A stretch of 64,000 nucleotides of DNA from Macrostomum hystrix (Eukaryota; Animalia; Platyhelminthes), in the NCBI GenBank assembly GCA_950097015.1, contig CATNEN010000001.1, positions 5,456,001 through 5,520,000 of the forward strand, in the 5' to 3' direction. This document shows, piece by piece, positions 1-64,000 of this stretch. Position numbers and translations under genes: made by a program. The notes beneath the pieces were generated by a model. That model was not told the origin of the DNA and searched no databases. It was given only the letters and a program-made list of their open reading frames with translations. The number at the start of each line of letters is the position of its first letter. Position 1 is the stretch's first letter.

Positions 1-2194
1 GTTGTTTATACTCTTACATTTGAGTTATTTGCAGCTCGTGATGTATGCTCATGTGCTAGTATTCCTGCTCTGTGACAAATCTCTCTACACTGGTCGCCGA
101 GTGGTCAGAATATCATCTGTCTTTTTTCCTTTATTGATGCATTTAACATTCTGCTAGTTTATACTGTTCTCTCTTCTCTCGTTTTTTTGGCAGTATGTTT
201 AACGACAAATAGTTGTATTCAGTAAATACTATAAACTTTGCTGCTTTAACAGTAGGACTGCCAGTTTTTATACCAAGGGGAATTTTATGGCAGTGCCCGA
301 ATGCTAACAGCGTTGGGTGGAGACTGATTGTTTCGCAGACTTGGCGAGGTGCCCTGTCGTTGAGTTGCGCCTAATAATTAGGCTTGATCAGTGAAATTGG
401 AGAAATTCGCGTCAGGGTGGTCCATAGTTGCCTAGCTCCACCTGTTGTAGCCCTTGAAGGTCCAGCAGTCCGTCTAGATAAAAGTTGGTGACCACCGAAG
501 ACGGAGATGATGCAAGCACATTCGGGTGACATGCTTTTAAATTTTGAAGGCCTAGCAAGGCCGCACTGAGGCGCATTGCTAATTCATGCGTGTATAGGGG
601 TGTATGAATTCACTAGCGATTATTGGAAAAATCTGACCTTCGGCCAGAACCATTAAATATCTCGACGGTCTGAAGAGCTGACGACTTGATTATTGTTTCA
701 GAAGATGCGCAGCAAAAAGTTGGCCGATATTCTTAAGTTTCGTGATCTTAAGTTGCTTCGTTCGGGTGCAGTAAAAAAATTGTCAAGTGGGGAAATCCTC
801 CTTTGGTAGTTTTACTGCCAGAACTTCATTTTTATCGGTTGATCCGTGCAGTTTCATAGTTTTTATTCTAGTAGATTCTGAAACTCGTAGTAATATTAGG
901 ATACTATGTTAGGTTAGGATACCAACTAACTGTGGGTCGAATGGTTAGTCCTAAGTGGGTGAAGCTGTCACGATAATATTTAGCTTCAGGCTGGGAAGCT
1001 CCATCCGAAAATGGGGGCTGAAAATGGATGCTGGATGTTTTATCAAATAAGTTCCCGTCTGTCTCAGATGATTTATTCATAAGCTCGCATCGATACAGTA
1101 TAGACCTTCAATGTCTTCAGTTGCTTCGCGGTTTTGAAGCAGACACCAGAAAAGAAATAACGGCTACTTTGCTCACGAGGAACAGTCTATTTTAGTGTCA
1201 GACGAAGCGAGAAGGTAAATTTATCCGGCTAGCTCATCAACTGGTTAGTGCCACTTTTGGTTCTGGGATTCAACTGAGCGAGTTATGATGAAGATTGTCA
1301 ATTACAGCTTTGTGTGTGGCCGATAGCAACATAATTGTCTTCTCGCACGTGGTAATTCCCATCTATCAGCTAATCACTGCTAATTTTTGTCGGTCGATTC
1401 TCGCTTGTCTGGCTTTATTTCACTTTATTGGATTTCCTACAACTTCTTTTTTTTTACTCGGGACGTTGTTACGAGCGACATCTCGCCACTTTTTTATCCT
1501 ATCCCATCCCATATCACAGTCTTTTCACCTGCACTAAATTCCTATAACTTTAGGTAGTACATCAGTATCAAATGAACAAAATTACAAGTTAAAAATAGCT
1601 TATTAATAGCTTAAGCATAAAGTACTTTTGCAAGATCCCATTTCCTTCTCCTTGAATGATTTTTCCGATGCAAGCAAACCTTTTTTATAATTTGCGGCTT
1701 GTGTCGACCTGAAAACACGCTGTGAAACAGGACACACCGACCAATGTCTCTTGCATCAACCTCGGGGTGGACATTTAGCAAAAAGAACTCTAAACAAACC
1801 AAAGAAAATTATTTTTAGTGCAGCAATCGCTTGAAAAGATGAGATAAACAACAGCTTGGTCATCAAATTGTCAGCTGTCGTAGCTGTCGCATGTTAAAGA
1901 AAACGCTTCGACGCAGAAAGCAGATTGCCAGAAAAATACGCTTTAGGAAATAATTTCTAGTTAAGTAAAGGTTTTCATCAGATGACACCTGTTTGATCAC
2001 CAATATAGGCCTATTTGCTGATCGTGCCTAGATTATTTGATTACAAAATGCTTCGCTGGTTTCCAAAGCAGACTACGCTAGTGTGTTGAACTGTGAAATA
2101 ATTATTTATTGCCATTTTGTGTACCCACTTCTTACTATGCCTTTGTACATCATTTGCACATATTTTCCATCCAACTCATTCTGTCTTACTTTAG

Positions 2195-5100
2195 ATTCCT
2201 CAAATTAGCTACGCCTCTACTAGTCCCGAGCTCAGCGACGTCAATCGATTTGATTTTTTCTTTCGCGTTGTGCCCTCCGACATCGACCAGGCCAAGGCCA
2301 TGGCGGCCATTGTACGCCAGATGGGCTGGAACTACGTGGCTGCTTTGCACGACGAGGGCACGTACGGCGAGAGAGGTTTTCAAGAGTTCAAGACGCATGC
2401 GTATAATCAGGGTGAGTTGCTTCTCCGGTATTTCAGTTGGTTGGTTGGTTGGTTGGTTGGTTGGTTGGTTGGTTGGTTGGTTGATTGGTTGGTTGGTTGG
2501 TTGGTTGGTTGGTTGGTTGATTGGTTGGTTGGTTGGTTGGTTGGTTGGTTGGTTGGTTGGTTGATTGGTTGGTTGGTTGGTTGGTTGGTTGGTTGGTTGA
2601 TTGGTTGGTTGGTTGGTTGGTTGGTTGGTTGGTTGGTTGGTTGATTGATTGGTTGGTTGGTTGGTTGGTTGGTTGGTTGATTGGTTGGTTGGTTGATTGG
2701 TTGGTTGGTTGATTGGTTGGTTGATTGGTTGGTTGGTTGGTTGATTGGTTGGTTGGTTGATTGGTTGGTTGGTTGATTGGTTGGTTGGTTGAATGACTTG
2801 AAAGTTTCGCAGAAAAGTGTTCTAAGTTCGCAGTAAAGGGGTCGACGCAGACCTGAAGTTTTCTGCTTGTCTGTCGTTCTTACTTGGCTACTTATTTCCT
2901 GAGAAAGCAATTAAACTAATTGTTAGGAAATTCAAGCTATTTTACTTAAGCGAGCTAGGTGCTAATATACAAGTCGATGGATTTTAGGCGCATGAATGGA
3001 GATTAACTTAATAACACAATGTATAGCCTGCAACTTGGCTTTGAGCACAAGGCTCTTTAGACAATATGAATATTTATTTAGTTTTATTAAATCCACTAAA
3101 TAACAGGCACTAAAATGATTTCATAAGGCTTTTCTAGTCTAGTATGAGTAAATATTGCTGCATAAAGGAAAGGTGATGTTAAAATGACAGAGCGCATCAA
3201 AGTAGTCACTGAGCAGAAAGATCAAAGCACTATTATCTGGCTGCTTTTCCTGTGCTAATGTGCGCACACGATTCCACCCTGGCTTTGTGGTTCCTGACTG
3301 ATAAGGAATCAACGCTGACAGGGGAAAAAGCTCGCTTTTTTAGTTTAGGAAGCAAAATTTAACGCAGATAACAGAAAGGGGAGGGACAGTTATGTGAAAG
3401 GATGAATATTAGCCGACTTAGAGCAATCTTGAGGGTGCACTTTAGAGAAAGAAGCTCGATCAGAGTTCTATTTAAATTGTTATACCAAAAAATTTTTTAC
3501 TTGTCGCGGGGCCTTGTACAGCTGTTCAGTTTCCGTGGACTGGAGTGAGACGCCAGACCCAACAGTTTTCTACTCCAGCTAATGCTGGTGTCAATGAAAC
3601 AGAAATTGTGTAGCGGCGATCGACAGAAGATAGTTAAAGCATTGAAATTCTGGCACGGAGTATTTGTGGCCTTGTGATTTGAGCTTCGGACTTTTGTCAG
3701 ACAGGGTTCCGATTCATATTTACGTCCTTAAGCTGGACGTTTGATTCCCATAAAAAATGTAGTTCAATGAGCTGTAATATTGGTACCACCAGTATTAGAG
3801 GGGGTAGAAAAAATTTAGGTGGGTATGCTGGCTTCTACAGTGCACGAACAGCTGAACACCAAGGACTAAGGACCAAGAAAGTAGCTAACTATTAGTGGTC
3901 CTAGCTGATGACTATACTTTGGAAGCGCCATGCAATTGGACCTATATACCAGTCCAACTAATATATATGCTGAACCAACGAAAAATAAGAAAACAAAACG
4001 TTTCATTGGTCTCCTATCTCCGTCCATTCGCAGGGGTTTGTATCAGCAAGACGCTGCTGATTCCGAGAAATCCAAAAAACGGCACCCTCGCCAGCATCGC
4101 CGAGAGTCTGCTAAGCCTGCCAAAGTCGCGTGTTGTGGTGGCGTTCTGCCAATCCGAGTCACTCCGGCCGTTGTTTCGTCTGCTTGGCAAGCAGAGAAAA
4201 TCTAGGCGACTCTTCTGGGTGGCCAGCGACGGCTGGGGCCGCAAGACCGACCACCTGATCGGAGACGAGGCCGCGTTCGAGGGCGCCGTCAGCCTACTAC
4301 CGGAGAGAAGAGTAGTCGAAGGTGAGGCGGAAAGTCGGCCATTATTTCATAACCTACTCGTTTCAGTTTCAAGTAAACCGCTTCTATTTTAAGAATTCCT
4401 GTCAAGGTTTAAAGAAATCCGCCTCTTTTCTAAGAAATCCACCCCTGTTCAAAGAAATCCTCCCCTGTTCAAGGAAATCTTCCCCTGTTCAAGGAAATCC
4501 ACCCCTGTTCAAAGAAATCCTCCCCTGTTCAAGGAAATCTTCCCCTGTTCAAAGAAATCCACCCCTGTTCAAGGAAATCCTCCCCTGTTCAAAGAAATCC
4601 ACCCCTGTTCAAGGAAATCCTCCCCTGTTCAAAGAAATCCACCCCTGTTCAAGAAAATCCTCCCCTGTTCAAGGAAGTCCACCCCTGTTCAAAGAAATCC
4701 ACCCCTGTTCAAGGAAATCCTCCCCTGTTCAAGGAAGTCCACCCCTGTTCAAAGAAATCCACCCCTGTTCAAGGAAATCCTCCCCTGTTCAAAGAAATCC
4801 TCCGCTGTTCAAAGAAATCCACCCATGTTCAAAGAAATCCTCCCTGTTCAAAGAAATCCTCCCCGGCCTGTTCAAAGAAATCCTCCGCTGTTCAAGGAAA
4901 TCCTCCCCTGTTAAAAAATCGCAATTTTAAAAAACTTCCTTGTTTAAATAAATATGCTAAGTTTAAAAAAAGCCTTCCTAGTTAAAAGAAGTAGGTCTTT
5001 TTAAAGAAAGTCGTTGCCTATTCAAGGAAATCATCGGTCTCTAGCAATAAGGACACCAAAGTACTTTTCCAGACGATAGCACGCTCATTTTCAGACTTTG

Positions 5101-8100
5101 ACAGCTATTTCAAGAGCCTGACACTGAATCACAGTCGTCTAAATCCGTGGTGGGCCGAGTTCTGGGCCGTCCATTTTCAATGCAGACTTAACGGCTACAA
5201 CACTGGCGCCGCAAAAAACTGCACAGGTAAGTGTCTAATCATTCCGGTAAAATTTTATCGAGTCTTTCAGAATACTTTCTGGTTTCAAATCAATTTTTTG
5301 CTATGATTGAATACCTCGTTTTTTGTTTTTTTGTACTTTCGTCATTTTGTCACGATCATTGAAATTGTTGTCAGCTTTCTCTAGTTGGTTCAGTCTTAAA
5401 AGGTGCGTAGTGAAATCGTTTATGAGACAATCAAGTAATTTTCTATTTTCAATAATCACGAAGTGAAGGTCGGGGGTTCGATTCTTGGGTCCACTGCAAC
5501 CATTTTTGTCCTTCAGTTCAACTCCTGATTGCGTCAATTCACCCAGTTGTTAAATCGGTACCTGCATCAGCTGGGGTAATTGAGGGTGGGTGTGGCGTCC
5601 CCTCGACTGAACAGCCGTAAACAGCTTTCATTTGCGCCGCGCAATAGCTGTGGCTCTGCTGTCGGCTGCACATCTGGCCCAATATAAAAAATTGTTGAAG
5701 AATTTACCTAAACCTCGTAAACTAGTTTCTAATAAGCCCATTTTTATTGACGGGCGACGAACTGCAGTTTGAATTTAGTCAAACAAATCTAAAAAAACCA
5801 TGCAATTCCTCACGCAATTCACAGGCCAGGAGCGCATCGGCATAGATAGCCGCTACGAACAAGAAGGCCTAGTACCAATTGTAGTTGACGCTGTTCAAGC
5901 AATGTCCCGCGCCATTGAAGACATGCATAGAAGCCTCTGTAAGAATGTCTCTTTGAGTCAATGTCGATGGCTTAACACCACACTGAATGGTACACAGCTG
6001 CGCGACTTCATTCGATCGGTGAACTTCACCGGCACCTCCGGAAATCCGGTTCGCTTCAATATGTTCGGCGATCGAGAATCCCAGTACGAAGTGTTTCAGT
6101 ATCAGCGAGTCGCTGGTGCAGCTGAAGGGCATCCAAAAAGCTTTCGATACGTCAAGATTGGCATGTGGAGCAACCACCTGGAGCTGGACAATTCCAGCAT
6201 TCGATGGGGCACAGAGAACGAAGCGGCTCCTAGATCAGTCTGCTCAGAGCCTTGCCAGTACGGGAATCGAACCGTGGTGTTGAACAAGGACTCAGCCACC
6301 TGCTGTTGGGACTGCGTGGCTTGCGACAAGTACCAGGTTTGTGGCTTGTAGACGGCATACACTCGTAAAAATGTACAGTAAAATGTTTGTGTTTTTTAAA
6401 TACCCCAGGGGTATTTCCACTGTTAACAGTAAATAGTAAACATGGCATTACTACTTCGGGCCCCTTATCAATGATCGAGCACCCATGTCACTAAAAAATT
6501 GACGGCACTTAAAAACGCATTAAACATGTTTTTCGCATAATTTTATTAACAGATTGTCATCAACACGAGCCTATGCTTGGACTGTCAGCTAGGCTATGTA
6601 CCTAACAGATTCTATAATGTTTGCCAAGAACTGCCCATAGATACGATACGTCTCACAAGTGTCTGGGCCATTCTGCCAATGGGTTTCAGCCTGGTGGGGC
6701 TGGCTTGGACTGGTTTCGTGCTCACGGTGTTCATTCGCTACAACCAGACGCCGCTGATTCGAGCTTCGGGTCGCGAGCTCTGCTACGTCATGCTAGCCGG
6801 CATCTTGATGTCCTACTGTATGACGTTCATCATGCTGGCCCCGCCAACCCCGATCACGTGCGGGTTTCTAAGAATATTCAACGGACTCAGCCTGAGCATA
6901 GTCTACTCAGCAATCTTCACCAAGACTAACCGATTAAGTCGAATTTTTAATCGAGGGATCAAGTCTTTAATGAAGAAGCCGTCCTACACTAGTCCGAAGT
7001 CGCAGTTGATTTTGTGCTCTTGCCTAGTCTCGGTGCAAATTATTGGCGACATTACCTGGCTGGGAATGGACCTGCCTAAAACTAAGTTTGATTATCCGGA
7101 TCGCGATCACAAAGTGCTGCGTTGCGCTGTCGACGACGTCGCAATTGTTGTCTCGCTTCTCTATAACATGATCCTAATTGTGCTGTGCACTCTGTACGCT
7201 TTCAAGACGCGTAATATTCCAGAGAATTTTAATGAAGCCAAGTACATCGCGTTCACAATGTACTCGACTTGCATTGTTTGGCTAGCGTTCATCGCCATCT
7301 ACTTTGGATCATTGAGAAATTTCCGGGTTTGTTCAAATCTTGCTGGATTTTTTTGGCTTTTCTAATTAAGTAGCATTCTCAAAAGTAGAAATCTCAGTTT
7401 TCGATTGTACCCGTTATAAATCTAACAATCGATGCTTGTTAATTCCTGGAAAATTTACCCTTTCCTTTTCAATTTAACTTTTAACTTTTGCAGATAAAGT
7501 TGACCTCGCTTTGCATGTGCATCAGCATCAGCGCCAGTGTCACACTATGCTGCATGTTCGCACCAAAGATTTATATTGTGCTCTTCCAGCCTCACAAAAA
7601 TGTTCGCCGAACCAACTCAACAGTCGGTGCCGGAGGAGTCAGCGGAAACGCCGGCGCCCTTAGCGGCGGCCTGGGCAGTTCCCGAGCAATGCTGGGACCT
7701 CCAGGTGGTCGCGAACTGCCCTCTTCTCCGTCCAGTCGTCAACCGCTGATTCGTCGTGCCACATCGGTGCCGCCGCAGCTTCAGACGCCTCCACCATCGC
7801 CGCCGCTGTCTTTTGCTGTGCCGGAGGCCAAATCTGGCTCTTTGTGTCATTATGCTCGCAGCACTTCAACCGAGGCTAAAGTACAGTGGCGGCGCGAAGC
7901 GTCTTCAGCGAATGGCGAGTGTCACCAGCAGCGCGTTCTGTGTCACATGACTGCGGAAGGGAACAGCGTCGGTCGAGGTGGCGTTCGCTGGTTTATCAAC
8001 GACGCAGAGACGACCTCAGCACCACTTAAAGCGTCAAAGCAGCAATGTAAGCATTTTTTAAAAGTTTTCTATCGCAAAATTAGAATTCTTCTTTGTAATT

Positions 8101-8418
8101 CGAATTAAAATGACCACACAAGGTGTCGCTCTGCTGATCGCCAACACCCCGGCGGAACTCAACATGGAGGCCTCAGAACGGTCGCCCAGTGCAGCGCGAA
8201 TAGCAACAGAGGCTTCAAGCTCTCGTGTCAGCTCATCGTCTGAACGTAACGGCATCAAAGAGCCGCCAGTCTGGATGACAGCCAACGAGCTGAAGCTGCT
8301 GGCTGAGGCCTCAGCGGACGCGTGTCAATGCTGCGGAGCTTTCGACCATCCGAGCAGCGACTGCCAACTGCCTGGAGAAATTTTTGCGAATCCAAATGTT
8401 CGGGAGACAGTTTTGTGA
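2195..8418 (+). CDS. GRM: Metabotropic glutamate receptor-like class C GPCR (5'-partial). Exons 2195-2411, 4034-4321, 5095-5226, 5825-6336, 6553-7326, 7494-8046, 8123-8418
   Basis: The spliced translation gives Venus-flytrap motifs ([52 protein letters not shown]), a Cys-rich domain ([15 protein letters not shown]) and the 7TM region ([69 protein letters not shown]). All introns are GT-AG with matching phases. Confidence 0.95.
2437..2790. repeat. (TTGG)n microsatellite with TTGA variants, in an mGluR intron
   Basis: Direct reading; it explains the WLVG/NQPT pseudo-ORFs. Confidence 0.97.
4430..4912. repeat. 20-bp minisatellite (AAAGAAATCCACCCCTGTTC)n, intronic
   Basis: About 24 tandem copies read directly. 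Confidence 0.95.
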
Positions 8419-9597
8419 TCATTGTGATTTCTGTGCTCCCTGAGAACCTTGCGCGTTTAGTGGCGAAGCACAATGGGCGTTAAGTTACGACCTTGCTGTG
8501 GTAAAAGACACCTTGCAAGGAAAGACCACGAAAGCCGATGATCACATAAAACATGAGAAAAGCTCATATATTAGTATTAGCAGTAGTCAGTGGTGAAGAC
8601 AATAGCGTACAAAGTATGTAGCCATATACAAATAGAATTTTTTTTTCAGTTGATTAACGGTACATCGATAAAGTGTTACGTTTATATGGATCGTTAAAAA
8701 ATATTTAGATTTTTCTGTATGGAGATCGGTACTAAGCTTTTGTATCTATTTCAGACTTTAGGCCTATTGCTGGTACCTATTGATCTAACGAAGGGACTCA
8801 CCTCCTAGTCTGGAGTCAGAACCTTTAGTCTCAGGGCTAAAAGCTATCTCTTCATCCCCGAAATAACATTTCATGCATGGGATAAATCGCACCACTTCGC
8901 TAAACCCTTTCGTCTTTCAATTTGACTTTGTCGATTGCAAAGTGCGCTCAAATGTTCCGAATTATTTTCCTGCATTGGCAAGCTCACTAATGCTTGAATG
9001 TAATGTTTTAACCAGCTGGTACTTTTTCTTCAACTATGCTAGAATAAAAAGACACGCTTCTCACTTGCTTACAATCTTAGTCAACAGTCTTAAAGAAAGC
9101 GATATTGTGTCTTTTCAATGGCAAAAATGGCAATATTTATTGAATACATATGTCATGATCGCATATGATACACGACAGACACATTAGCGTCAGTTGATTC
9201 CACCAGAGCATACTAGAAACGCTAAACCACAAAGGCAGTGTGTAACTTTGTGGATAATATTCGATACAAAGCCACAGCAGCCAACGCCGCTGTGACGGCT
9301 GCGTTAGTAACTCAAAGAAAACGCAGCACCGCGTCCGCAGTAGCCGCCTCCAGTACAGCCGAAGTCAATGCGACATCCGACGCAGCAGCAACCGCCAGCA
9401 CCGCCTCCTCCGAAGCCACCGTCACCGGTGGGGCAGGAGGAGCTGCGGGCTCCGCTGTGCTTTACTTGAAAAATCGTAAAAAAGTTAATCCGCTCGTAGC
9501 TAAATTTGTTCCAGAGGCAACTCAAAGGTGAACTGGAAACATATCAAACATGACTAATTTAATTTTTTATTTTGCGGTATGGTAGGCATGACAAGAT

Positions 9598-9967
9598 GGG
9601 GTCGGTGGCAGAGCGGTTAACGCATTTGTCTCTCACACCACGGTCCCCAAGTTCGATTCCACAGCGAGGCCACATTCATTTGGGGCGCAGCCGCGGAGAG
9701 AAGGCTTGGGGGTTTGTCGTGCAATTTACGCCCTTGAGGGCCAACCTCCAAGGCACAGTGAAGTTTACACTGCCTGACGATGAGAAAGTCAGGGCAGATG
9801 TACACACCTGTGTGAGCGTGTGTCTGCACACGGTATCTGTGTGCGTGTGTGCTCAGGAGTCAGCGAAATGGGCAAAATTGCATCGTCGCGAGCTGCGGGT
9901 CTTATGTCACCAAATGCTCGCAACCCTCCTGCAGTTATTATTGTTATCATCATAATTATTATCATAA
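9598..9967 (+). mobile_element. tRNA-derived SINE (family A), near full-length, with 10-bp TSD GCATGACAAG
   Basis: Pol III A box TGGCAGAGCGG, B box GTTCGATTCC and a (TTA/TCA)n tail. GCATGACAAG occurs at 9586-9595 and 9968-9977. The body is shared with about 7 other copies in the window. Confidence 0.9.
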
Positions 9968-10381
9968 GCATGACAAGTCCTGTTGTGCAGCACCCGACGA
10001 TGCAAATCCCAGCTACGTAGATTTTGGTCTAAGCTTTCGCCATCCAAACATTATGTTTACATTCCAGCTGGTGCATTTGAATTCACATCTTTAATTGCCA
10101 TTCACCAGAGAAATACTACGCTATTTTCCAAGTGGGGTAAAGACCAGGTTTTGCATGCAGGATTCAAGCGTGTATCAGAGCTGGAATGAGTACTCGTTCT
10201 TTGAGCAGTTGTTGTTGGATACTTGCTTTGCTGGTGCATTCTAGTTCATTCTACATTTTAGGGCAGGTTTTTTAGGTTAGATTGAAATTATTTCCAGTTA
10301 CCATGCCAATCAAATCCTGTAAAATCCAGCCATTGAGTCTACTCCGCCTGCTATTGGTCTGGGGTTCGGCCAGAACATTAG

Positions 10382-10387
10382 TATAAA
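10382..10387 (+). promoter_or_regulatory. Candidate TATA box of the FReD gene
   Basis: TATAAA about 55 nt upstream of the ATG at 10440. Confidence 0.4.
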
Positions 10388-10439
10388 CTGCAGTCGCAAG
10401 AACGCTCACAGTTCTAGTCCATCACATTTGACATTGGCG

Positions 10440-12877
10440 ATGAATTTCAAAGCTGTGTTTGTTCTTCTGGCGTGTAGCGCATTTGGTAAGTATATTGGAA
10501 ATGGATCTTTACTAGATCAGTTCTCGTAGGGCAGAATTTTACTTCAGAATTTCACTCATAATGCAAAAGGAGGGTGAGTAGCAGAGCGGTTAACGCGTTT
10601 GCCTCTCGCACCTAAGTTCGATTTCACGGCGAAGCCACATTCATTTTGGGCGCAGCCGCGGAGAGAAGCCTTGGGGGCTTGTCGTGCAAATTACGCCATT
10701 GAAGGCCAACCTCCAAGGCACAATGAAATGTACACTACCTGACGATGAGAAATTCAGGGCGGATGTACACACATGTGAGAGCATGTGTCTGCATACGGTA
10801 TCTGTGTGCGTGTATGCTCAGGAGTCTGCGAAATGGGCAGAATTGCCTCCTCGCGAGCTGCGGGTCTAGTGTCACTTTATGATGTGCCATTGCCTGCAGC
10901 CGTCCTGCAAATATTGTTACTCGTATAATATTCTCAGAACGTAAATTTCCATCTGTTTCAGTGACGGGCACAGAGTGCACCGGCACCATATTTAAGTTGG
11001 CAGACAGTGCGTCAATTGTGCTCAACTCTTCCGTGAGCAGCAGCGTGTTCGAGTTGGATGCCCAGACGCAAAGCCGTTGCCTAATTTTGTGCAAGCTTAA
11101 GAGCTGTGCAGTCGTCTCTTTTAATGAGACCAACAGTGTCTGTCGACTAGCCGTCATCAATGACAAGTCATCGGGTCCCTGTGGAAGTCACGTGACCAGG
11201 CAGCTGCTGGGATCGAGGCTGTGGAAGGCCGATGACTTCGAGATGCAACTGGAGAAAAAAATGAGCCATCCAGCTTCAAAAAGTCAGTTGAATCAGGGCA
11301 TTAATTTACTACTAACATATAGCTGCATTCAGGACTTTTGACCAGGAGGTCCGGATTATCAGTCTGAGGGACTGATAAAAACTGGGTACCAACATTAGGA
11401 GAATTATAAAACTCCGTTAGTTGTGGCGGATCGCGAGTCCATGGACTGCCCTGACTTTCTCATCGTCAGGCAGTGTACACTTTCACTGTGCCTTGGAGGT
11501 TGGCCCCCATTGCACAACAAGCCTCCCAGCCTTCTCTCCGCGGCTGCGTCCCAAATAAATGTGGCCTCGCCGCGAAATCGAGCTTAGGGATCTTAGTGCG
11601 AGATTCAAACGCGTTACCCGCTCTGCCACCGACCCCCTCTATACTACTCGTAAGTGAAGCCTTGTTTGAAACTTTGTTTTACAGATTTCGATTTTTCCTG
11701 CGACTGCACCGTCGCAGTCGACGATCGAAAGTTCCACGTGATTCAGCAGCGAATCAGCGACCGGTTCAGCTTCGCCCGTAGCTACGCCGAGTACGAGAAC
11801 GGCTTCGGAGACCGAGAAAACTGTTGGATCGGTGTGAAAACCTGTGCTTGTTTTCAAGGATCTAATGGCAGATATCGTTCATTTTCCTAGCTCTTCGTTT
11901 GTATGGTTTTCCATCGTCGATGAAAACATAAAAAGTTACATTTTCACAATCAATTTTTTGAGTCGCGTCATATTCAATGCAGAACCTCTCTTTTCGATTT
12001 CTAGCTCTAGGGTTCCGAAGTAGAATTACAGGATGGAATATGAATTAAGTTTATTTACATTACGCATCAGAGCATGGTTTTATTCCTTTTTGTAAACGGG
12101 AATAGTTTTTTAAAACAAATTAGCAGAACCACAAGCCGTAATTCAACAACAATTAGTGGGTCATTAACAGCATAATACTCAGCGGAATGCATTAGTGGAA
12201 ACGAAACATTTCATCAAAAGTTTTAGTATGCATGGGATTATTATGTTTGCCAGTCGTTATCTCACGATTGCCATTGATTGTCATTGGACTCGAATTATCT
12301 TTTGTGTGTTTTCGATAAATTAATCAAAAATGTACAAAAAACGTTTTTCTATGAAATGTTTATATATTATTTAGCAAGATAAGCAGCACTGGCTCCGAAC
12401 CAAATGCCAAGTTTGACAATGCAGAAACTGCAAACTATTTCAGGCCTGAAAAAACTGCACGAGGTTACGGGCTCCACGCCGCGCCTCATTCGCATTGAGG
12501 CGTTGAACCTGCAGAACCGGATGCTGTACGTGAGCGAGTTCTCTAGCTTTTCCGTTGCCAATGTCAGTGATCAGTACCGATTGAGAATCAGCGGCTACCT
12601 GAGAGACAGCTCCAATACAAGTGGAGAATCCTTCACCTATAACGACAATTTACCATTTTCGGCCATGGACGCTGGACCAAATAGGGCCTGCTCGGTGAAG
12701 GATGGAAACGCCGGATGGTGGTTTAGAAGCTGCACCTACGTCAATCCCAACGGCTATTTTAATCTGACGGAGATTGACAACAATCGTGACAAAGAACACT
12801 TCATGCAGTGGCGCTACGCTGCACCGGACTCAGTTAGACGGATGCTCGCCGGAATTCGTCTCATGCTCCAAGTATGA
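10440..12877 (+). CDS. Secreted PAN/apple-domain + fibrinogen C-terminal domain (FReD) protein. Exons 10440-10485, 10962-11282, 11685-11831, 12444-12877
   Basis: Signal peptide MNFKAVFVLLACSAF; PAN-like C-x3-C-x4-C-x3-SFN-x5-C-x-L; FBG motifs VIQQR..FARSYAEYENGFG..WIG|LKKLH, YRLRISGY, FSAMD, AGWWFRSCTYVNPNG. All introns are phase 1 GT-AG; AATAAA near 13000. Confidence 0.85.
10571..10925 (+). mobile_element. SINE family A copy in FReD intron 1
   Basis: Aligns by eye to the 9598 copy along its full length. Confidence 0.9.
11443..11637 (-). mobile_element. SINE family A, 5' half, antisense, in FReD intron 2
   Basis: Reverse complement of the tRNA head and body up to the CCTGACGATGAGAAAGTCAGG hairpin. 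Confidence 0.85.
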
Positions 12878-13035
12878 GCCCTCTAGATGCGCTAAAACTT
12901 GCTGCCGAAACAACTTGAAGAATTACTTTTCGGAAGGTTAGAAACATTTACAAACTCGCTCCTATTTACCGACGCAATTTTTCGTGAAATACAACTAATA
13001 ATAAACAAAATAACTAAATAACGAAACTAATCATC

Positions 13036-13445
13036 ATTCAAAATCTCACAGTCCAATTCAAAATCTCACAGTCCCATTCAAAATCTCACAGTCCCATTCA
13101 AAATCTCACAGTCCCATTCAAAATCTCACAGTCCCATTCAAAATCTCACAGTCTCATTCAAAATCTCACAGTCCAATTCAAAATCTCACAGTCCCATTCA
13201 AAATCTCACAGTCCCATTCAAAATCTCACAGTCTCATTCAAAATCTCACAGTCCCATTCAAAATCTCACAGTCCAATTCAAAATCTCACAGTCCCATTCA
13301 AAATCTCACAGTCCAATTCAAAATCTTACAGTCCAATTCAAAATCTCACAGTCCCATTCGAAATCTCACAGTCCAATTCAAAATCTCACAGTCCAATTCA
13401 AAATCTCACAGTCCCATTCACAGTCCAATCTCACAGTCCATTCAA
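13036..13445. repeat. 20-bp minisatellite (CATTCAAAATCTCACAGTCC)n
   Basis: About 20 tandem copies. Confidence 0.95.
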
Positions 13446-13796
13446 ACTCTCGTATTTTGTCAAGCCTAAAACGCGTATGTACTTCATCAAATACTCTTGC
13501 TACCTAAGTGCACATTGTGTAAATTATAATCTGGATCAATTGTAGTTATAGAAACACAATTAAGCTCTTAAGATGTCATTTGTAATTCAAGACGAAAAGA
13601 ACGATGCTAAATGCTTAGACAACGGATTATACATGCAGATCGATGAATTTACTGTGATCTGCCCTGGGCTCAGATAAACTGGATGTGAGACATGGGGAGA
13701 AATAAATCAGAGCTATCAGCTTCAGTGACACTGTTATATCCTTATTAAAATGATTTTTTTAGAAGAAAAAACCCGTTTTAAACTTTTCACAAAAAC

Positions 13797-14885
13797 AGTG
13801 TAACTTTCACTCAGATAGTGTACTTTTCACTCCGATAGTGTACTTTTCACTCCGATAGTGTACTTTTCACTCCGATAGTGTACTTTTCACTCCGATAGTG
13901 CACTTTTCACTCCGATAGTGTACTTTTCACTCCGATAGTGTACTTTTCACTCCGATAGGGTACTTTTCACTCCGATAGTGTACTTTTCACTCCGATAGTG
14001 TACTTTTCACTCCGATAGCTTACTTTTCACTCCGATAGTGTACTTTTCACTTCGATAGGGTACTTTTCACTCCGATAGGGTACTTTTCACTTCGATAGCT
14101 TACTTTTCACTCCGATAGTGTACTTTTCACTTCGATAGTGTACTTTTCACTTCGATAGTGTACTTTTCACTTCGATAGTGTACTTTTCACTCCTATAGTG
14201 TTCTTTTCACTCCGATAGTGTTCTTTTTATTCACTCCGATAGTACACTTGTCACTCCGATAGTGTTCTTTTTATTCACTCCGATAGTACACTTGTCACTC
14301 CGATAGTGTTCTTTTTATTCACTCCGATAGTACACTTGTCACTCCGATAGTGTTCTTTTTATTCACTCCGATAGTACACTTGTCACTCCGATAGTGTTCT
14401 TTTCACTCCGATTGTGTACTTTTCACTCCGATAGTGTTCTTTTCACTCCTATAGTGTACTTTTCACTTCGATAGTTTACTTTTCACTCTGATAGTGTACT
14501 TTTCACTTCGATAGTGTACTTTTCACTCCGATAGTGTACTTTTCACTTCGATAGTTTACTTTTCACTCCGATAGGGTACTTTTCACTCCGATAGGGTACT
14601 TTTCACTCCGATAGTGTTCTTTTTATTCACTCCGATAGTACACTTGTCACTCCGATAGTGTTCTTTTTATTCACTCCGATAGTACACTTGTCACTCCGAT
14701 AGTGTTCTTTTTATTCACTCCGATAGTACACTTGTCACTCCGATAGTGTTCTTTTTATTCACTCCGATAGTACACTTGTCACTCCGATAGTGTTCTTTTT
14801 ATTCACTTCGATAGTACACTTGTCACTCCGATAGTGTTCTTTTCACTCCGATTGTGTACTTTTCACTTCGATAGTGTACTTTTCT
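13797..14885. repeat. 20-bp minisatellite (TACTTTTCACTCCGATAGTG)n with interspersed higher-order dimer variants
   Basis: About 50 copies. Alternating TTCTTTTTATTCACTCC / TACACTTGTCACTCC variant blocks occur at ~14220-14400 and ~14615-14830. Confidence 0.95.
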
Positions 14886-15610
14886 AGTACTTTTCAGTCT
14901 AATTTTTACAATTTTTTAGTTCTTTTTTTAGATTGAAACCAAAACGTGCCGAAAACGTATAAATGCCAAAGTCAGCTTGACATTTTCCATTCGATTTCCT
15001 AGTCAAATTTATTCACTACAATTGATGTTCACACTCGATAGCATTCGCAATCACTTCACTGGTTCACACTTACCTCGCCTCATTATCTCACCATTCTCGA
15101 GTTATGTCGTGTTTTAGCATAGCTTACTTTCCCTAACAACCTTGTCAAGCAGCTTGTTTCCTGTACTAAGGCGAGAGACTTCGGTGAGAAGTGACACAAC
15201 AACCAGTGAGTTTTTCTACTCAGAGAAATCGAGAATGGAAAAACGACATACCGTCACTCCAAAGTCACCTGTCAGTTTCGCACGCTTCACGCTTCAGTTT
15301 TAACATACAATTTGCTGTAAGAAATAAATCGACTGGTAGAATGATGAGCTACTCTAGGTAGATAGTTCTTGATTTACTTGAAACTCAACTGCATAGAGAA
15401 GCATATACACCGTAGGTTACAACTTTTGGGTTTCGCAAAAAATGTTCGTTAATTAAGCTGCCCAACATTATAATGAAAGAATTTCATTAATTAGCCTAAT
15501 TATCTTTTGAAGTCACTAAGGGTATCCAGTAACGAAGAATGAAATGTGAAGTTAATTTAGCTAAAAGTACAAGGGGCAAAATACTTTAAACTATATTCGA
15601 TAACTAGGTA

Positions 15611-15958
15611 GCTACTCACTCTACATCTGGTCATTCAATGAGCAGTTACTCACTCTACATCTGGTCATGCAATGAGCAGCTACTCACTCTACATCTGATC
15701 ATTCAATGAGCAGCTACTCACTCTACATCTGGTCATTCAATGAGCAGCTACTCACTCTACATCTGATCATTCAATGAGCAGCTACTCACTCTACATCTGG
15801 TCATTCAATGAGCAGCTACTCACTCTACATCTGGTCATTCAATGAGCAGCTACTCACTCTACATCTGATCATTCAATGAGCAGCTACTCACTCTACATCT
15901 GGTCATTCAATGAGCAGCTACTCACTCTACATCTGATCATTCAATGAGTAACTACTCA
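15611..15958. repeat. 34-bp minisatellite (GCTACTCACTCTACATCTGGTCATTCAATGAGCA)n
   Basis: About 10 directly abutting copies with no spacers. Confidence 0.95.
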
Positions 15959-17892
15959 GTAGCTATCCAATCAGCATTTTGAATATGACTTAAAAGTTCA
16001 TTTGCGAGTAAACATTCTGTTGATACGAGTCAAGAGTAACGTGAGATCTGCACAAAGGGCTATGCAAAAAGCAGTCTCATTGTTGAAGCAGAAACGTCTG
16101 CTTATGTGGATGGAGGTTGGCTTGAAGACCCGATTAGGAAACTGGAAGGAAATTACAATGGGATGGGTGGGATTTTAGGAGAGGCGGATTAGGTAAAGTG
16201 TACAGAAATGAGCAGGAATTGGGCCTTGAATCCACTCTCCGTTAATCGTCTCGCTAAGCTCTTCATTAATCCCCTTAACAATAGAACTGTCACGTTCATT
16301 TGGGCGAATGTGCTGAAACAGGTAGCGAACAATGGGGAAGGGAATAATATTATTACCGTCCACCCTGTTTATTTTCAATATCCTAAATGGGAAAATTGTT
16401 TGTGAAGTGTAGCTGAGTTCTAGGCTTCTTTCAAATCAGATTTTGACTGGTAAAAATAAAAGAAGGATGCACGGTTCAAAGGCAAATCCTACAGTCGAAA
16501 GCTACTGTCGGATTAGTTAAACTTGTGTCAGAAAATGTGGCAACGGCTACTAGAGATGCTAGAGAAGCTTCAATGCAATGGAGGAAGAGGTACGCCAGAA
16601 GCTGTAGAGCGCCTAACCGGCTGCCACCACCCCGCAGAATCACCTATTTGCGGCGAGCCCCACCTAGTCCCTGCTGTCTCTAGTCTAGTCACTCAACCCC
16701 TCCCTAAACTACCCACCGGCCACCGGCTCAAGCCAGCTGCAACTGCTCCAGCAGTGTACGCGCACTCTTGCATGCATGCGCACACCCCTTCCTCCTTCAG
16801 CCGATTCTCGTCCTGTGGGGCAGTGAGTGTGAGCCCCAGAGCCCGTCAGAGCAGGGTAGGATAGGGGAATAGGAAGGAGACGTGTTTCTCCGTCTCTCTT
16901 ACCGCTCCAAGGGCCATGGCTACAATTCTTCTCCAATGTTCAAATTTTTCTTCCTCTGTTTTCCCATTGTAAGCGACAGTCCCACCTGAATTCTATAAAA
17001 TGACGCGCGCCGGTTACCGCCCCACAATAGAGAAATCCTCTCTGATTGACTACCGACTCTGCTCCCATTGAAGCCCCCGAGAGTCAACAAGCCTTCGTGG
17101 CCGTGAGCACGTTTTGTTGCTGGCGGACAAGTGCCTTACTGTCTATAATCCAGGTCTAGCTATCTGAGCCAAAAATAGAATCACAAAATATTTTATGGAT
17201 AAACTGTAGTTCTGTTTTATCGTAGTTTTTAATAGTTAGTATTCGTCTCGTCAAACAAAAAGCATTGTTTATTCTCTCGAGAATCTGTCTCGAGGAATTT
17301 CTTTCGCTTGGCAACTCTGATTTCGACGGTCGCCAGTTCTTCACTGAAGGAGGAATAGATAAGTTGGTCTATTCGTTTCGCTTCTAGCCAGAGAGAAGAC
17401 CCAACCCAGACAAAGAAGTTACCTTCTTTGCGTTGGCGCTCAAACTTTCTTCTCTCGGTATTTAGTATTTTCCTTCTTTCTAGCTTAGACGCTCTTCGCA
17501 GATAGATCTTTGCTTCTTCTTCACGTGGTTCTTTGCCTGGAAGAAGAGAAAAGAACTATTATTAATTACTGTTTTCCTTGAGAACTACAGCGGAGCTGTT
17601 TTGGGTTCTCCTATATTTGCTTGCTTGGTTTCACTGTTAATAAAGAAACTCTTTCTCAGGACTCCAATCTGTTGGTTTCCATACATTCGACTAGGCTCAA
17701 TATTTAATTACCTTCCACTTCATTCTCTTTTCAATTAAGCTCGAGTTGTTAGACCGCAATTGCGATAGTCCGCATCTTTAGCGCCCAGACAGACAGATAG
17801 ACTGACGCGTATAAATAAGAGAAAGTGACAGAAGAAACCCGCTGACTAAGAAAAAAACTATAAAAGTTTCTAAGCACATCAGAAAACGAAAC

Positions 17893-18285
17893 ATGACTGC
17901 CGTTTTGTGCGGATGTTTCGGACGACGAAGCCGATTTTCGCCGAGTTCGAATCGGTCGAACCGGCGTCAGCAGAGGCGACCAGTGACGCTGATCGACGAA
18001 GAGCTGCAGCGTCAGGAGCCTACGGTCGAATTCCAGCAAGCCAAACCGGTTGACCTTCAACAGCAGACAGCTGCCACTACCGTAAAGACGATGTCCCTGC
18101 CAGCTAGGCTGGTGGACTCTGGCGCCGGAGGCTGGGACAGGACTAGCAGCCCTCCAAAGAATTTTCAAGTCGAGCTGCAAGTTGATGCCTCCACAATTGC
18201 TCAACCGAAACTGCCAAATGACAAGACTGGGACATTCAAGCCTGAACCGGTTGGAATTCCGAATCAAACTGGAGATTTCTATGAG
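17893..18285 (+). CDS. Candidate ankyrin alternative first exon 1a (MTAVLCGCFGRR...GDFYE)
   Basis: 131-codon ORF from ATG ending in a phase-0 donor GTGAGT at 18286, compatible with the acceptor at 26044. Confidence 0.6.
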
Positions 18286-21200
18286 GTGAGTATTGATCAA
18301 TGAACTCGATTATTATCTTTATTTTTTCTTGATTAATTCTTTTATTGGGACAGGTTGGTTCTGTCGTTAGGAAGGTTGGTTCTGGCATTGGGAGGTTGGT
18401 TCTGTCACTGGGAAGGTTGGTTCTGGCATTGGGAAGGTTGGTTCTGACATAGGGAAAGTTGGTTCTGTCATTGGGAAGGTTGGTTCTGTCGTTGGGAAGC
18501 TTGGTTCTGGCATTGGGAGGTTGGTTCTGTCACTGGGAAGGTTGGTTCTGGCATTGGGAGGTTGGTTCTGTCACTGGGAAGGTTGGTTCTGGCATTGGGA
18601 GGTTGGTTCTGTCACTGGGAAGGTTGGTTCTGGCATTGGGAGGTTGGTTCTGTCACTGGGAAGGTTGGTTCTGTCGTTGGGAAGCTTGGTTCTGACATTG
18701 GGAAGGTTGGTTCTGACATTGGGAAAGTTGGTTCTGTCACTAGGCAGGTTGTTTCCGTCTTTACGGATGTTGGTTCCATTGGTTGGCTAAGAATAGTGCT
18801 AGGCTAGGCTAAATGCTGTTAATTTTATAACATTTTTCGTAAATACTTTTGCAACACAATGCCGCATACAACTTTCTCTGTTAGCAGCGTTTAAGCAGTC
18901 ATAGCTTGGTTAATTTTAAAAGCGCTCACGGTTGACTGAGTCACTTTTCGAAAACAAAACTTCCTGCTTGTCCTTTTTTTACCTATCATTCTCTACATGA
19001 CGACGTAGAAAATAAACTAAGCTGCTTCAAGCGAAGCGAAAATTATGCGAAAAAATGAGATTGTTCCATTAAAATCAGCCAACATATAGGCCTTAAAATG
19101 TTGAGTTAGGAAGAAAAAATAAATTTGTGTCATTTTCTAGCCAAGACAGTTACATTATTGCTCAGTTTTTTCTTCCATAAATAATTTAACGAACACGAAA
19201 ATTCCTCTGCAACTGGTTAAAACACCCTCGCCTCTGGTTAAAACACCCTCGCCTCTGGTTAAAACACCCTCGCCTCTGGTTAAAACACCCTCGCCTCTGG
19301 TTAAAACACCCTCGCCTCTGGTTAAAACACCCTCGCCTCTGGTTAAAACACCCTCGCCTCTGGTTAAAACACCCTCGCCTCGGGTTAAAACACCCTCGCC
19401 TCTGGTTCAAACACCCTCGCCTCTGGTTAAAACACCCTCGCCTCTGGTTAAAACACCCTCGCCTCTGGTTCAAACACCCTAGCCTCTGGTTCAAACACCC
19501 TCGCCTCGGGTTAAAACACCCTCGCCTCTGGTTCAAACACCCTCTCCAAAAATTTGTCGATCACGAAATAGCATTACTAAGAGAGAAAAATAAATAAATA
19601 AGTATTTTGTAGTCTACAAGCTGAAATTGGAAGTTCAAAAGAAAAATAATATATTTTATAGTCTCAAATACCCCTCTTGTAAAGCTATACAATCACGTTT
19701 CGTTGACTCTGGAGTAATTTGTGTCGCTTGTGGCGTTAAAAATCGTTTGAATTTTAAGAGAAACGCTCGATTAAGTTGAAAGTCCCGTCAAGATTACGTT
19801 ATCTGAATGGTAATGTCTATTTCTGTTTGGCATAAAACGCTCTTTGCATTCTTCACTTCTACTTGTGAGTAGTCTGACGGATATTTAAATTTGGGCCAGA
19901 TGTAAAACCAGTGGCACAACCGAAGCCAAAGCGCGGCGCTTCCAAAGAAATTTTTACAGCCGTTCAGTCCGTGGACTGGCCGACCCCAATTCAACCCTCG
20001 GGGGAACTGAAGCGCCCGGGTGTCTTGCTGACTTACTGAAAGACACCAAAGAATTCCCCTGCGTCTGAGACTCGAACTCCCGACCTCCAGGTCAGAAATA
20101 TGAAGCTCAAAACACTGCAAGCTCCGATGTTAGACCGAATAGACACCTGCAAAACAGGATAGACACCTGTCGGAGGTTGGACAGGATATACACCGGGGTG
20201 TGAGTGGCAGAGCGGTCTGACGCCTTTGCATCTCGCACCAAGGTGCCTGAGTTCGATTCCGCGGTGAGACCACACATTTGGGGCGCAAACGCGGAGAAAA
20301 GGCTTGGGGACTTGTCGGTCAATTTACGGCCTTGAGCGCCAACCTCCAAGGCACAGTGAATTGTACACTGCCTGTCGATGAGAAAGTCAGGGTAGATGTA
20401 CACACTTGTGTAAGCGAGTGCCTGTGTACGGTATCTGTGTGCGTGTGTGCTCAGGAATCAGCGAAACGGGCAGAGTTGCTTTCTCACTGACTGCGGGTCT
20501 AGTGTCACCAAAGGATGTGCCATTGCCCGCAGCCCTCCTGAAATTCATAATTTTTTATTAGCATATACACATGTCAGACATGATAGAAACATTTATTATT
20601 ATTTTTTACTGACAGCATTGGTAACAATGTAAGTTGCTGAATAATTTCTCTGTCTCACTGGGACCCGAGACGGCAGTTCAAAGCCAAGCAGCTAGATTGA
20701 GTCCATCTATCGATCTGTAAAGTTGCGCATTTCTTACAGTCGATAAAACTGACTCATAAAAACTGTCTGTCCTGATTAACGACCTAACGCCAGAATCGTC
20801 ACAATCAAACTGGTCATTCGACTTGATCAATTTTGCACTTTTATGTCTGGTATAATTCTAGATCCAATCAGATTTCACTCGCAATCGATCGGAGAGTCCA
20901 CGAGGGGGAGAGAAGATTTGGGGATTTTCGGAGATATAAAAATTTGGAATCTTGGCGTAGATTGTAGATTTCTCTCTAACAAGTAGGACAAGTCCGATTC
21001 TTCGTGAAAAAAATATATTTTACGACGATGAAATGACATAGCATCATCGTAGACATGGCAATGAGCTTCTATGAATTAGACAGCTCATTGTCGTTGCTTC
21101 TAGAAGCGGACGCCGCCCAGTTGTCAGCTAGCCGATTGGTCGCCTCGCAAACGATTGGCGATTTGAAATCCGAGGTAAGCTTAGACGAAAGAGGGGCCAT

Positions 21201-24200
21201 TTTTTGGTTTACAGGCCAGGATTGGTGAAGGCATTAGAAATAGAGTTGAATAAGGCACACATGAGTGACGTTAGACATGTAGGTAAGACGAAGAACAGAG
21301 GGTTTAATTTAGATAGATGAGAGATCTCTCGAGAGATCGGGGAGAGATTGGGAAGATTTCTCACTGGCTGCGGGTCTAGTGTCACCAAATGATGTGCCAT
21401 TGCCCGCAGCCCTCCTGAAATTCATAATTTTTTATTAGCATATACACATGTCAGACATGATAGAAACATTTATTTTTATTTTTTCTCTCTCCGATCGGAG
21501 AGAGATCGGGGAGAGATCGGGGAGAGATCGGATAGAGATCGGGGAGAGATCGGGGAGAGATCGGGGAGAGATCGGAGAAAGATTGGGGAGAGATCGGGGA
21601 GAGATCGGGGAGAGATTGGGGGAGATCGGATAGAGATCGGGGAGAGATCGGATAGAGATCGGGGAGAGATCGGGGAGAGATCGGGGAGAGATCGGGGAGA
21701 GATTGGGAAGATTTCTCACTGGCTGCGGGTCTAGTGTCACCAAATGATGTGCCATTGCCCGCAGCCCTCCTGAAATTCATAATTTTTTATTAGCATATAC
21801 ACATGTCAGACATGATAGAAACATTTATTTTTATTTTTTCTCTCTCCGATCGGAGAGAGATCGGGGAGAGATCGGGGAGAGATCGGATAGAGATCGGGGA
21901 GAGATCGGATAGAGATCGGGGAGAGATCGGGGAGAGATCGGGGAGAGATCGGAGAAAGATTGGGGAGAGATCGGGGAGAGATTGGGGGAGATCGGATAGA
22001 GATCGGGGAGAGATCGGATAGAGATCGGGGAGAGATCGGGGAGAGATCGGGGAGAGATCGGGGAGAGATCGGGGAGAGATCGGGGAGAGATCGGGGAGAG
22101 ATCGGGGAGAGATCGGGGAGAGATCGGGGAGAGATCGGGGAGAGATCGGATAGAGATCGGGGAGAGATCGGGGAGAGATCGGATAGAGATCGGGGAGAGA
22201 TCGGGGAAAGATCGGGGAGAGATCGGGAAGAGATGGGGGAGAGATCGGGAAGAGATGGGGGAGAGATCGGGAAGAGATGGGGGAGAGATCGGAGAGAGAT
22301 TGGGGGATATCGGGAAGAGATCGGGGAGAGATCGGGGAGAGATCGGGGAGAGATCGGGGAGAGATTGGGGAGAGATCGGGAAGAGATGGGGGAAGATCGG
22401 GAAGAGATGGGTGAGACATCAGGAAGAGATGGGAGAGAGATCGGGAAGAGATGGGAGAGACACCGGGAAGAGATGGGGGAGAGATCGGGAAGAGATGGGG
22501 GAAGATCGGGAAGAGATGGGAGAGAGATCGGGGAGAGATTGGGGAGAGAGATCGGGAAGAGATGGGAGAAGATCGGGAAGAGATGGGAGAGAGATCGGGG
22601 AGAGATTGGGGAGAGAGAATAGGCGCAAATCCCAAGCGTTTTTATGCTAGCAACGGACCGCCATGGGAAAATATTTATCGAAAAGAGGCATCGAGATGTG
22701 AAAGTTGGTTGTGTTTCGTCTAAAATAGTTAGTCGAAATCAATAGAACCGGGTTACACTATAGCAGCTACTATATAGTTTCGATTTTGATAATTATTTGG
22801 ACAAACTTTGGGCCAATCTTGAAGTTCCACAAACCCTGTCTTTTCAATCCTTTAAATAATGTTGGTCGATTTTTCTTATTTACGGATTAACGATAGTTTT
22901 TATAATCCGGATAGAAATAAATACAGATTAAAAAGGCCGATAGAATTTATTGAGTTACACTTGTTGCACTTGTAGGCCACTGTCTCGATTCATATTTCAA
23001 CGACTCGAAAAAATGAGGATTTAAATGATAGATGGGGAGAATGCAAACTAGATGAAGAGTCCTGGATTCAATAATCCGTTTCTTAGCAATAGCCCTGGGC
23101 CAATGATAACACAATTTGGAGGCCAAAAATACTTGTTTCCTTCCACCAGAAACAGCAGCAGCAGCAGCAGCCAGTTCTTTTCAATTTATATAGGCAAATA
23201 TTTGGCCCCTTAAATACGACAGAAAAATACCCAACTTGATGAGGAAAATATAAAAAAAACGAAAAAAAATCAATGGCTTCCTTCGTCTCAGTGGTTAGAC
23301 GCTCGAGAAGACAAACTGATGAGATTGGGAAGTCAAAGCTAGTCTGCTGGGATGAAGACGTTGGTAGATTTTTATCTTGTACTTTTGAGAAATAATTTCA
23401 CAAACTTTTACTTCGCTGCTATACGAGTATCGATTCTAAGAAAAAACTCTTCTTAAAACTTTCTAAATTCGTTGCGCACTACTAGAAGTATGATGTAACA
23501 TTTTTTAGCAAACCAACTATTGGTGTAATTCACTTTTATATTTCCCAATTTATATGCAAATACAATCAGAGTTTTGACAAGCTTCTAGTGTGTAATTTAA
23601 TTAGATCTAAATAATTTGTGACTATAGCGTGAGAAATCAGGTTTCCTATTTGTCTGAGACTGCGAATTTCAATTCGTTCTTTTCCTATGTGCATATAAGT
23701 TAACATTCGCTCGGATAAAGTTGTATACATCTGTGTTTGAAATGCACTTTAATGTTACATTTGTCTGTCTGTCTGCTCAGACCAAATTTTTATGAACTCT
23801 TGGCATTAGAAAGTAAGCATTGAGTACCATCCGGACTTTATATTTTCCGTTGGATTAGAGGAAAGGAAGACAGCGATGCAGTTAAAACATCGGAATAGTT
23901 TGAGTCATTTCTGTCTGCGAGCAGCGTCACAGCTGTGCCAGACTCCGGATGTACTTTTAGGGAAATGAGTCAGAGCTGGTCCCGAAATGCTGAGTTGACA
24001 TTGTCTAGTCATATCGGGCCATAAATATGCATAAATATGGATAGATAGATAGATAGATATAGATAGATAGACAGATAGATAGATAGATATAGATAGATAG
24101 ATAGATACATAGATAGACAGATAGATAGATATATAGATATAGATAGATAGACAGATAGATAGATAGATATAGATGAGATAGATAGATATAGATAGATAGA

Positions 24201-24320
24201 CAGATAGATAGATAGATATAGATAGATAGATAGATAGATACATAGATAGACAGATAGATAGATATATAGATATAGATAGATAGACAGATAGATAGATAGA
24301 TATAGATGAGATAGATAGAT

Positions 24321-24357
<37 letters not shown>

Positions 24358-27300
24358 AGAAAATGAAGGATAAGTTAATGGCGAATTCTAGGAAATGCAT
24401 AGAAGAGAAATGCTGAGAAATAGCTGAAGAATAGCTGAGAAATGTAATTCTGTGAGTCAGAGCCAGCTGAGAATTGAAAGGCTCGCGGCGCTGCAGCAGA
24501 TCAGGCGACTCGCGGCATGACTAAAAGATGGATGAGTACAGGCGAATCCCGCTGCCCCGAGATCCTATCAGAGTCTGACTAAGTCAGACAGGCCAAGAGG
24601 GGCTGACTTGGTAACTATCCCCCAGTTTTCAGCTAAAGAGCGGCATCGCAAGCCTATAACTAGTCTGGAACCAACTCAAGGATTTCTCCCACTCCTGCAG
24701 TCTCCCAGTCTTCAATTCGCTTAGAATATTTGTCTCTTGTATTCTGTCCGTTAGACGACCCTATAGGATCAAGATCCTGGTCAGGATCAGGATCAGAATG
24801 GAGGCGAAGCCAGAAGAGTCGTCGCCACCATCGAGAATCTTCGGAACTGACCTAACAACTTCCAGTTCGGTGGGTGAAGGCAAAATTTATTCAGATTATA
24901 ACAAAAATCTACTATATTTCAATACGTTGGCCAGTGTACTTTTTTTCAGCGTAAAAAGACGTTGTGCACAAATCGTAACAATTTCTCCCCCTTTTCCGTG
25001 TCCTTTTCCCGAAAGTATTCGGAAAATGCTTTCACTTTCTTGCCAACCAAATACCTTTTTACGGTTAGAACGGAAGAAAGTAAGAACATTGTGTAGAGAG
25101 GGAAAGAACGGAGAGGAGAGAGAGGAAGACAAAGGGCAGAGGTGGGATTCCAGAAAGATTCCATCGTACTTACTTTGTAGTAGAGCATAAATAGGATCTT
25201 TTTTGCTAGCCACCGTATATTGAAATGGCTCAGTGCCATAGAACTGTGCTTAAGCTAATTGTTCACTGAACTGAGCTCGCAAACTAATGGACAGTCTCGG
25301 CAGTGCGTTCTCCTTGGATGTAAGACCGTCTCTGGTTCTAAACGCATACATTTTATGAACTTTAGAGTGAATTGGCTGTGCAAGTTGCTTAACTGCTCTG
25401 TGCATAGTTTCTATATTTTACCTATCATTAATTGATAACTATTAGTGGTAGCAATTTAGTTACTAGATCGTATCTAAAGTATTCAAAGTAATGTAAAGCA
25501 GATACTCGTATTAGGAATTCGGAAGTTTTATCTGGACACAAACATTATTAATTCTTCTTAAATATCGCTTAAAATGCTAATTATCTCTTGGATCCAGAGC
25601 GGCATGCGATATCGTGTTACCAAATTTTTGTCGTGTTACCAAATCAAGTGGATGAGAGGCGGATCGGTTAATGCGCTTGCCTCTAGCGCCAAGGTCCCTG
25701 AGCTCGATTCCGCGGCGAGGCCACATTCATTTGGGGCTCAGCCGCGGAGAGAAGGCTTGGGGGCTTGTCGTGCAATTTACGCTCTTGAGGGCCAACCTCC
25801 AAATACACTGTCTGACGAAAAAGTCAGGGCAGATGTACACACCTGTGTGAGTGTGTGCTCAGGAGTCCTCGCTGGCTGTGAGTCTACTGCCATTACTCGC
25901 AGCCCTCCAGCAATAATAATTATTATTATTTCTAACATTGAATCCTTGGGATGCTGCAGACGACATGTACGCTGTTATATTCGAATTAATTATAAACCTT
26001 ATTATTTATGCTCATTTACATTGTTTTATTCAAACTTTCACAGTCGGATCCGAGCCAGAACTTTCTGCGCGTGGCCAGGGCGGGCAACCTGGAGAAGGTC
26101 CTGGATTACCTGGAGTGCGGCACCAGAATCGACACATGCAATGCTGTGAGTCTTTTTAAATGCAATCTTTGACTGAAATTAATTTGAAACTTTATAATTA
26201 CGGATGAATTTGGTTGATTTTATGCGTTGCATTCAAGAAACAAATCGAGATATTACCACAATATTTTGAAACCACCCGAAGGGGGAAAATGTATAGGGGT
26301 TCAGCGACCCTCACTCGGATCACTAACCGGATGAACAAAATCCTTAATGGCTTCTCCTAAATCCTCAGCCGTTTTCCCCAAATTCTTCAGCAGCTTTACT
26401 TAAATCCTCAGCGTTTTCCTTGAATTCCTCAGCAGATTTCCTTCAAGTCCTCATCAGTTTCCTCTAATCCTCAGCGGTTTCCTCAAATCCTCAGCGGTTT
26501 CCTTCATATTCTCATCGGCTATCCCCAAATCCTCATCGGCTATCCCCAAATCCTCATCGGCTATCCCCAAATCTTCAGCGGTTTCCTCAAATCCTCATCG
26601 GCTATCCCCAAATCCTTAGCGGTTTCCTTCAAATCCTCATCGGCTATCCCCAAATCCTCAGCTGTTTCCTCAAATCCTCAGCAGTTTCCTCAAATCCTCA
26701 GCAGTTTCCTCAAATCCTCAGCGGTTTCCTCAAATCCTCAGCGGTTTCCTTCAAATCCTCAGCGGTTTCCTCAAATCCTCAGCAGTTTTCTCAAATCCTC
26801 AGCAGTTTCCTCCAATCCTCTCTGGCGTCCCCTAAATCCTGAGTGACTTCACAATGAACTAAATTAACTAATGTTGCACTTTAAGACTTGAAAGTTCAAT
26901 AGTGACATCCTCATATATACTGAAGAGACTTCCATACACATATTAAAGAAACGGCAGACATCCAAGCGCAAGCAGTGTTGAACATTGGACCTTAGCTCTA
27001 TCTTATCTCCATGTCTGAACAATATTTCGCTGTCTCGCGAGCTTAGAAAGCTTAAGGGATAGGATTTTATCCCTCATAATTTCGAAGCTTACTTTGATGA
27101 ATGACCGCGCTGGCGATAAATTTATTGCTAGAATTTGGGCGTGGCGCGACAGGAAATCTTGCCATAATTTACTAATCTTCTACGAGCAAGGAATCCTGCT
27201 AAAATGCCTGTCGTATACTAAGTTTCCTAGACTATAGTAGGTAGCCCCTATCTTGTTTAGTTGATGTTTAGTACCAATTATTTGTAGTACACGAACATTT

Positions 27301-30300
27301 CAGAGTACATGAAAACGTTTTTGTACGCAATCGCATCAAACTAATTCGATAAAAATCGAATCAATTTTTTGCATTGTACGTACGGCGAGTGAAGAATGTA
27401 ACAATAATAACAATAATTGCAAGGGCTGCAAGCAATGGCACATTATTTGGTGACACTAGACCCGCAGCCAGTGAGAAGGCAATTCTGCCCATTCTGCTGA
27501 CTCCTGAGCACACACGCACACAGATACCGTTAGCAGCCACATGCTCACACAGGTGTGTACATCTGCCCTGAATTTCTCATCGTCAGGCAGTGTACTACTC
27601 TCACTGTGCCTTGGAGGTAGGCCCTTAAGAGCGTGAATTGCACGACAAGCCCCCAAGCCTTCTCTCCGCGGCTGCAGCTCAAATTTATGTGACCTCGCCG
27701 CGGAATCGAGCTCAGAGACCGCCCAGTTAACCGCCCAGCCACTCAACCCCCGAGTCAAAAAGATAGATAAAAAATATTACCTATGGCCCAGTTGAGCTAG
27801 ATGTACAACGATTGGCACAGCCACATCTATTGCGCGGTTCTTTGAAAATGTGCAACCAGTTGTCAGTCCATGAACTGATGGCCTTACCCAAATCACCCAA
27901 TCAAAGTGTGTACCCCCAGCTAACGCTGGTAACCATTCATAACGTGTTTCTCAACGTGTTTCTCAACTCGAACCATTGGGTTTCAAGCTTTTATTTGTTA
28001 ACTGGATGTAGCAAACAATTAAAAAACGAAACTGTAGATTCTTACTGCTCTACTCATGTAGTAATAAGTAGTGCATCAAAATTAGTTTCAATTACTGATC
28101 TTCTAACGGCCTTCACTAAAGTTTTGACGAAAATAAAAATTTCGATTGCATTGCGACATTACGAACAGTTTTGCCAATATATATTTATCGATTTTTCTAG
28201 GCGCATCTGCGTATTTTCAAGCAACGAACCAAAATAGATTGCGGTGGGCAAGAGGAACTGGGGTAAAATCCCGTTAGCAAATGGGTTTAAACAGTTCAAC
28301 AACAGCGTACGCAAAACCGAAATGGCCTACAGGGAGACGCGAGCCATAGCTTTACATCGCACTGCCGATACCTGCAACCACCTCTCCATGCGGTACCAAA
28401 ATACTTGCCCCGCGCGCCTTCAAGCACTCCATTTATAACGCCCAAAGTTCCATTCTATTGACCTTCAAACTTGCGTACTGATCTAAAGGAAGGATGAAAA
28501 TTTGTGTGGTCATTGTGCGTCGTCTGCGCACATTTTGTGCACCTTCCGCAACCGGCATCAGATCCGATCGAAATAAGACAAGAAAAGCTGGAGAAAATCG
28601 TAAAGATCAGATGGAAAGTAAAAGAATCGGCCTAACCAAACTTCTATTTGCGTTATCACCAAGGCAATACACTCATGCTTTGGACTGCAGTTGTCGAGAC
28701 AGAAAGATAGAGTAGAGAGTGAAAAAGCTTGTTTTCCCACTTTCACTCCGAATCTATCTACGGACACAGGTTCACTCTCGCGCTCTCTCTCACTCACATT
28801 ATCTTCCCTCTATGACCTATCCGTGACCAGTTTGATACCACAGACAACCAGGCAGCGCAAAGACAAAGACAGGAGACAACAAAGCTGTGAAGGGAGAACT
28901 TTCTTACCTAGCTGCTTCGAGGCACTAAATATCGAGACAATTTTTTCCTTCGAAGCAAAGGCTTCAACTTTTATCTGCTTCTCTTTCGGAATTTCTTCCC
29001 CTTAACGGCCAATTAGCTTTTCGGACAGAGAATTTTAGGCCTATAGTTCTGAGCAGTTCTGAGCAGCTTGTGGGTTGCACATCTGTCTCTGCACTCGGTA
29101 TTTACTTTCCAACCTTGTAGTTAAAAGTGCCGCCTGACTTTGGAACAATATTTTGTAAAATAGATAGCTATGAGTGGCTCAGCAGCGATAGAAACTGCCA
29201 GAAAGGCGGTAAGGCAGCAGCGCACTGTTACCCTAGATATCGAACGATATCTGAGCTTTTTCGACGCTAAGGTAAGATAAAACAGAGTCTGTGTAAAAAT
29301 AATAATATTTTTTATTTAATTCTAATTTGTACATCATGGCACCCAATAGTCGTAATATAGCTTTTTGCAGACCATTTGATCCTTCGAGCATTCGATTTAA
29401 TCCACAGTGGCAAAATCCAAGCGTTTCAGGCCGATTTTCAAGTTGTCTATGGCCAAAAGTATGACCATAGAGCAGTCGATTTGATCCTTCGGACACGCAT
29501 TTTAGCCTCTCTCCACTGTTTGGTTGTTAATGTTTGCCCTAGAACACAGACTAGACAGTGATCATCAGACATCAGAGAGCGAAGCAGCCAACACCATGTT
29601 CGACGAAGAAAGTGAGGACAGCTTTGATTCCATCGACGAAGTTGACGAGTCCGTGGAACGAGGGCCATATGCCAAGATAAGCGACGAGAAGTACGAGCTG
29701 GTAGTGAGCGCAATCGAAAGAGGCGACAGCAGATCAAATATCGCGCGATGACTGAATGTGAAGAGAAAAACTGTTACTTCCATCCGAAGACGATACGAGC
29801 TGACGGGCCGCCGAGATCGGATCCTGCGAGGTGGTGACCGGGTGCCAAAGCTGGGGGTGGAGCATATGCAGCTGCTGCTGGCATCGCTGGACGAAAACCC
29901 TCTGCTGACATTAAAGGAAATGCGACGCTTGCTGCAGGACAAATTTGATGGCCTTGAATTGAGTGAAGCCACCGTGAGTAGGGCTTTGGACAAGCAGCTT
30001 ATCACCCTCAAGTGCCTTGGTCGGGATGCCGATGTTCCGGTAGACAACATCGAAAACTTGAAAATCGGCCTCAAACGCTTGGATTTTGCCACTGTGGATT
30101 AAATCGAATGCTCGAAGGATCAAACGGTCTGCAAAAATCTATAACAATTGCTGCGAGAATATCATATTGTGACACTAGACCCACAGCCAGCGAGGAGGCA
30201 TTTCTGCCGTTTCGCTAAACCCTGAGCACACAGATACCATGCAAACACACGCTCACACAGGTGTGTACATCTGTCCTGACTTTCTCATCGTCAGGCAGTG

Positions 30301-33300
30301 CACACTTTCACTGTGCCTTCGAGGTTGGCCCTCAAGGGCTTCAATTGCACTGAAAGCCCTAATCCTTCTCTCCGCGGCTGCGACCCGCGGCTGACAGACG
30401 TCACTGGATAAATGTGGCCTCGCCGCGGAATCGAGCTCAAGGACCTTGATGTGCATTAACCGCTCTGCCATGCACCCCTTAATTACACCCAAAACAATGA
30501 TCCAACATAAATCACCATCGCAATCGACAGAATGGCCTCAACGCTTTGCATCTGGCTAGCAAGGAGGGCCACACAGCCGTGGTGCAGGAGCTCCTGACTC
30601 GGGGCGCTGACCCGGATGCTCGTACGAAGAAAGGCAACTCGGCGCTGCATATCGCTTCTCTGGCTGGTCAGCTTGACGTTGTCAAACTGTTAATCGAACG
30701 AGGAGCAAAAGTCAACTGCCAGTCGCAAGCCGGCTTCACTCCACTCTACATGGCCGCGCAGGAAAACCATCTGGAAGTTGTGCGCCACCTCCTAGCTTCT
30801 GGCGCTTCGCAGAGTCTAGCCACCACTGATGGATTCACACCGCTGGCTGTCGCTCTGCAGCAGGGCCATGAAAAAGTGGTGGCTGTACTGCTGGAGACTG
30901 ACACGAGGTGCAGATCGCGAATGCCCGCGTTGCACGTCGCTGCCAAGAAGGACGACGTGCGGAGTGCTGGATTGCTGCTAACCTCCGACTGCGATCCTAA
31001 CCACCAGGTTTGTATTATTTGGGACGCGCTATTTGAAGCATTGTTTAACGAGCTATTATCGAATACCATTTTGAACATTCAACAGGCTGGCAGCGGCTTC
31101 ACCGCGTTACACATCGCCGCGCACTACGGCAGCGCAGGCGTAGCTGGTTTGCTTCTTGACCGCGGCGCTGATCCTAATTTTCCGGCGCGAAACGGAATCG
31201 CTCCACTGCACGTCGCTGCCAAGTGGGGCATGCTAGCCGTAGCTCAGAAGCTCCTGGAGCGGGGTGCTGTGGTGGACACTCGAACTCGCGACGGTCTGAC
31301 TGCAGTTCATTGCGCAGCGCGTTCAGGTCAGGCCGCCGTTCTAGAGCTCCTGCTGGCGTCCAATGCGTCCATCGATGTTCGATCCCGCAGCGGTCTCAGC
31401 CCATTGCACATGGCCATGCAGGGTGACCACGACGAGTGTGCTCGCTTGCTGCTAGCTCGCGGTGCCGACACGGAGGATATCACGGTCGACCAGCTGACAC
31501 CGCTGCACGTTGCTGCGCACTGTGGTTATTCGCGCTCCGCTCAGCTGCTGCTCGACAGCGGCTGCCGGCCGAGCGCCAGAGCGCTGAACGGCTTCACTCC
31601 GTTGCACATCGCCTGTAAAAAGGGCCGCGCACGAATCGTCGAGCTGCTGCTGCAGTATGGAGCTGAGCCAAACGCTGCCACAGACGTCACTGGATTGACT
31701 CCGATGCACGTAGCCGCTTTCGTTGGCCAAACTGGATGCGTTGGTCTGCTAGCCGACATTGGCGAAGCGAACGTGTCAGCGGTGACAGCCAAAGGCGAGA
31801 CACCGTTGCACATGGCAATGAGAGGTGGGCACCTAGAGACAGCCAGACTGCTTCTGGAACGGCTAAAAGCGAACGTGAATGCGGCAGCCTCTGATGGGCA
31901 AGCGCCGCTGCATGTTGCCTGTCGCCTCGGAAATGCTGAGGCTGCTGAGCTCCTGCTCAAGGTAAAGAAAATTAAATGATCAAACGATCTTTATAACAGA
32001 GCAGGAAAGCTTTCAATGACAGTCAAACAAAAAGCCTAATTATAAGTTTAAATTCTTTGGATTGGAGACCTTTACAGATAAGTTGTTCACACGAACTGAA
32101 TAACATAAATTTATAAGTAATTCACATAATTACTTATATAGTGAAAAACCCATTACTAAACAGGCGGGAGCCAATCCTGACGCAGCTTGTCGGGACGGAT
32201 ACACGGGCTTGCACCTGGCCGCTCGCGAGGGACACGAGTCAGTGATTCGAATCCTGCTAGGTCCGCAGCAGCAGCAGTGGCTGGCGGCAAAGCTGCAGCC
32301 AGTAACTAGCAAGGGCGCCACACCGCTTCATTTGGCTACTCGCGGCGATCAGGCGACTGTGGTTCGTCAACTTTTGGAGTTTGGCGCCGACCCGAACTGC
32401 GTGGGTGGTCGCGGCGTTACTCCGCTGCACCTGGCAGCGCATGGCAACCGTCTTCAAGCACTGCAGGTGCTGCTCTCAGCCGGCGCCAATCCGAACTGTC
32501 GCAGCAGCGAGGAGGAGGCCGTCGTCGATAGCGGAGCGGGCAGCGGCTGGACGCCGTTGCACGCCGCAGCGCGTCGCGGTCACGTCGAGGCGGCGTCGCT
32601 TCTGCTGAAACACGGCGCTAAAGCTCAGAGCGTCGGAGGGACCAGCAATCAGACAGCGCTGCATCTGGCCGCCAGGGAGGGCCACATTGAGGTTGTCCGC
32701 ATGCTGCTGTCCCAACCTGATGTCACAGCCGACTGTCGCAATTCGGTTCGTGCTCTGAAATTTTAGCTGAAAAAACACAATTTCGGCTATTAGGATCGTA
32801 TTTGACACAATACTCCATATTACACACGCGCATTATTCCATAACCTAAACGAGTCCCAGAATCACATCTATCTTGCGCTTATACGAAACACTTAAACTTC
32901 GTCAATGGCCAATCTTCGAAGATAAATTATGAGCCGTACGCAATAATCGTGACGCGATGATAAGACCATAGAATAATTTGCATTCAGCCCTTCTGTTAGG
33001 ACAAATTGATCCGTCATTGGACTAGCTTTTTACCATAGACATTCAAACCCGGTCACTAATGATGTTTACAAGGAATACGCAGAGTCCAACAAAAAACAAA
33101 GTGTATGCTAGCTGTCGAGAAATATTTTGCGGTCATTATTTGAGATGCATTAGAGATGACCTTGAAAAAAATGTAAAACCCTCGGTCGCACGAAACCTTT
33201 TAATTTACATTGAAAACCCGAGCTAAACAAACTGATTTAAGATCGTCCAGGCAATCTAAAACGAATTTGAGATATTGTGCTAGTTTGAAAAATGAGCTAG

Positions 33301-36300
33301 CCAATTCTAGCCAACTCGCCCACTTAAGAGATTTGCTTCTTGGAGATTACGGATGCTAAATTGTTCCTTCAGACTGTTCAGAGCAAAAGAGCTGACTATT
33401 TTAGCCAGCTTAACGGCGTTACTAACTTGCCTTCGAAGCTAAACTATATTAATAGTCAATCGGCCGTTTATTGCATTAAAATTTTATAAAAAACCCTTAT
33501 TTCATTCTATTCAACCTGTTCTGCAGCAAAATGCGACTCCGGCACACTTGGCCAAGCAGAAAAATCACGTCGAGATTTTCAACTTGCTTAAACCGCTGAC
33601 AGCCTCCGTGACAGACGAGGCTAGTTGGGATATCGACGGTGTTGACAAAGTCGACGAAGCTGGCAAAGCAAACGAGAGCATTCAAACGTCAACAACTAGC
33701 ATCGAGGACCTGGCCACGGAGATGTCCGAATCGGACGAAGAGTCTGGTGAGTGGAAAATTCTCACACTCAACTACTACGAGTAGTAATATTCTATATTCT
33801 ATATATAAGAAAAATGCTGGAATGTTGAAACTATGAATCTAAACAATTAGCTTGAAGGATCATTGTCGCATACTTTCACTTCCATTTCACTAATTGGAGT
33901 GCAACTGTATAAGGCACCCGAAGGAATGCACCTCAAGCATTTGTCCCTCCCCCAATGAATGATCCACAGTCTAGACTTGGTTTCATCGATTCTATACTTT
34001 CCAATCAGACAAAAAAACTATAAAAAGGCGAATTCACTAATGAGGATAATTTCCCAATCCAGCTGGTGAGAATCTCTCCCCAGGTGATTAACTTTTTCAC
34101 CAAACGTATCAACTCGCCCAAAGCTACGCGCGAAAATCTCGAATCGGAAAAACTTCACCGCCGCACAAAGGAGAAGTAAGTAGAGGTATATTTTAGTATC
34201 TAATAGTAGATGAGGCGTGTACTTTTCCCAGTTCTGGCGCAGAAGCAAAGAAAAATGAAGCCATTGTAAGTGTGGCATCGCATGGTGGCGATGCGAATAC
34301 GAGACGGAGGAGGTGGATGGTGAAGCAGCCGTGGCAGGTAGTTGAGAATAGAAAAAAATCTACGATCAAGAAGGAAGCCCGGCGCAACTGAATAGAGCTC
34401 CGCATTGAGCAGTGCTCTTGTCTGAACAAAAAAAACTGATGAGAAAAATGAAACGTCCCCATAAGACCTACGCTCTTTTCTATCCCTATTGATTGACTAA
34501 TGATTATCTGGGTCTCATTGGGTTTCCTATATTGCGTCCCTAAGTCAAAGCTATAAGCCAATCATTATAAAATTAAGTGTAAAATAATCTACCTCTCAAC
34601 TGTACTCATCATATATAATGTGCTAAGCAGACTGTGAGTACCATTAAGAATATGAAGCCATAAAGATCTTCTCAACTTAAATTGCACCAAACTGCCTCCA
34701 TCTGCAGCTCACATGACGGAGGAGACCTTCACCCAGCTGCCCGCGTCGCCAATATTTTCGCGACCCGACTCCGGAGTTGTCAACGTGCCTACCAATACAG
34801 GTACTTTAATGAAAATAAAGTATTTTTGGATCGCCTGCCAGTGTACACTCAGTCTGCGTCATTTGGGAGTTGGCCCTTTGTCGAAGAAACTAATAAAAGT
34901 ACAAAATAAATCACTCTCAGGTCAAGACGGACAAGCGATGGAGCAGCAGAACCACCTAGGCGTGCCAGGTGGAGCATCAGTTGGCGAGAATCAAGTGAGT
35001 GGTTGTCCAAGCAGAAAAATCATGTCGAGATTTTCGACTTGCTTGAACCGCTGACAGCCTCCGTGACAGACGAGGCTAGTTGGGATACCTGCCCGACAAA
35101 TATTTAATAGGCTACATCAAATATGGTTTCAATTTGCATGAAGATGAATTATTTACAGTCTTCTTACATTTTCTTAGTTCTTATTGGATATTGATATTCA
35201 ACAGCTTAAAATGTCTAGTAACAACTAAATCAAAGCTGATACATTAGAATGCTCTGATTTTTGGACTAGCCCAGAATTCAGACGCAATCCAGACATTATT
35301 GCTAAGATTAATTTTTCGGATTTACTGCGTCCTTAATCTTTGATTTCAGCTAGAAAATTTATGCTCCAATAAACTAATGTTCTTTGGTTGTATTTATAGT
35401 TATAAATAGACGAATATTTATAATACAAAGTAATAATTATAGGAGCTAATAAAGCAAAAAATATTTTGTTGCTTTGAGGCCACACCCAAGTTTGTACGAG
35501 CTAGAATCGATTGAGATGGACTCAAAGAAGCTTTATTTCCGAGCTTTTACAATATTATCCACAAGATAATGTGCTTACTTTATTTTCATACCTCCTGACA
35601 CAGTCGCAGCCGTCAGTTGTTGAGCCTGAATTTGTCAAGCAATCTGCTGCCACTGCGGCGGCTTCTGTGCCTGTACCTTTGCTGTCGATGGAGGTGCTTT
35701 TGAAAGATCAAAAACTTCAGCAGCAGCAGCAGCAGCAGCAAGAAACACCTGTCGAGCAAATGCCATTATTGTCAAGGTAAGTCTTGTGAGTTGTAGGTTA
35801 AAAATGTTTTTTTATGTCAAAATAATTTTTTTTTCGTTTTCTCTAGGCGGTGAAGTAATTTGATTTTTTTCAAAAATAATCCTACGTACGCTATATTCAG
35901 GCACGTTAAACTATCACCTTATAAAGTATTGTAGAATGTATTTCAACATCTCACAGACGGCAAGCAAACGTACCTAAGAGTTTTCAGAGATATTTAAAAG
36001 TACAACCACTTTTCTCCAAGCTCTCGTCCGTTCCAAGCACACAATTCCCCATTGTTAGCTTAGAAATAATAGAATCTATAGTTAGCTTGGTCGGCTAAAA
36101 TGTGGAGTACCTCAAGAGAAGCTCCCATTGTATTAGACTAGAGAGGGGAGGAGACTGGAATGGGAAATGAGACAGCTGATCTGTAGAGGTAAGGCTTGGT
36201 TGATTAGGAAAATGTTGATTTGGTAGTTGGAAGTATCAGAGATGCTTAATAAAGCATGGTAGCGTTTCACAAAAAAGTTTTTACAGGTTTTTTATTTAGC

Positions 36301-39300
36301 ATGCATAATTTAATAAACTTCTAATGCTCCATGTGTCTGTCCTTATGCCTCTTATACGTTAACACCTGCCACCTTCATGAGTGCAATGGCCTGTACGATA
36401 AAGAGAGAGAGAAACTATTGTGATAGAAATACCTCAGCAGTAAAGAGAGTGGTGATTAACACAGGAGAGAAATAATCAGAGAAAGACATAAAAATAGATG
36501 CAAGAAACAGAGGCCCACACATTGCAGAGTCCAGCGTTTAGCATGCGACTGGCTATGGCAAAGGGCGATTGGGAAAGAAAATTCCCTCGCGTCTCGGTTG
36601 GTTGAGGAAGAGAAAGCAGATCGCTTGTATTTTGTTATAAATATTAAGCTTCCTTCTCCGTCCCGATTGCATATTTCCTGTGTCCGCCATTTTAGCTCAC
36701 ACAGTCTATTAATCAGAGACAAGCTGAACAAGAAAGGCATTTAGTTCGTTCTTCTAATTTCTCTGGCTTATTCATAGAATAATCATATTCTTCGCGGAGA
36801 GCAGCAATTGAAGCAATTATATGCTTCAACATTATACATTTGTTATTTCGTGCTGCAACGCCAGCTAGTTAAGCGTATTCTACATTGCTGATCAAACTGG
36901 TTTGGCAGTACTTAAGTAACTGTAAGCTTCTGCTTTTCTATTGCTACTTGACAACGAGCGAATAAACACGCAAAAGTTCAGTGAAATAAGTTGGAATTTG
37001 TCTCGGCATGACAATATCCTCATCAAATGACTGCTTAGCAAACTGTCAGAACTCTACGGATCCCAATCAACAGGATGCACCCGACCTTGACAGATTGTGA
37101 GTGGTTGCTACATATAAGTACAATTTCTTGGAGATAGTGTTGTCGAGTGTGAAGTAAAATGCCATAAAATCGCATATTCTTCTTCTTTGATTTCTGCTCA
37201 TCCGACTGTCTGTGTGACTGTCTATCTGGATTTCTTTCCCTCAGACAGACAGACAGACTCCTCCATGCCCTAGGTCTCTTCTCCCCCTGGATCTCACTGA
37301 CGCGTCCAAAACGTCTCAGACGAAGAGCTGCATTGACAGGGCTGGCATAAAGCTGATTAATTTATGGGCCTAATTTAGCCTTTGCAGAGTATACTACAGC
37401 TCAAGTCTGTCTCTTGTAATGTGTATAGCATTCATGCAATAATTTATTAAACATGTCTATAATGCATGCTGTATACTTTCTATAATGAAAGGCAGCAGCC
37501 GTGTGGCTCGGTGTTTGGGAAATATAAGACTAGAAGAAGACGTCTAGCGTTAATACTTGCAAAGCTAGTTTTTCTAGCATAAATTTTCTAGCCTATACAC
37601 AATATGCATGCATGCCTAATTAGAAGATTGGCTGGACTAATGGACTGCAGTTTTTAGCGTCTAAGTAGATGGGTTGGTACATTGTAATAAAAACTTTTTC
37701 CTGCCTATCAATTTGAGTCACTAATCAGTGTAATCATTGAGTATGAGTTGCTTTGAGTTTTGAGTTGCCTATTGCCTCGATAACAGCACCCAAGTGATGA
37801 CATGAGCGACAATTTCCTAAAACAGTCACTTTTGCACGACTTTTTCCTCGAAATTAATCTGCGAGATTAAAGTGAAAGGGACCTTCAATTGTAACATGCT
37901 TTGTCCCCCTTTTTGACAGTGTTGTGAACAGAAAATCGAAACGAGTTGCTGAAGTAGGTGTTTCAAAGAAGATGCTATTTACTCGTATCTACTCATAGTA
38001 GTCAACCACGGATTTCCTGTCCAGAGTTTCCTAGTGACCAAATGTGACCTAGAAAGACCAAATGAACAGCCAGTGTCACAGCAGCAGCTTTTGCGTGTCG
38101 ATTTCAAAGTGAGATTCGAACTCCTGACCTCTAAATAATAAGCCAGAAGCTCTTGACATTGGGCTCCAAGCTCATGTGAAGATGCCGTTTAATAAACTAC
38201 GAGTACATAAAATTGTACAATTTCTTTTATTAACTAAAATACTCGCGAGTCTCAAGTCCGTTTCTATTTTTTTCTATCCAGCTTCTTGGTGTCTTTCATC
38301 GTCGACGCTCGCGGTGGCGCCATGTCCGGCGTGCGCAGTCCGGGCCTGCGCATTGTGGTGCCGCCAAAAGCCGCCGGAGAGCCGCTGCGTCTCACCTGCC
38401 GCCTGATCCGCCCGGACCGTCTGGCCAGCCCGCCGCAGCTATGCGACGGCGAGGGTCTCGCGAGTCGCATCCTGGAGCTCGGCGGTGGAAAATTCCGAGC
38501 TCCAATCCTGCTGGAAGTGCCGCACATTGCGGCTTTGAGAAACGGCGAACGCGAGGTGGTAGTCTATCGCTCAGAAACTGGCGATGTCTGGAAGGAGCAC
38601 ATGATAGAGACCAATGGTGTCGAGTCCGCCGCCGTGTTAGATGCACTGAGCGGCCTCCCGGGACCACTAGAGACATCTGAAGAACTCAGAGCTAAACGCA
38701 TAGTGCGCATTCTCACCGAAAGCCTGCCGCAGTACTTTGCCCTAGTGACGCGACCCCGGCAGGATACGGCACTGATTGGTCCAGAAGGTGGCGCCATCAC
38801 TTCGACAGGCGTTGCGCGTCAGGTGCAAGCGGTATTCCCCGAGGCCGCTCTCACTAAGAAAATTCGAGTAGCTATTCAGGTGTTGCCGGTTCCCGTGGAG
38901 GTGGCTGAGCAGTTTGCTCAAGTGGTAGCGGCCTCACCAATTGTTACCATTGAGCCGCGACGCAGAAAATTTCACAAGCCTATCACCCTGACTATCCCGG
39001 TGCCGCCAAGGTCAGCTGGTCAGTCGGCCAACTGGACTCTGAGGCTGCTGTGCAGCATCACCGGCGGTGCTCAGTTGGCCACATGGGAGGATATCACAGG
39101 CTCTACGCCGCTATCCCGAGTCAAGGACAGTGTATCTTTCACAACAACAGTCAGCGCTAGATTTTGGCTGCTCGAGTGTCCAAACGGAACAGAGACCATG
39201 CCACTGGCCACTAAGATCTATCGCGAGTGTCTTCCAGTGCCTTACATTGGTCGCTTTGTGGTCTATACGAAGCGACACCGGCCTGATGGTGCAAAGCTTC

Positions 39301-42300
39301 GATGCCTTTGCGTCACGGACGACAAGGTGAGTTTTTATTTTCAACTTCTGTTAATAATTTTATACACATGAATGGATAGAATAATACAGCAGCATTTAAA
39401 ATTTGAAATCTTGGTTGTTCTCATCGAACCCTTGAATCTACCCACAGTCGGACAAGACTCTAGAATGCGCAGAGGGCTACGAGCGCAAGGCTGAATCAGC
39501 CGAATTCGAAGTGCTCGACGGTCGTCAGCGTTGGGTCGCAGAGGCGCCAGGAAATTTAATGCTTATTGGAGATCGCGAAGCAACACCAGAACCGCAGCAA
39601 GTGCAGCAGCAGCAGCAACAGGGACAGCGTCATTCGCTGACAATGTCAGTAAGACCATTCCGAGAAAACCGATTGTCCTGTCAGATTCGTGTCCGCCAGC
39701 CCGAGAGACCCGCTGTGGGCAAGTTGGTTTTTGAGCCAGCGGCAGACGGCAATTGCAGCGTTGAACTAGTCCTGCCAGATTATTGTGGCCCTCCAATGCC
39801 TGAGCTGACTGACCAACAGCGGCAACGATTCTCTGATTCTTCGTCGCGCGAGACAACCCCAGAGCCTCTGCGCATTACTAGCGACACCATCGCGAGGGCC
39901 GAATTGGACGCTCGAGACGTGGCGAACCGTCTACGAGCCGACTGGCCACTGGCGGCTCGAGAACTCGGACTCTCAGAGTCAGACATTGCTGAGATTTTCG
40001 CCAATCGACCAGATGATCGAGAGCGCGCAATGTCAATGCTACGACGGTGGCGTCGAGCTAAAGATCCCAGCGGAGAAGCCACAGGCAATGCTTTGGAGGC
40101 CGCTCTAAGACGCATCGGTCGGGATGACGTAGTGAAGCAGTGCATGCGCAATGTCCAGTACGTGACGGAACCAAAAGAGCGCGAGCAGGCGAAGGCTTTG
40201 CTAGACGGCGAGCAAGAAACAAAGCTACCGACAGTTGTGCACGAGGCAGACGTCGTGCCGCAGCAGGACGAAAACCGACCCAAGCCATTGCCGGCACCCA
40301 CAGCAGAGGAAACGGAATCAGCTCGAAGGGCCAAGGTTGAAGCCTACGTAGCGTTGGTGGAATCTCTAGAGCAACTGCTACCAGATCCGGAGTCGCTGAT
40401 GAGCACACACGACAGGGCATGGGAGAATGCCGGTGAGTTCAAGCCTTGTAGAAAATTTAGACAAGCAAGTCTATACATTTCGTTTTATTTTAAATTCCAG
40501 AAGCCATCGAAGAGGATCCAATTGCAGCGCAGGCTCGGAAAACCGGTGCGGCAGCCGGGGAATTGGGTTCAAATGCCAGGAGCCCAACTCAGGTGGAGGA
40601 ACTGCTGGCGAAGCTGGATTCTCTACCAGATCAATCCATGGCTCCCGAGGTGGAGCCACCAGAGGATGGTAAACTATAATTATAATCATTATTTAATATT
40701 TGCTGAAAGGCTGTAGGCACTGGTGCAATCATTTTTGTTCACAATAGACCCCAGTCAGCCAGTGGCAATTCTGCCGATTCTGCAAACGCAGGCACATGCT
40801 TTCACAGGGGTTTACTTACCCTGACCTTCTGATCGTCTGGCTGTGTGCTCTCACTGTACTTTGGGGTTTGGCCCTTAATTGCAATAAAAAGTCAATAAAT
40901 AGCCCAAATTTATTGTGGCCAACTTTTCGTCCTTGCAGGGAATCTATCTCAGGGAAATTGATTGAGTCAAACTTTTTAACCGCTCCTCTACTTACTTAAT
41001 CTGGCTGGTAAACCGTAAAACAATATTCTTGGCGATTTGCGTTCAAATCTACCCTAACTCCGATACTCGGTTCATACTACTTTGTTCAGTAGAATGAGTT
41101 GTATTATTAACCTGCCATTTAAAATCAACAATTGCAGTGGTCGTTGTGCCGAAGACCGTGACAGATAGCCATACTGCACCGCCAACCACTGTGTCAAAAC
41201 CAGGTGCGTAAGGAGAATAGTGATTGTGAAAGCGTTTTTCCAAAGCAAAAATTTGCATTGGTAACTGTTGTTTCCTCCGGTATGGTGAATTATCTTACAT
41301 TTTAAAGAACACGTCTTAGTTTTATTTTGCAATTCTTTTTTCCTTTGCTATAAAGTAAGAACATGAATTGACTGACTGCGTATGCCTGACGGTAGCACGA
41401 ATAGAAACGTATTTATTCAAGCATCATCTCTGCTACGTCAATGCGTAAATGACAGAAATCGCACGAATTTCCTAGCCAACTTAAATTATTGCACCAGCTT
41501 CAAGCGCAAACACCAGAGAGAAGAGTTGGCTCGTGTTTTGAAAGCGCTTGTCCATTTGGCTTCGGATTTAATGTTGTTTTCGTTCGAGCGATGCTTATTT
41601 TGTTACTGGTGAGTTTTTGTTTCATGTCGTAGTCACTATCATTTATTTTGTTAACTGCATAAGAAACATAAAATGCACAAAATCTGTGTTGGAAAAAATG
41701 ACTTAACTCAATTTTTGCCTTCAATTTCAGATAAGCCACAAAGATCGACAGCATCAGAATTGGAACAGACCTTGGTCATGGAAGATGAAGTTGCAGGTAG
41801 GGTGGCGACCTTTTAGCATCGCCAGAAGGCTTTACGTTTAAAATTAAGTTGGCTAGTACTTGTACATATCTGTTGCAGGAAAATGCATTTAGGTTGCCTG
41901 GCTGTGTGACTGATGTAATTGTTTACAAAGTGCTTATGATGATTTTTTTAATGATCATAAAACTATTATCAAATATGAGTAGGTGAGAGTAGCTCTAGTA
42001 TTGAGCTAAGCCAGTTTCAAAAGCAGCAGCAACAGCAGCAGCAGCAGCGTCCACCTCAGTGGGACTCCGGCAGCTGGACAACGCCTGAGTCTATTCGCTA
42101 TCATCAGCGAGAGACTTCACAGTCGTCAACCACTGGACTTGACGCCTCGTCGATGGAAATTTCAACAATTTCCGACGTCTCATCATCCTACACAGCGGAT
42201 TTAACAGAGGTTACGGCCATAGCAGACCAAACCGAAGGCACGATAGGAAGCCTTGATAGGTACCGTCGCTCAGAAGATGCCGATGACGCCACACTGAAAA

Positions 42301-45300
42301 CAACCGGAACGACAAACAGTTTTGACTCGCTTGGCGCGGAACGATCGTCGGGCGGGACGGCAGCCTCTCGGCGAACGGTTTCAAGCGCGTCCCAGTTTTT
42401 CGATGCAGACGTCGATAGCTATCCGTTTTACAACTCCGAAGCTAGTAGGCAGCAGAGGCGCCTGCAACAGCGGCTGTCTCTGCGACTGCAGCGTAGAGGC
42501 AACAGCGATGGAGGTTAGGAGCGCTGCTGCTGCTGCTGCCATGCACTGCCCTGCATTGTGGCGTTTTATACTGCTGAATGTGCCACATGGCTCGAATTGC
42601 TTTTTTGCTGTTTAAGCATATTTACTATCGTTAATAGAAGTTCTACAAATATCGTAATACGTAGTTTCAAGTACAATTAGGTACTCGTACTTCCGTTTTT
42701 AATGTTAATGATGAAAATCAAAACGCACTTAATAAGTTTGTGATCCAGGGCTGCAATAAATGTCTTGGCTATTCGCATACGCATTATATAGAAACATTTT
42801 AATGACAGTGCCTTGGCTTAGTATTGCATTTTGCACGCTATCTAGAGCACGATGACTGAAGCATTTGTGAGAAACTTACATTTTTTTGAGATTTTTTTCT
42901 CTGAACTTAAAAAAATCCTTATTTAAACACACAAATCAGTTTACTTGTCGAGTGAATGTTTAACTAATCGAAACCGAATTTAAAATGTAATTTTACTTGA
43001 TTATTTAATGAAAAAATTCTCAAGAAATTCGTACTACACAAGAAATCTAACAGTGATTTTTATCCCACCCTTTCTTCCCTCCCTATTCCACTCTCGATTC
43101 TTCACCCCTCCAAAAAATATTCATCTGCAAAAAATCCGATTCGCAAACGCTGAAAAACCGCAGCCGGTCTAAAGCGTCCAACCCCACCAGCGAGCCTGCC
43201 GCTGACGCCGGCAAAGACCGCGACCCTGCCGGCTGTCTTTGCCACCGACGCCGATGCCGACGTAACCGACGCCTCAGATGCTCAGCGACGACGCTCGCTA
43301 AACTCGTTGATGATCCGCGCGATGGAGCACGAAGACAGTTTGCGATCAGAGATGCGCTGCCTCAGCATCGACGAAGCACTGAATGCTCCGGATGCCACGC
43401 CGCAAGTGGAAGAGAAGTCTATCAGCGAGGAAATGTCACGGCCTATATCGCCGATGGAGACAGTCGATTCAGAGATGGCCACCCCGGTGCAGGAGGCAGC
43501 ACCGAGTTTTTCTGCTGCGCCAATCGCTGCCACTGTTGCCGAATTTTCCAGCCAGGAGGCACTGGAGGAGGCTTTCGACAAAGTCGCAGAGCTACCGTCC
43601 GCTCAGTCGTCATCTTCGTATGCTTCTGCCACAGAAGAAGAAGATGAAGAGGAAGCCGTAGGCAGAAGCTGGACCGAGCCAGAGCTTCAATCGTCAAGCA
43701 TGTTTCATTCTGGCGGCATTCGACCAGAGGAGCTCGTCTCACCTACCAAGGAGGAAGTTTCAGAACCTGGGCGGCGTTTCTCGGCCCTCGTCTCATCAGA
43801 ATATACTTTCAGACGGATGGAAGAGAAGCTGGACAGTCCCGTGCAGAGTCCTGTCGATGCGTACAAGAAGTTTCCATCGCAACAGCATCACCCGGCACCG
43901 CCTCATTTAACTGCTTCCGAGGAGGACCGCGGTTCAGCATTCGACGCCAGACTTCAGCGTGCAGAGCAGATGATTAATGAGGCCGAATGCGTAATTGTTA
44001 ACCGGTACACAGGTATCGGCGAGGATATCGAGCAGGTCGGCCTCGAGATAGATCGAGTCATACCAGACAGCATGCTAGTTTCGACAACAACAGCAGCATC
44101 GCGATCGCCCGATCGTCTTGAGACGGACTGGTGCCGTCAACTCAGCGAGCCAGATGCTGTCCTAGCCGAAGCTGAAGTTAAGAATGTCGATATTATGGAC
44201 AGCGAGACCCTCGTTTTGGCAGTTCAGCTGCGCGTTTCTCATGAGCCGTCCAAAGCGCAGCCGCAGACTGAAGCTCGTGATGAAGTGATCGAAGAAAAAC
44301 CCCAGGCTGATGCTCGTGATGAGGAGCTCGAGGAGCAGCCACTGCATGACGCTCGTGATGAAGAGGTCGAGGAGAAACCGCTGGCTGCAGCTCTTTATGA
44401 AGAGCTCCAGGAGGAGCCGCTGGCGGCAGCTCGTAATGAAGAGATCGAAGAGAAACCCCAGGCTGAAGCTCGTGTTGAAGTTCCTGAGGAGAAGCAGCTA
44501 GCTGAAGCTCGTAATGAGGAGGTGCCGCTGGCTGATGCGCGTAATGAAGAGCTTGAAGAGGGGCCGGTGGCTGAAGCTCGTCCTGAAGAGAGCGAGGAGA
44601 AGCCGCTGGCTGAAGCTCGTGATGAAGAGGTCGAGGAGAAGCCGCTGCACGAAGCTCATGATGAAGAGCTCGAAGAGAAACCACAGGCTGACGTTCGTGA
44701 TGAGGAGCTCGAGGAGAAACCACAGGCTGACGCTCGTGATGAGGAGCTCGAGGAGAAACCACAGGCTGACGTTCGTGATGAGGAGCTCGAGGAGAAACCA
44801 CAGGCTGACGCTCGTGATGAAGAGCTCGAGGAGAAGCCCCTGGCTGAAGCTCGTACTGAAGAGCTCGAGGAGGAGCCGCTAGCAGGTGCCCGTGATGAAG
44901 AGCTCGAGGAGGAGCCGCTGAACGAAGCTCAAAATGAAAATCTCGAAAAGAAACCACAGGCTGATGCTCGTGATGAAGAGCTCGAGGAAAAACCACAGGC
45001 TGATGCTCGTGATAAAGAGCTCGAGAATAAGCCCCTGTCTGAAGCTCGTACTGAAGAGCTCGAGGAGGAGCCGCTGGCTGAAGCTCGTGCTGAAGAGATT
45101 GAGAAGGAGCCCTTGGCTGCAGCTCATGATGAGGAGGAGCCTCTGACTGCAGCTCGTGATAAGGAGCTCGAGGAGGAGCCGCTGAACGAAGCTCATGATG
45201 AAAAGCTCGAAGAGAAACCACAGACTGATGCTCGTGATGAGGAGTTCGAGGAGAAACCACAGGCTGATGCTCTTGAGGAGGAGCTCGAGGGGAAACCAAA

Positions 45301-48300
45301 GGCTGACGCTCGTGATGAGGAGCTCGAGGAGAAACCACAGGCTGACGCTTGTGATGAGGAGCTCGAGGAGAAACCACAGGCTGACGCTTGTGATGAAGAG
45401 CTCGAGGAGGAGCCCCTGTCTGAAGCTCGTACTGAAGAGCTCGAGGAGGAGCCGCTGGCTGAAGCTCGTGCTGAAGAGGTTGAGAAGGAGCCCTTGGCTG
45501 CAGCTCATGATGAGGAGGAGCCTCTGACTGCAGCTCGTGATAAAGAGCTCGAGGAGGAGCCGCTGAACGAAGCTCATGATGAAAAGCTCGAAGAGAAACC
45601 ACAGGCTGACGTTCGTGATGAGGACCTCGAGGAGAAACCACAGGCTGAAGCTCGTATTGAAGAGCTCGAGGAGGAGCCGCTGGCTGTAACTCTTCATGAC
45701 GAGCTCGAGGAGGAGCCGCTGCACGAAGCTCATGATGAAAATCTCAAAGAGAAACCACTGGCTGATGCTTGTGATGAGGAGCTCGACAAGAAACCACAGG
45801 CTGATGCTCGTGATAAAGAGCTCAAGGAGAAGCCGCTGGCAGGTGCCCGTGATGAAGAGCTCGACGAGGAGCCGCTTGCTGAAGCTCTTGCTGAAGAGGT
45901 TGAAAAGGAGCCCTTGGCTGCAGCTCATGATGAGGAGGAGCCGCTGGCCGCAGCTCGTGATGAAGAGCTCGAGGAGGAGCCGCTGAACGAAGCTCATGAT
46001 GAAAAGCTCGAAGAGAAACCACAGGCTGACGTTCGTGATGAGGAGCTCGAGGAGAAACCACAGGCTGACGCTCCTGATGAAGAGCTCGAGGAGAAAACAC
46101 AGGCTGACGCTCTTGATGAGGAGCTGGAGGAGAAACCACAGGCTGACGCTTGTGATGAAGAGCTCGAGGAGGAGCCCCTGGCTGAAGCTCGTACTGAAGA
46201 GCTCGAGGAGGAGCCGCTGGCTGTGGCTCTTCCTGAAGAGCTCGAGGAGGAGCCGCTGGCTGCAGCTCGTGCTGAAGAGGTTGAGAAAGAGCCCTTGGCT
46301 GCAGCTTGTGTTGTAGAGGAGCCGCTGGCTGCAGCTTGTGTTGTAGAGGAGCCGCTGGCTGCAGCTTGTGTTGTAGAGGAGCCGCTGGCTGCAGCTTGTG
46401 ATGAAGAGCTCAAAGATGAGCCTCGGGCTGAAGCTTTCCAGGAAGAGCTCGAGGAGGAGCCGCTGTCTGCAGCTTGTGATGCAGAAGTCGACGAAGGGCC
46501 CCAGACTGGCGTTTGTTCTAAAAGTCTCGTGGAGGCGCAGCAGGCTGAAGATTGTCAAGAAGAGCCAGAGGAGGAGCTGCAGGCTGAAGATCGTCAAGAA
46601 GAGTCAGAGGAGGAGCTGCCATCCGAAGATCGTCAAGAAGAGCCAGAGGAGGAGCTGCAGGCCGAAGATCGTCAAGAAGAGCCAGAGGAGGAGCCTCAGA
46701 CAGAAGTTTGCCATGAAGCGCTCGAGAAGGAGCCACTAACTGAAACTCGTCATAAAGATCTCGAGCCCCGGGCTGAGGCTCTTGATGAAGAGCTCAAGGA
46801 AGGGCCACGAGCAGTGCCTCGCTTCGAGGAGATCGAGGAGGAGCCGCAGGCTAAAGTTCGTCATGAAGAGTTCCATGAGGAGCCGGAGTCACAAGCTGGT
46901 CATGAAGTGCTGAAAGAAGTGCCACAAACGGTGCCTCACTCCGAAGAGATCGATCTGGAGCCGTATTCCAAAGCTTGTCAAGAAGAGCCAGATGAGAAGC
47001 TGCAGACGGAAGATCATCCTGAAGAGTTCGAGGAGGAACCCCAGGCCGATGCTTGTCAGGAAGAGGTCGAAGAGGAGCCGCTGACTGAAGCACGAGGTGA
47101 AGAGCTCGAGGAAGAGCCACAGACAGAACTTCGACTTGAAGAACTGGAGGGGGGTCCACAGACTGAGGTTAGCACTGAAGAGCTCGTAGAGGGGCCACGG
47201 TCAGAAGCTCGTTATGAAGATCTCGAAGAAGAGTCACAGATCGAAGCTCAACATGAAGAGCTGGAAGAAGAGTACGTTTGTACTAAACTTCTTGAGGAGG
47301 GGCTACAGGCTGAGGATCGTCAAGAAGAGCCTGGGGAGGAGCTGAATGCTGAAGCGCGTCATGAAGAGATTGACTTGCAGCCGCATTTTGAAGGTCCTCA
47401 GGAAGAAGTTGAGGAAGCCCCATTTTTAGGAGCTCGTCGTGAACAGCTTGAGGAGGAGTCGCACAATCAAGAGCTAGAGACTAGTATACGCACTGAAGAG
47501 CTGGAGGAACAGCTTGAGGAGCATAATGAGTCGTCAGTGGCACATGAGTCTGAACCAGAGAAATCAATCGTAATAACGGAGACCTTTGTCTTGGCTGTGC
47601 AATTGCGACAGAATACAGACCTGGATCAGAGCGATTCGGAAGATGAGTATGATGTTGTGCAGTACAGAAGCTCTGGATCCCAATTCGCACCATCCGACGT
47701 TCATGAGGAACTAGAGCATCAGGAATCAAACGAGGAGGAACTCAAAGAGAAGCCAGATTCTGAGATTGACGAAAATATTATGGATTTGGAAGAGGTAATA
47801 AATGAACAGGAAAGACTAGAAGCTGAGGTAATAAGAAAACTGGTGCGTGACGTCATCGAAGCAGCCTTGCTCGCTGATGAAGCTAGATGGAATGAAGGTG
47901 AAGCAATATTTGAAGACAATATGCAAAAAAACGACTATTTTACTGCTGGTCAAGATGACTCAGAGCTACAGGAGTACTCTAACAATACAGCAAACGGAGA
48001 GTCGAAGCAGGAGCCGCAAGATGTAGAATATAATCAGACAGAAGCTCAGGAAGATGCAGCTTTTAGTGATTTAGTTGAACAAAAGAAAGAGTCTCACTCC
48101 ATTTTACACGATGACTTACAAGCAGAAGAGGCACCTTGTGTTACTCAATCACTCGAGGAGCTTCAAAATGCCGCAAGTGCGAAAGCTGATTGCAGAGAGG
48201 CAAGTACTGAAGATGCACACGAGGTAGTCGTCGATTGCGAATCGCGAGTGCTTGCAGTTGCGCTCCGAAAACCCTCGAAAGAAATAATAGCAAGTGAAGA

Positions 48301-51300
48301 AGAGGACTGTTCATACCCAACAACTGAGAGGCGAGAGCAGTATGCTGTTGGTCCCTCGTCGAAGAGCATCGCGTCAGAAGATGTTGTGTCATTGAAACGA
48401 AACATATCGCATGCCAGTGATGATGATGCGCCTCTTTTAACAGACGCTGTTGCAGCTGCTTTGACGGAATCACACACACTTCCCGTACAGCTCAGAAGTA
48501 CAGAATCCCAATTCGATGTATTGGAAGAAGACTTTCCTGCCGGTGAGATCAAGTCGGAATTCGAAAAGGTCGAAAAAGAGAATGCTCAAGAAGAAGAGCT
48601 GTCAAGTGAGACAACTCATGAGGAATTCGAGAAAGAGCCAGAGACTGAATCTCAAGAAGAAGAGTCTGAAAAAGAGACTGCTCAAGAAAAAGAGATTGAA
48701 CATGAGCCGATTCAAGAGCTTGAAAAAGAGGCTGCTAAGGAAGAAGATTCTCAAAAACATACTGCTCGGGAAGAAGAGCTTGAAAAAGAGACAGCTCATG
48801 ATGAAGAATTCGAACAAGAGCCAGAGACTGAATCTCAAGAAGAGTTTGAAAGAGTGACTGCTCAGGAAGAAAAGTTTGAAAGAGAGACTGCACATGAGAA
48901 AGTGCTTGAAAAAGAGACTGCTCAGGAAGAAGAGTTTGAAACAGAGACTGCACATGAGGAAGTGCTTGAAAGAGAGACTGCTCAGGAAGAAGAGCTCAAG
49001 CAGGAGACAGATCAAGAAGAAGAGCTCGAACAGGAGCCAGGTCGGGAGAAAGAGAGTGAAAGAGATACTGCTCAAGAGGAACTCAAACAGGAGACGGCTC
49101 AAGTGGAAGAGCTCGAAATAGAGTCAGATCAAGAAGAGCTTGAACAAGAGCCAGCTCAGGCGCTCGAGCTCGAAAGAGAGTCGCTAGTTGTAACAAAAAA
49201 ACAGGCACTCGAGGAAGATCTAGACACTTCTAGTTGGCCAAATAACACAACTCAGAATGAAAAAGTCCCACAAATAGTAGTTCACCACGAGGAAGACGAA
49301 GACTCCCAAATATTTTGGAATGAAGACATCGAGTCGTGTCCCAAGGAAGGAGACGCAGATAATGTCCTTGAAAATGAGAATCAGGCTAAGCAATTCGACC
49401 AGCTAGTTGATTCATGCGCAAAAGATTGTGTACAAAAAGCTTTGAGCGCTGCCATGAGCAGCTTGCTCAAAGAAACAGGAGGTTGGTCGTCGGCAACAGA
49501 ACAGGTGAAGCAAGTGTCGCCTTTCAGCAAGGAGCATGAAAATTACGAGTCGCTTTCAGTAGAGAAGCAACTACAGAGAGAGCCACTTCCGGTTGAAAAG
49601 CCTGATCAGCAAGACTCGCTTCCCGTCGAGGAGCACGAAGATCAGCAGTCGCTTCCGGTCGAGGAGCACGAAGATCGTGAGTCGCTTGCGGTCGAGGAGC
49701 ACGAAGATCATGAGTCGCTTTCGGTCAAGGAGCCCGACCAGCGAGAGTCGCTTGCGGTCGAGGAACACGAGAATCGTGAGTCGCTTTCGGTCGAGGAGCA
49801 CGAGGATCGTGAGTCGCTTCCAGTTGAGGAGCACGAAGATCATGAGTCGCTTCCGGTCGAGAAGCACGAGGATCATGGGTCGCTTTCGGTCGAGGAGCAC
49901 GAGGATCGTGAGTCGCTTCCGGTCGAGGAGCACCAGGATCATGAGTCGCTTCCGGTCGAGGAACACGAGGATCATGAGTCGCTTTCGGTCGAGGAACACG
50001 AAGAGCGAGAGTATCTTACAGTCGAGGAGCAGGAGGCTCGGGAGTCGCTTCCAGTCGAGGAGCAGGAGGATCGTGAGTCGCTTCCGGTCGAGGAACACGA
50101 AGAGCGAGAGTCACTTACAGCCAAGGAGCACCAGGATCATGAGTCGCTTTCGGTCGAGGAGCACGAGGATCATGAGTCGCCTTCGGTCGAGGAGCACGAG
50201 AATCGTGAGTCGCTTCCAGTCGGGGAGCAGGAGGATCGGGAGTCGCATCCGGTCGAGGAGCACCAGGATCATGGGTCGCTCTCGTTCGAGGAGCACGAGG
50301 ATCATGAGTCGCTTCCTGTCGAGGAGCCCGACCAGCAAGAGTCGCTTCCGGTCGAGGAGCACGATGATCATAAGTCGCTTACAGTCGAGGAGCCCGACCA
50401 GCGAGAGTCGCTTTCGGTCGAGGAGCACGAGGATCGTGAGTCGCTTCCGGTCGAGGAGCAGGAGGATCGTGAGTCCCTTCCGGTTGAGGAGCACGATGAT
50501 CATGAGTCGCTTCCAGTCGAGGAGCCCGACCAGCGAGAGTCGCTTCCGGTTGAGGAGCCCGAGGATCATGATTTGCTTCCGGTCGAGGAGCACGAGGATC
50601 GTGAGTCGCTTCCGTTCGAGGAACACGAAGAGCGAGAGTCACTTTCGGTCGAGGAGCCCGACCAGCGAGAGTCGCTTTCGGTCGAGGAGCACGAGGATCA
50701 TGAGTTGCTTTCGGTAGAGGAGCACGAGGATCATGAGTCGCTTTCGGTTGAGGAGCCCGACCAGCGAGAGTCACTTTCGGTCGAGGAGCACGAGGATCGT
50801 GAGTCGCTTCCAGTCGAGGAGCAGGAGGATCGTGAGTCGCTTCCGGTCAAGGAGCCCGACCAGCGAGAGTCGCTTCCCGTCGAAGAGCAGGAGGATCGTG
50901 AGTCGCTTCCAGTCAGGGAGCAGGAGGATCGGGAGTCGCATCCGGTCGAGGAGCACCAGGATCATGGGTCGCTCTCGTTCGAGGAGCACGAGGATCATGA
51001 GTCGCTTCCGGTCGAGGAGCACGATGATCGTGAGTCGCTTCCAGTCGAGGAGCAGGAGGATCGTGAGTCGCTTCCGGTCGAGGAGCAGGAGGATCATGAG
51101 TCGCTTCCTGTCGAGGAGCCCGACCAGCAAGAGTCGCTTTCGGTCGAGGAGCACGAGGATCGTGAGTCGCTTCCGGTCGAGGAGCAGGAGGATCGTGAGT
51201 CCCTTCCGGTTGAGGAGCACGATGATCATGAGTCGCTTCCAGTCGAGGAGCCCGACCAGCGAGAGTCGCTTCCGGTTGAGGAGCACGAGGATCATGAGTT

Positions 51301-54300
51301 GCTTCCGGTCGAGGAGCACGAGGATCGTGAGTCGCTTCCGTTCGAGGAACACGAAGAGCGAGAGTCACTTTCGGTCGAGGAGCCCGACCAGCGAGAGTCG
51401 CTTTCGGTCGAGGAGCACGAGGATCATGAGTTGCTTTCGGTAGAGGAGCACGAGGATCATGAGTCGCTTTCGGTTGAGGAGCCCGACCAGCGAGAGTCAC
51501 TTTCGGTCGAGGAGCACGAGGATCGTGAGTCGCTTCCAGTCGAGGAGCAGGAGGATCGTGAGTCGCTTCCGGTCGAGGAGCCCGACCAGCGAGAGTCGCT
51601 TCCCGTCGAGGAGCAGGAGGATCGTGAGTCGCTTCCGGTCAAGGAGCCCGACCAGCGAGAGTCGCTTTCTGTCGAGGAGCAGGAGGATCGTGAGTCGCTT
51701 CCGGTCAAGGAGCCCGACCAGCGAGAGTCGCTTCCCGTCGAAGAGCAGGAGGATCGTGAGTCGCTTCCAGTCAGGGAGCAGGAGGATCGGGAGTCGCATC
51801 CGGTCGAGGAGCACCAGGATCATGGGTCGCTCTCGTTCGAGGAGCACGAGGATCATGAGTCGCTTCCGGTCGAGGAGCACGATGATCGTGAGTCGCTTCC
51901 AGTCGAGGAGCAGGAGGATCGTGAGTCGCTTCCGGTCGAGGAGCAGGAGGATCATGAGTCGCTTCCTGTCGAGGAGCCCGACCAGCAAGAGTCGCTTCCG
52001 GTCGAGGAGCACGATGATCATAAGTCGCTTACAGTCGAGGAGCCCGACCAGCGAGAGTCGCTTCCGGTTGAGGTGCACGAGGATCATGAGTTGCTTCCGG
52101 TCGAGGAGCACGAGGATCGTGAGTCGCTTCCGTTCGAGGAACACGAAGAGCGAGAGTCACTTTCGGTCGAGGAGCCCGACCAGCGAGAGTCGCTTTCGGT
52201 CGAGGAGCACGAGGATCATGAGTTGCTTTCGGTAGAGGAGCACGAGGATCATGAGTCGCTTTCGGTTGAGGAGCCCGACCAGCGAGAGTCACATTCGGTC
52301 GAGGAGCACGAGGATCGTGAGTCGCTTCCAGTCGAGGAGCAGGAGGATCGTGAGTCGCTTCCGGTCGAGGAGCCCGACCAGCGAGAGTCGCTTTCTGTCG
52401 AGGAGCAGGAGGATCGTGAGTCGCTTCCGGTCAAGGAGCCCGACCAGCGAGAGTCACTTTCGGTCGAGGAGGACGAGGATCGTGAGTCGCTTCCAGTCGA
52501 GGAGCAGGAGGATCGTGAGTCGCTTCCGGTCGAGGAGCCCGACCAGCGAGAGTCGCTTCCCGTCGAGGAGCAGGAGGATCGTGAGTCGCTTCCGGTCGAG
52601 GAGCCCGACCAGCGAGAGTCGCTTTCGGTCGAGGAGCACGAGGATCGTGAGTCGCTTCCAGTCGAGGAGCAGGAGGATCGTGAGTCGCTTCCGGTCGAGG
52701 AGCCCGACCAGCGAGAGTCGCTTTCGGTCGAGGAGCACGAGGATCGTGAGTCGCTTCCAGTCGAGGAGCAGGAGGATCGTGAGTCGCTTCCGGTCGAGGA
52801 GCCCGACCAGCGAGAGTCGCTTCCGGTCGAGGAGCACGAGTATCGTGAGTCTCTTCCGGTCAAGGAGCCCGACCAGCGAGAGTCGCTTTCTGTCGAGGAG
52901 CAGGAGGATCGTGATTCGCTTCCGGTCGAGGAGCCCGACCAGCGAGAGTCGCTTCCGGTCGAGGAGCACGAGGATCGTGAGTCGCTTCCGGTCAAGGAGC
53001 CCGACCAGCGAGAGTCGCTTCCCGTCGAGGAGCACGAGGATCATGAGTTGCTTCCAGTCGAGGAGCAGGAGGATCGTGAGTCGCTTCCGGTCGAGGAGCC
53101 CGACCAGCGAGAGTCGCTTCCCGTCGAGGAGCACGAGGATTATGAGTTGCTTCCAGTCGAGGAGCAGGAGGATCGTGAGTCGCTTCCGGTCGAGGAGCCC
53201 GACCAACGAGAGTCGCTTCCCGTCGAGGAGCACGAGGATCATGAGTCGCTTCCGTTCGAGGAACACGAAGAGCGAGAGTCACTTTCGGTCGAGGAGCCCG
53301 ACCAGCGAGAGTCGCTTTCGGTCGAGGAGCACGAGGATCATGAGTTGCTTTCGGTAGAGGAGCACGAGGATCATGAGTCGCTTTCGGTTGAGGAGCACCA
53401 GGATCATGAGTTGCTTTCGGTCGAGGAGCGCATGGATCATGAGTCGATTCCCGTAGAGAAGCACGAGGATCATGAGTCGATTTCATTAAAGGAGCACGAA
53501 GATCAAGAGTCGCTTCTGGAGGAGGATTTCGATCAGCGGGATTCACTTCGGGTCGAAGAACACGAAGAGCGAGAGTCGCTTCCAATGGAGGAACACGAAG
53601 TGCCAGCTGCCGCTGAAACGCTTGTTCTTGCAGTTCCGCTTAGAGACCGATGCGGGGACGAGTCAAGTGCTTCCATTTCGAGCCCAATGCGCCAATGCGG
53701 ATCACAGTTCGTACCTGCTCTGATTGAGTCAGACGACGACGCTAAGTTTGAATATAAAGAAATCGAAGAGATTTCTGAAGGCAGTGTGGAAACGAAGAAG
53801 CACGATTTATTAAAAGAAGCGGAGGCACAGTCTGTTGAGCATGTAGAGAAACTTGCGGTCGAAATGAAGGAGACAGAAGATTTTCCCGTTGAGTACAGGG
53901 AGACCGAGGAGGATTTCCCAGTAGAGTACACGAGCTGGCCTACCGGAGACTTCCCAACAGATTTTAGAGAAACAGAAGGCGAAAATTTCCCAACTGAGTA
54001 CAGAGAAGCTGAAGAGCAGCCGGAGGAATACAAAGAGAGCGACCAACTTCCGGTCGGATATCATGAGTCTGAGAGGCAGTCTATTGAGTACAAAGATGTC
54101 TATGAAATTTCTGGCAGGTATGAAGATGCTGAGTCGACTGAGAATCAGTTGCTCTTGGAGTCTGCAGTGCCTAAATATGCAGTCGACCTTCAAGTTGAAG
54201 ATCCCATGAAAACACCTGCTGAGCATGAGAAAAAAGATGAGTTCTCAATTGAGCAATTTAAACTGGTGGAAGAAGAAAAACTTATGAAGGAAGTGGACAA

Positions 54301-56241
54301 GACACCGGTGGAACTGCTCTCTGAAGTGCCAGCTGATTTCAGTGAAGTTGATAAACCTCCTACTGGCTATAGAGAGGAGGCCGATAATTCATCGACTGAC
54401 AAGGAGCATCTGCCTGAGTGCAGTGAGACTGAGATGTTCTTAGATCAGAAAGAAAACAATGAACAGCCTCTGGCGTCCTCAAAAGAGCTCGAGCAACTTT
54501 CACCAGAAATACTTGACGAAGTAGAAGCTAAAGTAGTCGATGAAGAGGAGGATCTGTATGAGTCCGACCAGAGTCAGCCAGGAAGCGATGCTCGCTACGA
54601 AGATGACTTCGATGACGATCAGGGCGAAGACTCAGTGACTTCTCCAGCTCTCGGAGTTGTATCAACACTTGCTCAGGATTCGGAAACGGGCTTCGAATTA
54701 GTAGATCAGCCGCGGATCGAAAGTGAAAGCATTTTTCGTCCCTTCACTGAGCCAGTTGTCACAGAGGCTGAGGGTCGTATTCTACACGGCCCGGACGCCT
54801 TTCCACTGGTTGGCGTGCCTCATGAGACTTCTTCTGCTGCTGCTGGCTCTACGGCTACTTCTGGCCCGAGCAAACTGCAGGACGATGGTTCGGAGCTTCC
54901 TGGCGAGTCCGCTCAGAGTCCTGAGTCGTTCGATTCCGTCATCAAGCGTTCTCTGCCGGCTTTGGCCAATCTCAGCCTTGTGGCGGCCGCAGCAACAGCA
55001 GCAGCCGAGTCCGAGTCGCCTAGGCCGAGTCCTGGCTCTCCTCGACTGGCTAGGGACGGTTCTGCAATAAGCGGCGATTTTGCTTCGCCGGACGAGTGCC
55101 TATTTCAGATGGAAGATAACTTAGCGGAATTACAGATCGAACCAACATCCGATGCCGAGAACATGGACACCTCGATAGTTACACTGGATGACTCGGAGAC
55201 CAGTCAACAGCCGGCAGCGAGCTATGGCGCAAGGCTACCGCGAGATGTATCGTCGTTAAGTCAGGATGCTTCTAAATCCAGCGAAGTCCTTAGCTCCGGC
55301 ATAAGCTCCGACAATCGATTTGGTCCTTCGGCAACAGCTGATGACATTCACAGCATCATGGGACAGGATGACAGCGGCTTCATCCTGCTTACTCGAGACG
55401 ACGCAGCATCGGATATTGGCAGCGAGAGCGGTGGCGAAGCAGACGAGGAGCCATCTGTCGGTCTTCAACGATTCGATGACGCAACCGATGTTTCGACCTC
55501 TTTGGCCAGCGATGTCGCTTCAACTCTTGCTGCGCCAGACGACGAGACTGTGCAGAATTCAGAATGCGGCGAAGAAGAAATCATCGACACAGAAGCTGAC
55601 GACAAGGAAGAGGCGGAACGACTATCTATAAAGTCATCCTCTACGACTTCTAGGGATGCTTCAAGTCCGAGACACTTCGCCAGATCATTCGAAGAGTTTA
55701 GGGGCTCTGAAAATCAACTGAGCAGCGCTGCCTCCGAAATTGATGCCGCGGCACATCAGCTGGCTACTAAAGCTCTCAGCTCTGCCGCAGATGTTGTCGA
55801 GTGCGAAGAGTTCGAACGTACAGCAGAGGAGCGCCTTGAGCATTCGCTCCAGGAAGAAGAGCTAGCTTTAGACTTCGAAAAGGCGGCTGAGGAGATCATA
55901 CTGAAAGAACTAGAAAATGAAGATAAGAAATGTCAAGAAGAACCTGAATTTACGGATGAGACTGCTGATGTCGGTCAGATGTCAGTAGGCGACATCGACT
56001 CGGAGCTGTTCCAAGGAGCCATTTATCAGGAAGGCGACGACGACGCAGAAGAAATTGAGATGGAAGAAGATGACGATGACGATGACGATGCTGAAGGAGC
56101 AGCACTACCAAGTGCTTCTCCAACCTCCAAGTATATTTTCATGACTAACAAAGCAGTCGAACAGGTAATCATTGATGATAACCTTCTTTCGCCGATTATG
56201 GAGCTAAAGGAAACACCAGAGAGTTCACCTGAACAACGGCT

Positions 56242-56272
<31 letters not shown>

Positions 56273-58731
56273 CCACAGCCACAGCAGCAGCAGTATCTTC
56301 AGCCGTTGAGGCAACAGCACTTGCAGGCAGCAAGGTCACCGCCTAAGGTTGGCTTTGAAATCGAAACACTGACCGAAGCAGAAGAGCCTGCTGCATCAGT
56401 GGAGCTTCCTTCCTCGTTTGGTTCGAGAAAATCTGACCGATTCCCAGAGATGCTACAAGAGGAAAAACAATGCGACCTCGGCGAAACTTCCAAGGAACAT
56501 AAAGAACAGAGTTCTCAGGGAAGTTCTGGCGATTTCGATTTTGAGATGATCGCGGCGCTGCCTGATGATGTCACATCGGGCTCGCTAACTGAATTCGAAC
56601 GACTGGAACGGGAGCTGGAAGCTGCTGAAAAGTCGCCGCCTTCAGTTGAAGCCGTCATGGAGGACGTCGAGGAGGTTGACGAAACACTTCAAGAGCAAGA
56701 TGAAGAGACTCTTAAAGAGCAGCACGAGCATCAGATTTTTTCTGATGCTTCAAAGATCGTCGAAGCCCTCGCATCGCCCGAAGTGTCATTCAGAGAGGTA
56801 GACAGAGACGTCGACAGTCTCGGCGAAGAAGACGACGAAGAAGAGCCACCGGCTGCAGCGGCACTGAGACGCTTTCCGCCAGGTCGGGCTAAAAAAATGA
56901 CTCCAGTGATGGAGACCTCGATGGCATCGTCTGTGTGCGCCCCAAGCGAAGTGGACTCGCTCACTGAAGAGGCCCAGCTGGCCATGACGAGGAGCGTCGA
57001 TAGCATCGATGAGGACGCGTCGGCAACGGCGGCATCGGCTGGCAGCGACGGAGGCAGCGGCTGGACACTGGGCTACGCCATGACGACAGACAAGGTGCGA
57101 GTTGTGCCAGAGCCAGCTGCCGTGATGGCCGCTTCAGCAGACAGTCTCGACTGGGAGGCTCAAGGAGGAGCGGATGCTGATGCGGCAGCCGACGAGGAAA
57201 CTTTAGGTACAGATCGACTCTAGCCTATCGGCTAGTACATTCCCGACTCGAACTTCTCTTCCCCCTGCTCTCCATCTTTTCTCTATCTTCATTTCTCGCC
57301 CAAAAATCACAAGCCAGTCTTTTGTGATTGGAGTTACCAATCGAAGCAATGACCATGGTAATGAAAGTCGTTGTGGATAAGTCTTTTTCTTAAGTTAGCC
57401 TTTCTAATTGTAGTGAAGCCAATAATACTGATTCTAATATTTTTTTACATTCACAAAACTTTCATCCTGCTTAGTTAAAAACTAGAAATTATTTTGCTGT
57501 TGTCGATTTAGTCAGAAAATTCTATGTAATGAGCACCTTATAACTTGTAGTTCACTGACTAAACGCAGTATTTTATTTTCGCTTGCCTGCACTTTCCGTG
57601 CGTTTGTTTATCGCAAGACTGTTTTCACAATCTTCAGCTAGCATTAACAGGAGGCGCATAATTTAAAATCGATTTTTTTTCATAATAACAAAAATTTAAT
57701 TTACTAATCATGGCAATAGCAGTAGTCGGCATTAAAATCAATTATGATTTCTCGCAACTCGCGAATGGCTTCTAGAACGACGATGATTGGTTTAGAAAAC
57801 TGGATACACGGATGCATTAGTCTCCACTAGCCAATAACTTTCGAGTATAATATAAGGACTAAATGTGCGTTAAAATGAAATCTAATTTTATGGGGCCAAA
57901 GCTGTAACAAATAAGGAAGACTTCAGCTAAGTTGAAGAATATCACAGACCAGATAATGACATCAGAACCTGAGCCACGTACGGACACTTCCGTTGAGGAG
58001 TCTAAGCAGATGCAACAGTGTTCGACCACAGCTGTTGAAGTCGAGGAGCTGCAGGGTGCTGTTGGAACCAGCGAAAACTTTGAAGCCACAGCCGCAGCTA
58101 GCGGCAGCTGTCAACCTTCGCATAAAACTGCGGCGGTTGCCACCGCGACTGCAGTGGGCAGAAAATTAGGGCACGGTGAGAACAAAGGCTTGGTTACTAA
58201 AATAGCGTTCGATTTGGCTTTGAATAAAACTTGAAACACAAAGGCCACATGTCTACCAGCAAAAGTGTCTTGTCGACAAACTTTCAGACATGTCAGTGAT
58301 GAGTATGGACGAAGACTATGTTGTTGAGATGGATCCTAGGGAGCACGACCACTTTCTGTCTGAGGGTATCCCAGAAGAGTATCGTAAGTTTCACTAACAC
58401 AGCTTATTACATTGGCAAAACAGGCAAAACTGTAGGTAGCCATCAATGTTTGTTCGATTGTCCTAGAATTCGGTTTCAAGTATTCCAAGTTTCAGTCCGA
58501 CCAAGATTCTGTTTGTAGTTTAAAGTCGGTCGTCTATTTTTCGAATTTAACAATTAAGCTACTAAACCACTGTTTTTTGTGTTGCGATGCAACCTAACTT
58601 TCGTCTTGTTAAGTTTCCAATCACATATATCATTGCCAACATGTCTAAAACTTTTCTACTAAAGCAAACCTTAAAAAATGCATTGCATCATCCAATTTGC
58701 AGACGGGACAACTCCAGCATCAACAAGATGA
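17893..58731 (+). CDS. Ank2: Canonical/giant ankyrin (ANK repeats-ZU5A-ZU5B-UPA-death domain-giant exon). Core exons 26044-26145, 30531-31007, 31086-31961, 32164-32745, 33527-33746, 34708-34800, 34921-34994, 35604-35776, 38282-39326, 39448-40432, 40501-40668, 41138-41203, 41731-41796, [43164-57206], 57948-58175, 58288-58383, 58703-58731
   Basis: Diagnostic ankyrin sequences: [106 protein letters not shown], plus a death domain (DWPLAARELGLS..ATGNALEAALRRIGRDDVV). Exon phases chain consistently. The symbol indicates the family (Ank2/unc-44 type), not proven orthology; 5' and 3' small exons are less certain. Confidence 0.93.
18350..18785. repeat. 20-21-bp minisatellite (GGGAAGGTTGGTTCTG[T/G]CA[C/T]T)n
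   Basis: About 20 copies. Confidence 0.93.
19213..19545. repeat. 21-bp minisatellite (CTGGTTAAAACACCCTCGCCT)n
   Basis: About 16 near-identical copies. Confidence 0.95.
19900..20123 (-). mobile_element. Second tRNA-derived SINE family (B); related fragments near 3520-3545, 5465-5490 and 38095-38172
   Basis: The minus strand reads ...GACCTGGAGGTCGGGAGTTCGAGTCTC (B box). CAGCCGTTCAGTCCGTGGACTGG also recurs, approximately, at ~3519-3543. Confidence 0.5.
20195..20560 (+). mobile_element. SINE family A, full-length copy
   Basis: A and B boxes, complete body and 3' GCTGCGGG...CCCGCAGCC stem. Confidence 0.9.
21055..21174 (+). CDS. Candidate ankyrin alternative first exon 1b (MAMSFYELDSSLSLLLEADAAQLSASRLVASQTIGDLKSE)
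   Basis: ATG-initiated 40 codons ending at GAG|GTAAGC, phase 0. Confidence 0.5.
21320..22620. repeat. 11-bp purine-rich minisatellite (GATCGGGGAGA)n interleaved with two duplicated SINE-tail blocks
   Basis: Direct reading; SINE 3' end plus flank at ~21356-21485 and ~21711-21840. Confidence 0.93.
24039..24356. repeat. (GATA/TAGA)n microsatellite
   Basis: Direct reading. Confidence 0.96.
24798..24869 (+). CDS. Candidate ankyrin alternative first exon 1c (MEAKPEESSPPSRIFGTDLTTSSS)
   Basis: AGAATGG start context; phase-0 donor GTGGGT at 24870. Confidence 0.5.
25287..25319 (+). CDS. Candidate ankyrin alternative first exon 1d (MDSLGSAFSLD)
   Basis: ATG plus 11 codons, phase-0 donor GTAAGA at 25320. 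Confidence 0.5.
25650..25930 (+). mobile_element. SINE family A copy with internal deletions
   Basis: Head, body hairpins and (AAT/TAT)n tail match the other copies. Confidence 0.85.
26044..33746 (+). CDS. Ankyrin membrane-binding domain exons (21 recognisable ANK repeats)
   Basis: Repeated G-x-T-[PA]-L-H-x-A-A motifs across exons 26044-26145, 30531-31007, 31086-31961, 32164-32745 and 33527-33746. Confidence 0.95.
26340..26845. repeat. Degenerate ~20-bp minisatellite (AAATCCTCAGCGGTTTCCTC)n
   Basis: About 24 copies, intronic. Confidence 0.9.
27400..27752 (-). mobile_element. SINE family A, antisense, full-length
   Basis: Reverse complement of the consensus, including the tail. Confidence 0.9.
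29358..30141 (+). mobile_element. Internally deleted Tc1/IS630-superfamily DNA transposon with 87-bp TIRs and TA target duplication
   Basis: TIRs at 29358-29444 and 30055-30141 are near-perfect reverse complements, flanked by TA (29356-57, 30142-43). Confidence 0.9.
29596..30054 (+). pseudogene. Truncated Tc1/IS630-like transposase (N-terminal HTH domains only)
   Basis: ...SRSNIAR*LNVKRKTVTSIRRRYELTG..RGGDRVPKL..LDENPLLTLKEMRRLL..LSEATVSRAL..ITLK. In-frame TGA at 29749-29751; no DDE domain. Confidence 0.82.
30144..30480 (-). mobile_element. SINE family A, antisense, abutting the transposon
   Basis: Reverse complement of the consensus. Confidence 0.88.
35007..35087 (+). repeat. Intronic ~80-bp duplicate of ankyrin exon sequence 33552-33632
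   Basis: CCAAGCAGAAAAATCA[C/T]GTCGAGATTTTC...GAGGCTAGTTGGGATA occurs twice with about 3 substitutions. Confidence 0.9.
37008..37096 (+). CDS. Candidate internal first exon of an ANK-less ankyrin isoform (MTISSSNDCLANCQNSTDPNQQDAPDLDR)
   Basis: ATG-initiated, 29 codons + 2 nt, donor GTGAGT at 37097. Phase 2 matches the ZU5 exon acceptor at 38282. Confidence 0.5.
38282..39326 (+). CDS. Ankyrin ZU5-A/ZU5-B and start of UPA (spectrin-binding domain)
   Basis: [72 protein letters not shown]. Confidence 0.96.
39448..40432 (+). CDS. Ankyrin UPA remainder and death domain (single exon)
   Basis: DKTLE..EVLDG, GNL, PFRENRL, then the death-domain helices. Confidence 0.92.
41983..42518 (+). CDS. Candidate alternative 3' terminal exon of a short ankyrin isoform (Ser/Thr/Gln-rich, ends GNSDGG*)
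   Basis: Phase-1 acceptor TAG at 41980-41982, open frame to TAG at 42516-42518, AATAAA at 42755-42760. Confidence 0.55.
43164..57206 (+). CDS. Ankyrin giant exon (14,043 nt, 4681 codons, acidic and repetitive); read-through stop at 57221-57223 if not spliced
   Basis: Uninterrupted 4638-aa ORF in the track. The CAG acceptor at 43161-43163 is in frame (phase 1); candidate donor GTACAG at 57207 (phase 1). Confidence 0.9.
44257..47500 (+). repeat. Coding repeat array A in the giant exon: ~14-aa (42-nt) unit EELEEKPQADARD(E)
   Basis: Translation of the giant ORF. Confidence 0.9.
48560..49170 (+). repeat. Coding repeat array B: ~10-aa unit EKETAQEEEL
   Basis: Translation of the giant ORF. Confidence 0.85.
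49540..53600 (+). repeat. Coding repeat array C: 11-aa (33-nt) unit ESLPVEEHEDR, about 120 copies
   Basis: GAGTCGCTTCCGGTCGAGGAGCACGAGGATCGT tandem units. Confidence 0.95.
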
Positions 58732-61159
58732 GTCTATTAACAAACAAATTTCATGGAACTACAAATTATAATGACATCCAATATATTATAAGACTTGTCT
58801 AAATTATAAGCTTTAATCTGTGCTAATTGTTAATCCCCTTTTGAAATCAAATCTGATGCATTGTACTACTGAAGCTGTGTTCGCATATCTTCATCTGGAT
58901 CCTATCTGGGGCTAGAAGGTAATTATAATTTAATATTTGCTAGCTCTATACGCTTAGCTTTTTATTCGATTGAAAATTAAGTAGGGCCTAGTAAGAGAGA
59001 ATTATATACGCAATTAACTGAAAAGCATGAGGACACTCAAACATCATCAATCTTAGTAATGGACAGGACGTAAAATTAAAGCAAGCATAGGATAGATGAG
59101 GGACTGATAAATATTTAAGGAGTATTTGGTAATGGATTCCCCAGAGAGGTATCCAGCATCTGTCATTGTTCGTTGGCTCCTCTGCGCCTAATTAATGGCA
59201 CACTAAGCCAAGAGTAAAAGTGCAACGACTATACCTTAGCCACTCAATTTGCGCATCTTTAAGACTGAATTGTAGTCATGAGTTCTTGAAATTATTTGAT
59301 CAATTCCCTGCTAATCAACTGCAATATTGTTTTCTGCTGCGTCCGTGTTCTCTGTCATATATTCTTCGTTCGTTTATTATGGGCCAATAAGTTCAAATTG
59401 CTGCGTAGATAGGTTCCGTTATCCATCAATATTCTACACGGACTAGACTAGTATGCCAATGCACTCTTTATAATTTTTATTGAACGCTTTATTTCCTCTG
59501 CTCAGCGACCGATTATAATGATTGCACTAAGTGTTAGAATTTACAAATTATAAAGCTTAACCTAAAATATTCAACATCTAGGTAGGAGTACCGATAGTAA
59601 ATACAGCTTTGCATAGTTTTTATATATTCATAAATCCTGGCTGCTTTCAAATAGTTAGATTACTGTACCCGCAGATTGTAAAAGCTTATGAAGCTGTAAT
59701 TATTTTCCTTGTGATTTTTGTGATTGTAAATTTTTCAGATTTTTATTTTGTGTCATGTTTGACGAGTATTTAAATATTACTACTGTTGTTAAAATAATAG
59801 AAAAATACTTCTTTTATTTTATTAACTTCAATAATTAGATTTTATCCGGGACATCCACCAACAAAATGATTTGTATCTTATTTCTGAATAACATTTTACA
59901 CTACTAATTAATTTGAAAATATCACAGCATGGCTAAAAACAGTAAAAGAAAATGCTAACGATAAAACAAATATCCCAATTTGATCTCTAACTCACGGATG
60001 TCCGGTGATGGGATCCTGTTATTCGGTTAATGGTTGATTGCACACAAATTTTATATATTTATAGTTTTTTGTTTAAGAATCATTCTCAATCACACTCAAT
60101 GCCTGTTAAATAGCAAGGCCTTTTGTCTCAATTTCGCTTTCGATCTTTTCAGTTAGTCGATCCAGCTTTGCTATTCAATTATGTGCTAGTTTAGCCTTTC
60201 TGATGTGTATTTTCATGAAAATCACAATTCGTAAGATCATTTCGTTCAAAACTGTTTCAATGCCGATGTGTTTTGGCACATTTCGTTTCTAGTTGCTTTA
60301 TCAAGACGAATCTTTCTATACAAATAGATTATTTATCAACCAACAAGTTGTTTTCTTTCATTTGGCTAAAATTCATAAAAACCAATAAAAGTGTTGTTTT
60401 TGCCGCAAAAGAAGACATAAATAAAATATTTCTAAAATTAAAGTCTTCTTCTCCGATGCAAAATATTCGTCATGATTTACCGAAAAACTCGTGCCTGCAG
60501 ATTCGTTATATTTAAGCCCTGCTTTCTGTTCGGTACGATCGCTACTAGTATTTACGATAGCTGCGATATTGTTTTATTTGTTTTGTTCACAAATTTTTCC
60601 TTCTAGAAGTTTTGGCTTGTAGCATATTGTTTCGCATTAGTTTAGCACAAATCTTTTAAATCTAGAAATTCTCGGTGTTGTTTTTCTAGTTTTATAGCTT
60701 TAACTGTGTTAAAAAGCTGTGTACGACGCATTCTCCCAGAACAAGTGCAAAAACTATAAATATTTCATTTAGCTTTTTTATTTTGAGTACCAGTGGACTC
60801 GTTAGTTTTTCAGCCAACTTCCTCTCAATTGTCCAGCAAAAACTGAATTTGAAAGTTTGCTGAATTCGTTTATTTTACTGAAGAATTCAAATAAACAAGT
60901 GGATACAATTTCTAGCAACTGAGGCGTATATAATACATGTACGTATATCATTACCAGCCACTGCTTTCGTACATGAAACATAAAATGGCGATTTTGTTGT
61001 TTAAACTGTAGCTATTAGTAGAAAGGCTTAAAAGCCAACGCTCATATTTTCACAGCCACTTAAAGGAAACTAGTTGTGTCCTTGAATTAGAAATTAGTTG
61101 ACTCCACATTGCTTCAGTTCACCCAAATGTACAGCTGCCCCTATGGGCAGAGTAGTAGA

Positions 61160-61305
61160 CTCGTGAGAGGCGATTCTGCCCATTCAGTTGACTCCTGAGC
61201 ACACATGCACTTACACAGGGTGTGTACATCTGCCCTGAGTTTCTCATCGCCAGGCAGTCATTCTCTATGCCGCGGAATCGAACTCAGGGACCTTGGCGCA
61301 TATGC
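61160..61305 (-). mobile_element. Deleted SINE family A fragment
   Basis: GACTCCTGAGCACAC...CATCTGCCCTGAGTTTCTCATCGCCAGGCAG...CCGCGGAATCGAACTCAGGGACCTTGG. Confidence 0.8.
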
Positions 61306-62114
61306 GATATGATATGTTTTAAGTGCCAATGGTTGCAGCAGACAAAAACTACTAGGTTTATAGTGCAAGACAAAATCTAAATTGGGACACCAGCTCATAT
61401 CGAGTTCCGCAGTCAGGTAAGAAGTGTTTTTTTGGCTTTGCATTCTAAACAATATTTTCTAGTCGCTATGCATACAATAATACACGCTACCCATATGCAC
61501 AATACTCACTAAATTAATTACATCCACGCAGCGATGCACTAAGAGGAGTTTCAAATGAGAAAAAACCCGACCGGAAGATCTCAAACGCGAAGTCACGCGC
61601 GGACTCAGCCCCATTGCTGCAACTGCAGCGACTGCTGGCATACACTGGAGAGAAGGGATGCGATTTGAATAGGCCGTCCGACTTGGGATTATTGGACAAG
61701 TATTAGAATGTGATTTTTATGTGAGATCTGGAATGAAAAGATGAGGAAAAGGCCAGGGAGAATGCTAGTGAGACAGAATGGAATTACGGTATAGAAATTT
61801 GGGATTTCTAGCACAGAAAGCGGGTTAAAAATAGACCATCAAAAATACCATCTTTGTTCAAAATGTATAGCGAACATGAAAAAATGTAATTTCAGGCTTT
61901 TTTCATTAAAAAATCCAAGAAAGAATTTTTGAATGAGCTTGAAAGTCTGAGCCAACTAAAAGATTCTTGTCATATATTCAAGCTGTGTAGGTATCTGATA
62001 AAAGTAAGAGTATTATTTGCTCATCATATTGGCTGCTAAGAAGGAAAGACAAGAAAAGATAAGAGTGAATTGGGGATAGGATCTGGAAAGAATTATAATC
62101 CGGAAGATTAAAGC

Positions 62115-63475
62115 GGAAGAGAGAGAAGAGTGAATGGGGAGAGAAAACAGTGAATGGGGAGAGAGAAGAGTGAATGGGAGAGAGAAGAGTGAATATGAGA
62201 GAAAAGTGAATGGGAGAGAAAACAGTGAATGGGGAGAGAGAAGAGTGAATGGGAGAGAGAAGAGTGAATATGAGAGAAAAGTGAATGGGGAGAGAAAACA
62301 GTGAATGGGGAGAGAGAAGAGTGAATGGGGAGAGAGAAGAGTGAATGGGAGAGAGAAGAGTGAATGGGAGAGAGAAGAGTGAATGGGGAGAGAGAAGAGT
62401 GAATGGGGGGGAGAGAGAAGAGTGAATGGGGAGAGAGAAGGGTGAATGGGGGGAGAGAGAAGAGTGAACGGGGGGAGAGAGAGAAGAGTGAACGGGGAGA
62501 GAGAAGAGTGAATGGGGAGACAAGAGTGAATGGAGGGAGAGAGAAGAGTGAATGGGAGAGAGAAGAGTGAATGGGAGAGAGAAGAGTGAATGGGGAGAGA
62601 GAAGAGTGAATTGGGGGGAGAGAAGAGTGAATGGGAGAGAGAAGAGTGAATGGGGAGAGAGAAGAGTGAATGGGAGAGAGAAGAGTGAATGGGAGAGAGA
62701 AGAGTGAATGGGAGAGAGAAGAGTGAATTGGGGGGAGAGAGAAGAGTGAATGGGGAGAGAAAACAGTGAATGGGGAGAGAGAAGAGTGAATGGGAGAGAG
62801 AAGAGTGAATATGAGAGAAAAGTGAATGGGAGAGAAAACAGTGAATGGGGAGAGAGAAGAGTGAATGGGAGAGAGAAGAGTGAATATGAGAGAAAAGTGA
62901 ATGGGGAGAGAAAACAGTGAATGGGGAGAGAGAAGAGTGAATGGGGAGAGAGAAGAGTGAATGGGAGAGAGAAGAGTGAATGGGAGAGAGAAGAGTGAAT
63001 GGGGAGAGAGAAGAGTGAATGGGGGGGAGAGAGAAGAGTGAATGGGGAGAGAGAAGGGTGAATGGGGGGAGAGAGAAGAGTGAACGGGGGGAGAGAGAGA
63101 AGAGTGAACGGGGAGAGAGAAGAGTGAATGGGGAGACAAGAGTGAATGGAGGGAGAGAGAAGAGTGAATGGGAGAGAGAAGAGTGAATGGGAGAGAGAAG
63201 AGTGAATGGGGAGAGAGAAGAGTGAATTGGGGGGAGAGAAGAGTGAATGGGAGAGAGAAGAGTGAATGGGGAGAGAGAAGAGTGAATGGGAGAGAGAAGA
63301 GTGAATGGGAGAGAGAAGAGTGAATGGGAGAGAGAAGAGTGAATTGGGGGGAGAGAGAAGAGTGAATGGGGAGAGAGAAGAGTGAATGGGGAGAGAGAAG
63401 AGTGAATGGGGAGAGAGAAGAGTGAATGGGGAGAGAGAAGAGTGAATGGGGAGAGTGAAGAGTGAATGGGAGATA
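62115..63475. repeat. 19-20-bp purine-rich minisatellite (GAGAGAAGAGTGAATGGG[G])n
   Basis: About 65 copies; explains the long minus-strand pseudo-ORFs. Confidence 0.96.
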
Positions 63476-64000
63476 AGAAAAGACCGTAATACTAGTTTAC
63501 ATATATCAATAGCTTCATAACGAAACAGAGCTCGAATGTAACATAAATAAATGTTCACGAGGCTCAGTTGCGTAGGTAGGCGTCAGATGTCTAGGAAGGA
63601 AATATTTTTTGTTACTACGCTCGTACATTTCCAGGAAAGACTGGCATTAATTATTCGGCATCGCAAATTACCGAGACCGCAGAATACATTCAGTGAAATT
63701 TCGAAAAAAAATTGTCATCCGTTTCTCCAGCTAAATTGTCTAAAATGAAGTCTGCTACACAAGCAACGACCGGACAGGGCCACGCCCATAAATTGCTTCT
63801 ATTATAAAACTGTGCGAACAACATCTTTTGAAATTCAATGAAATGCCCTGCTGACAGAGGAAAGTGAAATTTTTCAGAGATGAAAGCAATTTATTAATAA
63901 AAGCAAAAATGACGGACAATTTGTCTGGCTCGTTTCTTCGCTTCCCATAATATCAAAGCAGTTGTTTTAGAATTATTGGATTATTAGGATTTTTGTCTGG

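What the first reader, a model, noticed from the sequence alone, without database searches (positions are those of the whole stretch)
43164..57206. 14-kb giant ankyrin exon located after the death domain, as a frame-neutral cassette
Seen: a stop-free 14,043-nt exon flanked by phase-1 acceptor and donor sites (length divisible by 3), followed by three more small phase-1 exons (57948-58175, 58288-58383, 58703-58731). UPA and the death domain share one exon (39448-40432), so nothing is inserted between them. Known: vertebrate giant AnkB/AnkG exons sit between UPA and the death domain, whereas the C. elegans UNC-44 long region is C-terminal to it; giant ankyrins organise axons and the axon initial segment. 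Inference: the gene can make a ~6,500-aa giant isoform, a canonical isoform that skips the exon, and possibly a read-through form ending GTDRL*. This would be a lineage-specific giant ankyrin, probably neuronal, in an apparently lophotrochozoan/flatworm genome.
Basis: partly seen in the sequence, partly recalled or inferred. Interest (0 to 1): 0.85.

Follow-up and report, generated by a model that had tools for sequence, protein, structure and literature searches.

The report
Flatworm giant ankyrin exon, RNA-supported
The 14-kb open stretch is a real, transcribed exon of a flatworm ankyrin gene, spliced in frame after the death domain; this is the usual protostome layout for giant ankyrins, so it adds a member to a known kind.

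Summary
Window 43164-57206 is one stop-free frame of 14,043 nt (0 stops; 98-435 in the other five frames), with AG before it and GT after it, both phase 1.

Upstream on the same strand lies an ankyrin gene with ANK repeats and ZU5-ZU5-UPA. UPA and the death domain share exon 39448-40432.

Spliced contigs from three runs of one study join exon 41138-41203 (three runs) and exon 41731-41796 (two runs) to 43164, at GT..AG borders and in frame. They then run about 1.5 kb into the exon. It is therefore not a separate gene. The 3' donor at 57206 and the three tail exons rest only on phase, sequence and homology.

The nearest relatives are Macrostomum lignano proteins, so the organism is a macrostomid flatworm. 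Its genome holds two paralogous ankyrin loci with their own long frames. They share short N- and C-terminal blocks with this exon but carry unrelated repeat arrays and no death domain.

The exon is about 33% acidic, has a net charge near -1160 and is predicted to be disordered.

Jegla et al. 2016 showed that long ankyrin exons downstream of the death domain are the general protostome state. A planarian long-exon isoform was noted in 2022. Verdict: a new member of a known kind. Neuronal expression was not tested.

The parts
26047..26154 (+). first ANK-repeat coding segment of the ankyrin gene (approximate borders)
   Evidence: tblastn of M. lignano ankyrin P0004 aa 14-49, 78% identity
30531..32745 (+). 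ANK-repeat exons (two large open frames, 30546-31979 and 32209-32766)
   Evidence: Pfam Ank/Ank_2, E 5e-99 and 3e-41; tblastn to P0004 aa 47-660
38274..39326 (+). exon with ZU5-ZU5 and the start of UPA; donor GT at 39327
   Evidence: Pfam ZU5 4e-30, UPA_2 1e-8; 64% identity to P0004 aa 897-1252; sequence
39448..40432 (+). exon with the rest of UPA plus the death domain; phase 0 in, phase 1 out
   Evidence: Pfam UPA_2 and Death 3.5e-12 in one open frame; RNA contigs cover 39446-40431 unbroken and splice 40432>40501
40501..40668 (+). exon B, 168 nt, phase 1/1
   Evidence: GT..AG joints 40432>40501 and 40668>41138 in three runs; homologous to P0004 aa 1445-1488
41138..41203 (+). exon C, 66 nt, phase 1/1; its donor joins 41731, 41983 or 43164
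   Evidence: three alternative joints from 41203
41731..41796 (+). exon D, 66 nt, alternative, phase 1/1; joins the giant exon
   Evidence: joint 41796>43164 in two runs
41983..42513 (+). exon E, 531 nt, alternative Ser/Thr-rich cassette, phase 1/1; its donor joins something outside 39400-44260, not 43164
   Evidence: joint 41203>41983; contigs end their match at 42513 with 28 more letters that do not fit the stretch; no Pfam family
43164..57206 (+). giant exon, 14,043 nt, 4,681 codons, phase 1/1
   Evidence: open frame; acceptor used in RNA contigs that continue about 1.5 kb into it; donor inferred from sequence
43286..44113 (+). conserved N-terminal block of the giant exon (short motifs, two isolated helices)
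   Evidence: 39.5% identity to P0004 aa 1586-1930, E 9e-42; paralogs at 49% and 45%; AlphaFold2 mean pLDDT 50
44268..46318 (+). acidic array 1: 39-nt (13-aa) units, about 53 copies
   Evidence: Tandem Repeats Finder
48651..49182 (+). acidic array 2: 30-nt (10-aa) units
   Evidence: Tandem Repeats Finder
49616..53598 (+). acidic array 3: 33-nt (11-aa, SLPVEEHEDRE) units, about 120 copies, with near-identical blocks at a 726-nt shift
   Evidence: third codon positions vary twice as much as first and second
54917..57150 (+). conserved C-terminal block of the giant exon (motifs LPRDxSSLSQD, DDSGFIL, SPIxELKETPESSPE, SLxEFERLERE, ASxDSLD)
   Evidence: phmmer hits P0001 and P0003; alignment A2; AlphaFold2 mean pLDDT 47.5 with isolated helices
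57948..58175 (+). predicted exon F, 228 nt, phase 1/1
   Evidence: AG/GT borders and open frame only; no homolog found
58288..58383 (+). predicted exon G, 96 nt, phase 1/1, conserved
   Evidence: 78% and 68% identity to the paralogs; the C37 paralog's exon has the same length between printed AG and GT borders; 48% to P0003 aa 866-890
58703..58731 (+). predicted last coding exon, ending in TGA
   Evidence: sequence only

Best explanation
This is the long exon of a giant ankyrin in a macrostomid flatworm.

The gene encodes a standard ankyrin core. ANK repeats bind membrane proteins, ZU5-ZU5-UPA binds spectrin, and a death domain follows. After the death domain comes a run of phase-1 cassette exons whose lengths are all multiples of three, so any combination of them keeps the reading frame.

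Shown here: mRNA joins exon C (41138-41203) or exon D (41731-41796) directly to 43164. That adds about 4,680 residues and gives a protein of roughly 6,300-6,400 residues.

The added polypeptide is about 33% Asp+Glu and has a net charge near -1160. It is predicted to be disordered apart from a few isolated helices. It consists of short conserved N- and C-terminal blocks that flank three private acidic tandem arrays.

Inferred by analogy with Drosophila Ank2-L/XL, C. elegans UNC-44 and vertebrate 480/440-kDa ankyrins: the long isoform is made in neurons. Its core sits on the spectrin membrane skeleton and the long polyanionic tail projects into the axoplasm. The arrays would act as an extended spacer, and the conserved short motifs would be the sites that bind partners.

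The arrays grow and shrink by unequal recombination. This explains why each of the three paralogs carries different repeats.
For: - Ankyrin core domains: Pfam.
- Open frame of 4,686 codons, against 98-435 stops in the other five frames.
- GT..AG joints 41203>43164 (three runs) and 41796>43164 (two runs). Contigs of 1,536-1,563 nt start in the upstream exon and continue past 44260, with no differing letters.
- All exons after the death domain are phase 1 and multiples of 3.
- An M. lignano ankyrin, PAA50710.1 (P0004), runs from ANK-ZU5-UPA straight into a homolog of the exon's N-block (E 9e-42) and C-block.
- Two paralogous loci in the same genome have the same layout.
- In the 33-nt array, third codon positions vary twice as much as first and second.
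- S+E 33.6% and SETDKP 55.1% match the composition bias reported for ankyrin long exons.
- Charge-hydropathy values and AlphaFold2 indicate disorder with isolated helices.
- Jegla 2016: long exons lie downstream of the death domain across protostomes, with variable and non-conserved repeat arrays.
Against: - No RNA evidence was obtained for the 57206 donor, for the tail exons, or for continuity of the middle 12 kb of the exon. The single read-laying run covered 39400-44260 only.
- The runs are recorded as kind '?'. That they are RNA is inferred from their spliced contigs.
- Tissue of expression is unknown.
- One or two low-depth contigs read through the acceptor (43005-43184). This could be pre-mRNA or an internal start.
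- No function of the acidic arrays was tested.
- Microtubules are themselves acidic, so direct microtubule binding by the arrays is unlikely. Any tethering must come from the non-repeat blocks.
Confidence: 0.85

Rival explanations
1. The open frame is a separate gene with its own promoter, encoding an acidic repeat protein that merely lies downstream of ankyrin.
For: Low-depth contigs read through the acceptor in one or two runs (43005-43184 and 42930-43150). These could mark an internal transcription start.
Against: Contigs in three runs join ankyrin exons C or D to 43164, in frame. There is no ATG-initiated start near the 5' end, and the frame is open from the AG itself. In M. lignano the homologous region is part of an ankyrin protein. 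Both paralogs place their long frames in the same position behind a UPA exon.
Confidence: 0.04
2. The exon is real, but the giant isoform is not specific to neurons. It could, for example, be a muscle, epidermal or germline scaffold, with the acidic arrays serving some other role.
For: No expression data by tissue were available. The exon's 5' end is assembled in all three runs laid, which are of unrecorded kind and tissue. The genome has three long-exon ankyrin paralogs that may have divided up tissues between them.
Against: Every giant ankyrin studied so far (vertebrates, Drosophila, C. elegans, Ciona) is neuronal.
Confidence: 0.1
3. The length of the exon is partly an assembly artefact: the tandem arrays are over-expanded or mis-assembled, and the true exon is shorter or interrupted.
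For: Blocks of about 500 nt that are 99-100% identical at a 726-nt shift inside the 33-nt array could be assembly echoes. In both paralogs the long frame is broken once inside or next to an array.
Against: The frame stays open through all arrays, which random mis-assembly would rarely allow. The unique parts alone (N block, middle part, C block) make up more than 2,600 codons.
Confidence: 0.1

Closest known systems
[quoted passage not shown] 2016, PMC5135030)
   Same: The same ankyrin core. A very long single exon placed after the death domain. Ser/Glu-rich composition (SETDKP 55%). Tandem arrays within the reported range of 36-228 bp per unit and 5 to more than 160 copies. Alternative inclusion as a cassette.
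   Different: No detectable sequence similarity to any giant ankyrin outside Macrostomum. The repeats are very short (10-13 aa) and extremely acidic, unlike the 76-aa Ank2-XL unit. Flatworms were not sampled in that study.
Vertebrate 480-kDa ankyrin-G and 440-kDa ankyrin-B giant exons
   Same: A giant, largely unstructured insert added to a canonical ankyrin by one alternatively spliced exon.
   Different: The vertebrate exon lies between UPA and the death domain. Here UPA and the death domain share one exon and the long exon lies downstream. Vertebrate AnkG exons have no homologous repeat arrays. No sequence similarity was found.
Macrostomum lignano ankyrin PAA50710.1 (P0004) and fragments PAA48154.1 and UniRef A0A1I8JMR8
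   Same: They share the N-block and C-block motifs and the conserved 96-nt tail exon.
   Different: They are orthologs of the two other paralogs (contigs C37 and C8), not of this gene. Their long region is far shorter, they carry different repeats (a 15-aa EEPSQQHLRESPVPT unit) and no Pfam Death domain is detected.
Planarian (Schmidtea mediterranea) ankyrin-3 homolog with a long-exon isoform (Neiro et al. 2022, PMC9522251)
   Same: A flatworm ankyrin with highly alternative splicing and one long exon, which the authors cite as support for Jegla 2016.
   Different: It is mentioned only in passing. No sequence was available here to compare position, length or repeats.

Membership tests
Bilaterian giant ankyrin (long-exon ankyrin) | Canonical ankyrin core: ANK repeats, ZU5-ZU5-UPA, death domain | tested here: met
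   Pfam Ank, ZU5 (two stretches), UPA_2 and Death. The number of ANK repeats may be below 24; this was not resolved.
Bilaterian giant ankyrin (long-exon ankyrin) | One exceptionally long open exon inside the ankyrin gene, downstream of UPA | tested here: met
   14,043 nt with no stop. The next longest open frame in the window is 574 codons.
Bilaterian giant ankyrin (long-exon ankyrin) | The long exon is spliced in frame to the ankyrin core in mRNA | tested here: met
   Joints 41203>43164 and 41796>43164 with GT..AG borders, phase 1. This holds for the 5' side only.
Bilaterian giant ankyrin (long-exon ankyrin) | The long exon is spliced at its 3' end to the C-terminal exons | tested here: inconclusive
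   GT at 57207, matching phase, and a conserved 96-nt exon downstream in all three paralogs. An M. lignano gene prediction joins the two. No RNA was laid there.
Bilaterian giant ankyrin (long-exon ankyrin) | [quoted passage not shown] | tested here: met
   S+E 33.6%, SETDKP 55.1%, against the values quoted from Jegla 2016.
Bilaterian giant ankyrin (long-exon ankyrin) | Neuronal expression and an axonal role | not testable with these tools
   No tissue-resolved data. The runs laid are of unrecorded kind and tissue.
Chordate-type giant ankyrin (AnkG-480 / AnkB-440 / Ciona) | Long exon inserted between UPA and the death domain | tested here: not met
   UPA and Death lie in one exon, 39448-40432, and the long exon starts 2.7 kb downstream.
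Chordate-type giant ankyrin (AnkG-480 / AnkB-440 / Ciona) | Sequence similarity to the vertebrate giant exon | tested here: not met
   phmmer of the last 1,185 residues against 1.84 billion representatives found only Macrostomum proteins. Word-based searches were blank.

The most novel reading that the evidence does not exclude
The invariant motif DDSGFIL(L/V) in the C-terminal block is conserved in all three paralogs and in both M. lignano homologs. It could be an Atg8-family (LC3/GABARAP) interaction motif. Vertebrate giant ankyrin-G and ankyrin-B exons carry very strong motifs of this kind (Li et al. 2018, as I recall it). If so, giant ankyrin exons would share a functional module across phyla despite having no alignable sequence. 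That would be direct support for a single origin of the long exon.
Probability: 0.1. Interest if true: 0.7.

Novelty: new member of a known kind. Interest (0 to 1): 0.35.

Why it matters
It extends giant ankyrins, with splice-level evidence, to macrostomid flatworms. That phylum was not sampled in the study that proposed a single bilaterian origin of these exons, and the exon lies in the position that study predicts for protostomes.

The three paralogs form a natural comparison set. The same short N- and C-terminal motifs are kept in all three, while the repeat arrays between them are replaced entirely. This points to which parts of a giant ankyrin tail are functional sites and which are length or spacer.

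Macrostomum can be handled experimentally (RNAi, transgenesis), so the spacer idea could be tested there.

Tried and rejected
- **The search for homologous proteins.** All three searches were blank: the last 400 residues, region 3990-4680 and region 30-300 of the whole exon. Low-complexity words and the length filter probably hid relatives. The known homolog P0004 sits in a cluster whose representative is only 800 aa. These blanks say nothing about absence.
- **Complex prediction.** An LC3-like protein of this genome (L015:1501-1863:-) was tested against window:55289-55471, which holds DDSGFIL. The score was 0.27 against a mark of 0.34: no verdict, neither for nor against binding.
- **Pfam.** No family for the exon pieces, exon E or exon F. 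The only matches were below cut-off (PCF11 repeat, CENP-B) and come from the acidic composition.
- **SxIP motifs** (EB1-binding, as in ankyrin-G): only one match in 4,680 residues. Rejected as a feature.
- **39-nt array statistics.** The column statistics for this array are out of register because of indels. They are not used.
- **Donor position in the paralogs.** The paralogs do not show an obvious phase-1 GT at the homologous place, so this gives no support for 57206.
- **The repeat finder** on the 33-nt array only restated the 33-nt period.
Full report
**1. The observation**

- The frame that starts at 43166 is open for 4,686 codons, up to a TAG at 57221-57223. The ORF listing shows it as 43307-57223, counted from the first TTG.
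- The other five frames of 43164-57206 contain 98 to 435 stops.
- The next longest open frame in the whole window is 574 codons.
- The bases before 43164 are ...ccgcAG and the bases after 57206 are GTacag.
- Codons are in register with 43166. The exon therefore starts with the last two bases of a codon and ends with the first base of one: phase 1 on both sides. Its length is 14,043 = 3 x 4,681.

**2. The gene it belongs to**

On the same strand, Pfam finds:
- ANK repeats in 30546-31979 and 32209-32766;
- two ZU5 stretches and the start of UPA in 38286-39371;
- the rest of UPA plus a Death domain in one open frame, 39511-40716.

The exon that carries UPA and Death is 39448-40432. Nothing is inserted between UPA and the death domain.

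**3. RNA evidence**

The look-up of sequencing runs listed four runs of one study (X2-X5, organism B) that hold about 0.7 of the sampled words of 39400-44260. It also listed one weak holder, X1, of another organism label. The kind of the four runs is not on record.

I laid X1-X4 on 39400-44260. The X2-X4 contigs lack exactly the GT..AG-bordered intervals, so I take them to be RNA-derived. They show no differing letters. After the stated cut shifts, the joints are:
- 40432>40501 and 40668>41138 (all three runs);
- 41203>41731;
- 41203>41983;
- 41203>43164 (all three runs);
- 41796>43164 (two runs);
- 41608>41731 (one run).

Contigs of 1,536-1,563 nt begin with 27-28 letters of the upstream exon, enter at 43164 and run beyond 44260.

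Reading the frames exon by exon, every exon after the death domain is phase 1 on both sides and a multiple of three:

| Exon | Coordinates | Length (nt) |
|---|---|---|
| B | 40501-40668 | 168 |
| C | 41138-41203 | 66 |
| D | 41731-41796 | 66 |
| E | 41983-42513 | 531 |
| giant | 43164-57206 | 14,043 |

Both C>giant and D>giant keep the frame.

Exon E ends its match at 42513 with 28 more letters that fit nowhere in the stretch laid. It therefore joins something beyond 44260, and not 43164. That is compatible with an isoform that skips the giant exon, but it does not show one.

A few low-depth contigs read through introns, including 43005-43184. I read these as pre-mRNA, but they leave room for a minor internal start.

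**4. What was not shown**

The following rest on sequence and homology only:
- the donor at 57206;
- exons 57948-58175, 58288-58383 and 58703-58731;
- continuity of the inner 12 kb of the exon.

I built and searched no joined spliced model.

**5. Relatives**

phmmer with the last 1,185 residues against 1.84 billion representatives gave three hits. Two are from Macrostomum lignano:
- P0001 (PAA48154.1);
- P0003 (UniRef A0A1I8JMR8).

The third hit, P0002, is a low-complexity repeat protein. I did not look up its source and I disregard it.

A cluster mate of P0001, P0004 (PAA50710.1, 2,938 aa), is an ankyrin with ANK, ZU5 and UPA. It continues into a homolog of the exon's N-terminal block: giant residues 41-316 against P0004 1586-1930, 39.5% identity, E 9e-42. 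It also holds a homolog of the C-terminal block.

P0003 joins the end of the C block to a homolog of exon 58288-58383. The spacing, 96 residues, is the same as in the window model. P0003 is a gene prediction, not RNA.

The organism is therefore a macrostomid flatworm. The genome is 220 Mb in 42 contigs.

**6. Paralogs**

The N block finds two more loci in this genome. I fetched 40-50 kb around each.

- **Contig C8.** A UPA exon, a homolog of exon B, an N-block frame of 620 codons followed by an open frame of 3,600 codons, then the C block and a homolog of the 96-nt exon.
- **Contig C37 (minus strand).** The same layout, with frames of 669 and 1,520 codons and an extra 1,415-codon repeat frame.

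C37 looks like the ortholog of P0004: their UPA-linker and N-block stretches are nearly the same by eye. C8 is of the P0003 type.

Each paralog has its own repeats, unrelated to the others:
- window: 13-aa, 10-aa and 11-aa acidic units;
- C8: EKVHDEPVHREPVHFEEEE-like and PEYKEPEEVEQ units;
- C37: a 19-aa SPVPTEEHPSSAEVMQLRD unit.

In both paralogs the UPA exon goes straight on to the linker, with no death domain. P0004 also has no Pfam Death hit. Only the window gene keeps the death domain.

The 96-nt exon has the same length in C37, between the AG and GT printed, and is 78% identical in protein.

All three long frames end within about 20 codons of the conserved motif AS(A/T)DSLD. This supports an exon end near 57206.

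**7. The polypeptide**

- Composition: Glu 24.9%, Ser 8.7%, Asp 8.1%. Acidic residues 33%, basic 8%. Net charge -1162.
- S+E is 33.6% and S, E, T, D, K and P together are 55.1%. Jegla et al. report the same bias for ankyrin long exons.
- Arrays: 39 nt x about 53 (44268-46318), 30 nt (48651-49182) and 33 nt x about 120 (49616-53598).
- In the 33-nt array the mean column entropy is 0.36, 0.32 and 0.73 for codon positions 1, 2 and 3, as expected for a translated sequence.
- Inside that array, blocks of about 500 nt are 99-100% identical at a shift of 726 nt. This is either recent unequal exchange or an assembly echo.
- By charge-hydropathy values, all segments fall in the disordered field.
- AlphaFold2 on shallow alignments of the N block (mean pLDDT 50) and the C block (47.5) gives only isolated confident helices and no globular domain.
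- Short motifs are invariant across the three paralogs, and for the C block also in M. lignano: VEEKSIS, GGIRPEEL, DSPVQSP, SQD-S-SS...SSGIS, DDSGFIL, SPI-ELKETPESSPE and EFERLERE.
These lie at giant-exon residues 347, 1472, 1692, 1768 and 3484. Three sit at the edges of array 1 and array 3, one sits just before array 2, and one lies in the unique middle part. The motif is absent from the paralog frames.

**8. Mechanism**

Shown:
- a canonical ankyrin whose mRNA includes the start of a 14-kb open exon after the death domain;
- alternative use of phase-1 cassette exons;
- conserved end blocks flanking private arrays.

Inferred from what is established for Ank2-L/XL, UNC-44 and the 480/440-kDa ankyrins:
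- The core anchors to membrane proteins and spectrin.
- The giant tail is a long flexible projection in axons.
- Given its charge, I expect the arrays to act as an extended polyanionic spacer. I expect the conserved motifs and helices to carry the specific contacts.

**9. Comparison with what is known**

Jegla et al. 2016 found long ankyrin exons in all bilaterian groups they examined, including molluscs and annelids. The exon lies downstream of the death domain in protostomes and echinoderms and upstream only in chordates. The sequence evolves fast, and repeat arrays are variable and not conserved. They did not sample flatworms.

Neiro et al. 2022 mention a planarian ankyrin-3 homolog that has isoforms with one long exon.

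The window exon meets the tested features of a giant ankyrin of the protostome type. It fails the chordate-type position test. It is a new member of a known kind, and its 'lineage-specific' aspect is limited to its arrays.

**10. Most novel reading not excluded**

DDSGFIL(L/V) looks like an Atg8-family interaction motif: an aromatic residue, two residues, then an aliphatic residue, preceded by acidic residues and Ser. Vertebrate giant ankyrin exons carry strong motifs of this kind (Li et al. 2018, listed in the references of PMC7615515; what that paper found is from my own knowledge).

One intron-free LC3-like gene exists in this genome. The complex test gave no verdict. I put this reading at about 10%.

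**11. Verdict**

Interest 0.35.

Noticed in passing
G000:C8:~1214371-1230900 (+) and G000:C37:~242500-264412 (-); loci L002-L014: Two paralogous ankyrin loci, each with its own long open frames (620+3,600 codons; 669+1,520 codons, plus an extra 1,415-codon repeat frame in C37). They share N and C blocks with the window exon but carry unrelated repeat arrays.
   Followed up: partly
L009:7111-7863 (+) and L012:2993-4816 (-); P0004: In both paralogs, and in M. lignano PAA50710.1, the UPA exon runs straight into the linker without a death domain. Only the window gene keeps one. This suggests the death domain was lost after gene duplication.
   Followed up: partly
window 32745-33527: Relative to M. 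lignano P0004 (aa 660-770), about two or three ANK repeats find no counterpart in the window. The gene may have fewer than 24 repeats, or small exons were missed.
   Followed up: partly
window 44204, 47579, 48239, 48467, 53615 (start positions): The ten-residue motif E[TS]xVLAVxLR recurs four times, plus a fifth variant. Three copies sit at the edges of arrays 1 and 3, one just before array 2 and one in the unique middle part. Several are followed by GSQF(A/V)P or SQFDV. It is absent from the paralogs. This suggests the exon grew by duplicating a module and then expanding arrays inside each copy.
   Followed up: partly
window 55370-55393: Invariant DDSGFIL(L/V), an LC3-interaction-like or SUMO-interaction-like motif, is conserved in three paralogs and two M. 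lignano proteins.
   Followed up: partly
window 2270-8100 (+): A class-C GPCR gene (ANF_receptor, NCD3G, 7tm_3), like a metabotropic glutamate receptor, with a (GWLV)n-coding microsatellite in an intron.
   Followed up: partly
window 12404-12877 (+): An open frame with a fibrinogen C-terminal domain (E 4e-17).
   Followed up: partly
window 29758-30102 (+): An HTH_32 (homeodomain-like, transposase-type) open frame inside an ankyrin intron. It is probably a remnant of a DNA transposon.
   Followed up: no
window 62119-63470: A purine-rich 20-nt satellite (GAGAGAGAAGAGTGAATGGG), about 68 copies. It explains the extreme GC skew at the end of the window.
   Followed up: no
window 9572-9955, 20278-20490, 25574-26149, 27456-27758, 30253-30492: A dispersed short repeat whose translation contains ...DEKVRADVHTCVSVCLHTVSVCVCAQESA... 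occurs on both strands in several introns and intergenic stretches. It looks like a SINE or MITE.
   Followed up: no
L015:1498-1863 (-) = G000:C30:~1223801-1224166: An LC3-like Atg8 homolog encoded almost wholly in one open frame with no ATG at its start. The first codons are probably on a separate exon.
   Followed up: no
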